This document shows positions 1 to 53,568 of a stretch of DNA of 53,568 nt, piece by piece. How positions within the stretch are numbered: the first letter of the stretch is position 1; every line of letters starts with the position of its first letter. The translations under genes and the position numbers were made by a program. Under the pieces are notes generated by a model. It ran no database searches. It had not been told where the DNA came from and was given only the letters and a program-made list of their open reading frames with translations. Source of the stretch: a virus (taxonomy: Duplodnaviria; Heunggongvirae; Uroviricota; Caudoviricetes); IMG/VR virus record IMGVR_UViG_3300048925_000677, positions 1 through 53,568 of that record. One strand, 5' to 3'.

Positions 1-360
1 ATGACGACGACAATGGCGCCCGAACGAGCGGCGTACTCCCGCATGGTTCTTGACCACATTCTCGCGAATCCACACTTGCACGATCAGATGTCATTCGCGC
101 AAAACACGCCATGCGGCACGACGCACTGCATTGCCGGCTGGGCTGTCGAATTGAGTCCAGACGTTGATGTCCAGTGGTGTCCCGGTGGCGGTTGGATTCT
201 CCTCCATAAGGGCCATCAGGTGGGGCTGAAGAGAGTCGCCGAGAAGCTTCTAGGGTTGACGGCCGTAGATGCCCATCGCCTTTTTCTCGACGAGATGGAC
301 AACCAAGACGCGCTAGACCTTTTCCGCATGTGGATCGAAGAGGCTGAGGCTGCGGCGTGA
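1..360 (+). CDS. hypothetical phage protein with HCIAGW motif (possibly 5'-truncated by window edge)
   Basis: ORF 119 aa; GTTHCIAGWA resembles the HCAxGA motif of the paralogs at 46875-48053; GTGA overlap with next gene. Confidence 0.65.
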   Translation: MTTTMAPERAAYSRMVLDHILANPHLHDQMSFAQNTPCGTTHCIAGWAVELSPDVDVQWCPGGGWILLHKGHQVGLKRVAEKLLGLTAVDAHRLFLDEMDNQDALDLFRMWIEEAEAAA

Positions 361-719
361 AGCAGGTCATCGTCATGCGGACCGACCTGCGCAATGCCGA
401 AGGTCACAAGATCCGCACCGGCAAGCTCGTCGCCCAGGGCGCCCACGCCTCGACGCTGGTCGTCGCCAAGAACGTCTTCGATCCCCGGGTTATCGATTGG
501 CTCGAATCGGACTACACCAAGGTCACCCTGCAGGTGGGTAGCGAAGAGGAACTGCAAGAGGTTTATGCGCACGCCCGCAACGCCGGCTTGCTCGCCGAGT
601 TCGTCGTCGACAACGGCCGGACCGAGTTTGGCGGCGTACTCACGGCGACCTGCTGCGCCATCGGGCCTGACGAGGACGACCGGATCGACGCCGTCACTGG
701 GGATTTGAGGCCATTGTGA
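357..719 (+). CDS. pth2: peptidyl-tRNA hydrolase, Pth2 family
   Basis: KQVIVMRTDL..GKLVAQGAHA N-terminus, DNGRTEF, TCCAIGP..RIDAVTGDLRPL C-terminus are hallmark Pth2 motifs. Confidence 0.93.
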   Translation: MKQVIVMRTDLRNAEGHKIRTGKLVAQGAHASTLVVAKNVFDPRVIDWLESDYTKVTLQVGSEEELQEVYAHARNAGLLAEFVVDNGRTEFGGVLTATCCAIGPDEDDRIDAVTGDLRPL

Positions 720-889
720 TCTGGATTCTGGCTGGCGGCATTCCGCTCGTGCTCGGGTTTGGCTGGTTTCTCTGGCATCTCCGGCGGCGGGGCGAGTTGT
801 GGGAATTCCTCGGTGTCGTCGGGGGAACGCTCGCGGCTATCGCCTGCTTTGTGGCTTTCTGCTACGGCGTTCAGCAGGTGCATCGATGA
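716..889 (+). CDS. small two-TM membrane protein (57 aa, below ORF-track cutoff)
   Basis: Manual translation VIWILAGGIPLVLGFGWFLWHLRRRGELWEFLGVVGGTLAAIACFVAFCYGVQQVHR; GTGA/ATGA overlaps at both ends. Confidence 0.75.
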   Translation: MIWILAGGIPLVLGFGWFLWHLRRRGELWEFLGVVGGTLAAIACFVAFCYGVQQVHR

Positions 890-1551
890 CGCCCGAGGTG
901 CAACACGCTAAGCGATTCTTCTGGACGTGGCTCATCGGCGCGACGGTGGCGAGCGTCGCCGGCAACGTGGTGCACGCACTACTCGGTCACGCAGCGTCCC
1001 CCGCAGTCGCCGCGGCGGCGGCCATCGTGCCTCCCCTGGTCCTGCTCGGAGCCACGCACGGCGTGCACGCTTTGGTGCAATCGCAGGTCACGGGCCTCGC
1101 GTACCGGGCGGCCATGTGCATCACGGTACTTCTCGCCCTGTGCGCCTTCATCCTCTCCTTCGAGGCGTTGCGCGACTTGGCGATCACCCAAGCGGGTATC
1201 CCGCAGCCGATTGGATGGCTGTGGCCGCTCGCCATCGACCTGTCCATCACGGGCAGCACGATTGCCCTGCTCGCCCTCACGGGACGCGCAAGGGACCAGG
1301 TCGTGCCGGAGGTATTGCAGCAGGATGCACAGACAGACCCGAACATGCCCGTCGTAACGGAGCATGCGGTGCTCGCCGAGCGGATCGTCTCGGAGGGCGT
1401 GACGCGCATCGACCGCAAGAAGGTCGAGCTGGTGCTGGCCAAGCACTCCGAAGGGTGCAAGCCGTCGATGATCGCGCGCGAGGTCGGCGTCGGATACGAG
1501 ACGGTGCAGCGCATCACCGAGCACACCGAGCGTCTGGTGCTCTCGAAATGA
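886..1551 (+). CDS. DUF2637-like multi-TM membrane protein with C-terminal HTH
   Basis: Four hydrophobic segments (SVAGNVVHA, SFEALRDLA, WPLAIDL) followed by KPSMIAREVGVGYETVQRI helix-turn-helix; start reassigned to ATG 886. Confidence 0.75.
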   Translation: MTPEVQHAKRFFWTWLIGATVASVAGNVVHALLGHAASPAVAAAAAIVPPLVLLGATHGVHALVQSQVTGLAYRAAMCITVLLALCAFILSFEALRDLAITQAGIPQPIGWLWPLAIDLSITGSTIALLALTGRARDQVVPEVLQQDAQTDPNMPVVTEHAVLAERIVSEGVTRIDRKKVELVLAKHSEGCKPSMIAREVGVGYETVQRITEHTERLVLSK

Positions 1552-1772
1552 CCGCCCCCAAAGACGAGATCATCTGGCGGCGAACTCCGTCCAAGCAGGT
1601 GCACCTCGACTACGAGAGCACCTGCGGACGCTGGAAGATCCTTCACCCCAAGAACGCCCCCTCCAACCGCTGGGAGCTTTACGACGCCGTGGCATGCCAG
1701 TGGCATGGAGATTGGCGAGGGCTGGCCGCGGCGAAGCAACGGGCCTACCAACTGCAGAGGATGGGCAAATGA
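1548..1772 (+). CDS. hypothetical protein
   Basis: MTAPKDEIIW..., ATGA overlaps at both ends. Confidence 0.7.
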   Translation: MTAPKDEIIWRRTPSKQVHLDYESTCGRWKILHPKNAPSNRWELYDAVACQWHGDWRGLAAAKQRAYQLQRMGK

Positions 1773-1996
1773 TCCCGGTGGCCATAGATCACAAGACCTG
1801 CGGGCACGTCAACCACACCACCATCGACGCGAGCCGCCACGAGGAGATTCACACCGCGATGTTGACCTTCATGTCGCGGTGGTACTCGCAGGCGAACCAT
1901 GCCCGAGCGGCGGGTAATGAGGCAGTCGCCCTGGCGTACGAGGCAGTCATAGACGACTTCGCCGAGTCGATGCGCGGATTCGAGGTAGAGCAGTGA
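1769..1996 (+). CDS. hypothetical protein
   Basis: MIPVAIDHKTCGH..., coupled start/stop overlaps. Confidence 0.65.
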   Translation: MIPVAIDHKTCGHVNHTTIDASRHEEIHTAMLTFMSRWYSQANHARAAGNEAVALAYEAVIDDFAESMRGFEVEQ

Positions 1997-2268
1997 GGAT
2001 CGTCAACGACCCGAACTGGGACGCGGACACGGCGCGACTCCAAGATCAGAAGCGGCGCGAAACCGGCTACGGCTTCTGCGACTACGAGATGCGTGCCGTC
2101 GAAAGTGCCGGCGGATTCATCGAGCACGCAATCGACGCCCTCGGGTTCGAAGTCGAGCACTTCAACATGCAAGACAGCCAGGCTGTGTCCTGCTGCCGCT
2201 GCGGCGGGCTGTTCAAGGAGGAGTTGCAGTACATGCGTAAGCACCGTCTTGCATGCGGGTGGCTGTGA
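1993..2268 (+). CDS. hypothetical protein (CCRCG motif)
   Basis: ORF 91 aa, GTGA overlap. Confidence 0.65.
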   Translation: MRIVNDPNWDADTARLQDQKRRETGYGFCDYEMRAVESAGGFIEHAIDALGFEVEHFNMQDSQAVSCCRCGGLFKEELQYMRKHRLACGWL

Positions 2269-2468
2269 TGGACTCGGGCGAAACCAACTACAGCATCATG
2301 CGCGAGCGCTTGATCACCGGCGAGATGAGCGATCTCAATCAATGGATCGAGCACGAGCCGTCCAACGCCGACATCCTCAAGCTGCTGGACGCGCTCCACG
2401 CCGACATAACCGGCACGACCACGCCCGCGGTGGACCGCATCTTGACGGACAGGTGGTACAGCTCGTGA
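2265..2468 (+). CDS. hypothetical protein
   Basis: ORF in coupled series. Confidence 0.6.
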   Translation: MMDSGETNYSIMRERLITGEMSDLNQWIEHEPSNADILKLLDALHADITGTTTPAVDRILTDRWYSS

Positions 2469-2611
2469 CCCCAGGTGAGCATGCATCCCTGGCCGGCCTC
2501 CCCCGAGGCGAGAACGGCCATCTCATCCCCGGGCATACCACATGGGACATGCTCGGCCCCAAGGCGAAAGCGCGTTGGGAACGAATTACAGAGGCGGTAT
2601 CGAATGTCTGA
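2465..2611 (+). CDS. hypothetical protein
   Basis: GTGA overlap; ...TWDMLGPKAKARWERITEAVSNV. Confidence 0.55.
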   Translation: MTPGEHASLAGLPRGENGHLIPGHTTWDMLGPKAKARWERITEAVSNV

Positions 2612-3002
2612 AACGCGAGATGCTCTCGCCACCGCCCTCGCTGGGCACAAGATGTGGGAGAACGACGAGGGCGGCATAGCACACCAGCGCCGGGTTGGCT
2701 ACTGCTCCTGCAGGGCGTGGAGGGGTCGCCCTTCCGACTTCGAGGCGCACAAGGCGGACATCCTCCTGGCATTACCAGGAATCGCCATCGTGAAGCTGGC
2801 CAAGCCCACCGATGACGACATCGACGGTGACCAGTACTTCTCAGAAGGCTCGGCCGCGGGCAATGTCCTCGTCACCCCGGGCTCGGGGATTGTCGGCCAC
2901 GGCGACTGGGAGTGGACAGTCGAGCAGGCGATGGATGTTGGGCGGCAGTGGATCTCGGCCGCACTGGTCGCCGACCCGAATCGAACGGTGGCCAATGGAT
3001 AA
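2604..3002 (+). CDS. hypothetical protein
   Basis: MSETRDALATALAGHKMW...CSCRAW; start reassigned to 2604. Confidence 0.7.
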   Translation: MSETRDALATALAGHKMWENDEGGIAHQRRVGYCSCRAWRGRPSDFEAHKADILLALPGIAIVKLAKPTDDDIDGDQYFSEGSAAGNVLVTPGSGIVGHGDWEWTVEQAMDVGRQWISAALVADPNRTVANG

Positions 3003-3141
3003 CACCCCGAGGACGCCCGAAAGCATCATCCGCTCCGTGCTGCTCGGATGCAATGTCGCGGCACCTAAGACGACCCAGGAACAGATCATGGTCGCGCTCA
3101 AATCCGAAGGCTGGGAGATCAGGAGGCGCCGCGGTGAGTGA
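2995..3141 (+). CDS. hypothetical protein
   Basis: MDNTPRTPESIIRS...; overlaps upstream stop. Confidence 0.55.
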   Translation: MDNTPRTPESIIRSVLLGCNVAAPKTTQEQIMVALKSEGWEIRRRRGE

Positions 3142-3172
3142 ACCGAGACTCGACCGGGGCGAGGAGTAGACC

Positions 3173-3328
3173 GTGACAATCGAATCGATGATGGTCCTAC
3201 TGGCCATCCCCTCGCACCGCCGCGAAGAGTTCGCCCAGATCTTCAACTCGCAAGCGCGTGAGGACATGGACTCGGTCATGCGCGCGCGACTTGCCCGAAT
3301 CATCTGGGATGCGATGCGCAATGGCTAA
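3173..3328 (+). CDS. hypothetical protein (51 aa)
   Basis: GAGGAG SD then GTG; manual translation MTIESMMVLLAIPSHRREEFAQIF... Confidence 0.6.
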   Translation: MTIESMMVLLAIPSHRREEFAQIFNSQAREDMDSVMRARLARIIWDAMRNG

Positions 3329-3518
3329 CCAGCAAGCGGCGGCCTACAACAAAGCCGTTGACGCACACAACAAGACAGTCCACAGCTTCAACGCGCTCAG
3401 TCGGCAAACAACACAAGGGACGAGCGTTAAAGCCGCCCTCAGTGCCAGCATTCAGTTGATCAAGGAGTTGATCAGCGTCAACGATCTGATCCTCGACGCT
3501 CTCAAGGAGAAGCTGTGA
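3321..3518 (+). CDS. hypothetical coiled-coil protein
   Basis: MANQQAAAYNKAVDAHNK...; overlaps both neighbours. Confidence 0.6.
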   Translation: MANQQAAAYNKAVDAHNKTVHSFNALSRQTTQGTSVKAALSASIQLIKELISVNDLILDALKEKL

Positions 3519-3706
3519 ACGGGTGGAAGATCGGCCCCGACTACTTCCAGGTCCACGACGGCGATAAGTGGTACACCGCAAGCAAGATGGAGGGCGGGCT
3601 CTGGTTCGTGGTGAACCACCAAGGCCGCGCCATCAGGCAGGGCACCGAGATTCACCGCCGTGTGGTCGCCGCGGTCGACGAGTGGCTGAAGGAGCAGGCA
3701 GCGTGA
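3515..3706 (+). CDS. hypothetical protein
   Basis: ORF 63 aa, GTGA overlaps. Confidence 0.65.
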   Translation: MNGWKIGPDYFQVHDGDKWYTASKMEGGLWFVVNHQGRAIRQGTEIHRRVVAAVDEWLKEQAA

Positions 3707-3954
3707 GCGACCCCGCAGAGTGGGCGGCGACCCGGGTGGTAACCCAGATGGATATCGACGACCGGATCTATTACCACCACTTGCTCGATTCCGCTCGCGA
3801 AGCCCTGGCGCCGATCCGGGACGTCCTAGACAAACTCGCCGAAGACACGGTGCCACCCTGCGACATCGTCACCCGATATGTCTTATTCGAGAAGGCGATC
3901 AGCGACCTTTCCCCGCTGGTTTACGCGACCGAGGAATTGGAGCTGGGGCCATGA
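3703..3954 (+). CDS. hypothetical protein
   Basis: VSDPAEWAATRVV...; coupled overlaps. Confidence 0.65.
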   Translation: MSDPAEWAATRVVTQMDIDDRIYYHHLLDSAREALAPIRDVLDKLAEDTVPPCDIVTRYVLFEKAISDLSPLVYATEELELGP

Positions 3955-4325
3955 GCGACCCGGAGCCGGCCGAGGATTGGCGCGTGAACGTCTATTCAAA
4001 TATCGCGGGCAACACAGTCGAGGTGATCCACATTCCAACCGGGGTCAGGGGCATCTGCGGCGAATACAAGAGCCAACTCATGAACCAGCGCGAGGCGTTT
4101 GGGCGGGCGCAGGCCCTTATCGAAAGGGGCGTAATGCCCACCCTTGCGGAACTCACTGAGCACGAACTCGACCGCCAGGAATACAACTGCGCCGTCGCGA
4201 ACGGCCTGATCATCAAGGCTCGCCGCATCAACCGAGTCATGAAGGCACGCGAACGGAAGTGGGGCCTTGACGGAATTCAGTGCCACGCCATGCTCAAGGA
4301 GGCCCAGAAGTGCGCCTATGGGTAG
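3951..4325 (+). CDS. protein with N-terminal class-I release-factor (RF-1) domain-3-like segment lacking GGQ
   Basis: DWRVNVYS..NTVEVIHIPTGVRGICGEYKSQLMNQREA matches the RF pattern D.RID...(GGQ loop)..[29 protein letters not shown]. Confidence 0.6.
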   Translation: MSDPEPAEDWRVNVYSNIAGNTVEVIHIPTGVRGICGEYKSQLMNQREAFGRAQALIERGVMPTLAELTEHELDRQEYNCAVANGLIIKARRINRVMKARERKWGLDGIQCHAMLKEAQKCAYG

Positions 4326-4579
4326 ATGACCTCCGCCCGGCCCCCGAGGGGTGGTACTGGGCGAAAACTTCGGAACACGCCATAGAGATGCTCATTCTCG
4401 GACGGTCCGACATCACTGAGATGTCCCTCGATCACGATCTCGGCGGCGATGACACCACCCGCCCCATTGTTCTGTGGATGTGCGAGAACGAATCCTGGCC
4501 CACAACAGTCCACGTCCACACAGCGAATCCCGTTGGCCGCGAATGGCTTGAAGGAATGATTGAAAGGCACAAACCATGA
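4310..4579 (+). CDS. cyclic-phosphate-processing receiver-like (cREC) domain protein
   Basis: LWVDDLRPAP, SLDHDLG, HVHTANPVG motifs; AAGGAGG SD before GTG 4310. Confidence 0.8.
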   Translation: MRLWVDDLRPAPEGWYWAKTSEHAIEMLILGRSDITEMSLDHDLGGDDTTRPIVLWMCENESWPTTVHVHTANPVGREWLEGMIERHKP

Positions 4580-4764
4580 ACTGGATACTGACAATCCGCG
4601 CGATAGCCATCCTACTGTTCGTCGCGGCGTTCGTCGCACTCTGCGCGGCCGGCAACGAGGTCGACAATCATCATCCCCAGATGGCATGGCTGGGCGTCGG
4701 TGTGTCGGCGACCCTCGCGCTGTCCGGATGCATACTGGTCGGCGTCGGGTGGGGAAGATCATGA
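4576..4764 (+). CDS. small two-TM membrane protein
   Basis: Two hydrophobic stretches, ATGA overlaps. Confidence 0.7.
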   Translation: MNWILTIRAIAILLFVAAFVALCAAGNEVDNHHPQMAWLGVGVSATLALSGCILVGVGWGRS

Positions 4765-5057
4765 GTGACCCTGTAATCCCGGCCATCGCCGCCGGTAAGC
4801 CATCGGGCGATGGTCCGCCGCCCGTGAAGCTCGGTGACGTATTCAAGCCCATTGAACGCACCAGCACCGCCGATGAGTGGAACAAGGCCCGCGACCTCCT
4901 TGGTGAGCAGGTGCGCATCATGCTCGACCTCGAAGACGAACATGCTGTGGTTGAGGGTCGACTCCTGTCTGTATGCGAGGACGGCTCCTTCGTCGTCCTC
5001 GACGACATGGGCATGAAGCACTACTGCTGGCCCCTCCTGAAAGTGGTGAAATCATGA
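4761..5057 (+). CDS. hypothetical protein, possible Sm/SH3-like beta barrel
   Basis: LLGEQVRIML..VEGRLLSV..DGSFVVLDD pattern; start reassigned to 4761. Confidence 0.6.
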   Translation: MSDPVIPAIAAGKPSGDGPPPVKLGDVFKPIERTSTADEWNKARDLLGEQVRIMLDLEDEHAVVEGRLLSVCEDGSFVVLDDMGMKHYCWPLLKVVKS

Positions 5058-5287
5058 CGCTACGCATTGCGTGCGCCGCGGCGCTGGCGCTGCTGCTCGC
5101 TGGGTGCAGCAGCAACTCGGGTGCGCCGCAGTTGTCGAACTTCGAGCGGTTCGAACAGTCCTGCAAGGACATGAAGGGCTTCGTCGTTCGGGTCGAGCCG
5201 CCAGGATGGAACGACACCGGTCGCTACGACTGCATCGTCGACGGCAAGAAGGTGTACGTCCCCGACGCGACAGAGGTGCTTCAGTGA
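5054..5287 (+). CDS. small lipoprotein
   Basis: Signal peptide with lipobox LLAG-C. Confidence 0.75.
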   Translation: MTLRIACAAALALLLAGCSSNSGAPQLSNFERFEQSCKDMKGFVVRVEPPGWNDTGRYDCIVDGKKVYVPDATEVLQ

Positions 5288-6108
5288 CCCTTCGCATCGT
5301 GACGCATCGCAATTGGTTAGCTGAGCAGTTCAAGCAGCTCTCCAATGTCCACGTCGTTCAGGACTTCGGACTCGACTTCGACCCGGCAAACCTCGACGAC
5401 TACTGGTGGGCGCCGGGCGCGTGGGTGGCGCGCGCTCACAAGTCCGGAATGCGGCTGCCGCTAATGTCCTGCGGTGTCGACTGGCTACCCAACCTCCCTG
5501 AGGCGTACCGCGGCCGGAAGGTCCAGAACAAGCTGCTCGCCGAGATCTTCCCCGGCAAGACGCAGGCCACCTTCGCCAAGCTTCCCGAGGTCAAGCACGA
5601 CGGCGTCCCAGCTAAGGTCTACGGCGAGTGCTACCTGCGAGAAACGCTGAAGCAGTACAACCTGCCGGCGGAGACCATCTGGCAATTGCAGGAGCCGGTG
5701 GAATTTGTCACCGAGGCGCGTTTTTGGATTGCCCATCGGCATATCGTGGCGTTCAGCCCATATCGCCACCGTGACTGGGTGTGGGGCGCCGAGAATCGCC
5801 CGTTCCACCCCGTTTGGGATGCGCGGATGAGCAAGATGGCCCGGTTCCTTGACGGCATGCTGAGCAATATGAGCGTGAGACTGCCGCGGGGATGCGTTAT
5901 CGACGTGGGTATTACTGACGATGGCGACGAGATGGTCATCGAGGCGAACGCCGCATGGTCCTCCGGCCCGTACGACGGCGACCCCGCCGGCATCTTCGAG
6001 GCGATCAAGGCAAGCCACGATTTCGAGGGGAAATACCCTGAGTGGGCGTGGCGACATAGTCCTGTATTTGACAACGTCGCGCCGTTGAAGATCCGCCAGC
6101 GCCTGTGA
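5284..6108 (+). CDS. ATP-grasp domain protein, R2K/DUF4343-like
   Basis: FAKLPEVKH, QLQEPVEFVTEARFWI, VIDVG..MVIEANAAWSSGPY ATP-grasp motifs. Confidence 0.8.
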   Translation: MTLRIVTHRNWLAEQFKQLSNVHVVQDFGLDFDPANLDDYWWAPGAWVARAHKSGMRLPLMSCGVDWLPNLPEAYRGRKVQNKLLAEIFPGKTQATFAKLPEVKHDGVPAKVYGECYLRETLKQYNLPAETIWQLQEPVEFVTEARFWIAHRHIVAFSPYRHRDWVWGAENRPFHPVWDARMSKMARFLDGMLSNMSVRLPRGCVIDVGITDDGDEMVIEANAAWSSGPYDGDPAGIFEAIKASHDFEGKYPEWAWRHSPVFDNVAPLKIRQRL

Positions 6109-6294
6109 GACTCATTGTCCTGGCGCCGATCTCGTGTCCCGCGTGTCGACGTAAATTGACGTCCAGGTCAGCGTCCCCATTGTCCGTGAAGTGGTGTCAA
6201 AAATGCCGACACGCCGTGTCCTATGAATCCAGTGATCGCGGTTACACGTGATGTAGATTGCGGGAACTAGTTCCTTGCCTTGGGTAATTAGTTC

Positions 6295-6323
6295 TTGACA
6301 CCCTTATTGCTTGTCCCTATGTT
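6295..6323 (+). promoter_or_regulatory. SigA-type promoter upstream of lsr2
   Basis: TTGACA (6295-6300), 17 bp, TATGTT (6318-6323). Confidence 0.75.
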
Positions 6324-6343
6324 TGTCTTACCGGACAAACATA
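6318..6343. promoter_or_regulatory. 10-bp perfect inverted repeat overlapping the -10 box (candidate operator)
   Basis: TATGTTTGTC-ttaccg-GACAAACATA. Confidence 0.55.
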
Positions 6344-6363
6344 CGAAAAGGGGATGAGCGCTC

Positions 6364-6720
6364 ATGGCCAGTCGCACAGTCACAATCATCAACGACGACC
6401 TCGATAACACCGAGGGCGCGTCCACACGTGAATTCTCCATCGGCGGCCAGGCCTACACCATCGACCTCACCGACGCCAACTACGAGAAGATGCTCAAGGC
6501 GATGTCGAAGTACGTGCAGTTCGGCCGGAAGGTCGGGCCGCGGCGAGCCGGCCGAGGGCGCGCGCATCGGATTTCGAGGGCCCCGGAGAAGAGCGCCACG
6601 ACGGCGGAGATTCGCGACTGGGCGAACAAGAATGGCCACAACGTGAAGAACCGCGGGCGTGTGCCGGATGACGTCGTCGAGGCCTTCAACTCCGCCAACA
6701 GCACGCCCGCGGAAGTCTGA
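6364..6720 (+). CDS. lsr2: Lsr2 family nucleoid-associated protein
   Basis: N-terminal DDLD..F.I.G..Y.IDL dimerisation domain; C-terminal IRDWA..NG..V..RGRV DNA-binding domain. Confidence 0.95.
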   Translation: MASRTVTIINDDLDNTEGASTREFSIGGQAYTIDLTDANYEKMLKAMSKYVQFGRKVGPRRAGRGRAHRISRAPEKSATTAEIRDWANKNGHNVKNRGRVPDDVVEAFNSANSTPAEV

Positions 6721-6723
6721 CCG

Positions 6724-6885
6724 ATGAACAGTCTTGGTAACGTCCGGCGCTTCGCGAGGCTGATCGCCGTCACGGGCGCGCTGGTCGCCAACCAGGTGTC
6801 GGGCCAGTACTTAGCACATCAACAGGGCGAAGACGTAGAGCCCCCGACCGAAGATTTAGTCGTCGGAAAGTTCTACTATCTATAG
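6724..6885 (+). CDS. small hypothetical protein (53 aa)
   Basis: ATG 3 nt after lsr2 stop; MNSLGNVRRFARLIAVTGALVANQ...; hairpin follows. Confidence 0.5.
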   Translation: MNSLGNVRRFARLIAVTGALVANQVSGQYLAHQQGEDVEPPTEDLVVGKFYYL

Positions 6886-6889
6886 ACAG

Positions 6890-6940
6890 CCACCGGATGG
6901 AGGTTGGGCTTGTGTGGCAGCAATCCCCTCCATCCGGTGG
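6890..6940 (+). terminator. long stem-loop closing the lsr2 cassette
   Basis: 14-bp perfect IR CCACCGGATGGAGG / CCTCCATCCGGTGG; no U-tract. Confidence 0.6.
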
Positions 6941-7129
6941 CCTGTATGTTATCTGAGCTTCACAGCTCTTTGCCAATCTGGCTGGTCATCAGTGTTTTGA
7001 CCTGGAAAAACCACCACTGTAATTCCTTGCTCGATGGTGCGCCCCGCGCGTAGAGGAGCCTCCGCGCACGCACACGTTGGCAAACTTATCCCACCACCGG
7101 GAGTCTCCTCCCATGCCCAGGATCAGTTC

Positions 7130-7179
7130 GTCTCACTTTTGAGACATTCCTCTCGTTTGAGAGATTTCCGTGCTACCGT
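7130..7179 (+). promoter_or_regulatory. palindromic site GTCTCA-N4-TGAGAC plus extended -10 (leaderless promoter)
   Basis: GTCTCActttTGAGAC at 7130-7145; TGc-TACCGT at 7171-7179, ATG 6 nt later; same geometry at 46791-46840. Confidence 0.6.
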
Positions 7180-7185
7180 CGAAGC

Positions 7186-7458
7186 ATGAACACGCAGCAG
7201 GACACATACGGGCGGGTCTACCTCGATGGCACCGCCGAGGCCGATGTCGAGGCCATGTCCTTGCCGGTGCGGTGCCGCTTCTGCAACGGCATTTACGACC
7301 TCGGATCGGTGACGGTTACGGGGCGGTACGTCGACTGCTCGGTATGGCAAACGCCGTGCTGCAACCGCACGGCCGACGACCGCGGCGATACGGGATGGAA
7401 GTCATTCGGCGACTACGAACATCTCGGCCGCCGGCGCGGAAGGAGTCCATTCCTGTGA
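7186..7458 (+). CDS. hypothetical Cys-rich protein
   Basis: CRFC...C...CC; probable leaderless start. Confidence 0.7.
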   Translation: MNTQQDTYGRVYLDGTAEADVEAMSLPVRCRFCNGIYDLGSVTVTGRYVDCSVWQTPCCNRTADDRGDTGWKSFGDYEHLGRRRGRSPFL

Positions 7459-7709
7459 GTAGCGGCATCAACATCAATATGTCCGCCAACTCCCCAGCGG
7501 AGATGCGGGAGTTGTTCGAGAAGTGCATGGCCGAAACGGACAAGCTGATCTATGACGGCAAGTTCGTCTACGGGCCCGGCTGTGGGCAGGTGTACGTGTT
7601 CGGCGAGAAGTGCCCGGACTGCAATGGCTTCGGCTGGATCAAAGAACTCAAGAACAAGTGCGCAACCTGCAAGGGGCGCAAGGAGGTTGGACCGGCATGG
7701 GTGATGTGA
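7455..7709 (+). CDS. DnaJ-central-type zinc-finger microprotein
   Basis: CPDCNGFG and CATCKGRK (CxxCxGxG-like) repeats. Confidence 0.7.
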   Translation: MSSGININMSANSPAEMRELFEKCMAETDKLIYDGKFVYGPGCGQVYVFGEKCPDCNGFGWIKELKNKCATCKGRKEVGPAWVM

Positions 7710-7999
7710 TGAGCGCCGACGTCTACAAGGTCGTGGAACTCCTTGGGCACGAGGAGGATTGCTATAGCCTCCGCCCAGAGCATGACTGGATGCACAGCGA
7801 GTGCACGCATGACGACTCCGGCTGCGGCGTCTGGATGACCGCGAGGCTGATCCTCACCTCAGACAACGTGAATAAGTTGCTGGCCGCGGCGTGGGAGCGC
7901 GGATTCCTAGCCTGCCAGATTCGGGTGGGTAATGAGCTGCTCAAGCTGTTACCGAATGGTGTCGACGCCTCAAATCCGTACCGGCCCAAGGTGGATTGA
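7706..7999 (+). CDS. hypothetical protein
   Basis: Coupled ORF with AGGAGG SD. Confidence 0.65.
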   Translation: MMSADVYKVVELLGHEEDCYSLRPEHDWMHSECTHDDSGCGVWMTARLILTSDNVNKLLAAAWERGFLACQIRVGNELLKLLPNGVDASNPYRPKVD

Positions 8000-8036
8000 T
8001 GGGCGTAGCAGCTAGCGGTACTCAACAGGAGTTGAA

Positions 8037-8303
8037 ATGAACCAATTAGAAGCAATGCAAGAGACACTCACCCTGGCTCACCAATACGGTATGTCCGATA
8101 TCGATGGGTTCGCCGATGGCTGCGACTACTGGCACCTGCAGGACATGGTGGAGCGTGCCGCGGCGGCGATGAATATGCCGGGCGCGGAGTTCTCGGCCGC
8201 GAAGCTGGGCCGGTGGTTGGGATGGATGCAGTGCGCTGTCGTCGCGGCCGGAATCGGACTCACGCTCGAAGATATGAAGCAGATCAATCGGCGGCACGCA
8301 TGA
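8037..8303 (+). CDS. hypothetical protein
   Basis: AGGAG SD; AKLGRWLGWMQ motif. Confidence 0.7.
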   Translation: MNQLEAMQETLTLAHQYGMSDIDGFADGCDYWHLQDMVERAAAAMNMPGAEFSAAKLGRWLGWMQCAVVAAGIGLTLEDMKQINRRHA

Positions 8304-8617
8304 CCGACCTGACCGAACGCGCCAAGGCGTCGCTAGAAGGCATCACCGAGGGGCGCTGGCGAGCCGTCAATGTCGGCAATATCCATTGGGGCGTGACCCA
8401 CGGGGAGTATAACTTCCCGACGGTTGTCAAGGCGCAGTGTGGGTACGACGGCTTCGGCAGTGGCAGCTCCCAGGTCAACGCCGAATTCATCGCCGCCGCA
8501 CCGGATCTCGTTCGGGAACTGGTCGCCGAGGTCGAGCGGCTTCGGGCGCGCGAGGAGTCCGTCGCCGAAGCCTCGTATCGGACCGGCATGCTCGACGCGG
8601 AGGGGATCCTCCGGTGA
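8300..8617 (+). CDS. Ead/Ea22-like phage protein
   Basis: TEGRW...NAEFIAAAPDLVRELVAEVERLR pattern. Confidence 0.6.
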   Translation: MTDLTERAKASLEGITEGRWRAVNVGNIHWGVTHGEYNFPTVVKAQCGYDGFGSGSSQVNAEFIAAAPDLVRELVAEVERLRAREESVAEASYRTGMLDAEGILR

Positions 8618-8811
8618 ACTTTGAATACACGGACGCCATTGGCAACGCCCTGTCTATGGATCTCCTGCGCGAGGATGATGGCACGATTTCTGGCGCCTTC
8701 GGGATCATCGACCAGCATGAAGAGTCCGAATTCGTTCGGCTCAATCAGGGCCAGCTCGCGTCCCTGCGGGACGAACTAATCAAGGCAATCGGACCTGGCG
8801 GAAGGACGTAG
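8614..8811 (+). CDS. hypothetical protein
   Basis: GTGA overlap. Confidence 0.6.
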   Translation: MNFEYTDAIGNALSMDLLREDDGTISGAFGIIDQHEESEFVRLNQGQLASLRDELIKAIGPGGRT

Positions 8812-8815
8812 GCGC

Positions 8816-8905
8816 ATGAGGTGCAACTGGTGCCGCGACACCGGCTGGGTGCCTGGTTTGATCCGCCGCCTCAAGCGGTGCCGGCACTGCGGGTACTGGC
8901 GATGA
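8816..8905 (+). CDS. 29-aa CxxC-CxxC micropeptide
   Basis: MRCNWCRDTGWVPGLIRRLKRCRHCGYWR; ATGA overlap with next gene. Confidence 0.55.
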   Translation: MRCNWCRDTGWVPGLIRRLKRCRHCGYWR

Positions 8906-9264
8906 CGCGCGCCGCGGACAACGCGGAAGAAATCATCGAGCGGTGTCTGATCCATTGGTTTCCAGACCTGCCGCCCTCGACAAGGCGAGACGTCTCAGCG
9001 TCGATCCAAGGCAATCTCGCTGCCGCCGGGTGCTCGACCGAACCGGCGAAATCCTGCGAGCAACGTTGCGCGGGTAGCGGATACGCGATGAACGAGTGCT
9101 ACACATGCCCGCGCCCCGCCCGCTGGGAGGTCGGACTATATGACTACCCGGGGTCACGCAGAAGAGCGTGCGCGCATCACGTGCATGGCTTGCTCGATGT
9201 CAAGCTTTCGGGCAAGTGGAATGACTACGTGTGTGAAGTGCGACGGCTGGCAGGCAAATCGTAA
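8902..9264 (+). CDS. hypothetical Cys/His-rich protein
   Basis: ECYTCPRPARW...ACAHH. Confidence 0.6.
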   Translation: MTRAADNAEEIIERCLIHWFPDLPPSTRRDVSASIQGNLAAAGCSTEPAKSCEQRCAGSGYAMNECYTCPRPARWEVGLYDYPGSRRRACAHHVHGLLDVKLSGKWNDYVCEVRRLAGKS

Positions 9265-9290
9265 CGCCCACTTATCGGTGAATCGAGGAG

Positions 9291-9521
9291 ATGCACATGA
9301 TGGATAGATCGACGCATTGCGATAACCGGGATCACGACAAGTGCGACGGCACAGTGACGATCTTCGACCAGGATGGCCCCAGTCGCTACGTGTGCTCGTG
9401 TAGCTGCCACAACGCCGCATTCAACGAGCGCGAATGTACAGCGTGCCGGGGCACTGGGCGCCTACACGACGTGCGCTCATCGGGTCGGCAATCAACGCAG
9501 CCCGGACCCGTTCCAGCTTGA
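9291..9521 (+). CDS. hypothetical zinc-finger microprotein
   Basis: HCD..HDKC, CSCSCH, CTACRGTG. Confidence 0.65.
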   Translation: MHMMDRSTHCDNRDHDKCDGTVTIFDQDGPSRYVCSCSCHNAAFNERECTACRGTGRLHDVRSSGRQSTQPGPVPA

Positions 9522-9587
9522 CATAAGACTGCGTTATCGCACCTGACGTAATAACTAATTATCAGCGAACTTTCACAGGAGTCACAC

Positions 9588-9986
9588 ATGGGAGATCCGG
9601 CGGTAGAGGCGGTAGAACGCGTCGAGGATATCTGCAAGCGCGGCCTGCTCGGCATATACCTCGGGCACAAAGCCCCGATCACGAGTGAACATGCAGCGGC
9701 CAACGAAGCGTTGCGGCCCATCCGCGAGATGGTCCATGATCAGCGACTCTTCGGCAGGGGTCCGCACTCGCAAGAGTGGTGGGACGGCGTGCAGTACATC
9801 CTGGAAGAGCTTGATCCCCTAATCTACGCCAAGGATTGCCCGTGCGAAGGTTTCGGTGGCGCCGGCTGTCCGCAAATGGAGTCAATAGGCGTGACCGCGC
9901 GCCCGTCTTACGCGCCATTCGCGCCGGCAGATCCCAAGACGTGCACATGCGTAGATCCGTTCTCTGACTGTCCCACCCACGGCTGA
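9588..9986 (+). CDS. hypothetical protein with C-terminal CTC..CPxH module
   Basis: AGGAG SD; C-terminal 29 aa shared with 10856-11047. Confidence 0.7.
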   Translation: MGDPAVEAVERVEDICKRGLLGIYLGHKAPITSEHAAANEALRPIREMVHDQRLFGRGPHSQEWWDGVQYILEELDPLIYAKDCPCEGFGGAGCPQMESIGVTARPSYAPFAPADPKTCTCVDPFSDCPTHG

Positions 9987-10375
9987 TGAAACGGTCGGCC
10001 CCGATTGATGTGACGATCCTGCCCTTGAGGGACCTATACGCAACCTACAGTGGACACTCACGCTTGGGCGTCTTCGTGAAGCTGGGCCGGAAATGCGCGA
10101 CCTGCCCCCGCGAAGGCAACGTCTTGCTGGTCTCGCGAGATAGGGGCGGCGGCGTCCACATTGACCTCTATGCAGATCATGTTCTCATGACCGTAGATCA
10201 CATAATTCCTCGGTCAGTAGCCAAGCGGTGGAACTGGCCGACCGCCAGCATCGAATCAATCCGCAACAAACAGCCAATGTGCCAGCCGTGCAACGGCAAA
10301 AAGGGGAACAAGCTCCCCTGTTCTACTTCTCAATCCTCGCCGCGGAGCCGGCCCAATCGACAGGAGTACCCATGA
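9986..10375 (+). CDS. HNH endonuclease
   Basis: CATC...TVDHIIPRS...NKQPMCQPCNGKKG. Confidence 0.85.
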   Translation: MKRSAPIDVTILPLRDLYATYSGHSRLGVFVKLGRKCATCPREGNVLLVSRDRGGGVHIDLYADHVLMTVDHIIPRSVAKRWNWPTASIESIRNKQPMCQPCNGKKGNKLPCSTSQSSPRSRPNRQEYP

Positions 10376-10635
10376 CCGAAAATCCCGGCAGCTACATCGA
10401 CGTCCGGTTCCACTTCAACAAGATCGAAGAAGAGCCACTGGGCGACGGCGACAGCTACGACTACTACGACCTGAAGTCCGTCGAGCGGATCGGGTCGAAC
10501 ATCCCCCAGCACGAGTTCCTTGGCATCGGCGAGACTCTTGGCCAGTCCGACCGCTGGCACATCAGCGGAGTCAACGCCACTCTCGACGCCATGGTGGGTT
10601 CCAAGGGGTCGCACGAGGTCGGGAGTCCCTGGTGA
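10372..10635 (+). CDS. hypothetical protein
   Basis: AGGAG SD, ATGA overlap. Confidence 0.65.
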   Translation: MTENPGSYIDVRFHFNKIEEEPLGDGDSYDYYDLKSVERIGSNIPQHEFLGIGETLGQSDRWHISGVNATLDAMVGSKGSHEVGSPW

Positions 10636-10856
10636 GCACCCAGACACTCGACCGGCCGGACACTGACGAACGCACCGGCGACGACACCCCCAAGGTCTTC
10701 CACTACGTCAAGAAGGAGAAGATCACCGAAAGCGCCGTTATGGGTACGCATGTCATGGCTCTGTGCGGCGAGATCTTCCCGGTGACCAAGTCGGCCAAGC
10801 CCGGGTCTCCGGTCTGTCCGACGTGCGCAGAGGTCTACAAAAGGATCAAACCGTAA
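10632..10856 (+). CDS. DUF3039 family protein (host-like)
   Basis: FHYVKKEKITESAVMG..V.ALCGE.FPVT....PGSPVCP.C. Confidence 0.9.
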   Translation: MSTQTLDRPDTDERTGDDTPKVFHYVKKEKITESAVMGTHVMALCGEIFPVTKSAKPGSPVCPTCAEVYKRIKP

Positions 10857-11047
10857 TGCCGCGGCCTAGCCAGTGTGGCGTCTGCGGGATGTTCGAGTTG
10901 TGCTTTGAGCCCGATCACCTACAGTGCGCCGAGAGGGTGGATTCCCCCGCGCCCAAGGCGCGCCCCTACTACGCGCCGTTCGCGCCGGCGGACCCGAAGT
11001 CGTGCACGTGCGTAGATCCCTTCTCCTGCTGCCCTATTCATGGCTGA
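10856..11047 (+). CDS. Cys-rich microprotein with duplicated C-terminal module
   Basis: MPRPSQCGVC...APFAPADPKSCTCVDPFSCCPIHG. Confidence 0.65.
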   Translation: MPRPSQCGVCGMFELCFEPDHLQCAERVDSPAPKARPYYAPFAPADPKSCTCVDPFSCCPIHG

Positions 11048-11165
11048 CTACATCCTCGCTTGGTGCGGGAAGTGTCAAGCGACAACCTGGCAGACGCGCA
11101 CCGACTACGAAGGCGCCACATGCTCTGGGGGCCACCTGATTTCAGAACTGGAGGCGTCACGATGA
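11040..11165 (+). CDS. 41-aa zinc-finger-like micropeptide
   Basis: MADYILAWCGKCQATTWQ...CSGGH; ATGA overlap downstream. Confidence 0.5.
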   Translation: MADYILAWCGKCQATTWQTRTDYEGATCSGGHLISELEASR

Positions 11166-11302
11166 TCAGCCAAGAGGTAGCCGAACGCCTAGAGGCGTAC
11201 AACAAAGCCCGAAGCCAAATGTACGGCGACCTCGCCCATACCGTGAGTGACGTCATCGCGGCGGCTGACAGATTGGCTGACGCAGTGGAGGACGACGAAT
11301 GA
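11162..11302 (+). CDS. hypothetical protein
   Basis: GGAGG SD; MISQEVAERLEAY... Confidence 0.6.
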   Translation: MISQEVAERLEAYNKARSQMYGDLAHTVSDVIAAADRLADAVEDDE

Positions 11303-11583
11303 CCGGATGGGCAGATCAACCCGGTGGGACACTCCTAGGAAAGCTGATCGTGGACGCGTTCGGTCGAGCTGCAGACGCTGACAAGACTCGCAACGAGTGC
11401 ACACTCTGCAATGGCGACGGCGGGCAATACTTCAACCCCGACTGGCCAATGGGCGATTGCGGCGACCGGGAATGGGAGGACTGCGCCTGCGGTATCCAAG
11501 TCACCCCGGCTCGCAAGCAGGAGTTATGGACCGCGACAAACAGGGCCTACAGCATCGCTCGGTACGGAACTCCGACAGGTTGA
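11299..11583 (+). CDS. hypothetical zinc-finger protein
   Basis: CTLCNGDGG...CACG. Confidence 0.65.
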   Translation: MTGWADQPGGTLLGKLIVDAFGRAADADKTRNECTLCNGDGGQYFNPDWPMGDCGDREWEDCACGIQVTPARKQELWTATNRAYSIARYGTPTG

Positions 11584-11587
11584 GAAC

Positions 11588-11896
11588 GTGATCTTCGAAG
11601 AATCCAAGTATCTCGAATCAGTCATTCGATACCACAGCCAAACCAGCGCGCGCGGCAACTGCATGTGGTGTGGCACCCCTCCCCCATGCGCAATTCTCAC
11701 TGAGGCGAAGGAGTCTCTTATGAATTACACCGAACACATCCGCGAACTGATGTCATCAGGAAAGAAGATTATCGTGGTGTCTGACAAGGAGTTTCATCGA
11801 CTCCCCAATGAGGTCGCGGCCAGCGCCGACGTGGTGATCTGTGCCGGCAAGATCGCCAAGGACCGTCAGGGCAATCACGTGCTGGTGACGATCTAA
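11588..11896 (+). CDS. hypothetical protein
   Basis: H...CMWCG..PPC motif; start uncertain. Confidence 0.55.
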   Translation: MIFEESKYLESVIRYHSQTSARGNCMWCGTPPPCAILTEAKESLMNYTEHIRELMSSGKKIIVVSDKEFHRLPNEVAASADVVICAGKIAKDRQGNHVLVTI

Positions 11897-12081
11897 TGCA
11901 CTGGGCGGCGGTCACCAAGGTAGCGGAGGCGTATTACCACGCCTATGAGTGGTCGGGTTGCGAGGGCTCGCGCTGGGAGCGCTTACCCGAGGAGGCTCAA
12001 CTCATATGGATTCGCCAAGCGGATCGATGGGTAGATGTGTTGCGCATCATGGGCTATGAATTGAATAGGAGCGCAGTGTGA
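11896..12081 (+). CDS. hypothetical protein
   Basis: TAATG overlap. Confidence 0.6.
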   Translation: MHWAAVTKVAEAYYHAYEWSGCEGSRWERLPEEAQLIWIRQADRWVDVLRIMGYELNRSAV

Positions 12082-12356
12082 CCAAGCTCGTTTCACCCGC
12101 GCACATCGAGCAGATCGTCGGAGTCGCAAGGGATCAACGCCTTCATATCGGCCGGCTGATCACCGCGGAGCCCGCCGCGTACATCCTCCACTCCCAAGAA
12201 TGCGTCGAAAGCGGGATCGACCTTCGGGATTGCGAGTACTCGCTAGCTCTCGACCGAGGCATTGGCGATTTTCTCTGGGATGGATTCGCTGATGTTCCAG
12301 TGGAACTCGCCATACTCAGCAGCGGAGACCTGGCCCCGCTGTGTGTCCTGCGATGA
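12078..12356 (+). CDS. hypothetical protein
   Basis: GTGA overlap, AGGAG SD. Confidence 0.65.
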   Translation: MTKLVSPAHIEQIVGVARDQRLHIGRLITAEPAAYILHSQECVESGIDLRDCEYSLALDRGIGDFLWDGFADVPVELAILSSGDLAPLCVLR

Positions 12357-12465
12357 CTACTCCCCCGACTCAGTCACTCGCCGAGCGCGCCCAGGCTGCC
12401 CTGGATGGCGCCAGCCCAGAGGGCATGTACGACGACTAGCCGAACTTGCATGAGCATCTCGACAA

Positions 12466-13293
12466 CTAGCCCAGCCAGCACTTCCGGGTCAGGTCGTGGA
12501 TAGCGTCGTTGGAGGTACCCTTGCCGTCCCATAGACCGGTTCTGGATGCCATTGGCATCTCCCACCACAAGGCCGCTTCTTCGCGCACCTGGCGGGTCTT
12601 GAGTCCCGTGGCAACTCCGGCGTAGTGCAGCCAAAAATCATCCGCGCGAGGGCATATACCCATGAAGGCGTCACCCTTTTCTCGCAGCGCGTGTTGGATG
12701 ACCGGTGGATAGGCAACCCCAGACACGCCCGTGGCGAGATGCAACTCCGACGGTTCCATGGTGGCGCAGATGGGCCACGACGCATACGGACCCTCTGAGC
12801 GCACCCTGGCGCGGTAAGCCGTGATTTGATCATCCCGATGTGCCGATAGAAGCTCTTCTAGCCATGTGGGTGGGTAGTAGGTGTCGTCATCGGCCGTCAC
12901 AAGGGTAGCGGGAGCGCAGTTTTGGACATAGGGAAAGTACTTCTTGTGTGGCCCATAGTCTTTACACAGGACCACTTCCAAGCCGCGCTTGCGCAATCTG
13001 TACAACTGGGGGCTGTCGAAAATCTCATCCACCCACAAGATCATCCGGTTGGGTCGCACCGTCCCGTTGGCGATGGTCTCAACAGCTTTCCATGCCGTGT
13101 TGAGGCGTTTGCCGTAACTCGTCATGGACACGACGGCGGGAGCATCACCCGTAACCGGTTCGTACGATGTGAGATTTTGACGCCACAGCCTTGGCCCGAG
13201 GGCGATGTACTCGGCGAGCGCTGCCGCCTTCCCTGATACTGAGGCGGGGAAGGCGCCGTCGTTGCGACTGTCGATCACGGCAACAATATACAC
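12466..13293 (-). CDS. GT-A fold glycosyltransferase (moron-like, reverse orientation)
   Basis: VVSMTSYGKRL, DYGPHKK, VTADDD (DxD), TGVSGVAYPP, ADDFWL. Confidence 0.85.
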   Translation of the reverse strand: MYIVAVIDSRNDGAFPASVSGKAAALAEYIALGPRLWRQNLTSYEPVTGDAPAVVSMTSYGKRLNTAWKAVETIANGTVRPNRMILWVDEIFDSPQLYRLRKRGLEVVLCKDYGPHKKYFPYVQNCAPATLVTADDDTYYPPTWLEELLSAHRDDQITAYRARVRSEGPYASWPICATMEPSELHLATGVSGVAYPPVIQHALREKGDAFMGICPRADDFWLHYAGVATGLKTRQVREEAALWWEMPMASRTGLWDGKGTSNDAIHDLTRKCWLG

Positions 13294-13349
13294 ATACTGT
13301 TCAGCAAAATCTCAGAAACATGCTAGTGCCGGGCCCGCCAGGGTATATC

Positions 13350-13389
13350 CATGTCAAAAGCGTACTGTTTTCGGTACGCTTTTGACATG
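13350..13389. repeat. 16-bp perfect inverted repeat between divergent genes
   Basis: CATGTCAAAAGCGTAC-tgttttcg-GTACGCTTTTGACATG. Confidence 0.85.
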
Positions 13390-13623
13390 ACGACCCAGCC
13401 TGAGCTAAACGGAGCCCGGTGGTTCGTAGTCGCGGTCGGCGCCGCCATGACCCTCGCCTCGGCCGGCTTCAGTATCTGGTCGACCTACATCATGGTCACC
13501 CGGGGCGACCCTGGAATATGGGCGATCATCTGGGTGCTGTGGTGCGTCTTCTGGACATTCAAATGGGCCAGCATCCCGCTAAAAGTCCTTGCCGACACAC
13601 GAAAAAACGCCCCCACCGAGTAA
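13387..13623 (+). CDS. small two-TM membrane protein
   Basis: MTTQPELNGARWFVVAVG...GIWAIIWVLWCVFW. Confidence 0.7.
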   Translation: MTTQPELNGARWFVVAVGAAMTLASAGFSIWSTYIMVTRGDPGIWAIIWVLWCVFWTFKWASIPLKVLADTRKNAPTE

Positions 13624-13633
13624 GGGTGGGGGC
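13602..13633 (-). terminator. intrinsic terminator (convergence point)
   Basis: GCCCCCACC/GGTGGGGGC stem with A6 run on + side (U-tract on -). Confidence 0.65.
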
Positions 13634-13643
13634 TTAGACGACG

Positions 13644-13707
13644 AAAAACGCCCCAGCGCTTCAACTCAACCGGGGGGAACGGCCGGAAGAGGAGCGCTGG
13701 GGCGTTT
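13644..13707 (-). terminator. intrinsic terminator ending the late operon
   Basis: 15-bp IR AAACGCCCCAGCGCT/AGCGCTGGGGCGTTT. Confidence 0.7.
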
Positions 13708-13725
13708 AGTCTTTGGGGTAGCTGA

Positions 13726-13959
13726 TTAGGCGCTCAGCGTGGCGAGTTTCTCGATCTGTGTCATGTTCAGTCCAGACCAGTGCCACGTGTCGCTGACGAC
13801 GACGACGGGCATCTGGTTGTACCCGAGGGCTTCCACTGCGGCGCGGGCCTCGGGATCTTCGGTGACGTCGAACTGTTCGTAAATGATGCCCTTATTGTCG
13901 AGGGCTCGCTTAGTCCCCTTGCAGGGCTGGCAGTCCGGTTTGGTGTAGAGGGTGGTCAG
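13726..13959 (-). CDS. nrdH: NrdH-like glutaredoxin with apparent CTG start (absent from ORF track)
   Basis: Manual translation LTTLYTKPDCQPCKGTKRALDNKGIIYEQFDV..ALGYNQMPVVVVSDTWHWSGLN; CxxC and WSG motifs. Confidence 0.88.
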   Translation of the reverse strand: MTTLYTKPDCQPCKGTKRALDNKGIIYEQFDVTEDPEARAAVEALGYNQMPVVVVSDTWHWSGLNMTQIEKLATLSA

Positions 13960-13962
13960 CTC

Positions 13963-14325
13963 TTAGTCCTTCTTGTCGCCGTCGATGCGCTCCTGGCGCT
14001 CGATACTGAGATCACGTTGGACGATGCGCAGTCGCTCGTCGACGCCGTCAAGGCGCTCGTCGACCCTGCCGAATCCGTCCTTGACGAGGTCCCGGATCTG
14101 ATCCATGTCTTCGCGCAGGTTCGTCTTGTGTGAGTTAACGGTCTGTTCATGGATCGCGTCGGTCTTCGCCTCTTGGGCGGCTCGGAACTCCTGGGACTCC
14201 TTGCGACCCTTGCGCTGCTGCAAGTAGAGCAACCCCGCCGGCAAGCCGTAGACGAGTAGCCATGGGATGAGCGTCCAGATGTTGGTGGGCTCGAAGCCCG
14301 GCATCTCCACGGTGGGGGTGCTCAC
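13963..14325 (-). CDS. DUF2746-like membrane/coiled-coil lysis-cassette protein
   Basis: One TM then NSH..TNLREDMD and coiled coil; position after LysB; start uncertain (14325 or 14304). Confidence 0.75.
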   Translation of the reverse strand: MSTPTVEMPGFEPTNIWTLIPWLLVYGLPAGLLYLQQRKGRKESQEFRAAQEAKTDAIHEQTVNSHKTNLREDMDQIRDLVKDGFGRVDERLDGVDERLRIVQRDLSIERQERIDGDKKD

Positions 14326-14360
14326 CGGGACCGACAATTCAGTTGTGTCATCGGATGTCC

Positions 14361-15332
14361 TTATGCGTCCGCGAGTCGTCGCAGGCGGGCCGTGGCAGTG
14401 TCCCGCAGATGCTTGATCGCGTACTCGTAGTAGGTCAGCCCCGTGCCCGGGCACTGATTGATGTGGTACGACACGTGGGGGCCGGTGCCGCGCACCACGA
14501 ACAGTCCGCCATTCCAGATCGCCTTGCCCGCCGCGGGTACCTCTACGCCCGGGTTGGTGACCAGTTCACGCAACTGCTCAGGGAGGGAGTCCTTGCCCGT
14601 CCAGCGGCGGAACACCGCGTTGAAGATCGCGCGCTCCATCTCGCCGACGTTCCCGTCCGGACACGTGGTGTAGAGATCGCCCTTGGCCGCCAGGTTGATG
14701 CAGAACTCCTCGGCCGCCGTCTCGTGGTCGGGATCGATTCCCGAGCCGCCAGGATCGACTGAGCCCGCGTACGACCCCTTGGGGCGCATCGGGTTGCCGA
14801 AGCTGGCCGCGGCGACGATGAACTTCCCGGGGAACTCGCCGCGGCGAATCCGATTCCGGACGCGCCCGCCGACAATCGAGCCCTGGCTGTAGTCGACGAA
14901 GGCCACCGGACCAGGCGCCCGGGAGACCAGGCTAGCCAGCTCGTGCACGCCGTCATTGACCGAACCGTCCATCGGCACCGCGCGGGCTGGGTAGTTGCCT
15001 ACCGGCTGCCACATGTAGAGGTCCAGGACAGCGCGGGCGATATCGGCCGGGTAACCGATGCCGAACGGGTCCGCCTGGCCAGTGCCGTGGATGGAGAACA
15101 GGGTGGGCAGGAGCCCCAACCGGTGAAGGTCCTGATCGGATACCTTCCCGGTCGGGGTCTGGCCCGTTCGGATCTGGTACTGCTTCTGAATGGCCTCCTC
15201 GTCGTAACCGAAGTAGGCATCCTGCAGCAGCGGCTTCCCGTCCAGCCCCAACGCGTAGGACTCGAAACGCCTCAGCATGGTCCGCTGCCACGCTGAGGTC
15301 ATCAGCCCATTCGAGCCGAGTTGGAGGCTCAT
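14361..15332 (-). CDS. lysB: lysin B (mycolylarabinogalactan esterase, cutinase-like)
   Basis: N-terminal PG-binding-like region, HGTGQ, YSQG nucleophile elbow, FGNP, GD.Y; position after holin. Confidence 0.88.
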   Translation of the reverse strand: MSLQLGSNGLMTSAWQRTMLRRFESYALGLDGKPLLQDAYFGYDEEAIQKQYQIRTGQTPTGKVSDQDLHRLGLLPTLFSIHGTGQADPFGIGYPADIARAVLDLYMWQPVGNYPARAVPMDGSVNDGVHELASLVSRAPGPVAFVDYSQGSIVGGRVRNRIRRGEFPGKFIVAAASFGNPMRPKGSYAGSVDPGGSGIDPDHETAAEEFCINLAAKGDLYTTCPDGNVGEMERAIFNAVFRRWTGKDSLPEQLRELVTNPGVEVPAAGKAIWNGGLFVVRGTGPHVSYHINQCPGTGLTYYEYAIKHLRDTATARLRRLADA

Positions 15333-15778
15333 TCGGTCTCGCGACTCTTCAGGATCAGCGAGGCGACGAGGTTCTCCGCGAGGCCGGGAAGTCCCGCGGA
15401 GGTGCCGAGATGCTCCAGGCTGTCCGCAATAGCGGGCCCAACGACAGGGACCGTGCTGGCGATGGACGGGAGTACGCCAACGACGTCGATCACCTTGTCG
15501 TACTCGGCCTTTGCCGCGGCCTGGGTCTCTACGATGGCCTTGAGTCCATTGACCACGACATCACCCGGGGAGGCGCCGAGGGTGCCATCCTTGATCTGGT
15601 TGGTGACACGTCGCTCAGCGGTAGCCGGGATAACGGCGCCGAGCAACGCTGCAACGCCGGCGGCGATCACGCTCTGGTCACCGGAATTGATGCCCAGCCA
15701 GATTGTGGATGCGGCAGTGAGGATGATGAATCCGGTGCCGCCGCGGTAGAAGTTCTTGAAGAAATTGGGTGCAGCCAT
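15329..15778 (-). CDS. holin
   Basis: N-terminal TM segments; between LysA and LysB. Confidence 0.75.
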   Translation of the reverse strand: MAAPNFFKNFYRGGTGFIILTAASTIWLGINSGDQSVIAAGVAALLGAVIPATAERRVTNQIKDGTLGASPGDVVVNGLKAIVETQAAAKAEYDKVIDVVGVLPSIASTVPVVGPAIADSLEHLGTSAGLPGLAENLVASLILKSRETE

Positions 15779-15780
15779 AA

Positions 15781-17262
15781 TCAGTCCTTCTTGAAAAATT
15801 CGGGGTTCTTGTTGGCGATTTCGAGGAGGACCGCCTTCGCGTGAGCGACGGTGCCGGCGTCCTTGAACTTGCCGCGGCCATCAGCGGTGCGGGCCAGGCG
15901 CATCAGTGCGTCAGCGTCGCCCAGGCGAGCGTCTGGCTCGACGATGGCGAAGCGGTGAAGCGCGGCGTCGATATTCTGAAGAAGCCGGGCGAGAGGGATT
16001 TTCGGCTCGCCGGGCGTTGCGTAGATGGAGATGGACTCCAACTCCACATCTGACATGAGAAACTCCTCAATGGGGTCGGTGAGCGTGACGATTTTGAGCA
16101 ATTCGGAGCCCATAGCGAGGGCGTTGTTGTAGCGGAGGCGGCGGTTGTCGAGCCCGTTGAGGCCGCCGTTGACATAGCGGGTGGCACGTTCGAGGTCCCG
16201 GGCGTCCGAGGCCTCGTTCATGAGCCGCTGAGTCGTCCAGTACCAGGTGACGCCGATGAAGCCGTTCGCCAAGCCGCGCAACTCATCGGGGTTGTCAACG
16301 AAGAACGTCGGCGTCGGGACGAGGCCCTTGCTGAATGCCCATTGCGACAACACCGTGAAGTTGTGCCGGCCGGTCACCTGGATCGGCCCGGAGCCGCGGA
16401 AGCGGTATCCGTCGCCGGGCTGAGTGTTGCCAAGGTCGGCGCGACCCTCGTAGCCCTGCTGCGCCGCGGTCGGACCCCACAACTCGGCCATGTACTTCAG
16501 TCCGACTGATTCGTGGCCCACCTGGGCGAACCACATAGCAAGACGCGGGACCGAGAACGCCACACCGCAATCAGCGAGGCATCTCCGTACGCCAGGCAGT
16601 GACGCTCGGTAGAAGTCGAACGGCATGGAGCCGCCCATCGCCCGAAGGAGGATGTCGGCGGCCAGCGAGTCCGGGTCAACCGGCGCCGCGGGACCACCCG
16701 GGGCATCGACGTCGGCGTAGGCGTAACCCTTGGGCGGGATCAGCGTGGCGCACTGGTCAAACGAGATCCAGTAGCCGTAGGGCCGGAAGCCGGAGTCGGC
16801 GATCCACACCGCGCGGCCAAGGCCCGGGACGTCGTCCTTGTAGCCCATCGCTGCGACGTAGTGGTAGGTGGTGCCGCCCGAGTAGGACGGTGACACGGAC
16901 CCGTTCACACCGCGGGGTTTGTTCGACGGCGGGGCAACCCAGTTCATCACCACGCCGAATCCGGCGTCGATGGAGCGAGTCAGGTTGCGCCACAGCGTTT
17001 CCTTCTGCGACCCGGTCATCGGGTCGCGCTCAACATAGACCGAGGTGTACCGAGCATCCGGAACCCGAAGGTCCAAGATGCGCTCAATCAGGCCGACGTA
17101 GTCGGTACCGTTGACGGTCGTTCCGATCTCGCGGGCCAGAGTGGACTCTGCGACGATCAGGCCGCGGGAGTTGAGGACAACCTGCGTTGCCGCAGGCCCG
17201 CACCAGTACCCCGTTTCCTGGGGAACGATGGAGCGGTCGTATGGCAAGACCTTCTCGGTCAT
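15781..17262 (-). CDS. lysA: lysin A: C39-like peptidase + GH19 glycoside hydrolase
   Basis: QETGYWCGPAA and HY for the C39-like domain; GHES, FRGSGPIQVTGRHN, VNGGLNGL for GH19. Confidence 0.92.
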   Translation of the reverse strand: MTEKVLPYDRSIVPQETGYWCGPAATQVVLNSRGLIVAESTLAREIGTTVNGTDYVGLIERILDLRVPDARYTSVYVERDPMTGSQKETLWRNLTRSIDAGFGVVMNWVAPPSNKPRGVNGSVSPSYSGGTTYHYVAAMGYKDDVPGLGRAVWIADSGFRPYGYWISFDQCATLIPPKGYAYADVDAPGGPAAPVDPDSLAADILLRAMGGSMPFDFYRASLPGVRRCLADCGVAFSVPRLAMWFAQVGHESVGLKYMAELWGPTAAQQGYEGRADLGNTQPGDGYRFRGSGPIQVTGRHNFTVLSQWAFSKGLVPTPTFFVDNPDELRGLANGFIGVTWYWTTQRLMNEASDARDLERATRYVNGGLNGLDNRRLRYNNALAMGSELLKIVTLTDPIEEFLMSDVELESISIYATPGEPKIPLARLLQNIDAALHRFAIVEPDARLGDADALMRLARTADGRGKFKDAGTVAHAKAVLLEIANKNPEFFKKD

Positions 17263-17277
17263 GACCCTCCTATGAAG

Positions 17278-18735
17278 TTAAGCGAGTCCGTGCGCCCTGA
17301 CGGTCGGGATCGGAATCTCGGCCATGGCGTCGGCAATCTTGTTGGCGTAGTAGCGGCTACCTTCTCGTCGGGTGTGGATGCCGTCGGTCTTTGAAACCAG
17401 TTGCGCTTGTGGGGAATTGGTGGGTACGCCGAAGCTGCCATTCTTTGGATCAGGGCCGGGCCCGGTCCACCACGGATTTGCCGGTCCAAAGGGGTTGATA
17501 TAGTGCGTGTTCGGCACTTCGGCCGCGGCGCGCATCTGGCCCTGGCGATGAATGTCCTGCTTGTCCCCCGGGGTGGGGGGGCCGATATTGGAGCCGAACA
17601 GCGTGTCGTTGAACGGCTCCGGTCCGACGTGCACAAAGGTGCAGTTCGGATCGACCGACTGGACCCACTGGTAGCAGACCTTGGCCCGGTCGTACATCTG
17701 AGCCTCGGTGACACCACCAGACGAGGCGTCGTTCCAGGTGCCATTGAGCAGGTAAACCAGCGGTCGCCGGCCCACGGGCTGACCGAAGTCTTCCCCGGGG
17801 TAGTTGATGAACGAGTTTCCGAACTCGGCTTTGCCTGCCGCGTTGGTCATCCACTCTCGGCGACTTGCCGAGAGGTATCGCGACGGCCCCTTGATTACGA
17901 CGGACTGGCCGATGATCGACCCGGTGTCGCGGCCGATGGTGTCGTCGAAGACCTGGCCGGTGCCGTTACAGAAGAACCCGGTGGCGCCCTGACCCCTTCG
18001 CGCCCAGCAGAAACCGGTGAGTTCGAAGAGGAAATCGATGATGCCGTTGGTGAACCACTGCGTAGTCGAGTCGGCAGTCAACGCCTGCGATGACTCAAAA
18101 TACGAATCACCATCGGCGATCCCGAAGTAGCGCGGCGGAGACGGCGCGACGATGGCAGACCCGTCGGTACGGATACCGATGAGCCCGCACGTGCCCATCA
18201 CGACTCGAATACGCCCGTGGTAGGGCTGCTCGAAGACGATGTTGCGGTAGCTCTTTCCGCCGTCGTTGCGCAGTGAAGTCTTGGGAAGCTCGGCGGCCTT
18301 CCACATGTGGCCGCCCCACTCGATGTACACCTGGAGATCGCCGCCATAGTTCTTTGGGCCGCCGAAGAATCCGCTGGTGCCATCTCCGCCGCGGTTCATG
18401 AACTCGACGGAGAACTGCGTACCGGTGAAGATGAACTCGAACTCAAGGATGTGACCGAAGTGCCAATCCTTCATGCCCACCGACGTGACGGTGATCGTCC
18501 GCGGCGTGCCCGCGTTCTTGCCACCGCCGTAGGCTCCGCCAATTAAGGCCGGCCTGTTGTCGGGCTCCCACTTCTGCCCCTGTGCGGTGAACTTGAAGTT
18601 GGCGTCGTCCCATCGATAGGTGACGCCCGAAGTGAGCGAGAGCACCGAGTTGGCGATCACGTCGCTGGCCAGGACGCCGCTCGGGATGACGCCCATGACG
18701 GGGCTGTACAGGCTACCGAGGCGCGTGGTCGTCAT
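17278..18735 (-). CDS. minor tail protein with SGNH/GDSL hydrolase domain (catalytic residues intact)
   Basis: GDSY (block I), GTWND (block III), DGIH (block V). Confidence 0.8.
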   Translation of the reverse strand: MTTTRLGSLYSPVMGVIPSGVLASDVIANSVLSLTSGVTYRWDDANFKFTAQGQKWEPDNRPALIGGAYGGGKNAGTPRTITVTSVGMKDWHFGHILEFEFIFTGTQFSVEFMNRGGDGTSGFFGGPKNYGGDLQVYIEWGGHMWKAAELPKTSLRNDGGKSYRNIVFEQPYHGRIRVVMGTCGLIGIRTDGSAIVAPSPPRYFGIADGDSYFESSQALTADSTTQWFTNGIIDFLFELTGFCWARRGQGATGFFCNGTGQVFDDTIGRDTGSIIGQSVVIKGPSRYLSASRREWMTNAAGKAEFGNSFINYPGEDFGQPVGRRPLVYLLNGTWNDASSGGVTEAQMYDRAKVCYQWVQSVDPNCTFVHVGPEPFNDTLFGSNIGPPTPGDKQDIHRQGQMRAAAEVPNTHYINPFGPANPWWTGPGPDPKNGSFGVPTNSPQAQLVSKTDGIHTRREGSRYYANKIADAMAEIPIPTVRAHGLA

Positions 18736-20000
18736 GCTTGCCGCCTTGCCCGCGGCTCATAGACCAGCATCTGAGCCAGTTCGGTCGCGATCTTGCCGGC
18801 GTAGAAATTGAAGCCATGCGCCGTGGGATTGACGCCGTCGGCGCCGATGAGTCCCGCCTGCTGCGAGGTGGTGGGCGAGCCGTTGCTCCCCGCTCCGGTG
18901 AACCATGGAGCAGTTGGGCCGAACGCGTTGACATACTGCGCCCGAGGCACGTTGGCGATGGCAGCCTGCTGCTCTAGGCGGTTGTAGTCATGCGGACTGC
19001 CAGCGGTCGGCGGGCCGGTCACGGTGCCCGCGGCTCCCGCTCCAGTGAAGGGCGGCATAGAGACGTGCACGATGCTGCAGAACGAATCTTGTCCGCGAAC
19101 CCACTGGTAACACTCCAGAGCGCGGGTCGCCATCGGACCGTTCCCGGCGCCGGTAGCGCCCGACCTGCCGCCGTCGGCATAGGCGCCAACGAGTAGGTAG
19201 AACAACGGCTTTGCGGCTAGTTGCGCCCCCAGGAGGGTCTTGCGCGCCGCCGAGAACCACCGAGTTGAAGCGTTGGCCGCGGCGGTGTCATCAGTTACCG
19301 TCGCAGTTCCGTTGCAGAAGAATCCAGTGTCGACTTGCGCTTGGCGGGTCCACGTCATTCCAGTGCGCTCAAACAGGAAATCGCACAGCCCTGCGGTCAG
19401 GTACGACGTGCCAGAGGCCTGCTTGAATCCGGTTCCGTCAGCCCATCCCCCACCGTCGCAGACGCCAAGCAACCGGTCCGGCGCGGGCTTGATGATGGCC
19501 GACTCTTCACAACGAATCCCCGTCAGCTTGCCGCCGCCGAGGTGTACGCGGATGCGTCCGTGGTACTGGCTTGCGAACGTGAGTCGACGGTTCATCGCCC
19601 CGGTGGTCGTTCCCGCCAGGGGCTCCGAGCGCACCTTGTACATCCGGCCGCCGTACTCGACGTAGACCTGACTGTCGTAGTACGACGACCCGACGAAGGC
19701 GATATCCAAAGCCAGCCCGGTGAAGAGGAACTCGAATTCCAGAACGTGCCCGACCGGTACGCCGGCGATGGCGCGATCAGTCGGGGTGTTCATCACGCCC
19801 TCGCTGTTGTAGTTCACCCAGCGCTGGCCCTGGATATTGAACGCCGCCGCGCCGAGGTCGGCGCTGACCACCCGCGAGTTAGTGAACGTCTGCGCCGTGG
19901 CGTTGTACGCGTCGGTGGCGAGAATCCCAGCGGGCAGGACGCCGGCGACGGGCCGAAAGAACAACCCCGCCTTGGCCTTATTGGTGATTGTGATTCCCAT
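18732..20000 (-). CDS. paralogous SGNH-fold minor tail protein, catalytically degenerate
   Basis: Collinear similarity to 17278-18735 but DGGGW / GAYAD / DGVNP at catalytic positions. Confidence 0.75.
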   Translation of the reverse strand: MGITITNKAKAGLFFRPVAGVLPAGILATDAYNATAQTFTNSRVVSADLGAAAFNIQGQRWVNYNSEGVMNTPTDRAIAGVPVGHVLEFEFLFTGLALDIAFVGSSYYDSQVYVEYGGRMYKVRSEPLAGTTTGAMNRRLTFASQYHGRIRVHLGGGKLTGIRCEESAIIKPAPDRLLGVCDGGGWADGTGFKQASGTSYLTAGLCDFLFERTGMTWTRQAQVDTGFFCNGTATVTDDTAAANASTRWFSAARKTLLGAQLAAKPLFYLLVGAYADGGRSGATGAGNGPMATRALECYQWVRGQDSFCSIVHVSMPPFTGAGAAGTVTGPPTAGSPHDYNRLEQQAAIANVPRAQYVNAFGPTAPWFTGAGSNGSPTTSQQAGLIGADGVNPTAHGFNFYAGKIATELAQMLVYEPRARRQA

Positions 20001-22027
20001 TAGGCCCCCGTGATCATCAAGTTGTAGGTGTAGACGGTCATGGGCTCCAGTTCGCCGGCCACGGACAGCGTCAGTACCGAGGACGTCGCCGAGACGAACG
20101 GGAAGGTGGCCGCTGAAATGGCATCGGCACCGGTGCAGACGGGAATCGGCGCACCGGCATAGCCACTCAGGGCGAAGGTCGCCAAGGTTCCACCCGCCGC
20201 CGGAGAGGCCCCAGTGGTGATGGTCACCCTCATGGCGAGTCGAGTTCCGCTGCGGGACAGGCTCGCGCCCGTGCCAGCGTCGGCATGAATCGTGCCCACG
20301 GGAACTCCGCCAGTCTTAAGCTCGGCAGGGACGCCGTAGAGCGCGTCCAACTCTCCGCGGGTGTCCGAAGCGGGATTCTCGATCAAGTCGACCAGGGCGG
20401 ATTCATCGAGGCCGCCGCCCCCGCCACCACCACCGGCAGGCGTTGCCGCAGAGAGCGTTCCGTCGGCGGCGTATGCCAGGAACTTGCCCGATCCGCCAGT
20501 TCCAGCGACGTTCAGCTTTTTGCCATGGATCTCACCGTCGACGATCTTGCCGTTGGTGATGTAGTTGTCGGCCACGCCGCGAGAGGTTCGGCCGGAGGTG
20601 AGTAGGTCGTACGCCGGCTGATGAGGGTTGAAGTCCACATCCACCAGGCCGAAGGTGTGCTCACTGACCCCGGTGTCGCCAGTGTCACGCCAGTTGTAGG
20701 CGATGAAGCACCCGATCCAGTCGTGGCGGGTCAGGAGGTCGATCTGGGCAGCGAGGATCTGCCCTCGTGTTGAAGGGTTAGGGACGGCGTAACGGCTGAC
20801 GCCAAACTCCGTGACCCACACCTGCTTTGCGACGTCGCCGTTCGCGACCATCGTGGTGCGGCAGGCCATCAGCTCCTTGTAGTAGAGCTGCTCAACAGTG
20901 GGCATCTCATAGGCCGAGAAATCGGCCGTGATGGAGTACCAGTTGAACGAGGCCGTGTCGAAGTAGTCCTTGGCGCCGTAGTTGTACATCTGGGCCAAGA
21001 AGGTTGACGGCGAAATGTCGGTCGTGGAGTACGTCGACGTCGACATCAATGCGGCAGCGAGGATGTGAGCTTCCGGGTCCACCGAGCGGATTGCGTTCGA
21101 CGCTGCGATCAGCATGCTCGTGTAGCCGGCGGCGCCGAAGGCAACCGAACCGAAGTATGGACCGGTACCGTGGTTCGGCTCATTCCACACCTGGTAGTTA
21201 CGCAACTGGCCGGTGCCGTTTGATCCGTAGCGCAAAGCAATTGAAGAAAAGACGTTTGCGAAGTCGGTCAGCGTTGGCGTCGAGTAACTGGGGATGGGAT
21301 TGCCGACCAGCGTGAGAATCGGCTCAACGCCGTGCTCTTCACATAGGTCGAGGATGCGGTCTAGGCCGCTCCAGTCGTAGACGCCTCGGGTGGTCGGTTC
21401 GATCTCGCCCCACCAGGCGGCGAAGCGCAGGCGAGTTCCGCCAACGGCCTTGATACCCTTGACGATATTCTCGATATCGTCGGTGTCGAAGCCTTCCCAG
21501 TACATCGATCCGGCTTCGGACTGGCAGAAGCCGAGGCGATTGTCGGCCGTGCCTAGGGGCAGCCAGACGTCACCGCGCGGCAGATAGACCGATTGCGCCC
21601 ATTCGTCGACTTCGAGATCTGCCGCCGCCGGATAGCGCACTCCGGCGCCAATTGCGTCGCGCGCCTGCTCCTGAGTGGCGCCCGCGGCGATGACCGCGGG
21701 CTTACCGACGATGCTGTTCCACACGCCGCCGTCAGAGACGCTCAGCGGGCCGTAATCGCCGTTGATGTAGCGGTAGAGGACACCCGTTTCAAGATCTAAG
21801 AAGACGTGCTGATCGTCACCCTCGGGCGGGAAGAGCACCTTGGCGTCGTAGGCGAGGATGTCGACCCTGGGGTAGTACAGCGGGCTTTCGCGGTCGAGGG
21901 CGACCATGCCCCGGACTTCGTCATGCTGCGAGGGGGTGAGCGAAACTCGGACGCCCGCCTTTGTGATGTGCTCGGTGCGGTCGCCATCGGTGTAGGTGAT
22001 CGGACCGAGCGTGCGGTACCAGGTCAA
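20000..22027 (-). CDS. tail-associated clan-A glycoside hydrolase (GH5/GH39-like) with N-terminal anchor module
   Basis: WGEIEP..G.YDW, QVWNEPN (acid/base), VWVTEFG (nucleophile), FGL. Confidence 0.82.
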   Translation of the reverse strand: MTWYRTLGPITYTDGDRTEHITKAGVRVSLTPSQHDEVRGMVALDRESPLYYPRVDILAYDAKVLFPPEGDDQHVFLDLETGVLYRYINGDYGPLSVSDGGVWNSIVGKPAVIAAGATQEQARDAIGAGVRYPAAADLEVDEWAQSVYLPRGDVWLPLGTADNRLGFCQSEAGSMYWEGFDTDDIENIVKGIKAVGGTRLRFAAWWGEIEPTTRGVYDWSGLDRILDLCEEHGVEPILTLVGNPIPSYSTPTLTDFANVFSSIALRYGSNGTGQLRNYQVWNEPNHGTGPYFGSVAFGAAGYTSMLIAASNAIRSVDPEAHILAAALMSTSTYSTTDISPSTFLAQMYNYGAKDYFDTASFNWYSITADFSAYEMPTVEQLYYKELMACRTTMVANGDVAKQVWVTEFGVSRYAVPNPSTRGQILAAQIDLLTRHDWIGCFIAYNWRDTGDTGVSEHTFGLVDVDFNPHQPAYDLLTSGRTSRGVADNYITNGKIVDGEIHGKKLNVAGTGGSGKFLAYAADGTLSAATPAGGGGGGGGLDESALVDLIENPASDTRGELDALYGVPAELKTGGVPVGTIHADAGTGASLSRSGTRLAMRVTITTGASPAAGGTLATFALSGYAGAPIPVCTGADAISAATFPFVSATSSVLTLSVAGELEPMTVYTYNLMITGA

Positions 22028-22057
22028 GGGTTCTCCTCTATGTCAAATGGCGAATCG

Positions 22058-22711
22058 TCAAGCGGCAGTCGCTGATAGAGCGGCCACGCCGCGGGACGCG
22101 AGTTGACCGCTTGCGTACTGATGCCGGAATATCGGGGCGACTCGCGGGCCGGGCAGGTCGATGGCATGGCCACTGTCGGCCCACGTGAGCGCAGCGATGT
22201 CGGCACCGCCGTTCTTCTTCACCGTCCACGTCCAGACGCCAGCCGAAAGCGTTCCTGTCAGGGTTACGGTGTCGCCGGGTACGCCGACCTGGGTGCTCAC
22301 AGTCCGGTTAGTCACGGTTCCGGACGCAAACGAATGCACCCGGCAGTTGCCGCTAGCGCTGGGGATGAACAGATACACACCCTTGGTGCCGTCGGCCGAG
22401 AAGACTCCGCCGCCATTGCCGCGGACGTTTGAGGAAACCCCGAGCGAGCCGATGGTCACCGTCACACTGATGGTGGTCGTTACGGCCATGACGTCAGGCA
22501 GGACCAGCGCGCTGTCGTAACCTCCACTGCCAGTTGACGAGTTGCCCTCTTGTAGCGTCGTGCCGCTGACAATGACGGCCCCCGCCCCGGGGGTCATGGC
22601 CACGTCCAGCGACCCCGCCGGAATGGACGCGAATGATGGATAATTCAGCGTCGTCAATCCGCCCGGTGCCGCGACCGCATGCGTGAGGGTCGAATTCCTA
22701 GCGGCGAACAT
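22058..22711 (-). CDS. minor tail protein (beta-rich, lectin-like)
   Basis: Thr/Gly/Ser-rich beta-strand pattern in tail module. Confidence 0.6.
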   Translation of the reverse strand: MFAARNSTLTHAVAAPGGLTTLNYPSFASIPAGSLDVAMTPGAGAVIVSGTTLQEGNSSTGSGGYDSALVLPDVMAVTTTISVTVTIGSLGVSSNVRGNGGGVFSADGTKGVYLFIPSASGNCRVHSFASGTVTNRTVSTQVGVPGDTVTLTGTLSAGVWTWTVKKNGGADIAALTWADSGHAIDLPGPRVAPIFRHQYASGQLASRGVAALSATAA

Positions 22712-23916
22712 CAGGGCGTGAAATTCTGGACGACATTGCCGTACCAGTTGGTACCGTCAGCGACGAACGACCACAGGTCCAGCCGACCCGCGGTCGTCGT
22801 GGCGGCGGGGGCGGAGCCGCCGGGCCACTTGACGCCAGTGAAGGTGACAGTGAATCCACCAGCACCCGTATTGATGGGCGCCAGAAAGGATTTGCCGGCA
22901 GTGGGCGTGGGCATCGTGATTGTGCAGTTGGCCGTCAGCGTTCCGGTCTGCACCGTGCCTGTGGACAGGTCGAATGTCTTGGTCGCGCCCAATGAGCCGC
23001 CGACCGAGACAGTCTCGGTGTAGTTCGTGAGAGTCGCGTTGGTGATGGTGGGCGCACTAGCCCGGACGATGCTGCCCGTCCCAGTGGCCGCCGCGGCGGC
23101 GATTCGGGCGTCCGCATCGGAGTTGGTGTACGCCGTAGCGCCAGAGGCGATGCCGGCGAGCTTCGTTTTCTCTGTCGCCGTGTATGCCTTGTTGGTGGTG
23201 CCATCGGTGATGGTGTCCGCCGACTGCGTTCCGGTGTGGTTGGCGCGTGCCTTGAGGTTTGCATCGGTGTCGTTTGCCGTTGCTCCGGTGGCGATTCCAT
23301 TCAGCTTCGTCTGATTGGCGGCGGTGAAGACCTTGTTGGTCGTGCCGTCGACGACGGTGTCGGCGCTCTGCGTGCCGGTGTGGTTGGCCCGCGCGCGGTC
23401 GGCTGCGTGGTAGTGCAGCGTCGAATCCCCGCCGTCGGTCAAGTCCGTGGCATCCCCGTTGGAGATGTTGTTGACCTGCGCCCCACTGGCGACGCCGTCG
23501 ATCTTGGTCAGTTGTGCTGCGGTGGCGAACTTGTGGTTGGTGGAGCCGTCGGTGATGTCATCGGCATCGAGGACGACGTTCGGGCCGAACTTCCCATTGA
23601 CGGAGTCCACCGAGCCGCCGCCCCCAATGACGAGCGCGATATAATCGCCGTCCAGCCATCGGTAGATCTGGCCGGTCTCGAAGTCGAGGTAGAGGTACTG
23701 CTCGTACCCCATATCCGGAAAGAAGGCGAACGCGTCGTAGTACAAAACCGTCGCGCGGGGGAGGTCCAAGTCGCCCGTATGGTCAATGGCGACAAGGCCT
23801 TCCAGCCCCTGGGCCTGCGCGGGGCTAAGGTCCACCTTGACGCCGGCCCGGTCGATAGTCCGGATCACATTGTCCTGGACGTATGTGATCGGACCGAGCG
23901 TGCGGTAGATAGCCAA
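22711..23916 (-). CDS. tail fiber-like protein with internal repeats
   Basis: N-terminus shared with 20000-22027; two ARANHTGTQSADT..DGTTNK..TA repeats; C-terminal F.GVKWPGG..P....G..D. Confidence 0.75.
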   Translation of the reverse strand: MAIYRTLGPITYVQDNVIRTIDRAGVKVDLSPAQAQGLEGLVAIDHTGDLDLPRATVLYYDAFAFFPDMGYEQYLYLDFETGQIYRWLDGDYIALVIGGGGSVDSVNGKFGPNVVLDADDITDGSTNHKFATAAQLTKIDGVASGAQVNNISNGDATDLTDGGDSTLHYHAADRARANHTGTQSADTVVDGTTNKVFTAANQTKLNGIATGATANDTDANLKARANHTGTQSADTITDGTTNKAYTATEKTKLAGIASGATAYTNSDADARIAAAAATGTGSIVRASAPTITNATLTNYTETVSVGGSLGATKTFDLSTGTVQTGTLTANCTITMPTPTAGKSFLAPINTGAGGFTVTFTGVKWPGGSAPAATTTAGRLDLWSFVADGTNWYGNVVQNFTP

Positions 23917-23936
23917 TGTGACTCCTTAAGGGCTGG

Positions 23937-24311
23937 TCAGCGCACGATCCGACTGATGGGCACCGAGGTATCTGGGCTGGTCTGGGGGATGATCTCTTCG
24001 GGTTCCGGCTCTTCGACCTCGTCGACCGTCGGGAAGTCGACCTCCACCGCGGGTGCGTATCGAGCGATGAACTCCTGAGGGGAAAGGACTTTGAGCCCGC
24101 CGTCGTCGACGATCCACTGGCCGACCGTGGCGTTCACCGTCTGCTTGCCGCTGGCGGACAGGCGCAGGGACCAGGTCCCTCCCTCGCGCGTTACCGCGCC
24201 CTCCCAGCCGTCGGCCTCCAATTCGGTGAGGGCTTCAAACAGGTCGGACGGACCACGCAGGGGCCAGCTCGCGATATCTTCGACTGCGAGTCGAGTTACG
24301 GGAGTAGGCAT
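23937..24311 (-). CDS. hypothetical tail-region protein
   Basis: MPTPVTRLAVE...; TAATG overlap with upstream gene. Confidence 0.65.
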   Translation of the reverse strand: MPTPVTRLAVEDIASWPLRGPSDLFEALTELEADGWEGAVTREGGTWSLRLSASGKQTVNATVGQWIVDDGGLKVLSPQEFIARYAPAVEVDFPTVDEVEEPEPEEIIPQTSPDTSVPISRIVR

Positions 24312-24748
24312 TACGCAACCACCAGTGCGCCCATACCGTTGGCCGGCCACACGACCGAGAAGGTCGCGGCGACAGAGCCGTAGTCGGCACCGAAGTCGAG
24401 GTAGCCCACCAAGGGGCGCGTCGCATCAGAGCCTGGCGTCGAGTCGTACAGGATCGCGTACCGCGCGGTGATCGTCGACGCTGGCCAGACGCCGTTGGCG
24501 CCCGAGAAGGACAGCGTGTTGGTCGGCGAATCGTAGGCGATGGTCAGTGGACTGACTGTGGTCCCGCCGGCGATGTAGCCGGGCGCGGACACCTCGTTGG
24601 TGATGTGGTTCTTGTAGCGGTGAGCGTCCTGATCGGGTACGTACAGGTTGGTGCAGAGCATCAACTTGAAGGTGTCCGAGTCGATGTCGATCTCTTTGTT
24701 CATGAGGCTTCGGTAGAAGCCGGCGTAAAACTTGGCTGTAGGCGCCAT
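24311..24748 (-). CDS. minor tail protein
   Basis: DTFKLML..YVPDQDAH....NEVS..GY.AGG, typical actinophage minor tail motif. Confidence 0.8.
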   Translation of the reverse strand: MAPTAKFYAGFYRSLMNKEIDIDSDTFKLMLCTNLYVPDQDAHRYKNHITNEVSAPGYIAGGTTVSPLTIAYDSPTNTLSFSGANGVWPASTITARYAILYDSTPGSDATRPLVGYLDFGADYGSVAATFSVVWPANGMGALVVA

Positions 24749-24774
24749 GTGGAGTGCCTTTCGTGAGCACGGCG

Positions 24775-24806
24775 CAGCAGCCGCCCCAGTATTGGAGCGG
24801 CTGCTG
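24775..24806. terminator. intergenic hairpin (terminator or mRNA stabiliser)
   Basis: CAGCAGCCGC/GCGGCTGCTG 10-bp IR, no U-tract. Confidence 0.4.
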
Positions 24807-24817
24807 GCACGGAGGGC

Positions 24818-26896
24818 TTAGGCGAGGGTGAAGTCGAGGATGTACGGCAGCGACGAGTTGTTCGAGACGTCGGCATTGCCCATGGACGTTGTAGCGCCCA
24901 TTCGCGGAACGGAAGCTGCGACAGCGACTTCCAGACTCGGGTCAGGCATGGCGGCTGTGGATTCCATGCGCACCGCAGCGATAACAACAGCGGCAGAGGG
25001 ATCGACGATGAACATGTCCGCCGTGGCTTCCATGCGTCCGACGTTCACCACCGCGGGAACGGCGACATACCAGTCACGTAGCTGCCAGTCGTCGACGGTT
25101 CCGGCTGGCTCACCGGATGCGAACGAGATTCGGAAACCGCCGTAGCGGTAGTTTGATCCGTGCTCGACCGCGGAACCCACCGAGGTCCATTCCAGCCCGA
25201 CTGTTGAACCGTCCTTGAGGGCGGTGTACTTGTCGTCGGTCTGGTTGTAGTACAGGCTCCATGTGCCTGATCCGCCGACGTTGAGCGACGCCCGCTCGGT
25301 GAGGGAATCGATTGGGCCTGAGTAGATCTTGGCGCTGGTGTTATTGACCGCGAGATACACGACCTGGGTGAAGTCGCGGCTGCAGTGCAGCATGACCCCG
25401 CATCGGGCGGTCGAGTTCGCGTTGATAACCAGCGATGCCTCGACCTTGTTGACGTCGCGCGTGCACCGATGGATATAGAGGGCAGCCTGGTCGCCGTCGT
25501 CAGTTCCCGTGTAGCCGAAGGCTTCTTCGTAGACGTCGATGAGGCCGGCGTTCGTCGACTGCCGCACCCACATACCGCCGATGGCGGAGCGAGTTGCGTT
25601 GTCGCTGAAGAGTCGGTCGACCTCGGGCATACTCTTGGCGGCCAGCATGAACCAGTTGAGGGTGGACCCATCCGCGCGCGCGTCTGCCGCCTGCCCGGAG
25701 GTGTAGGAGGTAAGCGTGGTGAGAGTGGAGCCGACCGTCTTGAAGCCGTCCTCGGGGGCCGAGACCACGCGCGTAATGCCGATGATCCTCGCTGTCGTGT
25801 TGACCGTCGAGGAGTTGCGCAGACGCGCTAGGTAGCGCTCCCCTGACGAGACCACGAGCCGCGACGGGAGAGTGAACTCGTAGTAGGCCGTCTCGGTCGT
25901 CAGGCTGCTGGAGAATTCCCTGCTGTAGATCCGCGTCAGGGAGCCGTTGTCGTTTTCCTTGAACAGCTCCAGGTAGACGTTGTTGATCGTCCCCGCGTCT
26001 TTCCACGCGATAACCCCGATGGTGTCGTGCACCGTAGTGTTGGCGACGGTCAGGTAGGAGCCGCGGCTCTCATGCTGATTGACCGACCAGCCCGCGGGAG
26101 CTGATATGCCACCATCCATTTTGTGGGTATGGGACGTGCCGGCGGTGGCATCGCCAGTGTCACCAAAGACCTGCAGGTGGTTGTTGTACGCCTCCGGGTA
26201 GGTGACGTCAGAGATCGGATACCGGCAGACCCACTGTGGGTTCCGGGCATCGGAGACGATGGCCGAAATCGTGAAACTCTGCTGGTCAGTCTTCTGGCGG
26301 GCGATGCCCTTGCGCAGGTCCGGAATGAGGGCACCGATGATCGGGATGCCTCGCAGGCCGGACATGATCGCGTCAATGACGCCCTGGATGAAGTTCTCCG
26401 CCGCCCTGACTGCCAGGTTGATCGCCTGAATGGCGCCAGTGAGCCCGGTGACCAGGGTCTGCGGAATCGCCCCAATGACGGCCGCGGCGTTGCTCCACAG
26501 GTTCTGCGTAAGCCCGGCGAGGGTGAGTGCGGTGCCCTTGATGGCGTCGCCGGCCCAGTCGACCGCATCCTCGATGGCGTCCCCCGCCGACGCTCCAATC
26601 CGCGTGAGCAGGCGCCGCAGCATGTTCGCCGCCGTTTCGGCCGCATTCCACAGGTCCGAGGCCCAGCTACTGAGTTGCTCGAAGGCTCCGCCGATGCCGT
26701 GAACGAACACACCGTTGACGGCCTTCACAACCTCCCGGAGGAGCATCTCCAGAAAGTTGCCCCGGAAGTGGTCGATCTCTTGAGGGGACTTGGGCGGATT
26801 CTTGCCACTGCCATCCGTGGAGGGGGTGACATACCCGTCGGGCATACCCGACGGGGTAACAGGAGTGTTTGGAAAATCCTTCTGGCCCTCGGCCAC
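24818..26896 (-). CDS. minor tail protein
   Basis: 692 aa ORF in tail module. Confidence 0.8.
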   Translation of the reverse strand: MAEGQKDFPNTPVTPSGMPDGYVTPSTDGSGKNPPKSPQEIDHFRGNFLEMLLREVVKAVNGVFVHGIGGAFEQLSSWASDLWNAAETAANMLRRLLTRIGASAGDAIEDAVDWAGDAIKGTALTLAGLTQNLWSNAAAVIGAIPQTLVTGLTGAIQAINLAVRAAENFIQGVIDAIMSGLRGIPIIGALIPDLRKGIARQKTDQQSFTISAIVSDARNPQWVCRYPISDVTYPEAYNNHLQVFGDTGDATAGTSHTHKMDGGISAPAGWSVNQHESRGSYLTVANTTVHDTIGVIAWKDAGTINNVYLELFKENDNGSLTRIYSREFSSSLTTETAYYEFTLPSRLVVSSGERYLARLRNSSTVNTTARIIGITRVVSAPEDGFKTVGSTLTTLTSYTSGQAADARADGSTLNWFMLAAKSMPEVDRLFSDNATRSAIGGMWVRQSTNAGLIDVYEEAFGYTGTDDGDQAALYIHRCTRDVNKVEASLVINANSTARCGVMLHCSRDFTQVVYLAVNNTSAKIYSGPIDSLTERASLNVGGSGTWSLYYNQTDDKYTALKDGSTVGLEWTSVGSAVEHGSNYRYGGFRISFASGEPAGTVDDWQLRDWYVAVPAVVNVGRMEATADMFIVDPSAAVVIAAVRMESTAAMPDPSLEVAVAASVPRMGATTSMGNADVSNNSSLPYILDFTLA

Positions 26897-26907
26897 GAGA
26901 CCTCCTC

Positions 26908-27771
26908 TTAGAGAACGGGAACGACCTCGACGCAGTACGTCGCGTCAGGCGACCCAGGGGTCGACCACGGGTTGCTGGACGGGGCCTTCTGTTCGGCCAT
27001 GAGGTAGACCACTGCGGGATTGCCGGCCAGCACCTTGCCGTATCCGCCAGGCATTGAAACGCCGGCCGGGGGCGCGGGGATCAGGATCGGAATCGGGGGC
27101 GACACGCCCGCAACGCCTTTCGCGTAACCGACCTGATCACCGGTCGTGGGATGTCCCACGCGCACGACGAGGTCAACGCGAGTATCCGCGGAGCCGACGA
27201 CGGGGACCTGAGCGAAAGGCCTTGGGTACCAGTCGAATGGCTGCGCCGGGATAGCAATACTGGAAAGCGACCGCTGGCCCGATGCGTTGTACGCCGTCGA
27301 GACGATAGTGGTCGGGACGTACATGTTGCCGATCTTCGGCGCGGTAGGAACCCACTTACCATCGGATGCGCGGTACACGATGTGGTAGCTGTCCGTGCCG
27401 GCGCCCAGCGTTGGCGAGCTGGCCAGGTCCGCGGCGTTGGAGATGATGATCGAGCCGGTCTCACCCTGTTGGCCAGAGTGGATGAAGAACTCCATCGTGT
27501 AGTGAGCCGCCACGCCGGGCCCGCCCTCGCTCACGGTGATGACGCGCGGGTTCGGCACCGGCAGTGGCTCATCCGGGTCTACCTGCGTCATGGTGATCGC
27601 GTCGAAGACCGGCGGCTTGCCAGACTCGCCGGTGGCCAGGAACGGCAGATTGCCGAACCCGCCGTCAGGGGTGAGGATGAGGTAAGCGACGCCGGTTTCG
27701 GGATTGGCGCCATTAACGACGGTGACCCGGCCCTCGAAGGTGAGATTGTTCCCATCGACGGTTACAGCCAT
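26908..27771 (-). CDS. minor tail protein
   Basis: 287 aa ORF in tail module. Confidence 0.75.
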   Translation of the reverse strand: MAVTVDGNNLTFEGRVTVVNGANPETGVAYLILTPDGGFGNLPFLATGESGKPPVFDAITMTQVDPDEPLPVPNPRVITVSEGGPGVAAHYTMEFFIHSGQQGETGSIIISNAADLASSPTLGAGTDSYHIVYRASDGKWVPTAPKIGNMYVPTTIVSTAYNASGQRSLSSIAIPAQPFDWYPRPFAQVPVVGSADTRVDLVVRVGHPTTGDQVGYAKGVAGVSPPIPILIPAPPAGVSMPGGYGKVLAGNPAVVYLMAEQKAPSSNPWSTPGSPDATYCVEVVPVL

Positions 27772-27842
27772 AGAGAGATTCCCCTATCTATTTCCCCACT
27801 CCTCAATCCATGCCGGAAGGGGTTGCGGGAATGCGTAATTGG

Positions 27843-28775
27843 TTAGTAGAGCCAGACGATGCGGAGATAAGCCGGGCCACCGTTGCCGCCCCGGCCAGAG
27901 CCGCCGCCAACGGTGGTACTGCCAGCGGCACCACCGCCACCGCCCGAGCCATAGCCCAGGCCGTGCGCACCGTGCTCGCGGGATACGGTCGAGTTGATAT
28001 AGCCGCCACCACCGCCGCCGCCGGGCTGACCCGGGATGGCCGCGGCCGAAGCGGTCGCATCAGCGCTCGCGCTCGCACCTACGCCGCCAGCACCATTGGG
28101 CGTTGACCCGCCGTTACTGCCGTTGGGCGCGAACGAGCCGCTGGAGTTGGCTCCGCCGCCAGCTCCGCCACCCGCGGCGCCGCCATACAGGCGCGCGCCG
28201 GACGATGTGATCGGAGAATTGGGTGGAGTTGCGGGTCCAGTGCCAGATGTGTAGCCGTCATCGCCGGGCGATCCGAGGAGATCCCCGAATTCGCCGGGCT
28301 GGCCTCCTGGCGCCGAGCCGGACGTGCCGCCAGCGCCGCCGAGACCACCACTCGCGGTGAGGGTCAGACCGCCGGAGGTGAATGTCGCCGCACCGCCAGC
28401 GGTCCCGGCGACGCCCGAGCCCGTGACGGCAATGGCTGCGCCACCCGTGCCGCGGGTGCCCATGGTGACGGTATAGGTCGGGCCGAGAGCGTCGGCCGGG
28501 ATGAAGCGCTCAACGAGGACATTGCCACCCGCGCCGCCGCCTCCACCGCGTCGGTTGGTACTGCCGGCGCTGTAATTGCCGCTACCAGCCCCGCCGCCGG
28601 CGCCGATGGCCATGAGTAGGCAGCCCTTGATTCCCGCAGGAGTGGGGGCATTGACCACGCCACCTGTGTCGGTGGTGTATTCGGCGACGGTGACGAGGTT
28701 GTTGATGGCCTCGGCGATCTTGGTAAGTTCGGCGCCGGTGACAGCCTCCCCGGTTACCCAGGTTTTCAATGCCAT
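27843..28775 (-). CDS. glycine-rich minor tail protein
   Basis: Extensive GGxGG repeats, C-terminal GGNGGPAYLRIVW. Confidence 0.8.
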   Translation of the reverse strand: MALKTWVTGEAVTGAELTKIAEAINNLVTVAEYTTDTGGVVNAPTPAGIKGCLLMAIGAGGGAGSGNYSAGSTNRRGGGGGAGGNVLVERFIPADALGPTYTVTMGTRGTGGAAIAVTGSGVAGTAGGAATFTSGGLTLTASGGLGGAGGTSGSAPGGQPGEFGDLLGSPGDDGYTSGTGPATPPNSPITSSGARLYGGAAGGGAGGGANSSGSFAPNGSNGGSTPNGAGGVGASASADATASAAAIPGQPGGGGGGGYINSTVSREHGAHGLGYGSGGGGGAAGSTTVGGGSGRGGNGGPAYLRIVWLY

Positions 28776-28801
28776 GCGTATGGCTCCTTAGCGTTTAAGA
28801 A

Positions 28802-30535
28802 TTACTCCGGGGTCAGCAGGATGGCGTTGACGGTTTTGCCGAGATTGGCGATCTGACGCTGCGTCCGAACGACGGGCGCCTCTTCGCGCTTGCCGTCGCC
28901 GATTTGCACCATGACGGTGGCCCGTTCCTGCCGGGTATCGGAGAGGATGATGTTCTCGATGTAGTCGGTGTAGACCATCCAGTTACGAATCACCGTCGCG
29001 AGAGAGCCGGGCATGATATCGCGCCCGATTTCGTACGGAATTCCGTTCTGGAATGTCACCTGACCGGAGATGTATCCGCGGGTATTCCACATCTCGCGCT
29101 TGAGCGCGAAAATGGCGTCGAGGGTGTACGGCGCCGATCCCGTGGGCACGAATACCTCGGGATATCCGTATGGGCCCATCTTCACTCGGCGGGTGTAGTT
29201 ATCCGCCAATTGGAATGCGAGCAATACGTCGTTGAATAGGCCGTCGAACATGTTGGACGCAATTCCCGTAATACCGACAATGACCATGATCATGTCAAGA
29301 ATGAACGAGAACGTCGCGTTAATTAGGTCATCTATCCACTTCGGAGATTTGCCGCCGACAATTACGCGCCACGATTCGGGCGTGTGATGCGACATTTTCC
29401 CCTGGACGCCACTCTTTGGATCGTCGGCATTGAGAACTACCCACGGGTCTTCGAAATGGATTCCAAGCGCTGGTGCGATATTCCATCCGTCGGGCTTGTA
29501 TTCGCCCTTAGGGTTCAGGAATGGCGCGAGGATCTCGCCGAATACGGAAGCCTGCAGATCAACGGCCTGACGCAAGATTCCGTCGAAGAACGTGCCGGTC
29601 GGACCAACCACGCCCATACGGTCTTTGATGTCGACGACAATGGTCGCGACCGTGAGCGGGAATTTACCAACGCCAGGAGGCTGAGGCATTCCGGGAAGCC
29701 AGAGATTCACCTCGACGCACAGGCCGTTGTCCTGCACGATCTTTTCGAAGATGGAGGCGATCTTGTCCATGCGCCAGTTCACGGTGATGAATGGCGAAGT
29801 GTCCTTGAGTGGATTACTCGGCACGACATAAATAGGCGTGCGAATCATTCGCATGACATCGGCTACGTCGAACTTATTGTTCGGGCCGTCGACATCCTGC
29901 AGGAGCGCAGTTTGGAACCAGGAGTGCCAATCGAGATTGCCGCTAAGGAGGTTATTCACCATGTTCCACAAGCCCGACTGCAAACGGAATGCGTTCACGC
30001 CGAGGATGTATTTCAGGCAGGAAATTGCGGGACCAATTGCGACGCCTCGTGACGGCACCTGGATTTGCAGTGGCAGCAAGAAGTTCGGCCAAGCGAGAAT
30101 CTTCAGAAGCCAGGCGTAATCGCCCTCAAGCTCGCACTCGACAAAGTCGGCCCTACCCGGGCTATTGAAGTTGTCGTGAGCCACCTTGACGCGCCCGGAC
30201 CACATAAGATTGCCGACCTCGATAGTGATCGGGACGGTTGTCTCGTGACAGGTAAGGACGGTATTAGCGGCCGGGTCTGAGCGGGCCAGGGTGAGTTTGC
30301 CGGTGGGCACCTGATTGCGCGGCCAAGAGGCAGCCAATTCGAGATAGTTCGCGCACTCCCACATCGGGATGTAGAACTTGTCGTAGATCGTGACGACGAT
30401 TCGGGTATCGAAGATGGCAGCCTTTTCAACCGCGGCTGCCATCTTCGCCGCGCTCACCGCCGTGTACATATCGGAGGCGAGCTTTGCCTTGAGGTCATCG
30501 AGGGACTGCTTGTCGAATTCAATCGACAATGACAA
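28802..30535 (-). CDS. minor tail protein (tail hub / Gp37-like)
   Basis: Second large gene after tape measure; WPNF.LPLQIQ, VIVGGKSP.W motifs of mycobacteriophage hub proteins. Confidence 0.85.
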   Translation of the reverse strand: MSLSIEFDKQSLDDLKAKLASDMYTAVSAAKMAAAVEKAAIFDTRIVVTIYDKFYIPMWECANYLELAASWPRNQVPTGKLTLARSDPAANTVLTCHETTVPITIEVGNLMWSGRVKVAHDNFNSPGRADFVECELEGDYAWLLKILAWPNFLLPLQIQVPSRGVAIGPAISCLKYILGVNAFRLQSGLWNMVNNLLSGNLDWHSWFQTALLQDVDGPNNKFDVADVMRMIRTPIYVVPSNPLKDTSPFITVNWRMDKIASIFEKIVQDNGLCVEVNLWLPGMPQPPGVGKFPLTVATIVVDIKDRMGVVGPTGTFFDGILRQAVDLQASVFGEILAPFLNPKGEYKPDGWNIAPALGIHFEDPWVVLNADDPKSGVQGKMSHHTPESWRVIVGGKSPKWIDDLINATFSFILDMIMVIVGITGIASNMFDGLFNDVLLAFQLADNYTRRVKMGPYGYPEVFVPTGSAPYTLDAIFALKREMWNTRGYISGQVTFQNGIPYEIGRDIMPGSLATVIRNWMVYTDYIENIILSDTRQERATVMVQIGDGKREEAPVVRTQRQIANLGKTVNAILLTPE

Positions 30536-30543
30536 CCTCCTAA

Positions 30544-33084
30544 TTAGTCTGGCCAGCGCCTCTTCGGGGTGATGGAGGCGATGACGCGCGAGTCGTAGTC
30601 GCCGCCTTCGATTTCGACGGTCATCTGAACGGTCTCAGCGACGGACCCGAGATTTCGGGCGGGAATAGGCTTGGACCAACGCCCCTTGAGAAGGGAGTAC
30701 AACTTGTCGTTTTTCGGTGCGCCGCTTGGGATCTGGTAGACACCACGCTTGCCGGGATGCGTCTCGATGAGCGCGATCTCGCCCTCCTTGAGGGGGCCGA
30801 AAACGATGTTGGCGTCAGTGCCCGCGCCATTGCTGAACCGGAATGTCCCCGGGCCATAAACCACGAGAGTCGGATGGGCCGGCTGGTCACCGAAGTTGGT
30901 GAGATTCAGGTATCCGGACTGCTTGATCGCGGCGTTGTCGCCCATCCGCCAGTCCAAGACCGACGGCGGGATCTTCTGGCTGAAGGTGCCGTCACCGGAC
31001 TCCATGCCAAAGCCGCCGCGGCGGTAGTTCACGCCCAACGCAGAGGCGGTGCCCTTCTCCTTGTAGGTGAAAAGCGTTGAGCCGTGCCGGCGGACGACGA
31101 ATGTCCGCGGTTCGCCCGCGCGACCGCACACCAGGGACCATGACTCACCCGGGTAGGGCATCCACGGCAGCACCTGCTGCTTGTTCCACACCTCGACGCC
31201 GGCCACGAACGCGGACAGGCGAACCCACTGGGGGCCGATCCGCAGGCGAATCCCCGTCGGGGCGGCGTCATTGGTGTCGCGCCGCCCCCAGACGTCGATG
31301 AAAGCCGCGTCAGGGAAGGGGAACTGGAAGAGGTCGCCGATGGTGATCGAATGGACCTGGAAGTCGGTGTCGGTCTTCTCGGGCGCGCCGTCGGTGCTGG
31401 TGTAGACCTGCACGTAGGGATCGATCCCGCCGGTGAGTGCGGCACCCTTCATCTCGGGCACGCGCTGCTTGGCGTAGGCGCCCTGGAAGGACACCTGATA
31501 GGTCGTGACGCCGCCCGCGGTCACCGGATTGGAGACCGCGACGTCGCCAATCGCGATGCTGGGCAAAGCCTCCAGGGCGAGCCTGACCGTGTCCGCTGTC
31601 GCCGGATGACTGATCGACGAAGTCGTCTCGCTGCCGTTGTAGGTCAGATTCCACGTGAGTGGCGATCCGTGAATCTCGACGGTCTGCACCTCACTTGCGC
31701 CGAGCCAGCGGTTGATGCACTTGCGCCCGAGGGCGGTATCAACCCAGACGGTGTTTCCGTTAACTGCACGGACGTAGCCCGGGCCGGTGCCCGTGTAGTA
31801 CAGCGGCCACGCGCCCCCCAACCCTGTGGTCGTCGTGGTGGCGAAGTTGTCCAGGTCCGTCATCGGGATGTTGATGCCGTCGGAGTTGCCACCGGCGCGG
31901 ATGAACTTCACCTGCGCCGGAGTTGCCTGAGTGAGGATGGCTCCGCCGGCGGACAGGCCAAAGCCCACGCCGAGGTGATCGAGATCAGCCACGTGGTGCA
32001 GATAGCCGTCGGCGTTGACGATGGTGTGGTCGTTGCGCTTCAGGACAAGCTCGAAGGGGTCGTCCTCCGTGCCGCAGTAGAAGCTGAAAACGTCATTGCG
32101 CAGCGGCGGGATGAGAACGAATTCTCGATCCAGGACCGTCTCTTCAAAGTCGATAAATGCGGAGATCTGGCAGAAGCCCCAGCCGACAGTGGCGCGGACG
32201 CCGTCGCCGTTCCAGGTCCCGTCGGGATTGCGCCCCATGCGGCCCCAGATGTGGTTCGCCGCACCGGCGCCCGGGGTGAACTCGGGAGTGTTGGCGATCT
32301 GGATGGTGATCTTCTGCATGTGTCCAGGCGTGGAGTAGGCCGCCTTCGGGCCGATGACCACGCTCTTGCGACCCGTGAAGGTCGTGTCGGGGTCATTGGC
32401 GGTCCAGCGCGCGCGGCCGTGGCCCTTCTTGGTGTCTTCCGCGGTACACACGCCGCCGCCGGGGCCCGTGTAGGTCTGCGCCCAGTTGACGCCGAGCGTT
32501 CCCTCGCCGTCGCGGTTGAAGTCGTCGAACGCCGCTTCGAAATCCAGCGAGAATTCAGAGACCGAGTCGACCGACTCCCAGAAGGCGTCGTCGTTACGGA
32601 CCGTCCAGGTGAACGCCCACTCGCGCGTCTCGACGCCATGGTGGCGCTTCTCGGGCGGGGCCTTATAAAGCCTTGGCTTGCACGACCACACGCCGGCGTC
32701 CGGCGTGACCCAGTACAGCGTGCCCGGGTTCTCCGGGTCCCACGCGGCGTACCACTGGCGGATGACGCGACGTAGACCCTCGGGGGTCCGGGCGGTGGCC
32801 ACCAGCTTCATCTGGATTTCGGCCGGGTCGTAGACCGTGTCGGTCCATGTGGCGCCGTCCTGGCGGGCGCCCTTGTGATCTAGATGAGAAAAGATAGGGT
32901 GAAGGCCTTGCATGCCTTCGGCGAGGATGACTCCCTCGGTGACGCCAGGGAACGGCTGCGGGCCACCGTGCAAGAAGAAGGTGGCTTCGCCATCCGCGCT
33001 GACGTAGAGAATGAATGGTTCAGCGCCCGACTTGAGGAGCTGAATCCCGTAAGGCGTGATGCGCCCCGCGGGGAAGATAGACAT
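30544..33084 (-). CDS. distal tail (Dit-like) minor tail protein with inserted domains
   Basis: First gene after tape measure; QDGATW.DTVYDP motif; 846 aa. Confidence 0.82.
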   Translation of the reverse strand: MSIFPAGRITPYGIQLLKSGAEPFILYVSADGEATFFLHGGPQPFPGVTEGVILAEGMQGLHPIFSHLDHKGARQDGATWTDTVYDPAEIQMKLVATARTPEGLRRVIRQWYAAWDPENPGTLYWVTPDAGVWSCKPRLYKAPPEKRHHGVETREWAFTWTVRNDDAFWESVDSVSEFSLDFEAAFDDFNRDGEGTLGVNWAQTYTGPGGGVCTAEDTKKGHGRARWTANDPDTTFTGRKSVVIGPKAAYSTPGHMQKITIQIANTPEFTPGAGAANHIWGRMGRNPDGTWNGDGVRATVGWGFCQISAFIDFEETVLDREFVLIPPLRNDVFSFYCGTEDDPFELVLKRNDHTIVNADGYLHHVADLDHLGVGFGLSAGGAILTQATPAQVKFIRAGGNSDGINIPMTDLDNFATTTTTGLGGAWPLYYTGTGPGYVRAVNGNTVWVDTALGRKCINRWLGASEVQTVEIHGSPLTWNLTYNGSETTSSISHPATADTVRLALEALPSIAIGDVAVSNPVTAGGVTTYQVSFQGAYAKQRVPEMKGAALTGGIDPYVQVYTSTDGAPEKTDTDFQVHSITIGDLFQFPFPDAAFIDVWGRRDTNDAAPTGIRLRIGPQWVRLSAFVAGVEVWNKQQVLPWMPYPGESWSLVCGRAGEPRTFVVRRHGSTLFTYKEKGTASALGVNYRRGGFGMESGDGTFSQKIPPSVLDWRMGDNAAIKQSGYLNLTNFGDQPAHPTLVVYGPGTFRFSNGAGTDANIVFGPLKEGEIALIETHPGKRGVYQIPSGAPKNDKLYSLLKGRWSKPIPARNLGSVAETVQMTVEIEGGDYDSRVIASITPKRRWPD

Positions 33085-33124
33085 AGAGCCCCTCTCATCA
33101 GGGTCGGCCTCAAAAAGGGACGAG

Positions 33125-33159
33125 AAAGGGGGCCGAGACTCGAAAGTCCCGACCCCCCT
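33125..33159 (-). terminator. intrinsic terminator after tape measure gene
   Basis: On - strand GGGGGTCGGGACT-TTCG-AGTCTCGGCCCCT followed by T-rich tract. Confidence 0.7.
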
Positions 33160-33171
33160 TCACTATTCGGT

Positions 33172-36100
33172 TTAGCCGCCCGGGTTGATGTAGGCGTTGT
33201 ACATCGCACCGCCCACGTCGTTCGCGAGTTGCTGGGCGTTGCCAGCGCGATCCGGCGGGATGGCGATACTGATGTGGTTGGTCTGCTGAGGACCGCCCTG
33301 CGCACCCTGGCCGGGCTCTCCTGGCTGACCGGGCTGACCCTGCGGGTTGCGAGGATCGTTCGGGTCGACCTTGGAGTTCTTGCCCTGCTGTCCTGCGCCC
33401 ATGCCAGTGGCGGGGCGTGCTCCAGCGAGACCGCCGGCGATGCGCGTCAACCAGCTTGCGCCAGTTGAGTTACCGCCACCGTCGGGATCGGACACGCCAA
33501 AGGTCTCCATGAGGCCCTGCATGCCGATACCTGCAGCCTTGCCGCCGAACGCGATGGTCTTGTTGATCGCCTTCATCGCCATGTCGGCTGCAGCGCCCAT
33601 GCCGGGCATCATCATGTTCGCAGCGCCACCAGCCCCACTCAGCGCGGCACCGATAAGGCCACCGCCAACGCCAGCATTGCCGCCGCCCTCGGGCGTCCAG
33701 CTCGGTGCCGCCTGCTCCTCGGGAGTGGTCGGGACGTAGGACGCAGTCGGAGGCGTACTCGGTGTCACCATGCCTGGGCCAAAGGCGTTCGGGAATCCCG
33801 AAGACAGTGGTCCGCCCGTGGGGACGCTGCCGGGAGCCGGTAGCGGAGGCAGTGGCGGGGTCAGGCCGGGGTCCGTGTTCGTCGACGGGCCAGGGACGAG
33901 TCCTGGCGGTAGTGTTACGGGTGTACTACTGACCGCCGGCGGCATAGTGGCCCCGGGAGTCGCGGAAACCACAGGGGGAACCGGGACGCCGGGTGAACTA
34001 CCCACGCCACCAACACCGACGGGACGGTAGAACTGCTGAGCCATGACCGACGAACCCTCGCCACTACGGCCACCTGCATCGGCAGCCGCTTGACTGCCCC
34101 AGTTGAAGTTCGTCCCGCCGGGCAGGGTCGCCTGAGCGTGACCGCTGTCGAATCCGACCCGCATGTCGCCGGGTCCGCCGGGTCCGGGCAAGAAGCCTCG
34201 GCTCCGGAGGAACTCCTCCATGTTGGCAGTAGTGACGTTGGCGCCACTGGTCGGCATACCGTCGAGCATGTTGACCAGATCTTCGACGGCGCTGGAGCAA
34301 TCCGCGAGACCCTGGGTGAGGTCACCGCGAGCCTCCTGCGTGTAGGTGCCCTTCGGCACCCGCGACAGAAGGGCGGCGTCGCCCGGATATGCGGTCGTGG
34401 CACCGGGATTGAGATACGAAGCGCCGTAGGTCCCGTAGGAGCCGTAGGTGCTACTGCCGGTGTCGTTGCCCCCGGTGTAGCCCAACATCCCGAGGATGCC
34501 GGTACCCTTGGCGCCCGCGGCCATTGGCGCGAGCATGCCCTGGAGCGGAGCGGTCGCCAGTGCGGCGATGAACCGAACCAGGTTGTCTGCCAAGCCCGGA
34601 AGACCCTTGGAGAAGCCGAGGTCATTGTCGAGTTGTGCACCGATCTGGCCAAACCCGTCGGAGAGCTTGGACAGCTTGCCCTGTGCCTTCTCGGCGAGGT
34701 CGTACTGCGCCTGGCGGAAGTCGGCCTCCTCGTCGGCGACCTTTTCTCGCGCCTTGAGGATTTCGAAGTCCGAAGACACGCCGGCTGCCTGCATCGCGGC
34801 AAGCTGCATATTGGCGTCGCGGACATCGCGAGCCTGCTCGATAACCTTCTGGTACGCCGCCTGAACCTCACGAGGGTCGCCCATGCCACCCATTGGCATG
34901 GCGCCAATCTGCGGCATGAACGAACTCGGATTCAGCTTCGCCAGTTCCGCGGCGATCTTCTCCGAATCGGACGGCTTACTCCCGCCGCCACTTTCGGGGA
35001 CGGGCGGGATGTCGAACTGCGTGGACGCGGGGAATCGCGGACCCCCAGGTTCAGGGGTCGACCCCCACCATGACCCAGCAGGCCCGGGGGCCTGCTCGCC
35101 AGGAGCGGGGGTTCCCCACCCTGGGCGAACGGGAGGAACGTAGCCAGGCTCGCCGGGGTCGGGGCCTAGTCCACCTTGACTTTTCGGGACGCGCGCCAGA
35201 TCCTGGAGGCCGCCCCGCTGGGCAGTAGCCCGCTCTGCGGGCGTGGCGTCGGCCGGGAGGACGTCGTTCGGGTTCATTGGAACCTGCTTGGCGTTCTGGA
35301 TCTTGTTGAGCGTGTAGAGCAACGACCCCGCCGCGGCGGCCAGCAGTCCAATGGGCCCCATGGCGGCTGCGGCAAGACCTGGGAGCGCGCTCAACGCTCC
35401 GCCAACCCCGCCCATGCCCAGTGCGCCGGCCAGGTTCATGACGCCAGCGATGGCGCCGAGCATCTTCGCGCCAACGAACACCGCGAGCGCGGTGGTGGCG
35501 AGATTCTCCCAGCCGCCCAACGCGTCCGCGACAGGCTTGATGGCGTTCAGGAATCCGTTCACGGCATTAGCCGCTCCCTGGATGGCTCCGATTACGCCCT
35601 TGACTGCCCCAGCAGCGCTTTCGATGGTCGCTTTAAAATCCTCGGGCGACTTGTTGCCAAAGGTCTGATAGACCCACTTGCCAAGGTCTCCGATGAACCC
35701 GATGAGCATCTTCGTTGCGTCGATGCCCTTGTTGATGAAGGCCTCGAAGGTCCCGTCCTGCTGGGCGCCCTGGATGAACTTCGCGAACGAGTTTGCCGCA
35801 TTGGTGATCGCGTCGGCTAGTCGCGGCAGGAACTTCGATCCCGTCTCCGCAATCCCCAGCAGCGCGTCGGCGAACGGCGCGACCGCGGGCTCCAGCTTCT
35901 GGAACGCCAAAAGGATGTTGTTGATGATGGTTTCGAGGGACTTCATGTTGTCCGGCGTCGCGAACTCGGTGAGGACGTTGCCCATCATGTTGTTCATCGA
36001 GCCGGCGATGCCGGTCGTAAGGCGTTGCGCGCCAGGGCCGAACTGGTTCGAGGCAAACTCCAGCATCCCCGAGCTATCCTTGAACAGGGCGTCCTGAGTG

Positions 36101-37368
36101 GCCTTCTTCAGCTCGCCCATAGGGCCATCGACGAGGTGCTGGATCTGCAGGGCCGCCTGCTGCGCGTTTGGCGACAACTCGGCGATACCCTCGGCGAACT
36201 TCTTCGGATCGCCCATATGCTTGATCGTGTCGGCGAAGCCGGCTGTGCCAATTGCCAAGGTGGCCATGGCCGCCCCGCCTGCTGTTGCCACTGCGGGAAG
36301 GACTGCGAGAGCCTGCGACGCGGTGACGGCAGCCTCTGCGACGCTGGCCAAGGTAATGAGCACGCCCGAGCCGATGACAGCGCCGGCGCGACCGCCCGGA
36401 ACGCCGGGCAGGTCGGTCAGCATCGAGCCCAAAGTGCCCATGCTGCCGCCATTATTGCTACCGCGGCGCTTGTTCTTCTCAGCATCGGAGGCGGCGCGCT
36501 TGGCCTCGGCGAGGGACCTGACGGCCTCCTCCTCCTTCTCGGCGAGCTTCGTCGACTCCTCGCTGATGCGATTCGCCTCCTCGCTTACCGAGGCCGACTC
36601 CTTCACGATCTTGCTGTGCTCGGACTCGACGGCGCTCAGCTCCGAGACGCCCTTCTTGCGTGCGGCGGTTGCGGCTCGACTGGCGGCCTGGGTGGCTTGC
36701 ACGGCGGCGGTGGCGTCGTTGTAGCTGTCGCGCAACTGATCGACCATCCGCTGCTGATCGGCAATTGCCTTCAGCTCTTCGATATTTCGCTTGCGCAGGC
36801 CACTGGAGTCGTCGCTCATGAGATCCGCGCGGCGTCGAGCAGCCTTGGCGTCCTCTGCGCTCTCGGCGACCTTGGCGTACGCGCGCAATGCACGGATCTG
36901 CTGATCGATATTGGCCAGCTCAGACTTCGTAGTGTCGGCGTGGTCCTTCTTGAGCTTGTCGCGCTTAGCTTCCGCTGCCGACAAGTCCTTTTCCGCCGCG
37001 GAGGCCTTCGCCTTCAGTCGCGTGAGGCTAGCCAGCAGGTCTGACTCCTGCTTGACCAACTCGTTCTGAACCGTCTTCTGGTCGCTCAACGCGTCGCCGA
37101 TAGCAATAGCCTTCTGGTTCAACGCATTTAGCTTCGCCTGAACCTTGGCATCCTCTTGATTCAGCTTGGTCTTCTGAGCGGTGATCTCATTAACCTTGCC
37201 GATGGCTCGCCGGACCCGCGGCATGCTCTTCTCGTACTCGGTCGCGAGAAGCTTGCCGCCCTGATTACCGGCGCGCTCAAGAGACCCCTGGATCTCGTTG
37301 ACGGAGTCGTTGATTGACTTCCGGTTGATACCAAGGAATCCCTCAATGGCAAGGCGATGGGTGCTCAT
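33172..37368 (-). CDS. tape measure protein
   Basis: 1398 aa, Ala/Gly-rich helical, coiled-coil N-terminus, after chaperones; DCSSAV..GHAQATL peptidase-like insert. Confidence 0.93.
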   Translation of the reverse strand: MSTHRLAIEGFLGINRKSINDSVNEIQGSLERAGNQGGKLLATEYEKSMPRVRRAIGKVNEITAQKTKLNQEDAKVQAKLNALNQKAIAIGDALSDQKTVQNELVKQESDLLASLTRLKAKASAAEKDLSAAEAKRDKLKKDHADTTKSELANIDQQIRALRAYAKVAESAEDAKAARRRADLMSDDSSGLRKRNIEELKAIADQQRMVDQLRDSYNDATAAVQATQAASRAATAARKKGVSELSAVESEHSKIVKESASVSEEANRISEESTKLAEKEEEAVRSLAEAKRAASDAEKNKRRGSNNGGSMGTLGSMLTDLPGVPGGRAGAVIGSGVLITLASVAEAAVTASQALAVLPAVATAGGAAMATLAIGTAGFADTIKHMGDPKKFAEGIAELSPNAQQAALQIQHLVDGPMGELKKATQDALFKDSSGMLEFASNQFGPGAQRLTTGIAGSMNNMMGNVLTEFATPDNMKSLETIINNILLAFQKLEPAVAPFADALLGIAETGSKFLPRLADAITNAANSFAKFIQGAQQDGTFEAFINKGIDATKMLIGFIGDLGKWVYQTFGNKSPEDFKATIESAAGAVKGVIGAIQGAANAVNGFLNAIKPVADALGGWENLATTALAVFVGAKMLGAIAGVMNLAGALGMGGVGGALSALPGLAAAAMGPIGLLAAAAGSLLYTLNKIQNAKQVPMNPNDVLPADATPAERATAQRGGLQDLARVPKSQGGLGPDPGEPGYVPPVRPGWGTPAPGEQAPGPAGSWWGSTPEPGGPRFPASTQFDIPPVPESGGGSKPSDSEKIAAELAKLNPSSFMPQIGAMPMGGMGDPREVQAAYQKVIEQARDVRDANMQLAAMQAAGVSSDFEILKAREKVADEEADFRQAQYDLAEKAQGKLSKLSDGFGQIGAQLDNDLGFSKGLPGLADNLVRFIAALATAPLQGMLAPMAAGAKGTGILGMLGYTGGNDTGSSTYGSYGTYGASYLNPGATTAYPGDAALLSRVPKGTYTQEARGDLTQGLADCSSAVEDLVNMLDGMPTSGANVTTANMEEFLRSRGFLPGPGGPGDMRVGFDSGHAQATLPGGTNFNWGSQAAADAGGRSGEGSSVMAQQFYRPVGVGGVGSSPGVPVPPVVSATPGATMPPAVSSTPVTLPPGLVPGPSTNTDPGLTPPLPPLPAPGSVPTGGPLSSGFPNAFGPGMVTPSTPPTASYVPTTPEEQAAPSWTPEGGGNAGVGGGLIGAALSGAGGAANMMMPGMGAAADMAMKAINKTIAFGGKAAGIGMQGLMETFGVSDPDGGGNSTGASWLTRIAGGLAGARPATGMGAGQQGKNSKVDPNDPRNPQGQPGQPGEPGQGAQGGPQQTNHISIAIPPDRAGNAQQLANDVGGAMYNAYINPGG

Positions 37369-37644
37369 TTAGTCCTCCCTGAACTGTCCGGTGAGTTGCG
37401 CGTAGATCAGGCTTTGGATTTCGCGCTTGTGACTGCGCTCCTGCTCGACCTTGACTTCTTCAAGGAATTGCTCAGAGCTGATTCGATACCAACAATCAGG
37501 GGGGAGGCCGGCGAGAAGAGTGAGCAGCCGTCGGCTGCTCATCTTCCCTGTATGCCAGTCCCCTATATCAACGCCGTGATATAGGGAGAGGTCGCACTCA
37601 ATCTCCCTCGGGAACGTCTTCCACAGTGGAATCGCTTCCGTCAC
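37369..37644 (-). CDS. tail assembly chaperone, downstream (gpT-like) part
   Basis: Overlaps 3' end of upstream chaperone; IECDLSLYHGVDIGDW..G.MSSRRLL. Confidence 0.8.
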   Translation of the reverse strand: MTEAIPLWKTFPREIECDLSLYHGVDIGDWHTGKMSSRRLLTLLAGLPPDCWYRISSEQFLEEVKVEQERSHKREIQSLIYAQLTGQFRED

Positions 37645-38107
37645 TTTTGGAGTCGGCCTTCACCCGCTTCTGGAACGCGTCATTCATCTGCGCCCAGATC
37701 AGGCCGACCTGGTTACCAGAACCGCCGGCCTTCTTGAACGCTTCGTAGCGCTCACCGAAGAGCACCTGCGCCACGCGGACGTTGTACGAGGGCTTCAGCA
37801 GCTCGCCCTTGATGCGGTACGGCTTGAGGTAATCGCCCTTGACCGTGCTGGCCGGAATGACTGTGCCGTCTTCGAGTTCGCGCTCGGCAATATCGATGTC
37901 GGGCTCGCGGTCGCACTTCTCCAGTTCGAACTGCAACTCTTCCCAGCGCTCCTGCTGGTCGTCGTCGAGCAGGCCCGGGTTGGGGATCTCGAAGATCTCA
38001 TCGCCCGCCTGGATCTTGACGCTGGCGGCGAAGCCGAAGTAGTCGGCCGCCTGCTCCTTGGCCTCCTGGTTCGAGATCGGGATGCGAGGGCTCAGGTGCT
38101 TGGTCAT
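37598..38107 (-). CDS. tail assembly chaperone (gpG-like)
   Basis: Position between major tail and tape measure; acidic 169 aa. Confidence 0.82.
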   Translation of the reverse strand: MTKHLSPRIPISNQEAKEQAADYFGFAASVKIQAGDEIFEIPNPGLLDDDQQERWEELQFELEKCDREPDIDIAERELEDGTVIPASTVKGDYLKPYRIKGELLKPSYNVRVAQVLFGERYEAFKKAGGSGNQVGLIWAQMNDAFQKRVKADSKSDGSDSTVEDVPEGD

Positions 38108-38144
38108 GGATTACTCCTAAAATTTGTGAGGGAAAGTGGTTGAA

Positions 38145-38702
38145 CTACTTGTGAAATGCGAGGTAGGCGATCAGTCCGCGAAGCTTCTCGACGCTGTCGT
38201 TGACGCCGCCAAGAGCGACATTGCATCCGTTGCAGAGCAGCGATCTAACGCATTTGCCGCACGACTTCTGGCCGGGGCAGCACGCGTGGTCGTGATCGAC
38301 GTCGAGGCTGCGCCTATCGGGCCCGCTAGAGCAGGTCGGATTTGCGCATACGCCGCCTTGCTGTTCGAGCATGGCGATGTAATCCGCTTCGGTGATCCGA
38401 TACTTGCTCTTCAGATAGTCGTTGCGGCGCTGTGATTTTCGATACCCTGACCCGCGCGGGGAAGCCGCGTACTGGCGCTGCCGATCCTTGATGCGGTCAC
38501 TATTGGCTTGGTAGTAACTTTTCTGATACAGAGAGCTGCACGCTTTACACCAGTGCTGCAGGCCATCGTGCGTGCTGCGGTTCTTGCCGAACTGATCTAG
38601 CGATTTTTCGGTCTTACACTTTGTGCATGCCTTCAGTGGATGTCTACACTTTCCCAATAGGGCTGCAGGGCTGTGGAGCCCGCGGTGGTGGACACAGCCC
38701 AT
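38145..38702 (-). CDS. endonuclease VII-like HNH homing endonuclease
   Basis: CTKC..K....F..N N-terminus; Y..ML..QGGVC..C..L.VDHDH.....VR.LLC..CN..LG. Confidence 0.88.
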   Translation of the reverse strand: MGCVHHRGLHSPAALLGKCRHPLKACTKCKTEKSLDQFGKNRSTHDGLQHWCKACSSLYQKSYYQANSDRIKDRQRQYAASPRGSGYRKSQRRNDYLKSKYRITEADYIAMLEQQGGVCANPTCSSGPDRRSLDVDHDHACCPGQKSCGKCVRSLLCNGCNVALGGVNDSVEKLRGLIAYLAFHK

Positions 38703-38729
38703 AGGCCCACCACCGCGGGTAGAAAAGGT

Positions 38730-38749
38730 GAACTCCCAACCGGGAGTTC
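38730..38749 (-). terminator. hairpin terminator after major tail gene
   Basis: GAACTCCC-N4-GGGAGTTC followed by acctttt on - strand. Confidence 0.55.
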
Positions 38750-38753
38750 GGGA

Positions 38754-39758
38754 TTACGACAGGCCGATGACCGATGCCGTGAACGGCGAGGTCGAGGTGA
38801 TCGCGTTCGTGCCGGTGGCCTTGACGCGGAACACCCAGTTGGCCGAGGACGTCACGCCACTGACACGGATCGTGATCGTCGTGGTGCCGGTGACGGCAAC
38901 GACGGTTGCGGTCGTCCACGTAGCACCGCCGTCGTTGGACTTCTCGACGACGTAGGTGAGTTCGCTCGACTTCGAGGTCGGCTTGGCGAACACGACATCC
39001 GCGAGCTGGCCGACCACCGCGGTGGCGACAGGCGGCGCGGAGAACACCGGGCGGCCCTGCAGACCACGCCAAGCGGCGCCGTCGCGGAACCGCAGAGCGG
39101 GGGTGCCCACGTACGGGCAGAGCAGCGAGCCAAGCTCGATCTCCATGGTGTCCGGATCGGCCTTGTTCCACGACGAGTTGCCGCGGTTGCGCAGCGACAT
39201 GCGCGGGAAGACCTCAGCGACGAAGTTCTCGCCGTCGAAGCCCAGCGCGATCACCTGGCGTTCCAGCAGCGGGGTCTCCGCCGGCTTGCGAATGCCGTAG
39301 CCCGCCTTGCCGACATCCTGCAGCGACTGCAGCGGCAGGTCGTAACGCAGAGCGTCGACCAACGGGATGCCCTCCAGGGCCTTGATGGTGATGCCGTCGT
39401 TATCGGCGGTGACGTCGAACCGGACCGCGCGCTTGGACTGCGCGATCATGGTTTCGGCAACGTCGGTGTTGTAGGTCATTTCGAGGCCGTCCTCATGGAG
39501 GGCGCCGAGGTGATAGAACCCGAGGTTCGGTGCCTCACCGAGCAGGTCGGTGCGCAGCTTGCCGTCGAGCGCGAACGGCGAGAAGTCACCATCGTCGTTC
39601 AGGCCGACCGCGGGGTCCGCGAGGTTGTGGACCGTCCCGTCCGGATTCAGGTAGTCCCGAATCAGCAGATCGGTCACGATCATCTTGCGGACAGTCAGCG
39701 GGTTGATGCCCTGCTGCAGGATCTGCCCGTAAGTACCGCCGGAGTTGGGCAATGCCAT
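38754..39758 (-). CDS. major tail protein with C-terminal FN3/Ig-like domain
   Basis: LGALHEDG, IAQS..AVR.DV motifs; C-terminal Y.VEKS.DGG.TW...W.FRVKA. Confidence 0.88.
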   Translation of the reverse strand: MALPNSGGTYGQILQQGINPLTVRKMIVTDLLIRDYLNPDGTVHNLADPAVGLNDDGDFSPFALDGKLRTDLLGEAPNLGFYHLGALHEDGLEMTYNTDVAETMIAQSKRAVRFDVTADNDGITIKALEGIPLVDALRYDLPLQSLQDVGKAGYGIRKPAETPLLERQVIALGFDGENFVAEVFPRMSLRNRGNSSWNKADPDTMEIELGSLLCPYVGTPALRFRDGAAWRGLQGRPVFSAPPVATAVVGQLADVVFAKPTSKSSELTYVVEKSNDGGATWTTATVVAVTGTTTITIRVSGVTSSANWVFRVKATGTNAITSTSPFTASVIGLS

Positions 39759-39824
39759 AAGCTAGTTGTTCCTTTCGAATTGCCCTGCTCACAGGGCGGC
39801 GAGGATTAGTTGGTTGGGGCCGAA

Positions 39825-40103
39825 TTACTTCTCGGCGGGCTTCGCCTTCGCGGTGGGCGCGGGCAGGCCACTGACGAGCGTCTTGGGATCGACAGGCTCG
39901 ACATCGGCCTCAATCACGAAGCCGGCCGGGATGATCGGGGCGCCGCCGGGGAACATCGCGTCCTCGGAGAGCGAGCGCTCCACATCGGCGCCAAGCGCCT
40001 CGGCCTGCGCGTCGGTCAGGTCGACGGTGCGGTTGGCCGCAACCGACTGGACCTTGCCGTCGACGACGTAAGAAACAGCCTTGAGGGTGCGGTACTTCGC
40101 CAT
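39825..40103 (-). CDS. small structural-region protein with YRTL N-terminal module
   Basis: MAKYRTLKAVSYVVDG..VDLTDAQAEALG; GAGAGG SD. Confidence 0.7.
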   Translation of the reverse strand: MAKYRTLKAVSYVVDGKVQSVAANRTVDLTDAQAEALGADVERSLSEDAMFPGGAPIIPAGFVIEADVEPVDPKTLVSGLPAPTAKAKPAEK

Positions 40104-40147
40104 GTTTTTCCTCTCTTGGAAATTGGGAGATCTGGTAGGGTGGGGAT

Positions 40148-40399
40148 GTGCACGAACCGCCCAGGAATCTCCTGACGAGGGACGTACGTGAAAGCGCCGT
40201 CGCCCGAATCGACGAGGACGGCGGCTTTTTGCAGGTCTATTGGGGTGAATTCGCGCTAGGCGGAAAGATTCAGACCAAAGGCCCGCGCTGCAGGCCGTGG
40301 AAGCACACGTGGGATTACGTGACCTACAAGACCGGCGTCGGCCGGCTCAATCACGACAAGTTGTGCACCACCTGCAACAGGCGGATACCGCTCAACTAG
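40148..40399 (+). CDS. antisense-oriented small protein with C-terminal CxxxxH...CxxC
   Basis: Fills a 290-bp gap; TGG-TAGGGT -10 at 40133-40141 six nt before GTG. Confidence 0.55.
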   Translation: MHEPPRNLLTRDVRESAVARIDEDGGFLQVYWGEFALGGKIQTKGPRCRPWKHTWDYVTYKTGVGRLNHDKLCTTCNRRIPLN

Positions 40400-40823
40400 C
40401 GGCTATATACCGGAAGTCGACCTCGTAGAGGCCGATCATCTGGTAAATCTTTTTGGGCTGTCCATCGTCGACGTATTTCTGCTTACGGAAGTACTCCGTG
40501 TTGTAGACATTGTCCGCATATACGTCGCCGGTCGAAATGGTTACCCGCTGCTGGCCAGTGAATCGACCGGCGAGATATTCCATTCGCCGGTGCACCAGGG
40601 TGCAGAAAGTCGAAGCCTTAGCCTCGGTCTCATGAAAGACGTGGATCGAATACTTGCCGTTGTCGACAAGCCCATCCGCATTGCCGCCGCCGCGGGCTAC
40701 CATGATGAATGGCAATACCGAATTGGTGGGCTTCTCAGATCGGCACTCCCCCAGCGGAGAGAGCCATACCTGCAGGACTTCCAGCCCATTCGGCGGTGCC
40801 CAGTTGGTCATTTCGACGGTCAT
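40392..40823 (-). CDS. tail terminator
   Basis: APPN.....V.WL.PLG..R...P....LPF.MV.R..G; position before major tail. Confidence 0.8.
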   Translation of the reverse strand: MTVEMTNWAPPNGLEVLQVWLSPLGECRSEKPTNSVLPFIMVARGGGNADGLVDNGKYSIHVFHETEAKASTFCTLVHRRMEYLAGRFTGQQRVTISTGDVYADNVYNTEYFRKQKYVDDGQPKKIYQMIGLYEVDFRYIAAS

Positions 40824-41293
40824 CGGACGTTCGGTTTCCTCTCCATTGCCGCAACTGTGCGGCGCATAGGCGCGAATTCTGGAGTGGGTGTTTTCGGACC
40901 CCATGGAGAGCGCGATCCCGGCTTATCTTCATTTGTGCCGTATTCGATCCAATGGGCTTTCGGGTCGTCGTTATAAACGAGGCCGACCATAACGCCACCC
41001 TTTCGTAGGGCGCGTTTAATCCATAGCCGTTGGCCGAGCGATAGCTCTTTCTTCTTGATATTCCGCCGATAACTCCCCGTCGCGTACGGGTGCGGCTTTC
41101 CTGTTTCCTGGGCAAGGACGCCCTCCATAGAGGAGTCCCAGATGAATACCCAGGTGTCGTGAATATCGTAGATAAAACGGCGCAAGGCCCGCTTGATGTC
41201 GCGATTGCGACTCAGTCCGTCGAAGATCGTGTCCTCGACGTCCTTGTAGCGGACCTCTACATGCGAAGTGACCCAGGTTTCGGTTCTAGCCAC
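40820..41293 (-). CDS. HK97 gp10-like neck/tail-completion protein
   Basis: TGSY, AHWIEYGT...TP.FAPMRR motif. Confidence 0.75.
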   Translation of the reverse strand: MARTETWVTSHVEVRYKDVEDTIFDGLSRNRDIKRALRRFIYDIHDTWVFIWDSSMEGVLAQETGKPHPYATGSYRRNIKKKELSLGQRLWIKRALRKGGVMVGLVYNDDPKAHWIEYGTNEDKPGSRSPWGPKTPTPEFAPMRRTVAAMERKPNVR

Positions 41294-41294
41294 A

Positions 41295-41651
41295 TCAGCC
41301 GTCCATCCGCTGGCAGATGATCGTCACCTTGAACGGCCGGCCGCGCGGACCCGGGAACACCCTTGGCCCGCCGACGATCTGGTAGGTGATGCCGTCGACC
41401 TCGACCTCGTCGTTCGACTTGGCTGCCATCACCGTGGCCGTCGGCGGCGCGGTGCACCTCCACGGGTCGGTAACGATGTCGCCCACGTTGATCGCCGGGG
41501 CGTCGATCTCCTCCTTGGCGGTCATCGGACGAAAGCGGCACCCGCGCACGGGTACCTTTACGCGGACAGTCTCGGGATTGCCCAGGATGTCGCGGTTGTT
41601 CAAATCCTCGGTGACAGTGACGAAGTAGACCGTCTGACTGCCTAGCCTCAT
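41295..41651 (-). CDS. head-to-tail stopper
   Basis: LG.QTV.FV, GCRFRP, VDGITYQIVG. Confidence 0.8.
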   Translation of the reverse strand: MRLGSQTVYFVTVTEDLNNRDILGNPETVRVKVPVRGCRFRPMTAKEEIDAPAINVGDIVTDPWRCTAPPTATVMAAKSNDEVEVDGITYQIVGGPRVFPGPRGRPFKVTIICQRMDG

Positions 41652-42208
41652 GCGACCGGAATCAATCGATACTGGTACAGGACGGACTCTTGCATCGGTT
41701 GCTTGGCGATACCCCAGCTACGGTCTGTGATACCAGACGCGCGCAGGGAGACATCGTCGACCTCGATGCCAGTAAGCTGACCACTGAGGCCCGTGCCGGC
41801 ACTGGCCACGGTGCGGTCAATGAGCGCCAGCACCTCCTCGCGGAAGGCCATTGCCTCGGCCGCGGCGAAGCCATGCTCCACCGTGACCACCACGCGCCCA
41901 CGCCAGAAACCGTCCTTGCGGTACAGGATTCCGGGTTCGTTGGTGTACTGCTCGATCTCGTCGACCGGAACAGTCACGCCATCTTCGGTGCACGAGGTAA
42001 TGGAATCGACCTTCAGCGTCGGGATGACGATGTAAGGCCATCCGCCGCCGTCGACCACGAAGGTGTCCGACCGGACCGGCGAAACGTGCCAGCCGCAATA
42101 CCGGCGGACCTTGTCGAGGGATGTGGCCAGTAGGCGCGCGTTCTCGACAGGGTCGATCAGCTCGGGGTTGTAGGCCACGACGTCGGCAAGTTCAAGCTCT
42201 TCAGCCAT
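41648..42208 (-). CDS. head-to-tail adaptor
   Basis: VRRYCGWHVSPV, VEHGF motifs. Confidence 0.85.
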   Translation of the reverse strand: MAEELELADVVAYNPELIDPVENARLLATSLDKVRRYCGWHVSPVRSDTFVVDGGGWPYIVIPTLKVDSITSCTEDGVTVPVDEIEQYTNEPGILYRKDGFWRGRVVVTVEHGFAAAEAMAFREEVLALIDRTVASAGTGLSGQLTGIEVDDVSLRASGITDRSWGIAKQPMQESVLYQYRLIPVA

Positions 42209-42225
42209 GACGGCCCCCCATTCGG

Positions 42226-42498
42226 TTAGTCGGTGGTTTCCTTGCGGGGACGGCCGCGGCCACGCTTGACGGGCTCTGCGGCGGTCTCCAGGGGCGGCTC
42301 GCTCACGGCGGTCTCGGTCGGTGCCGCGGCAACCTTCGTTTCCGGCGCCGGCGCGGAGACAGCCTTCTCGAAGTCCTGCAATGAAGCCCGCACCTGGCGG
42401 GCCCTATCCTCGGCGTCGACGGCCTCGTAGACCGCCAACTCCTGTAAGAGGGCCGCGCGGTAATCGGCCGCGAAGTCCCTCACGTTCTGGTCGGACAT
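42226..42498 (-). CDS. small protein with AT-hook-like C-terminus
   Basis: KRGRGRPRK; GTAGGAG SD before ATG 42498. Confidence 0.7.
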   Translation of the reverse strand: MSDQNVRDFAADYRAALLQELAVYEAVDAEDRARQVRASLQDFEKAVSAPAPETKVAAAPTETAVSEPPLETAAEPVKRGRGRPRKETTD

Positions 42499-42505
42499 GT
42501 TTCTC

Positions 42506-43201
42506 CTACCGAGGGTCACTCTCGACCCTCTCGAAATCGTTGATCATGGGGCTGTAGATGTCTTTCAGCCGCTTTCTGTCGTCAGTTCTCAGGTGCGTGC
42601 GGTGCTCCAGGCGGACATCCCACAAAGGCTCAGCGGGAAGCGCTTTCGGGCCGGCAAGGAATTCACGCTTGCCGTCGACCGGGGCGGTGACGACGAAGTG
42701 CGCCTGCTCGATCCGAATGCCGGGGATGGCGCGGAACAGGCACCGCAGCGGATGCTGGGCGTAGCTGGAGGCTTCGCGCTGCCAAAGCATCACCTCGGCG
42801 GCGTGTGCGTCAGTGGCCGCCAGTCGAGACTTGGTGTCCGCGGGTACATCGGAGATGATCTCATCGGCGTCAACCCGGAAAAACCAGTCGCCCGGCTGCG
42901 CAAACGTCATGCCGAGCTGGAACATGAAGTCCCGCTTGGCAACTTCGCCACCCCACTCGTCCCCCCACCAGACCTTGCGCGACTGATGGATGGTGCAACC
43001 GATGCCGGCGCCCGCGGCCGTGCGCAGGATCGCGTCAGCCTGGTCGGTGCCGCTCGCCGGCTGCATCATGGCACCCGGGAAGCCCGCATACGGGCCGTCA
43101 ACGGCGATGATGTGGTCGGCCAGTCGCGCGGTAGCGGCAACGCACTCGGCGAGCCAGGTGGGGCTCTCCTCGTACCAGTTCAGCAGTGCAATTATGGCCA
43201 T
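42506..43201 (-). CDS. glycosyltransferase family 2-like protein
   Basis: IALLNWYEE..WL..C, IIAVDG, WFFRVDADE (DxD). Confidence 0.8.
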   Translation of the reverse strand: MAIIALLNWYEESPTWLAECVAATARLADHIIAVDGPYAGFPGAMMQPASGTDQADAILRTAAGAGIGCTIHQSRKVWWGDEWGGEVAKRDFMFQLGMTFAQPGDWFFRVDADEIISDVPADTKSRLAATDAHAAEVMLWQREASSYAQHPLRCLFRAIPGIRIEQAHFVVTAPVDGKREFLAGPKALPAEPLWDVRLEHRTHLRTDDRKRLKDIYSPMINDFERVESDPR

Positions 43202-43419
43202 GCGGCCACCCGAAGACACACGGTCGGGAGGATGCGGGGCGGGTCGGTGAGCGTTCGTGCGTATTCGATACCGGTGATCCGGTATCTACCGCCGTCAATC
43301 TCGACGACCTCTCCAATGTTCAAAACCGCATCTTCATAGGGAAGCTGGCGAGTGTCCACCGCGGCGACGCGGCCCCGGCCGGTGATTGTGAACCAATCGT
43401 CGGCTGCTAGAAATTTCAC
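43192..43419 (-). CDS. stand-alone EF-Tu domain II-like beta-barrel protein
   Basis: DDWFTITGRGRV..LNIGEVVEIDG..ITGIEYARTLTD versus EF-Tu EDVFTITGRGTV..I.V.EEVEIVG..VTGVEMFRKLLD. Confidence 0.7.
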   Translation of the reverse strand: MKFLAADDWFTITGRGRVAAVDTRQLPYEDAVLNIGEVVEIDGGRYRITGIEYARTLTDPPRILPTVCLRVAAWP

Positions 43420-43607
43420 GCTGGCCTCACCCTCCCTACGGGTACGCACACCGTCTGGTGGGGCGCCAAACGCTCAGTGCCGCTGCCGTAGTCGGCCTCG
43501 GGGTCGATAGCCACGGTGCAACGCGCCCAGCCGTGGTCGATCCGCTCGACGTGGCCACGAAGGTCTTCGCCATCGAAGTCGACAATGACGTCGTCGCCGG
43601 GATTCAT
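43416..43607 (-). CDS. small SH3-like hypothetical protein
   Basis: PGDDVIVDFDG....GHVERI..GW pattern; ATGA overlaps. Confidence 0.65.
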   Translation of the reverse strand: MNPGDDVIVDFDGEDLRGHVERIDHGWARCTVAIDPEADYGSGTERLAPHQTVCVPVGRVRPA

Positions 43608-44827
43608 CGTCGCCCCAATCGCTTAACGGTCACGCCATCCCGATCCGGAATGACGCCGAAGGGGTCGACCACAACCGAGCCCTCGGGGAACTCCAGCGAG
43701 CGATACCGCTCATTGTTGGTGGCCAAGAAGTACACAGCCTTGTACATGTAATCCACATCGTTGACGTGCAGGAACTGCTCGCCAGACTGGCGGAGGATAT
43801 CGGCCATCAGCATTGCCGCGCTGCCGGTTTCGATGTCGGTCTCGGGCTTGAAGGCCGTTCCGAGCACGATGAGTGGCAGATCATGCTTCTCGGCGTAGTA
43901 GGAGGCGACCTCGGCGTGCCAGGCCTCATACTCCTGGCGGGCGTGCATCAGCGCGTCCCAGATGTTGAAGGACATGTCAACCTCTTCGGCGAGCCAGGAC
44001 AGCGCGATATTGTCGCGCGGGTGGCAGCCGCCACCGTCGGACATGCCGGCATCCATGTAGCGGCTCGACAGTAGCCGGCGGTCGGCGAGATCCCAGGCTG
44101 CCTTCATGTCGTCGAAATTCATGCCCATGCGCTCGCACATCTCGCCCCAGCAGTTGGCGATGACCGTCTTGGCGGTGATCCACGTGTTGTACGAGACCTT
44201 GATTCCCTCGGCCGTCGTCACGCCGGTGCGGATGCACGGGGCATCATTGATCGTGGCGTAGAACTCCTCCAGGAGATCCGCGGCCTCGTCGCTGCAGACG
44301 CCGATCAGGTTGAACTCCGGGTGTAGGTAGTCCTGCAGGACGGTGCCCATCGCGATGAACTGCGGGGTGTAGACATAGTCGACGAAATCGTTGAGTAGCG
44401 GGGCGATCTCGCGGGAGAACGTGCCGGGCAGGCAGGTGGAGATGACCGCGACAGTCTTGCGCACGCCCAGCCGCTCGCACGCCGCGGCGACGGCGGCCAC
44501 GCCCTCCTTCAGAAAGGTGTAGTCGAAATCCTCTCTGGCGTCGGGCATGATCGTGGCGCCCTCAAATTCCGGCGCGTGCGGGGTCTGGATGGCGACGAAG
44601 ATGATGTCCGAGTCGGCAACTACCTCGTCGACGGTGTCGTGCCACTGGATGTCATGATTGTCGAGCAGCGGCTGCAGCCCCTCCTCGCGGAACGGGATGA
44701 AGCGCGACTCCAGGTAAGTCTTGACGTCAGGATTGGCGTCGGTTCCGCAGACGGTGTGGCCGCGGCGTTCGATGGCTAGTGCGACCGGCAAGCCGAGCTT
44801 GCCCAGTCCGACATGACCAATTCTCAA
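43604..44827 (-). CDS. UDP-glucose/GDP-mannose dehydrogenase family protein
   Basis: GLGKLG Rossmann motif, IFVAIQTP, STCLPG, GGGCHPRD catalytic Cys, LG.AFKP.TD. Confidence 0.93.
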   Translation of the reverse strand: MRIGHVGLGKLGLPVALAIERRGHTVCGTDANPDVKTYLESRFIPFREEGLQPLLDNHDIQWHDTVDEVVADSDIIFVAIQTPHAPEFEGATIMPDAREDFDYTFLKEGVAAVAAACERLGVRKTVAVISTCLPGTFSREIAPLLNDFVDYVYTPQFIAMGTVLQDYLHPEFNLIGVCSDEAADLLEEFYATINDAPCIRTGVTTAEGIKVSYNTWITAKTVIANCWGEMCERMGMNFDDMKAAWDLADRRLLSSRYMDAGMSDGGGCHPRDNIALSWLAEEVDMSFNIWDALMHARQEYEAWHAEVASYYAEKHDLPLIVLGTAFKPETDIETGSAAMLMADILRQSGEQFLHVNDVDYMYKAVYFLATNNERYRSLEFPEGSVVVDPFGVIPDRDGVTVKRLGRR

Positions 44828-44845
44828 AGTGTTCCCCTTTGGTGG

Positions 44846-45403
44846 TTAGTCGAGTAGTGCTGCGATGTTTCGCTCGGATGTGTTGCCGCCGTTGCAGTGC
44901 ACTGCGGCAAATGCTTCAGCGAGCGCCTCTGGCGCGTTGAAATGGCCGTCCTTAAACGAGTAGCGGGCCAACTCGTCGTAGTCGACGGCGTCCGTCCATG
45001 TGAGATCGATCAGCGCGCGCGACGGTGCGTCACCGCGATTAGCGTCGAGGATGTGCGCGGCCTCGTGGTAGGTGACGAACTCCATTGGCGTGCAGGACAC
45101 GGTCCGCGGGTGGAAGTGACTCGCCTCGTCGTTGGCCATGGACTTCTCGAACGCGGCGCGATCCGCCAGAAATGTCGAGTTGAAGGTGATTACCCCACCG
45201 CCGGCCTGTGCGTAGATGTCATTGAGTGGCTCGGAGTCGATCTTGACGTCCCGCAACTCCGGGTATTTCACGGCGAGTTTGTCTATGGCGCCGTCAATCT
45301 CGGCGGAGAGCGTCGGGTCGGCGCCCTGACTGAGCTTGGTCTCGCCACATGCGGCAAGGGTGGCAACGATAACCGCGGCGGAGGCGAGATATTTGATGAG
45401 AAT
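44846..45403 (-). CDS. lipoprotein with HExxH zincin motif; apparent ATT start
   Basis: In-frame extension upstream of track start encodes ILIKYLASAAVIVATLAA-C lipobox; AGGAG SD 8 nt before ATT; YHEAAH..EALAE. Confidence 0.75.
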   Translation of the reverse strand: MLIKYLASAAVIVATLAACGETKLSQGADPTLSAEIDGAIDKLAVKYPELRDVKIDSEPLNDIYAQAGGGVITFNSTFLADRAAFEKSMANDEASHFHPRTVSCTPMEFVTYHEAAHILDANRGDAPSRALIDLTWTDAVDYDELARYSFKDGHFNAPEALAEAFAAVHCNGGNTSERNIAALLD

Positions 45404-45414
45404 GGGCTGTTCTC

Positions 45415-45960
45415 CTAGCGCCCGTATGTCAAGCTGTTCCCCGGGCTGAAGAAGTAGTGGTAGAGCGTCTGATCGATGTAATGCTCGGTCTTTGGCGAGA
45501 CCTGGTCGGCCCAGCGCTTGTCCTCCCCATAGCCGCCGTTAAAACGTCCCTGTCGGGCGATCTCGGTGCGAATCGGGTTGAGGTGGCTGACATTCCGGTA
45601 GTAACCGTTAGCGTCGTCGGACCACTCGTCGTACTCAAGCGAGTGATAGGTGGGCTTCTGGCGCGCTCCGTCGATGTAGAGCTGAAGCTGGAAGCCGATA
45701 TAGTCGACACCGTCGAGAAGCGGGTAGATGGCGTCGACGTAGTTGCCGGCGACCATGTCGTCATCGTCGATGAAGTTGAAGTACTCCCCCGAGGCGTTGT
45801 CCAGGCACCACTGCCGTTTCTCGGCGACGGTTCCCGGCATGTTGCAGGTCATCAGCTCGATGTCCGAGCGAGCCTGAATCTGTGGAGTGAGGGTGTTCAT
45901 GAGCCGGGCGTACTCGTGGCGGCGCTCAGGGACTGTGAGGACCGCTATCGTCCACTTCAC
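45415..45960 (-). CDS. glycosyltransferase family 2
   Basis: WTIAVLT, KRQWCLDNASGEYFNFIDDDD. Confidence 0.88.
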   Translation of the reverse strand: MKWTIAVLTVPERRHEYARLMNTLTPQIQARSDIELMTCNMPGTVAEKRQWCLDNASGEYFNFIDDDDMVAGNYVDAIYPLLDGVDYIGFQLQLYIDGARQKPTYHSLEYDEWSDDANGYYRNVSHLNPIRTEIARQGRFNGGYGEDKRWADQVSPKTEHYIDQTLYHYFFSPGNSLTYGR

Positions 45961-46649
45961 TGCATGACCTCCTGCAGTTTCGCCGCGGTGTCGCGAATGA
46001 GCGCCTGCACTTCGGCGCCGTAGTACAGCTCGTCCGGCCGGCACTCCTGGTGGCGGGCCAGGCGCTCGCTGGTGTTCTGATCGATCTCCGCCTTGCCCAC
46101 GATGTAGTGCATGTGCTCGGTGTAGATGTCGATCTCCAGGTGGCGGCCAATGAGTTTGGAGACGTCGTTAAGGAACGTGTCGTTGAAATCGCTGACGAAC
46201 AGCGGCGGGAAAAGGAACCCGGCGGTCTCGACCCACTTGCGATGGATGAAGCCGTGCGTCCCAAAGTTGTTGCCGTCCTGGTATCCGTCGCGCCCGAAGG
46301 CGAACAGGATCTTGTCCGGGTAGGCATCGAACGTCTCGCGCACAACGTCGTCCCAGCCGGGCGTGCGAAACACGATGTCGTCGCCGCAGTGCATGATGAT
46401 GTCCGCGCGCGACGCGTCGAAGCACAGATTCCACATCGCCGAGAGGTTCACGAGATTATCGCGCTCTCGGGGGCCACGGACCTGCACCCATTTGATGTCG
46501 ATCTGCAGGTCGTCGTATGAATGGTCATCAGAGTCGATGTACGTCACGATCCGGATGTTTTCCGGGTGCGACGCCGTGGCGTTGATGGAATCAACCAAGC
46601 GGCTCAACTGATTCGGCCGCTGGCGGGTTGGGAGGAGGAGGTCAATCAA
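45957..46649 (-). CDS. glycosyltransferase family 2-like
   Basis: LLLPTRQRP, YIDSDD, MHCGDDIVFRTPGWD, DT(F)LND; TTG start overlapping upstream stop. Confidence 0.85.
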   Translation of the reverse strand: MIDLLLPTRQRPNQLSRLVDSINATASHPENIRIVTYIDSDDHSYDDLQIDIKWVQVRGPRERDNLVNLSAMWNLCFDASRADIIMHCGDDIVFRTPGWDDVVRETFDAYPDKILFAFGRDGYQDGNNFGTHGFIHRKWVETAGFLFPPLFVSDFNDTFLNDVSKLIGRHLEIDIYTEHMHYIVGKAEIDQNTSERLARHQECRPDELYYGAEVQALIRDTAAKLQEVMQ

Positions 46650-46776
46650 GGACGGGGACCGCCTTGATGCGCATTTCAGCCTGCTCTTCAGCGGGGCGGT
46701 CAGCCATCTCCATGCAGAGGCGCTGGAAGCGCTCGGCGACGGCAACGGGCTCCCCGCGGTCGGTGAGGACATGCAT
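46642..46776 (-). CDS. 44-aa hypothetical protein
   Basis: GGAGG SD; MHVLTDRGEPVAVAERFQRLCMEMADRPAEEQAEMRIKAVPVLD; TTGATTGA coupling to GT. Confidence 0.6.
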   Translation of the reverse strand: MHVLTDRGEPVAVAERFQRLCMEMADRPAEEQAEMRIKAVPVLD

Positions 46777-46790
46777 GAAACCTCCAATTT

Positions 46791-46840
46791 GTCTCAATAG
46801 TGAGACATTTGTTGCATTGGCGAGATTCGGGACTTAGATT
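46791..46840 (+). promoter_or_regulatory. palindromic site GTCTCA-N4-TGAGAC plus SigA-type promoter for paralog cassette
   Basis: GTCTCAatagTGAGAC at 46791-46806; TTGCAT (46812-17), 17 bp, TAGATT (46835-40). Confidence 0.65.
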
Positions 46841-46874
46841 GGGGACACAGGCCACACAATCCCAGGAGATGAAC

Positions 46875-47228
46875 ATGACCGTTTTGCAGGACTTGATCGA
46901 TTCGCGCGACCTTCTGATCCGGGGTGGGTACACCGCCCACTATCTCAGGATGGACGGGCGCCACTGCGCGGTCGGCGCGGTGCTCGATGCCACCGGCAAC
47001 GAGGACATCCACGCCTTCATCTACAACACGATGAACGAGCGGGGCGCCGCGGTGATTCGTGCGCTGAATGCCACCCTCCCCGAGGATTTCCAGCCACATC
47101 TCAATTCTCAGCACCTGGGGGACATCGCGTCTCGGGTGGCTGGATACAACAACCGGAGGGGCGAGGAGGCGGTGATCGCAATGTTCAATTCCGCCATCGC
47201 CCGCGAAGAGACGCTCGTCTCGGCCTAA
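46875..47228 (+). CDS. DUF6197-like protein, paralog 1
   Basis: MTVLQDLIDSRDLL..G....HCAVGAV...YNN; AGGAG SD. Confidence 0.75.
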   Translation: MTVLQDLIDSRDLLIRGGYTAHYLRMDGRHCAVGAVLDATGNEDIHAFIYNTMNERGAAVIRALNATLPEDFQPHLNSQHLGDIASRVAGYNNRRGEEAVIAMFNSAIAREETLVSA

Positions 47229-47253
47229 CCCCAACCGCCAAAAGGAGATTCAC

Positions 47254-47652
47254 ATGACCGTTTTGCAAGATCTGATCGACAGCCGCGACCTCATCATTCG
47301 CGACGGGTGGTCGCTCGGCCGGCTGCGCGGCGCGAACGGAAGTCACTGCGCCATGGGCGCGGTGCTCGATACCACCGGCAACGAGCACATCAACCACTCG
47401 CTCGCATACGACACGATGAACGAACGCGGCCAAGCGGTGACCGCCGCGCTCTACGAGGCAATTCCCGCGGAGAAGCGGGCCTCGATCATGGCCGAATGGG
47501 GCGATGAGATCGCAGAACTCCACCCGGATTGCGTCCGAGGGTGCACCGTGGGTGACTACAACAACTACTTCGGCGAGTCGACGGTGATCGAGATGTTCAA
47601 CGTCGCTATCGCCCAGCAGCGGGCCGCCGCCTCCACTTCATACAAGCGCTGA
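47254..47652 (+). CDS. DUF6197-like protein, paralog 2
   Basis: Same motifs (HCAMGAV, YNN); AAGGAG SD. Confidence 0.75.
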   Translation: MTVLQDLIDSRDLIIRDGWSLGRLRGANGSHCAMGAVLDTTGNEHINHSLAYDTMNERGQAVTAALYEAIPAEKRASIMAEWGDEIAELHPDCVRGCTVGDYNNYFGESTVIEMFNVAIAQQRAAASTSYKR

Positions 47653-47666
47653 AGGAGATATCGAAC

Positions 47667-48053
47667 ATGACACTCTTGCAGGATCTGGTCGCCAGTCGCG
47701 ACCTACTCGTCAAGGATGGATGGGTGGCGCACAAGTTGCGCGACTCCGAAACGGGCGCGCGTTGCGCCGTCGGTGCGGTGCTCGACGCCACCGGGAATGA
47801 AGACCTCGACGCGTTCACCTACGGAGAGATGAACGAGCGCGGCGTCGCGGCGGTGGATGCCCTCTATAACCTCCTACCGGTGGGGTGGAAGGGGTATCGC
47901 GAAGCATCGTTGACCACGAAGGCGATCTGCATCGCCGACTACAACAACGGACGGGGCGAGCAGCCCACCGTTAAGCTCTTCGAGAACGCCATCGACGCCC
48001 TCGCGCCGGCAGCCGTGGGCTGCGGCGTTCGGCAAATAGGCGTGTTCCGTTGA
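47667..48053 (+). CDS. DUF6197-like protein, paralog 3
   Basis: RCAVGAV, YNN; AAGGAG SD. Confidence 0.75.
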   Translation: MTLLQDLVASRDLLVKDGWVAHKLRDSETGARCAVGAVLDATGNEDLDAFTYGEMNERGVAAVDALYNLLPVGWKGYREASLTTKAICIADYNNGRGEQPTVKLFENAIDALAPAAVGCGVRQIGVFR

Positions 48054-48089
48054 CAACGGAACGGGTGAATTAACCGAACAGTGACCACC

Positions 48090-48127
48090 GAAAGGCCGAG
48101 CACCCGCTATATGGTGCTCGGCCTTTC
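48090..48127. terminator. bidirectional terminator between capsid gene and paralog cassette
   Basis: 15-bp IR GAAAGGCCGAGCACC/GGTGCTCGGCCTTTC. Confidence 0.75.
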
Positions 48128-48159
48128 ATGGTTACTGAGATGCGCTTGCGCGCAACGCC

Positions 48160-49539
48160 TTACGCGAAGGTCGGCGCGGTGAGAGCGGTACCGGTGATTT
48201 CGGCAATGCTCTCCGAGTGGCGCTCAGCGGTGAACGCCAAGAAGCCGTAGACCTGCAGCAGGATCGTCAGGTTGTCGGCCCGCGTCTGGTCGAAGGTCCG
48301 GGTACGGATGCCCGATTCGAACAGGAGCAGGTCGCTCGCGCGCAGGATGTGGACGACATCCTGGTTGGTGCCGGCACCGAGGTTGGTCGGCAGCAGCGGG
48401 TCGGTGTACACGGGCAGGCCGTGCAGGTTGCCCACGTAGCCGGCGGTGATGACGCCGCCGTGCGTACCGATCAGCGGGGTGCTCGCGTTGGACGAGCCCG
48501 AGATCAGCGGCACGTCGTTGGCGGTGAACACCGCCTGCAGCTGAGACCAGCGCCGCGGGTGCATGACGATGACCTCGGCCGGCAGGGTGCGCTGAGTACC
48601 CACGCGCTGGATCGCGTCAGCGATCTTCGCGTAGAGGGTCTTGGCCTTCGACAGCTCGTTACCGGCGTCGGTCGCGGTGATCGTGGTGATGCCAGAGGCA
48701 TTCCGGACGCCCTTGACCTGGCCCGAGGTATTCGAGCCGTTGATGACCTGCAGGTTGAGCTTGTTCGCGTAATCCGCCGAGAGATCCCGGAAGATGATCT
48801 CGTCGAAGTTCAGCGGCGACTGCTCCAGCGCCTGGATGGACAGGGCCTGCGCACCCGCGATGGTCTTGACCTGCGCCGAGACGAAGGTGTCGGTCAGGTC
48901 GACCTCGGTGATCGCGGTGTTGTCCGCGGTCTGGATGCCGGTCGAGGTGCCGGTCGCGATCTTCGGGATCGAGATCGAGTCCGTGCCGCCGGGCAGCGGC
49001 TCAGACGGCGCCAGGTTGGCGTAGACCCGACCCGGGCGGGACAGCTCGATGAAGCGGTCCATCAGCCATACGGGCGGAACCAGGTAGCCGCCGGTGCCGT
49101 CGGTCCGGTTCAGGGCGCGGACCTCATTGGCGTGCGCATTCAGGCGCGCCTGCACCTGATCGTCACCCATGTTGAAGGCGCGGGCCAGCATGTCCTGGAC
49201 GTAGGACTTGCCGTTACCCTTCTCATAGGTGCGGTGCTCGTTGGTGACGGTCACGGTCGTGGTGGGACGGGTCACGTTGCGGACCTCCTCGGTGTGGCGG
49301 CCGGCGCGCGCAGCCTCGGCTTCCAGGTCGGTGATCTGGCTGGACAGGTCGTCGACCCGGTCCTGCTTGGCCTTGACGCTGGCGGTAGCCGCGCGGAAGG
49401 CGGTGTCCTCGTCCTCGGTCAGGTCGGCGTCGCCGCGGGCCTCGACAGCGTCGAGAACGGCGTCACGGGCGGTGATTTCGGCGTCGATCTCGGCCAGGAG
49501 GGCGGCGCGAGCTTCGATCAGCTTCTGCAAACGATCCAC
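48160..49539 (-). CDS. major capsid protein, HK97 fold, with N-terminal delta domain
   Basis: Coiled-coil N-terminus, GGYLVPP, VKTIAG, ING, LHGLPVY.D; AAAGGAG SD. Confidence 0.95.
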   Translation of the reverse strand: MDRLQKLIEARAALLAEIDAEITARDAVLDAVEARGDADLTEDEDTAFRAATASVKAKQDRVDDLSSQITDLEAEAARAGRHTEEVRNVTRPTTTVTVTNEHRTYEKGNGKSYVQDMLARAFNMGDDQVQARLNAHANEVRALNRTDGTGGYLVPPVWLMDRFIELSRPGRVYANLAPSEPLPGGTDSISIPKIATGTSTGIQTADNTAITEVDLTDTFVSAQVKTIAGAQALSIQALEQSPLNFDEIIFRDLSADYANKLNLQVINGSNTSGQVKGVRNASGITTITATDAGNELSKAKTLYAKIADAIQRVGTQRTLPAEVIVMHPRRWSQLQAVFTANDVPLISGSSNASTPLIGTHGGVITAGYVGNLHGLPVYTDPLLPTNLGAGTNQDVVHILRASDLLLFESGIRTRTFDQTRADNLTILLQVYGFLAFTAERHSESIAEITGTALTAPTFA

Positions 49540-49720
49540 TAGGGATCTCCTTTCGGATTTTGGGCACGAATAGGCCCGGGCACTGGGTCATTGGGGAGCC
49601 CCGCATGTGCCATGACGGGGTCGCGCCCTCCCCCAGGTGCTTTAGGAGGACACTTCAAACGGCCCCCAGTGCCAGGGAGCAATTCGCGAAAGAACAAGCG
49701 AGGGAATGACCCTCGGGGGC

Positions 49721-50782
49721 TTAGCGCTCAGTTAGGGCGCGAGCGAGGCGCAGGCTCATGCCGCGCTTCGGTGCTTCAGGCTCCTTGGCGACGGGCGCCG
49801 GGATGAGTTCGAGCTTTTCGAGCATCTCGATGAGTTTCGGCGCGCGTTCGTCGTTCGCGTCGACGCCGAAGTGCTCCCGTAGGGCGGCTTCGATCTCGGG
49901 ACTAGCCTCGGATTCGACCGTTTCCGACTGTGCGCGTTCGGCATTCAGCCACGTGAGCACGTCGGCACGCCAAACAGCCTCGGCGGTGAGCCATTCGTAG
50001 GTGCGAATAGTCTCGTCGGCCTGGCCTTCGAATTCGCGGACGTCATCGGCAGCCGGGTCACCGGTCTTGCCGGCCACCGGCTGTGCATCGCGGACGGCAG
50101 TGAGACGCTCCTGTGCGACCTTGAGATCCTTGACGGCATCTTCGGAGCGGACCTCGGCCAATTCGGTCTCGTCGCATTCGGCGAGATATCGCACGGCATC
50201 CGCCGCGGACCGTACGCCAATCGAGGTGTCCGGGTTGGCGCCGAAGTTCACGATGCTGACGTCACCCTTGTGCAGGGAGACCTCGGTGATGGTGCGGTAC
50301 GAGTGGTTGTCGTCGTCGTAACCCTCGGCCGCCCGCCACTCCTGGGCTTTTACCCGGAACGCGAAGGACATTTCGTCCATGTCGCCGCGCTCCATCTTGA
50401 CGAAGATGCCCATCGAGTCGGGATCGCGCTTGTCAAGCGTCGCAACGACCTTCAGACCCTTCTCGTCAGCCTCCAGCACGCAGGTACCCGACTTAGTGCG
50501 GGCCAGCGGCGTGCCGGCGTGGTTGATCAAGAAGTGCAGATCAGGCTTCTCGCGGAGCGTCTTGTCAAATGCGTTGGGGTCGATGCGCTCGATGTAGCCG
50601 TAGCCGTTGGCCGGCCCGCCGTACATCTCGTACTCTTCGAACGTCGAGGCGTAACCCTCAACGACAAAGAGGTTCTCATCCTCTGCGACGTCCCGATGCT
50701 CGATGCGATCCATCGGGATCGCGCGCCACTCCGGAGAGTCGGTGATATTTACTGGACGCGCGCGGCGAGTCAGTAGATCCAT
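49721..50782 (-). CDS. HK97 family prohead protease
   Basis: GYASTF, E.IDP.AF, LINH, GL.V.A, EMSFAF, DVSIV.F.AN. Confidence 0.93.
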   Translation of the reverse strand: MDLLTRRARPVNITDSPEWRAIPMDRIEHRDVAEDENLFVVEGYASTFEEYEMYGGPANGYGYIERIDPNAFDKTLREKPDLHFLINHAGTPLARTKSGTCVLEADEKGLKVVATLDKRDPDSMGIFVKMERGDMDEMSFAFRVKAQEWRAAEGYDDDNHSYRTITEVSLHKGDVSIVNFGANPDTSIGVRSAADAVRYLAECDETELAEVRSEDAVKDLKVAQERLTAVRDAQPVAGKTGDPAADDVREFEGQADETIRTYEWLTAEAVWRADVLTWLNAERAQSETVESEASPEIEAALREHFGVDANDERAPKLIEMLEKLELIPAPVAKEPEAPKRGMSLRLARALTER

Positions 50783-52002
50783 TAGTTTCCTTTCCCGCCG
50801 GTTTTGGCAGAAGTGGTTGGCGCCGTGCCCTTCTCTTGGGGCGGCGTGCCGAGTTCGACAAAGTTGGCGGGCTGTAGATGGATGTCGCCGTTCTCGATGG
50901 GTTCGCGTTCCTCAAGGGCGCGAACCTCATTGACGGACAGCCACCCGTTCTGGAGGGCGATCATGTAGGCCTCGTTGCGGCTCTTGTGGTCACCGCGCAG
51001 GAGTGCGTCGACGTTGAACTTGGAGAACTGGCCGCGGGGCAGGATCAGGTCGAATGCCTGCTCGATGCACACCAGCCAGGGCGCCAGAGTGTCGACGACG
51101 AAGCCGATGGACATGTGCTCGATGCCCGAGCCGAACGATGTCGACTTCTCGGTGTCGCCGAGTTTGTGCAGCGGGATGCCGAACATCATTGCGATGTCGT
51201 GCCGCTGGAAGGAGCGAGTCTCCAGGAACTGAGACTCTTCCGGCGTGATCTTGATCGACTGCCACTTCATGTTGTTGCCGAGGACGGCCGGGATGCGGCG
51301 GTTGCGGTGCGCGCGCATCCAGCTCTGCAGGGTGCGCTTCACCTGGCCCTCGTCGAGGTCCATTTCCGTGGTGAGAATGCCCGAGGGGTTCGAGGAGTCC
51401 TTGAACCATCGCAGGCCGTACTGCTCGGCCGAGAAGCCAAGGTCAATCGTGGTAGCGGCCAAAGCAACCGGCGAAAGGCTCACCGGGCAGCCGGCTGTCG
51501 GGTAGCGCTTGATGTGGAATACATCCGCGCTGTCGACGAGCTTGCCCTTGATGCGGTACCGCGGGCGCGTCCAGTCGGCGCTGCCGTCCTTCGGGTTGTC
51601 GATGCTCACATCATCGGGATGGACGGGCAGGATGGCCGTGGGCCACATGTTCTTGTCGCGCGCCGTCACGTAGCCGAATGCGTTGCCGGTCACCGCCAAT
51701 GACTGCACCATCATCCACAGCCAGTCCCGCCAGGTCATGTCGGGATAAGGGCTCTGAATGAGTTGCGGCATCGGCTTCACGGGCGCCCGGACGCCGTCCT
51801 TGCGCTTGTAGGCGTTCAGCGGCAGTGAGGACACCGAGTCCGCGAGGATGCGCACACAGGCGAAGAACGCCAGCAGCTTCATCGGATCGCCACCGCCACC
51901 GAAGCCGCCCACGGACTCTTCGGACCACTTCGGGAGGCTCTCAAGCTTGGTGATAGTGCGCGCTTCAGGGGCGCCAGTCCATGCCCGGCTCAGAAAACTC
52001 AT
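50782..52002 (-). CDS. portal protein, HK97 family
   Basis: AC.RILADSVSSLPL, GNAF, QFLETR.F...DIA..FGIP, LAPWL..IEQ. Confidence 0.95.
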   Translation of the reverse strand: MSFLSRAWTGAPEARTITKLESLPKWSEESVGGFGGGGDPMKLLAFFACVRILADSVSSLPLNAYKRKDGVRAPVKPMPQLIQSPYPDMTWRDWLWMMVQSLAVTGNAFGYVTARDKNMWPTAILPVHPDDVSIDNPKDGSADWTRPRYRIKGKLVDSADVFHIKRYPTAGCPVSLSPVALAATTIDLGFSAEQYGLRWFKDSSNPSGILTTEMDLDEGQVKRTLQSWMRAHRNRRIPAVLGNNMKWQSIKITPEESQFLETRSFQRHDIAMMFGIPLHKLGDTEKSTSFGSGIEHMSIGFVVDTLAPWLVCIEQAFDLILPRGQFSKFNVDALLRGDHKSRNEAYMIALQNGWLSVNEVRALEEREPIENGDIHLQPANFVELGTPPQEKGTAPTTSAKTGGKGN

Positions 52003-52202
52003 TCAGCCACCACAATCTGCTTTGGCGACTTCTTAGGCGGGTCGACAGCCAAGCCGACGACGAACAGCAAGATGCCGCCGATAATGAAGGCCAGCCAGGG
52101 CGCCAGGAGGTAGCAGCCCGTGGTCACCGCGGCGACGCCGGCGAGTTCGAATAGCCCGGAAAGAATTGGGCGATAGTCAATCTGCCGAGAAGGCTCGGTC
52201 AA
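51999..52202 (-). CDS. small membrane protein between terminase and portal
   Basis: Two hydrophobic segments; GTGA/ATGA overlaps. Confidence 0.75.
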   Translation of the reverse strand: MTEPSRQIDYRPILSGLFELAGVAAVTTGCYLLAPWLAFIIGGILLFVVGLAVDPPKKSPKQIVVAE

Positions 52203-53568
52203 TTTTCCTCCTCGTCATAGAGCCAGGCGTCGAAGTTCTCGTCGCCCCAGCTATCGATTTCTTCGTCGGTTGCGGTGTAGATGAATGCCTCGACCGGCCT
52301 GGCGCCGTGGGCGATTACCGCCCAGCGGGCGAGAGTGATGGCCATTAGGCGGGAGTACGAGGCGTCGTCGACCTCGTCGTCCCACACGAACCCGCCGCTC
52401 GGCAGGTCGCGCTTGATGGCGTTAGAGACTGAACTGGTGAGACGTGGGTCGTTGCCGTGGGAGATAACGGGAATACCCGCCGCGAATACGTCATTGAGCA
52501 AACCGCCGCAGCCCTGCGCCTCCTCCGTGATGGAGGGAACGATGGGCTCCACGCCAATGGCGCGGATGTCGGGCAGGATGTCGCTAGCCGCGCCGCGGCC
52601 GACGATGATCGCCGCCACGTCCCACGACGTGATGATCTCCAAGAAGTACTTGAGGACGACGTCGGCGGGCTCAGTGCCCGAATAGCCAACCTCCATATGG
52701 ATTCGGTTGATGACCGTCTGGGAGTCCTCGTTGAACTCCTCAGTGCGCCACGCCGCGGCAATCGTCCACGGACCGCCCTCAGGGGCCCGGTAGATCGCGA
52801 CCACGGGGCGACCGGTGAAGATCGGCTCCAGGTCGATCAGAGCCTCCCAGCGCGCGCGCGGGATCTCAGAGCGGCCGTCACCAAAGGCTGGCCAGTCGCC
52901 GACGCCGAGTCGGTCAACGCCGAAGTCGCGAAGGTTCGCGACCATCTCCTGGTACTCGTCGGCGATCTTGTCCTCGGTCTGGCGATATCCCAAGCCGGGG
53001 TTGGCCATTGCCCAGTACTTGCGCTCGCCGAACTTCTTCGGGTCGAGGTCGTCGGGGGCGGACCACTCCAGGAAACAGAGACGGTTGCGCTCGCCGGACT
53101 CCAGTTGCTGGAGCGCGCGGTAACGGACGCCGCCGAAGGTTCCGCAGTGCGGGTGGGTGCGCTGATCCGCCGCGGTGCCGGTGTAGATCACCTGCGGGTT
53201 GGGCCGGGCCGACACGGTAGGCAGTAGGGCCTTCAGCGATCCCGGGGTGATGTGCATGGCCTCGTCGAGGATCAGGCGGTCAGCGGTCAAGCCGATGCCC
53301 GAGCGGTCCGTACGGGTTTGGAACATGATCTTGGCGCCCGGGTTGGGGCCATCCAGGATCTCGATGCTCTCGGCGCCGTGGGCCTGCTTCGCCTTGTACT
53401 TCAAGCCGGACTTGGCGAGCAGCGATTCGAGACGCTCCATCGCGTTGACGGCGGTCTTGAACTCGTGGGCGGAGTGGATGATGAGGCGCTCACCGAACAG
53501 GATCAGGCCGGCCAGCTCCAGGGCTTCGAGGATCGAGCCCTTCCCGTTCTGACGCGAAACCACAAGGC
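52199..53568 (-). CDS. terL: terminase large subunit (5'-truncated at window edge)
   Basis: SRQNGKG Walker A, LILDEA Walker B, ANPGLG, C-terminal nuclease region. Confidence 0.95.
   Translation of the reverse strand, partial: LVVSRQNGKGSILEALELAGLILFGERLIIHSAHEFKTAVNAMERLESLLAKSGLKYKAKQAHGAESIEILDGPNPGAKIMFQTRTDRSGIGLTADRLILDEAMHITPGSLKALLPTVSARPNPQVIYTGTAADQRTHPHCGTFGGVRYRALQQLESGERNRLCFLEWSAPDDLDPKKFGERKYWAMANPGLGYRQTEDKIADEYQEMVANLRDFGVDRLGVGDWPAFGDGRSEIPRARWEALIDLEPIFTGRPVVAIYRAPEGGPWTIAAAWRTEEFNEDSQTVINRIHMEVGYSGTEPADVVLKYFLEIITSWDVAAIIVGRGAASDILPDIRAIGVEPIVPSITEEAQGCGGLLNDVFAAGIPVISHGNDPRLTSSVSNAIKRDLPSGGFVWDDEVDDASYSRLMAITLARWAVIAHGARPVEAFIYTATDEEIDSWGDENFDAWLYDEEEN

Follow-up and report, generated by a model that had tools for sequence, protein, structure and literature searches.

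PrfH and RtcB2 form an established rescue-plus-repair pair that acts in 16S rRNA repair (PMC9304027, PMC9223846). Accessory Pol-beta nucleotidyltransferases accrete around PrfH-RtcB2-like systems, and relatives of C12orf65 occur as fusions with a domain binding 2',3'-cyclic ends (PMC6514570). The RNA 3'-end repair nucleotidyltransferase RlaP extends damaged RNA 3' ends by adding nucleotides (bioRxiv 10.64898/2025.12.29.696909). Against the anticodon nucleases and other RNases of their hosts, phages encode repair sets of their own: Pnkp and Rnl in T4, Pnkp and an RNA ligase in mycobacteriophages of clusters J, E and L. tRNA acetylated by the toxin TacT is detoxified by Pth, in M. tuberculosis included (PMC4942678, PMC9241777). 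The predicted substrates of cREC (cyclic-phosphate-processing receiver) domains, which are frequently fused to Nudix, are 2',3'-cyclic RNA ends or cyclic ADPr derivatives (PMC7824862, PMC9503650); the phosphoesterase activity is a prediction for the whole family, no member of which has been biochemically characterised (PMC9503650).

We examined a locus that brings several of these themes together. The window, meaning the whole stretch of 53,568 nucleotides that was analysed, had been interpreted in a preliminary description as a phage genome with a translation-rescue kit spread through one early operon. The sequence is phage-derived, cluster-J-like and temperate, but it is a prophage integrated in the chromosome of the soil mycobacterium Mycolicibacterium cf. 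cosmeticum, not a free phage. Homology to the host stops 657 bp to the left of window base 1, placing the start of the operon about 0.65 kb from the junction, and the operon reads inward from there. All five gene calls of the preliminary description and their coordinates were correct, and the tight operon was confirmed: public gene calling, made independently on a contig 99.99% identical, gave the same 20 genes. The junction table listed 4-bp overlaps (ATGA or GTGA) at 14 of the 19 junctions and overlaps of 1, 8 and 8 bp at three more; gaps occurred at only two (135 and 31 bp). The operon is syntenic with the gp85-gp57 operon of phage Baka and with contig L097, which suggests that it may be expressed early.

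Features of the window and the evidence for each
Feature	Position	Strand	Evidence
Integrase-proximal accessory operon, 20 mostly overlapping genes	1..6108	+	gene calls, junction table, synteny
Pth2-type peptidyl-tRNA hydrolase	357..719	+	Pfam PF01981, alignment to solved structure
Mini-RF (124 aa), N-terminal module: release-factor (RF) domain 3, GGQ loop deleted	3951..4142	+	profile and fold
Mini-RF, C-terminal module: one long predicted helix, conserved core DRQEYNCAVANGLIIKAR	4143..4325	+	
cREC domain protein	4310..4579	+	PF20274
Lipoprotein-like gene (77 aa) between cREC and R2K	5054..5287	+	phmmer
R2K-clade ATP-grasp, R2K.2-like	5284..6108	+	PF18299, PF14243
Stand-alone EF-Tu domain II copy (75 aa) inside late/glycan gene block	43192..43419	-	profile and fold

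All five family assignments held in profile or fold comparisons. The release-factor-like protein, here called mini-RF, matched RF-1 PF00472 below the cut-off as a single sequence (E 7e-4, 19.9 bits; cut-off 35). An exhaustive search recovered a family of proteins of 60-146 aa, and a 10-sequence family profile (A1) matched domain 3 of RF2 and RF1 in the PDB at E 5e-15. In the alignment to RF2/RF1, GAGGQHV was exactly deleted, and the residual positions were not conserved across the family. The AF2 model (pLDDT 86) contained three strands plus a helix. Among its 50 best Foldseek matches, 49 were RF1, RF2, PrfH or C12orf65, and the model fitted 6c4h_v with an rmsd of 1.8 A. The earlier reading of a release-factor domain without GGQ was thus upheld by both profile and fold. 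Because the GGQ loop is deleted, mini-RF should be unable to hydrolyse peptidyl-tRNA in the canonical way. In the model the protein consists of domain 3 followed by a single long helix (residues 65-123, about 59 residues), and the codon-recognition and decoding-site domains 2/4 are absent. The helix module was found elsewhere as stand-alone proteins of 37-68 aa and at the C-terminus of protein P0008; on contig L112 no mini-RF adjoined the stand-alone copy.

Mini-RF resembles PrfH in that a cut-down class-I release factor homologue adjoins a predicted 2',3'-cyclic-phosphate RNA-end enzyme. It differs in being domain 3 only, without decoding-site domains and with the GGQ deleted, so that no peptide release is expected, and in its partner, which is cREC (elsewhere HIT/RlaP or a HAD phosphatase) instead of RtcB, with no adjacent ligase. 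ArfB, ICT1 and C12orf65 share with it a stand-alone domain 3 that continues into a helical extension at the C-terminus, whereas mini-RF lacks GGQ and its helix is strongly conserved and occurs as an independent small protein; ArfB matched the family profile at E 0.15 only. The nearest phage counterparts, ORF037 of Pseudomonas phage 73 and a protein of Vibrio phage 1.161.O, are also small proteins comprising only domain 3 without GGQ. They belong to other subfamilies in which the loop is substituted, whereas in mini-RF it is cleanly deleted.

The mini-RF gene overlaps the cREC gene by 16 bp. The cREC protein matched PF20274 (E 3.2e-27, 95.5 bits; cut-off 27), had at least 1193 clusters of homologues, and retained all 30 columns invariant among 19 homologues, including DD, SxDHDLGGDDTTR and HxxNP. 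The acidic receiver-type residues D6, D7, D41, D43, D47 and D48 were kept. Its closest homologue (80% identity by BLASTP, 82% in the alignment of homologues) is encoded in a syntenic operon alongside RtcB and a metallophosphoesterase, and relatives in syntenic phage operons accompany RtcB, RlaP and Metallophos. Compared with T4-type repair sets, cREC would be the predicted end-healing component, and the relative Baka carries an RNA ligase. However, no kinase-phosphatase, RNA ligase (PF09414) or RtcB (PF01139) was found in the 71.9-kb record, which is 62% complete; the earlier observation that no RNA ligase is visible in the window extends to the record. In the window there are, in addition, translation-factor fragments, Pth2 and an ATP-grasp, all foreign to the classical systems.

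The Pth2 protein matched PF01981 over profile positions 1-113 of 115 (E 3.5e-27, 95.4 bits; cut-off 23) and aligned over its full length to the archaeal Pth2 chain 2zv3_A (E 1.3e-17). This alignment showed that the GK..AQ and D-x-G-x-T positions are kept (tGKlvAQgaHa, vvDnGrTef), whose conserved Lys and Asp/Thr we take to be catalytic. The protein is probably active as a peptidyl-tRNA hydrolase, judging from its sequence. It shares 52% identity with the Pth of Baka, Myrna and Sandalphon, and in Baka and Sandalphon Pth2 travels with two other small genes. As in the published response to GNAT (TacT-type) toxins, a peptidyl-tRNA hydrolase might rid tRNA of N-blocked aminoacyl groups, but those cases concern the bacterial Pth1 fold (PMC4942678, PMC9241777), whereas the phage enzyme has the unrelated Pth2 fold.

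The ATP-grasp matched PF18299 and PF14243 (E 3e-19, about 70 bits; cut-off 26). Residues invariant among four sequences were K99 and K104 (KLPEVK), E144, R146, D207 and E220-A-N222. R2K proteins are defined by two conserved lysines, with ExN marking R2K.2 and ExGD R2K.3 (PMC4431377), and the protein was assigned as R2K.2-like because its C-terminal motif is ExN and not ExGD. It thus carries the clade signature, and its Myrna homologue was part of the founding alignment. The preliminary description had counted R2K among families linked computationally to RNA-repair and ribosome-rescue neighbourhoods; published work instead ties the clade to protein modification (PMC4431377). A link of the window R2K to translation would be by analogy only, with CDC123, which acts on the EF-Tu paralogue eIF2-gamma.

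The EF-Tu domain II-like protein gave no Pfam match at E up to 10. Its profile (A3) matched almost exclusively EF-Tu in the PDB, the top 19 matches included (best E 6e-4), and all of the top 50 Foldseek matches to its AF2 model (pLDDT 85) were EF-Tu/EF1A or EF-Tu-containing fusions (probability 0.9-1.0, TM 0.5-0.6). The fold in particular supports the earlier call of a stand-alone EF-Tu domain II-like gene, which lies on the minus strand; the GTPase domain and domain III of a true elongation factor are absent. BLASTP also showed homology to fusion protein P0015, in its N-terminal half (E 3e-8).

Mini-RF was found beside RNA-repair families in three unrelated genomes: with cREC in the window, with the RNA-repair HAD phosphatase HAD_SAK_2 (E 2e-22) on contig L006, and with HIT and RlaP in an overlapping HIT/mini-RF/RlaP triad in Myrna and Phabba. 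It also recurs with an EF-Tu barrel in three genomes. On contig L006, from an unrelated phage of 44% GC, the two are fused, in the same gene array as HAD_SAK_2. In Myrna and Phabba an EF-Tu-derived fragment (gp266 and gp091; 43 of 43 PDB matches were EF-Tu) lies 1.6-2.5 kb upstream of the triad, and in the window genome 39 kb separates the barrel from mini-RF, which is encoded on the opposite strand. What our analysis adds is this connection of a GGQ-less release-factor domain with RNA repair and EF-Tu domain II. In a set of 50,697 phage records, homologues of R2K were confined to Maddy2, Myrna, Phabba and ScoobyDoobyDoo; Pth2 and R2K homologues occurred together in four records, against 0.004 expected if independent, and these records are those of Myrna and Phabba, the two phages that carry mini-RF as well. 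Since Myrna and Phabba belong to a single lineage, the independent co-occurrences number two or three.

We tentatively favour the view that the operon gathers loosely linked genes that act on the RNA of the translation machinery, are not obligately co-inherited, and keep phage translation going when tRNA or rRNA is attacked. The GGQ-less release-factor domain and EF-Tu domain II would be modules without catalytic activity that recognise the ribosomal A site or the acceptor end of tRNA, and they may work with RNA-end-healing enzymes. Such an enzyme would be cREC in the window and a HAD phosphatase of the Swiss-army-knife type on contig L006; in Myrna and Phabba HIT and RlaP would take this part. 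RNA cut by endoribonuclease toxins of the host or a rival could then be sealed by a phage ligase encoded elsewhere or by a host ligase, by analogy with PrfH and RtcB2. Pth2 would independently free tRNAs blocked by peptidyl or N-acyl-aminoacyl groups, and R2K would ligate a peptide or amino acid onto some protein target. The net effect would be sustained phage translation during attack. We counted in favour of this view the family assignments, the 16-bp overlap, the recurrence of mini-RF with RNA repair, the co-occurrence of Pth2 and R2K, and the Baka ligase, as well as the operons of cREC relatives, the EF-Tu fragment near the triad, and the Pth-TacT and PrfH-RtcB2 precedents. We counted against it the lack of a five-gene arrangement, the barrel/mini-RF distance, the spread of the Myrna genes, the single Myrna/Phabba lineage, the lack of ligase and RtcB in 71.9 kb, the repair-free Pseudomonas and Vibrio genes, and the absence of a published R2K-RNA link.

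The preliminary description's theme of tRNA, ribosome and RNA ends is real; its multi-part kit is not supported as a conserved unit, since no five-gene arrangement is conserved. Mini-RF recurs with RNA-repair genes, EF-Tu domain II, Pth2 and R2K, but cREC was missing from the other mycobacteriophages examined that bear Pth2 or R2K, namely Baka, Maddy2, Myrna, Phabba and ScoobyDoobyDoo, and in Myrna the genes for R2K, mini-RF and Pth2 are dispersed across a 27-kb arc. The absence of cREC suits a somewhat unlikely alternative, that Pth2, mini-RF, cREC and R2K were acquired separately for unrelated processes in a hypervariable actinophage accessory region, and resemble a kit merely because the handful of genes that can be recognised happen to concern translation. 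The genes differ in where they occur and in what surrounds them: in Crater cREC is on its own behind tail genes, in Baka and Sandalphon Pth2 is accompanied by two other small genes, and in the Myrna group R2K is paired with a metallophosphoesterase. In addition, Pfam assigns no family to 14 of the operon's 20 genes. Chance assembly is harder to reconcile with the recurrence of mini-RF with the EF-Tu barrel, once as a fusion, and with three different RNA-repair families, with the return of the rare trio of Pth2, R2K and mini-RF in Myrna and Phabba, or with the overlap of the mini-RF and cREC genes.

Mini-RF and EF-Tu domain II are both catalytically dead copies of A-site factors, and they might instead act as mimics that fill the A site or titrate PrmC, EF-Ts, or toxins and sensors that use EF-Tu or release factors. 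Such mimics would serve host take-over or a prophage-expressed block to superinfection, with no RNA repair. Prophage ends are a frequent location of lysogenically expressed genes, and the operon lies at the extreme end of this prophage. In favour of mimicry, too, the GGQ-less release-factor genes in Pseudomonas phage 73 and in a Vibrio phage had no RNA-repair neighbours. We consider this reading unlikely: the mini-RF gene is tightly coupled to cREC in the window and to HIT/RlaP in Myrna and Phabba, HAD_SAK_2 is present on the fusion contig, and no toxin-antitoxin-like partner or regulator was evident beside the genes.

It is improbable that cREC processes cyclic ADP-ribose-type products or signals in a NAD+/ADP-ribose counter-defence, with R2K in the same nucleotide-centred conflict and the translation-factor fragments as passengers, for although the predicted cREC substrates and Nudix fusions would allow it, and R2K and the HIT/mini-RF/RlaP triad flank the NAD+ salvage genes NadV and PRPP synthetase in Myrna and Phabba, the called genes of the window include no NAD+-related Pfam family and the closest cREC relatives accompany RtcB and RlaP, not Nudix, sirtuin or Macro domains.

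The 77-aa lipoprotein-like gene is a doubtful member of the gene set; phmmer detected a single homologue (E 8e-8), located in Gordonia phage Yvonnetastic some 100 bp upstream of that phage's cREC gene.

The release-factor-like protein (mini-RF, 124 residues) had been described from sequence as a release-factor domain 3 without the GGQ loop. On its own it matched the Pfam RF-1 model at E 7e-4, under the cut-off; when 1.8 billion representatives were searched exhaustively with HMMER, it resolved into two modules. The first, residues 3-58, is shared by a small family of proteins 60-146 aa long. A ten-sequence profile of this family matched domain 3 of RF2/RF1 (E 5e-15), PrfH (4e-10) and C12orf65 (1e-9). 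The family lacks the seven residues GAGGQHV and the flanking positions vary freely; a residual 'AGN' was rejected as a GGQ substitute on the same ground. In the AlphaFold model (pLDDT 86), three strands and a helix lead into a single helix of 59 residues. RF1, RF2, PrfH or C12orf65 made up 49 of its 50 top Foldseek matches, and a 63-residue RF2 fragment superposed on the model at 1.8 A. Profile, missing motif and Foldseek matches together bear out the original reading. Separate proteins of 37-68 aa found elsewhere match residues 65-104 (DRQEYNCAVANGLIIKAR...) at 66-86% identity; in the readable contig L112, no mini-RF lay beside such a stand-alone helix copy. The protein thus consists of a release-factor domain without catalytic capacity, fused to an unrelated helix that is strongly conserved.

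The full mini-RF protein had no tblastn match in 50,697 phage records, and a word-indexed protein search returned only the protein itself. Pattern searches of viral and metagenome contigs, built from mini-RF alignments, gave pattern matches but no confirmed relative, and the short contigs carrying other family members (L007-L010) held no informative neighbours. Pseudomonas phage 73 and one Vibrio phage also carry GGQ-less release-factor domains. We found no publication on such phage domains; a 2019 release-factor survey does not mention phages (PMC6514570).

The second translation-factor fragment, a copy of EF-Tu domain II (EF-Tu-DII), lies inside the late/glycosylation block. It had no Pfam match and few relatives. 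Nearly all PDB matches of a four-sequence profile, including the top 19, were EF-Tu with domain II covered (best E 6e-4), and the top 50 Foldseek matches of its model (pLDDT 85) were all EF-Tu, EF1A or EF-Tu-containing fusions, in agreement with the domain II assignment made earlier. The predicted complex of the mini-RF N-domain with this barrel scored 0.00, which is evidence in neither direction.

Positions of the genes and sites discussed; entries without a prefix are window coordinates
Feature	Position	Strand	Remark
Operon	1-6108	+	
Pth2	357-719	+	
DUF2637 membrane protein	886-1551		C-terminal HTH; annotated 'LamD-like' in relatives
mini-RF	3951-4325	+	
cREC	4310-4579	+	
Lipoprotein-like gene	5054-5287		77 aa
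Its homologue in Gordonia phage Yvonnetastic	L003:4668-4889		about 100 bp upstream of the Yvonnetastic cREC gene
R2K ATP-grasp	5284-6108	+	
Lsr2	6295-6720		
EF-Tu-DII	43192-43419	-	overlaps both ORFs of the next row
Glycosyltransferase-like and nucleotide-sugar-dehydrogenase-like ORFs	42506-44827	-	flank EF-Tu-DII
HIT / mini-RF / RlaP triad, Myrna	L104:1-1767		overlapping genes
HIT / mini-RF / RlaP triad, Phabba	L106:1-1910		overlapping genes
Myrna gp266	L107:8041-8529		160-aa partial EF-Tu copy (last G-domain helix through domain II), annotated hypothetical
Phabba gp091	L113:2018-2494		partial EF-Tu copy like gp266, annotated hypothetical
R2K/metallophosphoesterase overlap, Myrna	L101:4007-5630		
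R2K/metallophosphoesterase overlap, ScoobyDoobyDoo	L105:4007-5642		
Divergent Pth2-family gene, Myrna	33060-33284 (phage)		
Divergent Pth2-family gene, Phabba	32460-32684 (phage)		
Divergent Pth2-family gene, ScoobyDoobyDoo	29440-29715 (phage)		
RtcB of metagenomic relative	L097:3669-5792		707 aa
Host junction site	L011 (G000:1-3973), at about base 3317		
Ku-domain protein	L095:7970-8857		G000 ~66.4-67.4 kb

The mini-RF was the informative gene of the set, and three independent links were found for it, the third being the co-occurrence of Pth2 and R2K in Myrna and Phabba described below. In L006, a metagenomic phage contig of 44% GC, a 146-aa fusion joins an N-terminal barrel, homologous to the window EF-Tu-DII protein (BLASTP E 3e-8), to a C-terminal mini-RF; the gene array also holds, 2 kb upstream, an RNA-repair HAD phosphatase of the Swiss-army-knife type (E 2e-22). 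Mycobacteriophage Myrna gp2 is a GGQ-less mini-RF whose gene overlaps those of gp1 (HIT, E 1e-10) and gp3 (RlaP, E 2.7e-22). Phabba carries the same triad, kept even though the two mini-RFs share just 48% identity. Both genomes are circularly permuted, and each has an EF-Tu-derived gene upstream of the triad, gp266 at 1.6 kb in Myrna and gp091 at 2.5 kb in Phabba. All 43 PDB matches of these proteins were EF-Tu, the alignment beginning at the final G-domain helix and extending into domain II. RlaP extends damaged 3' ends of RNA by one or two nucleotides, restoring the function of repaired tRNA (bioRxiv 10.64898/2025.12.29.696909). Existing labels in Myrna are misleading: gp3 is annotated 'NrdC' and gp2 'putative RF-2'.

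The other three family assignments held in profile searches. Pth2 matched its Pfam model at E 3.5e-27 and aligned over its whole length with solved archaeal Pth2, retaining the Lys and Asp/Thr positions. cREC (E 3.2e-27) kept 30 of the 30 columns invariant across 19 homologues, whose N-termini also confirm its start codon. The R2K protein matched both R2K models at E 3e-19; its two lysines and ExN motif make it R2K.2-like by the criteria of the founding paper (PMC4431377). The preliminary description had tied cREC and R2K alike to RNA-repair and ribosome-rescue neighbourhoods. This agrees with the literature for cREC (PMC7824862, PMC9503650) but not for R2K, for which protein modification in phage-host conflict is argued (PMC4431377).

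Neighbourhoods of these genes varied. RtcB and a metallophosphoesterase accompany the closest relative of cREC in a syntenic operon of the metagenomic relative L097, and another cREC relative is near RlaP and a metallophosphoesterase. The RtcB of L097, a temperate phage contig, is far longer than usual; in the integrase-proximal operon its gene precedes those of a GmrSD_N protein and the cREC homologue. A related-locus search of viral contigs with the R2K protein found nothing. The genes for R2K and a metallophosphoesterase overlap in Myrna and ScoobyDoobyDoo, near the NAD+ salvage genes NadV and PRPP synthetase, with a polynucleotide kinase also nearby in ScoobyDoobyDoo. These two phages and Phabba have a divergent Pth2-family gene, which in Myrna and Phabba is additional to the window-type Pth2.

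The five genes are not conserved as one kit, and each gene's neighbours change from phage to phage. Among the 50,697 phage records, homologues of cREC occurred in 113, of Pth2 in 33 and of R2K in 6. cREC was missing from all five phages compared (Baka, Maddy2, Myrna, Phabba and ScoobyDoobyDoo). Only the Myrna and Phabba records held homologues of both window Pth2 and window R2K; this co-occurrence (4 records observed, 0.004 expected if independent) represents a single lineage. Their congener ScoobyDoobyDoo has R2K and RlaP and lacks both the mini-RF and window-type Pth2. The earlier remark that no RNA ligase is visible extends to the whole 71.9-kb IMG/VR record (62% complete by CheckV), where neither RNA ligase nor RtcB was found; the relative Baka has an RNA ligase.

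The best-supported picture, which we favour tentatively and short of even confidence, is a loose, modular phage gene set for tRNA and rRNA upkeep. The dead release-factor domain and EF-Tu domain II would be joint recognition parts for RNA-end-healing enzymes, and Pth2 would probably act in parallel on blocked tRNAs. Of the translation-rescue and anti-ribotoxin reading proposed initially, which is partly supported, the families hold and the mini-RF recurs with RNA-repair genes and EF-Tu-DII, but the five-gene set is not conserved and the R2K link is not borne out. Pth detoxifies TacT-modified tRNA, including in M. tuberculosis (PMC4942678, PMC9241777). The nearest established analogue of the proposed set is PrfH-RtcB2 of bacteria, in which rescue and repair can couple on the ribosome (PMC9304027, PMC9223846).

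Independent co-occurrences were few, and the GGQ-less genes of the Pseudomonas and Vibrio phages had no RNA-repair neighbours; both points leave room for rival accounts. Plain mosaicism, with the genes acquired separately, is conceivable but doubtful, and translation mimicry serving take-over or exclusion is unlikely. A NAD+/ADP-ribose role for cREC is quite improbable.

Phage RNA repair as known consists of a kinase-phosphatase and a ligase. The new element within the gene set we favour is that phages repeatedly pair two inactive pieces of A-site factors with various RNA-end enzymes, and this pairing is the part deserving experiment. Speculatively, the two fragments could form a non-catalytic adaptor that recognises either the acceptor end of tRNA or a ribosomal A site that is damaged or stalled, and passes it to end-healing enzymes (cREC, RlaP/HIT, HAD phosphatase). 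Recognition of the acceptor end by both is suggested because release-factor domain 3 and EF-Tu domain II both contact the tRNA 3' end in their parent factors. Such an adaptor would give phage RNA repair a kind of specificity factor not described before, made from host translation-factor fragments. As targeting modules, the fragments would explain how small repair enzymes locate damaged tRNA or ribosomes, and would give a handle on cREC and R2K, families with computational predictions only so far. The idea is directly testable, since all parts are small and soluble and the mycobacteriophage lineage they come from has relatives in culture (Myrna, Phabba).

Gene calling done independently on a contig of 99.99% identity reproduced the operon and its coordinates exactly, with 20 genes. 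At the 19 junctions tabulated, 4-bp overlaps predominate (14/19); three overlaps are of 1, 8 and 8 bp, the mini-RF and cREC genes overlap by 16 bp, and gaps occur at just two (135 and 31 bp). The only long gap, of 255 bp, separates the operon from the Lsr2 gene, upstream of which it contains a near-consensus promoter-like site (TTGACA-17-TATGTT). A promoter scan 5' of the operon's first gene found no consensus site. Within the operon, similarity to cultured phages at the DNA level (cluster K: TM4, Milly and ZoeJ; 72-73% identity) was confined to the DUF2637 gene. The lipoprotein-like gene had a sole detected homologue, in Yvonnetastic (E 8e-8).

The window spans bases 3974-57541 of the 71.9-kb record. 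Genes for an esterase-like protein and an MFS transporter, host-like in codon usage, precede it on the left; the transporter has 97-98% protein identity to Mycolicibacterium cosmeticum-type genomes. DNA homology to four such genomes ends at record base 3317, 657 bp before window base 1; the window is therefore an integrated prophage whose outermost transcription unit is the operon, read inward. The junction falls within the 5' end of the transporter gene, whose initial ~16 codons in the prophage record are without counterpart in the four uninterrupted host genomes. No integrase was found in the 71.9-kb record. The layout agrees with cluster J mycobacteriophages: in Baka, a leftward operon (Xis, methyltransferase, many small genes, Pth gp70, Lsr2 gp63) comes after the integrase and converges on the lysis genes, and L097 shares this plan. 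Early timing of the operon, as the preliminary description had it, is accordingly a prediction from synteny. Ku and FtsK-like genes further right of the window are also consistent with the cluster J group; the Ku-domain protein carries an added Lsr2-type DNA-binding domain.

What the first reader, a model, noticed from the sequence alone, without database searches (positions are those of the whole stretch)
42506..46776. Glycan-synthesis island with its own nucleotide-sugar dehydrogenase inside the virion operon
Seen: between capsid and head-tail adaptor lie three GT-A glycosyltransferases, a UDP-glucose/GDP-mannose dehydrogenase with intact catalytic Cys, a lipoprotein zincin and small ORFs, co-oriented with late genes and mostly stop/start-coupled. 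Established: some mycobacteriophages (e.g. Che8) glycosylate capsid/tail subunits using phage-encoded GTs; this dehydrogenase family makes uronic-acid donors. Inference: this phage may build an acidic, uronic-acid-containing virion glycan with its own donor supply, or an envelope-modification system given the lipoprotein. Ser/Thr-rich capsid and major-tail C-termini are candidate acceptors.
Basis: partly seen in the sequence, partly recalled or inferred. Interest (0 to 1): 0.8.

Follow-up and report, generated by a model that had tools for sequence, protein, structure and literature searches.

The report
Phage sugar-coating cassette with own dehydrogenase
An uncultured relative of the Cluster J mycobacteriophages carries, between its capsid and neck genes, that group's already-described sugar-transferase cassette. 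This version adds an unusual sugar-oxidising enzyme, so the phage probably coats its own particle with an acidic sugar, though nobody has tested this.

Summary
On the minus strand at 42506-46776 lie nine tightly coupled genes: a 44-aa ORF, GT1, GT2, a zincin, a 407-aa nucleotide-sugar dehydrogenase (DH), two small ORFs and GT3, running into the head-tail connector gene.

The island is not new in kind. The window is a fragment of an uncultured Cluster J (Omegavirus) relative. Pope et al. 2013 already described an 8-10 gene glycosyltransferase/methyltransferase/zincin insertion at this position. The scan has also flagged similar virion-module sugar cassettes on many other DNAs.

What is new:
- **Module swap.** A GT1+GT2+DH module replaces the methyltransferase+GT+GT set of cultured Cluster J phages. 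Those phages keep only a ~95-aa relic of the DH C-terminal domain.
- **Portability.** The same module recurs beside head genes in at least four unrelated phage backbones and in Mycolicibacterium prophages.
- **Divergent DH.** It keeps Cys, Lys, Asn and Asp but lacks the otherwise invariant Pro-Glu glutamate, which is the base for thioester hydrolysis. It falls below NCBIfam's family cut-off and folds like GDP-mannose dehydrogenase, so its substrate and product are unassigned.

Virion glycosylation with a phage-made oxidised sugar donor is the best reading (about 0.5). It is untested. The verdict is a new variant of a known kind, of moderate interest.

The parts
46642..46776 (-). sORF44, a 44-aa leader ORF of the cassette. 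Its stop overlaps the GT1 start.
   Evidence: An ATG lies 4 nt after GGAGG. The amino-acid sequence is conserved in this frame in L006, while the overlapping extended GT1 frame is not. No Pfam or PHROG match.
45957..46649 (-). GT1, a 230-aa soluble GT-A glycosyltransferase (phrog_14945). It is the constant partner of the DH.
   Evidence: PHROG match E 2e-29. AF2 pLDDT 93.8 with a GT-A fold, Foldseek probability 1.00. The family alignment has invariant D39/D42 and G89-D90-D91. A homologue lies next to the DH in 7 of the 8 phage contexts and in 18 of 80 cellular loci.
45415..45960 (-). GT2, a 181-aa glycosyltransferase (phrog_14775), homologous to the N-terminal GT domain of Che8 gp108.
   Evidence: PHROG match E 1e-37. 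BLASTP to Che8 gp108 residues 11-191: 30% identity, E 8e-20. Che8 gp108 also matches phrog_14775. DDD motif. GTGA start/stop overlap with GT1.
44846..45403 (-). Zincin-type metallopeptidase with signal peptide and lipobox. Homologue of Cluster J 'zinc-finger protease' (Omega gp18 family).
   Evidence: phrog_7153 E 9e-39. HEAAH at residue 113 and lipobox LAAC. Identity is 37% to MiaZeal gp18 and 50% to the L006 homologue, and the homology extends upstream of the first canonical start at 45271. An ATT codon lies behind an AGGAG.
43604..44827 (-). DH, a 407-aa nucleotide-sugar dehydrogenase-like enzyme of a divergent subfamily (signature TPQFIAMG ... DGGGCHPRDN).
   Evidence: PF03721 and PF00984. 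TIGR03026 scores 153.8 bits, below its 189.8 cut-off. Best PDB sequence match is GDP-mannose DH 1mfz, E 5e-33. AF2 pLDDT 92; TM 0.86 to 1mfz against about 0.53 to UGDHs. Invariant T131, K210, N214, C268, H269 and D272; Q156 replaces the invariant Glu.
43416..43607 (-). s63, a 63-aa conserved small protein (phrog_1693) of unknown role.
   Evidence: PHROG match E 6e-27. Identity is 86% in L006 and 71% in WXIN. ATGA overlap with the DH stop. The atlas search gave no usable lead.
43192..43419 (-). s75, a 75-aa small ORF of unknown role.
   Evidence: GTGA overlap with the s63 stop. No Pfam or PHROG match. Atlas hits are only unnamed actinobacterial or viral clusters, all below 0.9. Not found in L006 or L008.
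42506..43201 (-). GT3, a 231-aa glycosyltransferase (phrog_7009). It is the core GT shared with cultured Cluster J phages, directly upstream of the connector gene.
   Evidence: PHROG match E 6e-104. Identity is 63% to MiaZeal gp21, 64% to WXIN, 84% to L006 and 46% to L008. DAD motif. Weak PF13704 hit.
42226..42498 (-). Head-tail connector gene, coupled to the GT3 stop. It marks the downstream end of the cassette.
   Evidence: phrog_6852 E 6e-10. Its ATG lies 8 nt after the GT3 TAG.
48160..49539 (-). Major capsid protein. Upstream boundary of the region and a candidate glycan acceptor (C-terminus ...EITGTALTAPTFA).
   Evidence: phrog_2263 E 3e-79. Identity to Cluster J capsids is 68-74%. The C-terminal tail is conserved in WXIN, L006 and L008.
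38754..39758 (-). Major tail protein, a candidate glycan acceptor. The last 20 residues are 45% Ser/Thr and the protein ends ...VIGLS.
   Evidence: phrog_476 E 1e-77. Sequence and composition. Che8 gp6 and gp11 both end in G-S.

Best explanation
The island is a variant of the glycosylation cassette that Cluster J (Omegavirus) mycobacteriophages carry between the capsid and head-tail connector genes.

Proposed mechanism:
- The cassette is translated with the late virion genes.
- Its soluble enzymes act in the cytoplasm on newly made virion proteins, most likely the capsid and/or tail-tube subunits. This target is inferred.
- GT3, shared by all Omega-like phages, is the lineage's core transferase.
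- GT1+GT2+DH form a swappable three-gene module. The DH oxidises C6 of a nucleotide sugar through Cys268, giving a uronic-acid-type donor. Its constant neighbour GT1 then adds that sugar to the glycan, and GT2, a relative of the Che8 gp108 GT domain, extends it. All three steps are inferred.
- Cultured Cluster J phages hold a methyltransferase plus two other GTs in the place of this module and keep only a dead remnant of the DH.
- The role of the exported zincin and of the small ORFs is unknown.
For: **Identity of the phage.** The capsid is 68-74% identical to Cluster J capsids. The window is part of a 71.9-kb IMG/VR contig rated 62% complete.

**Synteny with Cluster J.** MiaZeal and WXIN have the order capsid, MT/GTs, zincin, DH relic, GT3, connector. 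Pope 2013 describes this insertion.

**Coupling.** Genes overlap start to stop throughout, and 8 nt separate the GT3 stop from the connector start. GC3 of 0.66-0.86 in the cassette genes is close to that of the neighbouring virion genes (0.77-0.90).

**Soluble enzymes.** No TM segments are found in the GTs or the DH.

**Link to proven systems.**
- GT2 matches the Che8 gp108 GT domain at E 8e-20.
- MiaZeal gp16 and gp17 share PHROG families with Corndog gp36 and gp37.
- Che8, Corndog and Myrna virion proteins are reported to be glycosylated (PMC12363180).

**Module behaviour.**
- GT1+GT2+DH co-occur in L006, L008/L019, L012, L101 and L102/L103.
- GT1+DH co-occur in L005 and L013.
- Every one of these contexts is inside or next to a head/virion module, across at least four backbones.
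- A GT1 homologue lies directly upstream of the DH in 18 of 80 cellular loci.

**DH chemistry.** Sixteen of the 18 family-invariant residues are present, including Cys, Lys, Asn and Asp.

**Neighbours that act on carboxylates or uronates.** NadE-like or SDR genes sit next to the DH in other loci, which fits an acid product.
Against: - No glycoprotein data exist for any Cluster J-type phage that I could find. The primary paper, Freeman 2023, was not readable.
- The window has no homologue of the GTs called essential in Che8 and Corndog (phrog_854), nor of phrog_1721.
- The DH lacks the invariant Glu. In human UGDH this residue is the base for thioester hydrolysis, and the E161Q mutant lowers kcat 610-fold (PMC3265891). 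The DH also probably lacks Asn287 and scores below NCBIfam's family cut-off. A uronic-acid product is therefore not assured.
- The substrate cannot be assigned. The fold and index 219 are GDP-mannose-DH-like, index 359 (Ile) is UDPGDH-like, and other group-specific positions match none of the groups.
- The zincin family has signal-peptide-like N-termini, and here a lipobox, pointing to some action outside the cytoplasm.
- Cellular homologues of GT1 and the DH sit in ordinary cell glycan clusters.
- A hairpin and three head-on genes separate the cassette from the capsid gene, so co-transcription with the capsid is not guaranteed.
Confidence: 0.5

Rival explanations
1. The cassette modifies the host envelope. 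The GTs and DH would alter a mycobacterial cell-wall glycan or glycolipid during infection or lysogeny, for example for superinfection exclusion, to prevent re-adsorption, or to aid release. The exported zincin would act on the same envelope.
For: - The zincin homologues carry signal-peptide-like N-termini, and the window copy has a lipobox.
- Cellular GT1 and DH homologues lie in cell glycan clusters alongside GT1-family glycosyltransferases, methyltransferases and transporters.
- DH-bearing relatives exist as prophages.
- Pope 2013 left open whether the targets are viral or host.
Against: - The GTs and DH have no TM segment or secretion signal.
- No flippase, polymerase or lipid-carrier GT lies in the island.
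- The genes are coupled to essential late structural genes rather than forming an independently expressed moron.
- The module recurs specifically inside head modules of unrelated phages.
Confidence: 0.2
2. The DH subfamily does not release a uronic acid. Without the hydrolytic Glu, it would either stop at another oxidation state or pass its Cys-bound acyl intermediate to a nucleophile other than water. GT1 would then receive a different modified sugar.
For: - Glu141 is invariant in 229 NDP-sugar dehydrogenases (PMC4794789). It is Q here and F in 68 of 80 cellular relatives.
- E161Q in human UGDH traps the thioester intermediate.
- Covarying changes occur around the Cys: CHPRD instead of C[LF][PQ]KD, and M160 in place of Glu145.
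- The TIGR03026 score is below cut-off.
Against: - All residues for the two oxidation steps are kept.
- The invariant His269 next to Cys268 could take over as base. This is inference.
- NadE-like amidotransferase-type and SDR neighbours in other loci suggest a free carboxylate product.
- No biochemical data exist for the subfamily.
Confidence: 0.12
3. The cassette glycosylates phage DNA, a hypermodification that evades restriction, as in phages whose modified DNA bases carry sugars.
For: - Some phages with a UDP-glucose DH, such as Bacillus phage SP-15, have sugar-bearing hypermodified DNA. This is from my own knowledge; the SP-15 DH was seen.
- Glycosyltransferases in phages are often discussed in that role (PMC10955285).
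Against: - No thymidylate-synthase-like hydroxymethylase was found in the 72-kb contig (the contig is incomplete).
- The location is among head and tail genes rather than replication genes.
- GT2 is homologous to part of a protein-glycosylating system.
- The SP-15 DH is a canonical NPEF/CFPKD enzyme from a different branch.
Confidence: 0.04

Closest known systems
Cluster J (Omegavirus) 'non-structural interruption' between capsid and head-tail connector genes (Pope et al. 2013, PMC3706429)
   Same: - Same genomic position.
- Same backbone: capsid 52-74% identical and major tail protein 72-75% identical.
- Same core genes: the GT3 orthologue (63-64%), the zincin (37%) and the s63 homologue in WXIN (71%).
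   Different: - The window has GT1, GT2 and a full-length DH where cultured members have an O-methyltransferase plus phrog_4447 and phrog_1721 GTs, and in some a kinase.
- Cultured members retain only a ~95-aa DH C-terminal remnant lacking the FKPETD/Lys motif.
- The window has three reversed DUF6197 genes inserted after the capsid gene.
Mycobacteriophage virion O-glycosylation systems (Che8 gp108-110, Corndog gp35-38, Myrna; Freeman et al. 2023, known to me through PMC12363180 and from memory of the abstract)
   Same: - Phage-encoded soluble GT-A enzymes expressed with or near virion genes.
- GT2 is homologous to the Che8 gp108 GT domain.
- In Corndog the cassette also lies inside the head module.
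   Different: - No homologue of Che8 gp110/Corndog gp38 (phrog_854) or of gp109/gp37 (phrog_1721).
- Those systems have no nucleotide-sugar dehydrogenase.
- Glycosylation of this phage's proteins has not been shown.
Nucleotide-sugar 6-dehydrogenases: P. aeruginosa GDP-mannose DH AlgD (1mfz/1mv8) and UDP-glucose DHs
   Same: - Three-domain architecture.
- GxGxxG motif, the Ser-Thr pair, Lys210, Asn214, Cys268 and Asp272.
- An AlgD-like domain arrangement, TM 0.86.
   Different: - Glu of the invariant Pro-Glu is Gln (Phe in cellular relatives). Glu145 is Met.
- CHPRD replaces C[LF][PQ]KD.
- Asn287 is apparently Arg.
- The specificity position 359 is Ile, not the His of GDP-mannose DH.
- The score is below the TIGR03026 cut-off.
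Chlorovirus/giant-virus autonomous glycosylation with virus-encoded sugar-nucleotide enzymes, including UDP-glucose DH (reviewed in PMC4691112; mostly from my own knowledge)
   Same: The virus encodes both the glycosyltransferases and a donor-making dehydrogenase, so the glycan does not depend solely on host donor supply.
   Different: - Eukaryotic giant viruses, with no sequence relationship to this cassette tested here.
- There the capsid glycans are experimentally established.
DH + NadE-like + methyltransferase + GT clusters of cyanomyophages (Bellamy gp223-228) and Pelagibacter phage HTVC008M
   Same: The same divergent DH subfamily (31-34% identity; IA[MQ]GT and CHPRDNIAL motifs, with no Glu), next to GT and methyltransferase genes.
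   Different: - Not located between capsid and connector genes.
- Accompanied by NadE-like and carbamoyltransferase genes that the window's contig lacks.

Membership tests
Cluster J capsid-connector glycosylation/modification cassette (Pope 2013) | [quoted passage not shown] | tested here: met
   Gene order and PHROG calls. Synteny with MiaZeal and WXIN.
Cluster J capsid-connector glycosylation/modification cassette (Pope 2013) | Several glycosyltransferases plus the Omega gp18-type zincin | tested here: met
   Three GTs. Zincin is 37% identical to MiaZeal gp18 and carries HEAAH.
Cluster J capsid-connector glycosylation/modification cassette (Pope 2013) | SAM-dependent methyltransferase in the cassette | tested here: not met
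   No methyltransferase hit in any island ORF. The MiaZeal gp15 and WXIN methyltransferases have no counterpart in the window.
Mycobacteriophage virion O-glycosylation system (Che8/Corndog type) | Homologues of the GTs of the proven systems (phrog_854, phrog_1721, phrog_8858/14775, phrog_4447) | tested here: inconclusive
   Only GT2 matches (phrog_14775; 30% identity to the gp108 N-domain, E 8e-20). No phrog_854, phrog_1721 or phrog_4447 member is present.
Mycobacteriophage virion O-glycosylation system (Che8/Corndog type) | Glycans attached to capsid and tail-tube subunits | not testable with these tools
   This needs glycostain and mass spectrometry of virions. Only C-terminal composition could be looked at.
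NDP-sugar 6-dehydrogenase family (UDPGDH/GDPMDH/UDPNAMDH) | Three-domain fold with Rossmann GxGxxG | tested here: met
   PF03721 and PF00984. GLGKLG motif. AF2 model matches 1mfz at TM 0.86. The C-terminal domain is not detected by PF03720 in the window protein, but it is modelled and is homologous to relatives that do score on PF03720.
NDP-sugar 6-dehydrogenase family (UDPGDH/GDPMDH/UDPNAMDH) | Catalytic Cys, Lys, Asn and Asp (Sp C260, K204, N208, D264) | tested here: met
   C268, K210, N214 and D272 align to AlgD and are invariant in 32 relatives.
NDP-sugar 6-dehydrogenase family (UDPGDH/GDPMDH/UDPNAMDH) | Invariant Pro-Glu (Sp P140-E141; human Glu161, the base for thioester hydrolysis) | tested here: not met
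   P155-Q156 in the window. Among 80 cellular relatives the position is F in 68, Q in 4, and S, Y, A or L in the rest. The residue's role comes from PMC3265891 and its invariance from PMC4794789.
NDP-sugar 6-dehydrogenase family (UDPGDH/GDPMDH/UDPNAMDH) | Score above NCBIfam TIGR03026 (nucleotide sugar dehydrogenase) cut-off, or a match to any equivalog | tested here: not met
   153.8 bits against a cut-off of 189.8. All equivalog models score far below their cut-offs.
GDP-mannose 6-dehydrogenase (AlgD group) | Group-specific residues His217{359}, Leu126{219}, Ala263{406}, Arg122{215} (PMC4794789) | tested here: not met
   Only Leu (L133, in STCLPGT) matches. The other three positions are I217, S263 and I129 in the window (alignment, residues, table). 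The domain arrangement is nevertheless AlgD-like.
GT-A fold glycosyltransferase (GT2-like) | GT-A Rossmann-like fold with an acidic DxD-type metal/donor motif | tested here: met
   GT1: AF2 pLDDT 93.8 and Foldseek probability 1.00 to GT2-family structures. DSD, DDD and DAD motifs in GT1, GT2 and GT3. GT2 and GT3 were not folded.
Bacterial lipoprotein | Signal peptide ending in a lipobox [LVI][ASTVI][GAS]C, reached from a start codon | tested here: inconclusive
   The lipobox LAAC and a hydrophobic segment are present. No ATG, GTG or TTG precedes them; an ATT lies behind an AGGAG. Homologues start at ATG and have signal-like N-termini but no lipobox.

The most novel reading that the evidence does not exclude
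The DH represents an uncharacterised fourth branch of the nucleotide-sugar dehydrogenase superfamily. It is spread through phages, Nitrosopumilaceae, Pelagibacteraceae, CPR bacteria and others. Having lost the hydrolytic glutamate, it would perform a different reaction, for example handing the Cys-bound C6 acyl group to a nucleophile other than water, or releasing a different oxidation state. Phages would carry it with a dedicated GT-A partner as a portable module that places an unusual sugar on their virions.
Probability: 0.12. Interest if true: 0.75.

Novelty: new variant of a known kind. Interest (0 to 1): 0.45.

Why it matters
Virion glycosylation in phages was first shown in 2023 and is reported to blunt antibody recognition. 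That makes it relevant to choosing phages for therapy of Mycobacterium infections.

If this reading holds:
- Uncultured Omega-like phages and Mycolicibacterium prophages would diversify their glycan by swapping whole enzyme modules, including one that makes its own oxidised donor.
- The orphan ~95-aa ORF of some 50 sequenced Cluster J phages would be explained as a remnant of that enzyme.
- A widespread and unstudied branch of the sugar-dehydrogenase superfamily, lacking a residue considered invariant, becomes a defined biochemical target.

Tried and rejected
- **Apparent GT1-DH fusion.** I first read a 661-aa ORF in Azospirillum (L086/L087) as a Rosetta-stone link. This is rejected. The GT1-like hit is in another frame, and the ORF's N-terminus is off-frame high-GC sequence. 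The two genes are adjacent with a 4-nt overlap.
- **Complex prediction of DH with GT1.** No verdict, score 0.00. This is not evidence either way.
- **The look-up of sequencing runs.** Only DNA holders were listed, all root or rhizosphere metagenomes. No RNA holder was listed, so expression could not be examined.
- **Freeman et al. 2023.** The paper could not be read by DOI or PMC id. No accessible paper mentions glycosylated Cluster J virions or a mycobacteriophage sugar dehydrogenase.
- **Consensus promoter scan.** It found no sigma-70-like site in 42000-49800. It is too strict for mycobacterial promoters, so it is uninformative.
- **Megablast of the island against isolated phages.** It matched only about 230 bp of GT3.
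- **Atlas searches for s63 and s75.** No hit reached 0.9.
- **Second possible GT at 12466-13293.** A weak PF00535 hit got no PHROG support.
- **Other sugar enzymes in the 72-kb contig.** No epimerase, NadE or thymidylate-synthase-type gene was found. The contig is only about 62% complete.
- **Profile of GT1 against PDB sequences.** Only marginal hits, E >= 0.017.

Full report
**What the DNA is.** The window is bases 3974-57541 of a 71.9-kb IMG/VR viral contig rated 62% complete. Its virion genes lie on the minus strand in this order: terminase, portal, protease, capsid, the island, connector and adaptor genes, major tail protein, and tape measure. The capsid is 68-74% identical to capsids of Cluster J mycobacteriophages of the genus Omegavirus, including WXIN, Redno2 and Baka. 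Earlier notes on the same contig reached the same placement. The same dehydrogenase protein is recorded on a 123-kb contig, a size close to that of a whole Cluster J genome. DNA matching the island occurs in root metagenomes.

**Check of the observation.** Reading the sequence and comparing relatives refined the gene starts:

| Gene | Coordinates (minus strand) | Notes |
|---|---|---|
| sORF44 | 46642-46776 | Conserved in frame in relative L006 |
| GT1 | 45957-46649 | TTG start overlapping the sORF44 stop |
| GT2 | 45415-45960 | GTGA overlap |
| Zincin | 44846-45403 | See below |
| DH | 43604-44827 | See below |
| s63 | 43416-43607 | ATGA overlap |
| s75 | 43192-43419 | GTGA overlap |
| GT3 | 42506-43201 | |
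| Connector | 42226-42498 | Starts 8 nt after the GT3 stop |

- GC3 of 0.66-0.86 in the cassette genes is close to that of the neighbouring virion genes (0.77-0.90), so the island is not a recent foreign arrival.
- None of the GTs or the DH has a hydrophobic segment long enough for a membrane span.
- GT1 folds with pLDDT 93.8 into a GT-A fold. Foldseek gives probability 1.00 to RmlT, TarP, SpsA and K4CP.
- GT2 and GT3 rest on strong PHROG glycosyltransferase matches and DxD motifs.
- The zincin has HEAAH and a lipobox (LAAC). Its homology to relatives starts 23 codons upstream of the first canonical start codon. Either ATT 45403, which sits behind an AGGAG, is used as the start, or the start has decayed.
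- The island is not directly next to the capsid gene. A strong hairpin and three opposite-strand DUF6197 genes with their own promoter-like site lie between them. The closest relative, L006, lacks these genes.

**The island type is already known.** MiaZeal and WXIN have the same layout between the capsid and connector genes. Pope et al. [quoted passage not shown] Their list includes glycosyltransferases, methyltransferases, a kinase and the lethal-factor-like zincin, and they left open whether the targets are viral or host. GT3 (63-64% identity), the zincin (37%) and s63 (71% in WXIN) are shared with these cultured phages. This scan has also flagged comparable virion-module sugar cassettes on many other DNAs, several with distant relatives of this dehydrogenase.

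**What differs here.**
- GT1, GT2 and the first 300 residues of the DH have no counterpart in any isolated actinophage in the phage collection.
- Cultured Cluster J phages instead carry an O-methyltransferase plus GTs of phrog_4447 and phrog_1721. These are the families of Corndog gp36 and gp37.
- About 50 Mycobacterium phage records carry a ~95-aa ORF of previously unknown function (MiaZeal gp19, phrog_6896). It aligns at 35-41% identity to residues 304-403 of the DH, its C-terminal domain. The ORF lacks the 11 residues that hold the FKPETD motif and the diphosphate-binding lysine. I read it as a remnant of a full-length DH, although its order relative to s63 differs in WXIN, so the history is mosaic rather than a single deletion.
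- The full module is common in uncultured material. More than 100 protein clusters are at least 57% identical to the DH, and GT1 relatives are recorded on contigs of the same lengths.

**Phage contexts examined (8 in all).**
- GT1+GT2+DH lie between the capsid and connector genes in L006 (a 116-kb phage contig), in a prophage of Mycolicibacterium sp. S2-37 (L008/L019), and in L012, a contig carrying the DH protein recorded for Mycolicibacterium sp. BK634.
- GT1, a methyltransferase, GT2 and the DH lie just upstream of the terminase and portal genes in a 147-kb phage (L101).
- GT1, GT2, an SDR epimerase-like gene and the DH follow an SU10-type capsid gene in two phages of 41-46 kb (L102, L103).
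- GT1+DH lie among virion genes in two further lineages (L005, L013).

All 8 phage contexts examined were inside or beside a virion module. In 18 of 80 cellular or MAG loci a GT1 homologue also sits directly upstream of the DH. I first read an Azospirillum ORF as a GT1-DH fusion. Checking the frames showed it is not a fusion; the genes are adjacent with overlapping stop and start.

**The dehydrogenase.**
- It has the NAD-binding and central domains of the UDP-glucose/GDP-mannose dehydrogenase family.
- Its best PDB sequence match is P. aeruginosa GDP-mannose dehydrogenase at E 5e-33.
- The AF2 model (pLDDT 92) superposes on that structure at TM 0.86 and rmsd 4.2 Å. It superposes on every UDP-glucose dehydrogenase at only about 0.53 and rmsd about 22 Å. 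This fits the domain-swapped arrangement reported for the GDP-mannose enzyme.
- Cys268, Lys210, Asn214, Asp272, Thr131 and the GxGxxG motif are invariant in 32 relatives.
- Freas et al. 2016 list 18 residues as invariant in 229 family members. Two of them are missing here. The Glu of Pro-Glu is Gln156, and Asn287 is apparently Arg297.
- The Glu change matters. [quoted passage not shown] The E161Q mutant loses 610-fold in kcat and accumulates the covalent intermediate.
- The change is not peculiar to this phage. The subfamily motif is NP-F-FIAMGT in 68 of 80 cellular relatives, from Nitrosopumilaceae, Pelagibacteraceae, CPR bacteria, Azospirillum and Myxococcales. It also appears in cyanophage Bellamy, Pelagibacter phage HTVC008M and a jumbo phage, always together with CHPRD in place of C[LF][PQ]KD. 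The genome scan was seeded on the CHPRD motif, so only the NPFF result is independent.
- NCBIfam's general nucleotide-sugar dehydrogenase model scores it below cut-off, and no equivalog fits.
- The published group-specific positions give a mixed picture. Index 219 is Leu as in GDP-mannose DH. Index 359 is Ile, like the Leu of UDP-glucose DH and unlike the mannose-reading His. The other positions match no group.
- I therefore call it a divergent nucleotide-sugar dehydrogenase-like enzyme with unassigned substrate.
- A carboxylate product is still the most likely outcome. All residues for both oxidations are kept, an invariant His sits next to the Cys, and neighbours elsewhere include NadE-like and SDR enzymes of kinds that act on carboxylates or uronates. 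This is inference.

**Most likely mechanism.**
- *Shown:* the gene content, the coupling, the soluble nature of the enzymes, the modular inheritance, and the homology of GT2 to part of the Che8 system.
- *Inferred:* the cassette is made late with the structural proteins. GT3 is the lineage's core transferase. The DH makes an oxidised donor that GT1 uses. The acceptors are virion proteins.
- The capsid ends in a conserved ...EI(T/G)GTALTAPTF(A) tail. The major tail protein ends in a Ser/Thr-rich stretch with a terminal Ser, and Che8's capsid and tail proteins both end in Gly-Ser. These are leads, not evidence.
- From my memory of the Freeman 2023 abstract, the glycans in Che8-type phages are O-linked at the C-termini of capsid and tail-tube subunits. 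I could not read the paper.

**Rivals.**
- Host-envelope modification remains possible, at about 0.2. The zincin family looks exported, and cellular relatives of GT1 and the DH sit in ordinary glycan clusters.
- DNA glycosylation is unlikely.
- A non-canonical reaction by the DH is the most novel reading still open, at about 0.12.

**Verdict.** The finding is a new variant of a cassette known since 2013 and plausibly tied to a function shown in 2023. Three points are worth keeping: the portable GT1-GT2-DH module, the explanation of the Cluster J orphan ORF as a DH remnant, and the Glu-less dehydrogenase subfamily. Nothing here is experimentally tested. Interest is moderate (0.45).

Noticed in passing
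window 46790-48127: Three tandem DUF6197 paralogs (46875-47228, 47254-47652, 47667-48053, plus strand) are inserted head-on between the capsid terminator hairpin and the cassette. They have a promoter-like TTGCAT (46812), a 17-nt spacer, TAGATT (46835), and an 18-bp palindrome at 46790-46807. The closest relative, L006, lacks them.
   Followed up: partly
window 44846-45414: The zincin gene has no ATG, GTG or TTG before its signal peptide and lipobox. Homology to relatives begins 23 codons upstream of the first canonical start (GTG 45271). The likely initiator is ATT 45403 behind an AGGAG; otherwise the start has decayed.
   Followed up: partly
L001 8046-8351 (MiaZeal gp19); L002 10673-10957 (WXIN): The ~95-aa orphan ORF of Cluster J phages (phrog_6896, about 50 phage records) is homologous to the C-terminal domain of the window's dehydrogenase. 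It lacks the FKPETD segment that holds the diphosphate-binding lysine.
   Followed up: yes
L016 1467-4218 (Bellamy); L018; L033, L034, L040-L042, L051: A NadE-like gene lies next to this dehydrogenase subfamily in cyanomyophages, Pelagibacter phage HTVC008M and several Nitrosopumilaceae genomes. Its family amidates carboxylates by an ATP-dependent reaction. The pairing may indicate uronamide formation.
   Followed up: partly
L102 6264-7004; L103 6261-7013: A short SDR epimerase/dehydratase-like gene (phrog_540) overlaps the start of the DH in two SU10-capsid-type phages, right after GT1 and GT2 homologues.
   Followed up: no
L044 7191-11993: In a Pelagibacteraceae genome the DH subfamily sits in a small block (GT1-family glycosyltransferase, an unknown 273-aa gene, the DH, a methyltransferase) that ends at a tyrosine recombinase gene. 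The block may be a mobile islet.
   Followed up: no
window 38145-38702: An endonuclease VII/HNH-like gene sits between the major tail protein gene and the downstream tail genes. This is consistent with the free-standing homing endonucleases described for Cluster J.
   Followed up: no
window 12466-13293 (minus strand): A weak PF00535 (GT2) hit, E 1e-3, falls in a 275-aa ORF outside the island. PHROGs gave no support, so it is probably not a glycosyltransferase.
   Followed up: partly

Follow-up and report, generated by a model that had tools for sequence, protein, structure and literature searches.

The window analyzed here is a 53,568-nucleotide stretch of DNA from an uncultured mycobacteriophage. 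Within the late operon of this phage lies a small gene, located between a gene for a 63-aa protein and a glycosyltransferase (GT) gene, that encodes a 75-aa protein which we call the mini-barrel. See Table 1 for the coordinates of all features. The GTG start codon of the mini-barrel gene (43419-43417) overlaps the TGA stop codon of the 63-aa gene (43418-43416) in the sequence GTGA, and the GAGG of a Shine-Dalgarno (SD)-like purine run is found 5 nt ahead of it. At the other end, the last 10 nt of the mini-barrel gene are shared with the downstream GT, whose ATG is at 43201. A prior reading made from the sequence only had proposed that the gene is translationally coupled to the neighboring GTs, and the two overlaps support such coupling within the GT island. 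An alternative 85-aa form starting at 43449 was rejected, as all homologs begin at the aligned Met of the 75-aa form. No promoter-like sites were found in 42000-47200. Terminator-like sites in the same interval were no more numerous than in shuffled sequence, and none flanked the mini-barrel ORF on the minus strand. Comparison with a 76%-identical relative from a closely related phage (L100) gave a dN/dS of 0.15, equal to the value for the neighboring GT, and GC3 is 0.66 versus 0.77-0.88 in the neighboring genes. The SD-like site, the GTGA overlap, and the dN/dS show that this ORF is a real gene, and it is under purifying selection.

Table 1. Features in and around the mini-barrel gene
Feature	Position	Strand	Basis
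Stand-alone EF-Tu domain II-like beta-barrel gene (P0002, 75 aa)	43192..43419	-	homology, predicted fold, dN/dS
SD-like purine run: GGGAGG 43431-43436, GAGG 43425-43428	43425..43436	-	read from sequence
Upstream 63-aa gene, phrog_1693 (function unknown)	43416..43607	-	ORF list, PHROG match
Downstream glycosyltransferase (GT), phrog_7009	42506..43201	-	ORF list, PHROG match
UDP-glucose/GDP-mannose dehydrogenase-family gene	43604..44827	-	

The mini-barrel resembles domain II of elongation factor EF-Tu. BLASTP against Mycobacterium EF-Tu gave 40% identity over 62 residues (E=3e-7, single comparison) in the register of domain II (EF-Tu residues 213-269). This alignment reproduces the motifs that the sequence-only reading had picked out, namely FTITGRG.V, N(I/V).E.VEI, and (I/V)TG(I/V)E..R.L.D. 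The same reading held that there is no GTPase domain, which agrees with a 75-aa ORF that has unrelated genes on both sides. When the PDB was searched by phmmer with the one sequence, the result was marginal (E=0.03), with EF-Tu of M. tuberculosis (7vmx) and of 8v9l at the top. Significance rose with profile depth, from E=3.7e-5 with 4 sequences to E=4.3e-11 with 36 sequences. The top ~55 matches of the 36-member profile are all EF-Tu domain II in a single register (EF-Tu residues 223-300), and hhalign of the family against the host domain II gave a probability of 97% (E=5.7e-11), so that the proposed similarity is significant. Across 201 Mycobacteriaceae genomes, a count that takes in one unpublished genome (G072) contributing a tuf match only, the family profile found tuf in 198 and little else. 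In Mycobacterium genome G003, the profile matches tuf only, while the Pfam domain II model finds eight domain II paralogs. EF-Tu alone among these eight carries both the ITGRG turn and the G-V-E-x-x-R hairpin; since the seven other paralogs lack them, these motifs are not requirements of the fold. Furthermore, three family members match NCBIfam EF-Tu models at about 3e-5. The Pfam model of the domain itself, PF03144 (GTP_EFTU_D2), has a gathering cut-off of 30.3 bits that the family does not reach: it had no match in P0001 (E<=1), in any of the 36 members (E<=0.1), or in a six-frame scan of the phage record (E<=1). Pfam and PHROGs scans of the mini-barrel and the 36 members assigned no family, returning only sub-threshold Phage_attach matches and one match to phrog_35897. 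As judged from these comparisons, the mini-barrel is almost certainly a specific homolog of EF-Tu domain II.

The AlphaFold2 model of the mini-barrel (pLDDT 96.2) is a six-strand barrel starting at residue 2. A Foldseek search of the PDB returned best matches that are almost all EF-Tu, with probability 0.9-0.98, E about 0.1, and TM 0.5-0.57, which is the EF-Tu domain II barrel that had been expected from the sequence. VIA aligned EF-Tu chains at an rmsd of 2.4-2.5 Å over 61 residues at 30% identity. VIA also gave phage tail-hub barrels Z scores of 5-6, and therefore the fold alone is not discriminating. The mini-barrel is thus predicted to fold as a closed six-strand barrel of the translation-factor type. 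Compared with bacterial EF-Tu domain II (T. aquaticus ~212-311, PDB 1TTT/1B23; Mycobacterium 7VMX), it is a homologous barrel in one register that shares the ITGRG turn, the G-(I/V)-E-x-x-R hairpin, the VGL strand, and hydrophobic residues of the A76 pocket. However, it is phage-encoded and free-standing, with neither a G domain nor domain III, and it ends at about residue 294 (T. aquaticus numbering), so that the last domain II strand, including the 5'-phosphate contact Arg300, is missing.

The mini-barrel family is rare, amounting to about 38 clusters at 50% identity, found in metagenomes only, and absent from Pfam and PHROGs. The 35 relatives are all small (67-127 aa) with an aligned start. 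A tblastn search of 50,697 cultured-phage records with the 85-aa form as query gave no match, and a search of viral and genome collections with a 4-row alignment found nothing. A 10-row alignment found two true metagenome loci, L106 and L107; four loci that it returned from the viral collection are full-length EF-Tu genes and so lie outside the family. No fused relatives of 224-2000 aa were found, which is weak evidence, as lengths of 132-223 aa were outside the search. Long multi-stretch matches (P0027, P0028, P0022, and P0041) were set aside as repeat noise; scans of P0027 and P0028 showed an SPP1_Dit-like tail protein and a PKD/Ig repeat protein. A putative fusion lead comes from an AlphaFold DB cluster named for a PNKP-phosphatase protein, in which residues 1-67 of a 250-aa protein match the barrel. 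This 250-aa "PNKP phosphatase domain-containing" protein was not returned by two ESM Atlas shape searches.

Most family members are found in accessory-gene arrays of phages or prophages, with host GC ranging from 26 to 66%. Some lie in arrays with AcrVA2-like, Macro, or NADAR genes, and others beside a prophage integrase. In an all-against-all comparison of neighbors, only the mini-barrel itself recurs, with no conserved partner gene. In L106, RlaP, an RNA-repair nucleotidyltransferase, is encoded two genes from the mini-barrel; in L104, RlaP lies at a distance of 3.3 kb and HAD_PNKP at 2 kb. Neither was found in the 72-kb record of the phage studied here, which is 62% complete. The best explanation is that a truncated copy of EF-Tu domain II has turned into a mobile accessory module, made up of one gene, that phages and prophages carry.

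Stand-alone domain II proteins also occur in the host clade, as mycobacteria carry chromosomal single-domain GTP_EFTU_D2 proteins. One of these, encoded by a 91-aa gene (L098:7977-8252), matches the phage family by hhalign (probability 96.7%, E=3e-10) and has the IDG and GIE motifs in common with it. Unlike the phage mini-barrel, it scores above the Pfam cut-off (54.6 bits), retains the last strand, and carries RNRG in place of TGRG. Its gene sits in a conserved chromosomal neighborhood, not in phage DNA. Such a protein could be an evolutionary intermediate. A phage-borne fragment of a host elongation factor has been described in Caulobacter phage Colossus, whose gp247 is a truncated EF-Ts proposed to modulate translation (PMC3556154). 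However, gp247 derives from another factor with another fold and is a lone phage gene, not a family.

Among the domain II residues, the GRG turn is largely retained in the 36 members, with Gly14 in 34, Arg15 in 31, and Gly16 in all 36. In EF-Tu, the tRNA 3'-end pocket is formed by Ile231, Val237, Leu289, and Glu271, and the aminoacyl pocket is lined by Glu226, Asp227, Phe229, Thr239, and Asn285 (PMC4329189). Additionally, Arg263 of E. coli EF-Tu, which corresponds to Arg274, pairs with the 5'-phosphate of A76 (PMC5737660). Six equivalents of these residues are kept in 58-97% of members: Glu52 (Glu271) in 34/36, Arg55 (Arg274) in 21/36, Asp8 (Asp227) in 26/36, Phe/Tyr10 (Phe229) in 28/36, Ile/Val12 (Ile231) in 35/36, and Val/Ile18 (Val237) in 31/36. 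By residue equivalence, the mini-barrel appears to retain the domain II half of the acceptor-end pocket. The equivalents of His273, Asn285, and Thr239 are not conserved in the alignment, and the family has invariants of its own with no EF-Tu counterpart (Trp9, Asp42-Gly43, Tyr46, and Pro60-Pro61). Because these invariants are common to hosts of 26-66% GC, the family is a lineage of its own and not a mimic of a given host EF-Tu surface. Family charge is neutral to acidic, with a median net charge of -1 and a pI of 6.2, and resembles that of EF-Tu domain II; there is no basic tail.

Our main reading, to which we assign a probability of roughly one in three, is that the mini-barrel binds the 3' end of tRNA or another adenylate-type ligand. 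The working face would be the acceptor-end side of domain II, made up of the a2-b2 GRG turn, the Glu271/Arg274 hairpin, and the Ile231/Val237 pocket (T. aquaticus numbering). The ligand would be the 3'-terminal adenosine-5'-phosphate of tRNA, or possibly some other adenylate-type ligand, and during infection the mini-barrel may mask tRNA 3' ends or hand them over. For example, it might shield them from host CCA-end attackers such as MenT nucleotidyltransferases or toxSAS/CapRel pyrophosphokinases, which are prominent in mycobacteria. To our knowledge, archaeal Pbp11 is the only studied single-domain copy of EF-Tu barrels. Toxins that act on the CCA end have been described both in mycobacteria and among anti-phage effectors (PMC7450476, PMC10435456, PMC11162799, 10.1101/2021.04.30.441581, PMC9712102).

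Several observations favor binding of the tRNA end. The family profile is specific for EF-Tu domain II, with tuf its sole match in G003, and the GRG turn, Glu52, and the pocket equivalents are conserved. Pbp11 of Thermococcales (Q9UZY3, PDB 7ANU), a stand-alone barrel of ~11 kDa that can be superposed on EF-Tu domain II and has a counterpart of Glu259, shifts tRNA in gels and thus provides a precedent for a lone domain II-like barrel as a tRNA binder in vitro (PMC9540759). The RlaP and HAD_PNKP genes near members in L104 and L106 offer a hint from context, as does the putative PNKP-phosphatase fusion lead from AlphaFold DB. Against this, the high affinity of EF-Tu for aminoacyl-tRNA needs domain I (His67 and the 5'-phosphate contacts), Arg300, and domain III, all absent here, and the equivalents of His273, Asn285, and Thr239 are not conserved. 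Binding of tRNA by Pbp11 depends on a flexible basic N-terminal tail (PMC9540759), whereas the neutral-to-acidic phage family has no such tail. Pbp11 is archaeal, chromosomally encoded, and a partner of the proteasome (PAN), unlike the phage-borne mini-barrel, and it keeps the Arg288 equivalent that the mini-barrel has lost. The NCBIfam model of Pbp11 (NF041207) had no match in any of the 36 members (E<=0.01), and 7ANU is absent among the 60 PDB profile matches listed. Furthermore, the retained segments are also those in which EF-Tu domain II itself is best conserved, and a bias of detection or alignment may partly explain their retention. The RNA-repair neighbors are non-adjacent, come from possibly related phages, and are missing from the record of the studied phage. 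Binding of the tRNA end also leaves the two arrangements with GT genes described below unexplained.

EF-Tu is a cofactor of Lit/Gol. An alternative that we take seriously, while considering it unlikely, is that the mini-barrel competes with EF-Tu domain II for its docking proteins, or acts as a decoy for them. It would then sequester a component of a host defense or toxin that has EF-Tu as its target or cofactor, or else keep a segment of the phage capsid from assembling with EF-Tu into a trigger complex. The toxin CdiA-CT(NC101) binds domain 2 exclusively, burying ~1000 Å2 through Glu260, Arg263, Phe262, and Asp267 (PMC5737660); therefore, domain II by itself could offer a complete site for binding a protein, and the contacted hairpin is the best-conserved hairpin in the mini-barrel family. 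Anti-phage Avs7, in its complex with the major capsid protein, likewise has EF-Tu as a cofactor (PMC13728456), and in the studied phage the mini-barrel gene is co-transcribed with virion genes. The location of other members in accessory arrays or beside an integrase, and the domain II-like charge, are likewise consistent with a decoy. However, the mini-barrel is just ~40% identical to domain II of the host EF-Tu over 62 residues (30-40% for the family), the family-specific invariants span hosts of widely different GC, and no EF-Tu-directed defense has been reported for mycobacteria in the searchable literature.

It is rather more doubtful that the barrel has been recruited away from EF-Tu ligands altogether, as a generic interaction module or as a virion or neck component like λ gpFII, with the retained motifs being merely inherited determinants of the fold. 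Structure searches match phage tail-hub, stopper, and head-tail attachment barrels equally well, and the gene lies just upstream of head-tail connector genes in the studied phage. Head-tail joining proteins of the gpFII type (PF05354) are small phage beta-barrels of similar size, with a TM of about 0.66 in shape searches. A scan with PF05354 gave no match for P0002. Six of the 36 members match Pfam Phage_attach weakly and below the cut-off (best E=0.001), and one matches NCBIfam tail_join_FII (E=0.002). Set against these gpFII-type matches, which fall below every cut-off, the sequence profiles point to EF-Tu only (E=1e-11). Most members are found among early or accessory genes or by a prophage integrase, not in virion modules. 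In addition, Glu52 is kept in 34/36 members though seven paralogous barrels of the domain II type fold without it.

We consider it quite unlikely that the mini-barrel is an accessory of the glycosylation machinery, that is, an adaptor or chaperone for the adjoining GTs that presents the acceptor or binds the nucleotide part of the donor. The order of 63-aa gene, mini-barrel, and GT, with overlaps, is common to the studied phage and L100, where a homolog of the downstream GT follows the mini-barrel. In L101, an unrelated viral contig of 32% GC, a 39%-identical member is sandwiched between GTs of 565 and 773 aa, again with stop codons overlapping start codons, and these GTs have no detectable similarity to those of the studied phage. 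This second sandwich lends some unexpected support to the proposal of the sequence-only reading that the protein serves the GTs. Two GT-adjacent cases among ~13 independent contexts would arise by chance a few times in 100, if GTs make up ~1% of phage genes, which is a rough assumption. However, the other contexts, about 11, have no GT within 4-6 kb, and the neighbor comparison recovers only the mini-barrel as recurring. The downstream GT has 213 homologs, of which most appear to have no adjoining mini-barrel, at least as seen in those inspected in Cluster J phages, and no mini-barrel occurs in the cultured phages of the collection. GT islands of late operons are also known variable slots: in Cluster J phage MiaZeal, the unrelated gp19 and gp20 fill the slot of the dehydrogenase-family gene and the two small genes. 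A predicted complex of the mini-barrel with the downstream GT scored 0.00, which speaks neither for nor against binding. Finally, that the ORF is no functional gene, but arose by chance or is what remains of a captured tuf gene in decay, is already effectively refuted, as its lower GC3 and its lack of a Pfam or PHROG family are outweighed by a dN/dS matching that of the neighboring GT, the SD-like site and operon coupling, a confident predicted fold, and at least 35 diverged small homologs of equal length and start.

In a more specific and very improbable form of the tRNA-end reading, the barrels would cap the 3' adenosine of tRNA or of phage tRNA-like RNAs and guard acceptor ends from CCA-directed toxins, meaning MenT/AbiEii-type nucleotidyltransferases, toxSAS/CapRel pyrophosphokinases, and CdiA-like tRNases. 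If true, this would be a new class of anti-defense, in which the substrate is shielded instead of the enzyme being inhibited. In a broader form, the retained Glu/Arg pocket would be a portable adenylate-binding site, which would explain the GT, Macro/NADAR, and RNA-repair neighbors.

EF-Tu is a recurrent hub of phage-host conflict, as seen with Lit/Gol, Avs7, CDI toxins, and Q-beta replicase. The case described here defines a distinct phage-carried family of truncated domain II that is EF-Tu-specific among domain II paralogs and retains the face for the tRNA end. If its function proves merely structural or tied to the GTs, the result is a modest gain in annotation. The mini-barrel is a small, readily expressed protein with clear sites for point mutants (G14, E52, and R55), and it may be of use in probing how phages of mycobacteria handle tRNA acceptor ends or decoy EF-Tu-dependent immunity.

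The 75-residue protein, here called the mini-barrel, is a homologue of EF-Tu domain II, yet it is no translation factor. Searched singly against the PDB it gave a marginal E=0.03, with the EF-Tu of M. tuberculosis (7vmx) and that of 8v9l as top matches. The Pfam GTP_EFTU_D2 model (PF03144) did not detect the window protein, which fails that family's own cut-off. An exhaustive search over 1.84 billion cluster representatives returned 38 matches, ~35 of them proteins of 67–127 residues aligning end to end. The profile of the 36-member family matched the PDB at E=4.3e-11; its first ~55 matches are all EF-Tu domain II in one register, followed by EF-1alpha at 1e-5. With hhalign, the family aligned to domain II of a Mycobacterium EF-Tu at 97% probability (E=5.7e-11), and BLASTP aligned 62 residues of the window protein to the same EF-Tu at 40% identity. 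Over 201 Mycobacteriaceae genomes, including one unpublished genome (G072) that contributes a tuf match only, the profile found tuf in 198 and almost nothing besides. On one complete chromosome it matched tuf alone, while the Pfam model found eight ORFs with domain II, which, tuf aside, we take to be EF-G and other translational GTPases. Judged by the sequence profile, which carries it, the EF-Tu domain II identity is clear. The sequence-only reading had proposed this homology without a GTPase domain; the similarity is significant by the family profile, and domain I is absent.

The window (62.6% GC) is part of an uncultured relative of the Cluster J (Omegavirus) mycobacteriophages. Its source IMG/VR record is 72 kb with an estimated completeness of 62%, and DNA matches to cultured phages are only short stretches of the glycosyltransferase (GT) gene in Omega, MiaZeal, Courthouse, and others. 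The GTG start of the mini-barrel gene (43419–43417) shares bases with the TGA (43418–43416) of the upstream 63-aa phrog_1693 gene, and a Shine-Dalgarno-like GGGAGG/GAGG run lies 5–12 nt upstream; its stop falls 10 nt within the downstream GT, which begins at ATG 43201. These overlaps uphold the earlier claim of translational coupling to the neighboring GT. Between 42000 and 47200, no promoter-like sites were found, and terminator-like sites did not exceed shuffled sequence, with none next to the ORF on the minus strand. The GC3 of 0.66, versus 0.77–0.88 for neighboring genes, is consistent with the gene having been acquired later. Comparison with a 76%-identical homologue from an 876-bp metagenome contig (L100) gave a dN/dS of 0.15, equal to that of the adjacent GT, and the ORF is a real gene under selection. 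An 85-aa alternative start was rejected, as every homologue starts at the 75-aa position.

The sequence-only reading had looked to structure for the EF-Tu barrel, and the predicted structure is such a barrel. AlphaFold2 with the family alignment predicted a closed, six-stranded barrel (pLDDT 96.2), and the best Foldseek matches in the PDB were nearly all EF-Tu, but only at E about 0.1. An exhaustive structural aligner ranked phage tail-hub and neck barrels level with translation-factor domains (Z 5-6), and ESM Atlas shape searches returned a mixture of gpFII, minor capsid, and SelB/EF-Tu clusters. The predicted fold is compatible with EF-Tu domain II but lacks discriminating power, because these phage barrels score alike.

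The mini-barrel covers about residues 220–294 (T. aquaticus numbering), without the last domain II strand (including Arg300) or any of domains I and III. The tRNA 3' end pocket of EF-Tu consists of Ile231, Val237, Leu289, and Glu271, and the aminoacyl pocket is lined by Glu226, Asp227, Phe229, Thr239, Asn285, and His67 of domain I (PMC4329189). E. coli Arg263 (Arg274 here) contacts the A76 5'-phosphate, and the toxin CdiA-CT(NC101) binds domain 2 only, docking on the hairpin Glu260, Phe262, Arg263, Asp267 (PMC5737660). Among the 36 members, equivalents are kept for Glu271 in 34 (Asp in the other two), Arg274 in 21, Asp227 in 26, Phe/Tyr229 in 28, Ile/Val231 in 35, and Val/Ile237 in 31; the G-R-G of the a2-b2 turn is kept in 34, 31, and 36, respectively. 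Of eight domain II barrels in one Mycobacterium genome, that of EF-Tu alone combines a TGRG turn with a G-V-E-x-x-R hairpin. The fold therefore does not require these motifs, and finding them in the phage family suggests that it keeps a ligand face. Counting against this are the variable His273, Asn285, and Thr239 equivalents, family invariants missing from EF-Tu (Trp9, Asp42-Gly43, Tyr46, Pro60-Pro61), and a neutral to acidic charge (median -1, pI 6.2).

All 30 members looked up derive from metagenomes, MAGs, or unnamed assemblies, and the few with names are called only "hypothetical protein." PHROGs holds no member, one weak match aside, and no cultured phage of the collection carries one. 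Compared all-against-all, the neighbors (see table) share no recurring gene except the mini-barrel, which behaves as a mobile accessory module of one gene. Three members have Cys-rich additions to the barrel that resemble zinc ribbons, at the N terminus in P0007 and P0010 and at the C terminus in P0008; the C-terminal extensions of P0009 and P0035 are of other kinds. Four IMG/VR contigs filed as viral (L108–L111) carry full-length EF-Tu genes of about 396–400 aa (the contig end cuts the frame in L110), either host contamination or phage-carried tuf.

Coordinates and settings of the mini-barrel gene, family members, and compared loci
Locus	Coordinates	Strand	Description
Window, mini-barrel gene	43192-43419	minus	75 residues translated from GTG start
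Window, Cluster J slot	43192-44827		UDP-sugar dehydrogenase, phrog_1693 gene, mini-barrel
Window, tandem paralogs	46800-48053	plus	Three genes, ~130 aa (ORF list)
MiaZeal (L011), same slot	5885-6351		Two unrelated small genes, gp19 and gp20
L001-L004			Mycobacterial prophage; between integrase + DUF2510 gene and end of tail/lysis operon
L005, L008			Small early gene arrays containing HNH, DUF4326, HTH genes
L009			Phage of 26% GC; adjoins D12 methyltransferase
L097			Mycobacterial chromosome; low-GC3 islet with IS3 and HNH genes
L101	3735-9540		OrfB_IS605/Cas12f-like TnpB gene preceding mini-barrel and large-GT cassette
L102			Ku and AcrVA2-like gene nearby
L103			192-kb contig; Macro, NADAR, sigma factor nearby
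L104			HAD_PNKP and RlaP nearby
L105			DnaB, LexA, WhiB genes nearby
L106			Two genes after RlaP
L107	1855-6630		221-kb contig; beside AAA_21 (AbiEii-type) ATPase and Tex-like protein; possibly a defence island rather than phage
L098 (G001 contig 15)	7977-8252		91-aa mycobacterial chromosomal single-domain protein
L099 (G002)	about 8000-8218		Syntenic copy of the 91-aa protein

With EF-Tu homology, a predicted barrel fold, selection on the gene, coupling within the operon, rarity, mobility, and a retained acceptor-end face established, we tentatively favor, at a probability of about 0.35, a protein that would bind tRNA 3' ends, or an adenylate-type ligand, via the retained pocket. This reading draws on the conserved pocket residues, on RNA-repair genes among the neighbors, on how abundant CCA-end toxins are both in mycobacteria and in anti-phage immunity, and, by analogy, on Pbp11, a published free-standing barrel that resembles domain II and shifts tRNA (PMC9540759). 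Against it, every other tRNA contact is lost and the basic tail is absent. In an AlphaFold DB cluster (A0A7Y5DFI6, 250 aa, "PNKP phosphatase domain-containing"), residues 1–67 match the barrel (E=2e-4, 25% identity); a genuine fusion would tie the barrel to RNA 3'-end healing.

A decoy for factors docking on EF-Tu domain II is a doubtful alternative: it is biophysically attractive and accords with the accessory-gene contexts and with EF-Tu acting as a defence cofactor, but identity to host EF-Tu is only 30–40%, and family-specific invariants are common to very different hosts. A generic barrel with an unrelated role, a virion role included, we consider rather unlikely.

A GT accessory is less plausible still. 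In its favor, GT sandwiches occur in two independent cases, the window with its close relative L100 and L101, but about 11 of some 13 contexts lack any GT. In L101, a 62-kb viral contig of 32% GC, a 39%-identical member lies between 565-aa and 773-aa GTs with overlapping stop and start codons, and these GTs have no detectable similarity to those of the window. Within the Cluster J glycosylation island, gene content between the zinc-finger protease and the last GT varies, as the table shows for the window and the Cluster J phage MiaZeal. No mini-barrel adjoins the downstream-GT homologues, at least in those inspected in Cluster J. Three tandem paralogous genes, on the strand opposite the GT island, begin immediately upstream of it. 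That the mini-barrel ORF is non-functional is excluded.

A 91-aa chromosomal protein passes PF03144 at 54.6 bits, and in two species its flanking genes are the same, encoding LysE-like and short-chain dehydrogenase proteins. The 91-aa protein is kin to the phage family at 96.7% probability, with IDG and GIE motifs in common, and may represent an intermediate step in evolution between tuf and the mini-barrel of phages. Although free-standing proteins resembling domain II are known, our literature search found no description of a phage-carried, truncated, EF-Tu-specific mini-barrel family. The family would be of high interest if tRNA-end shielding or a decoy function were demonstrated.
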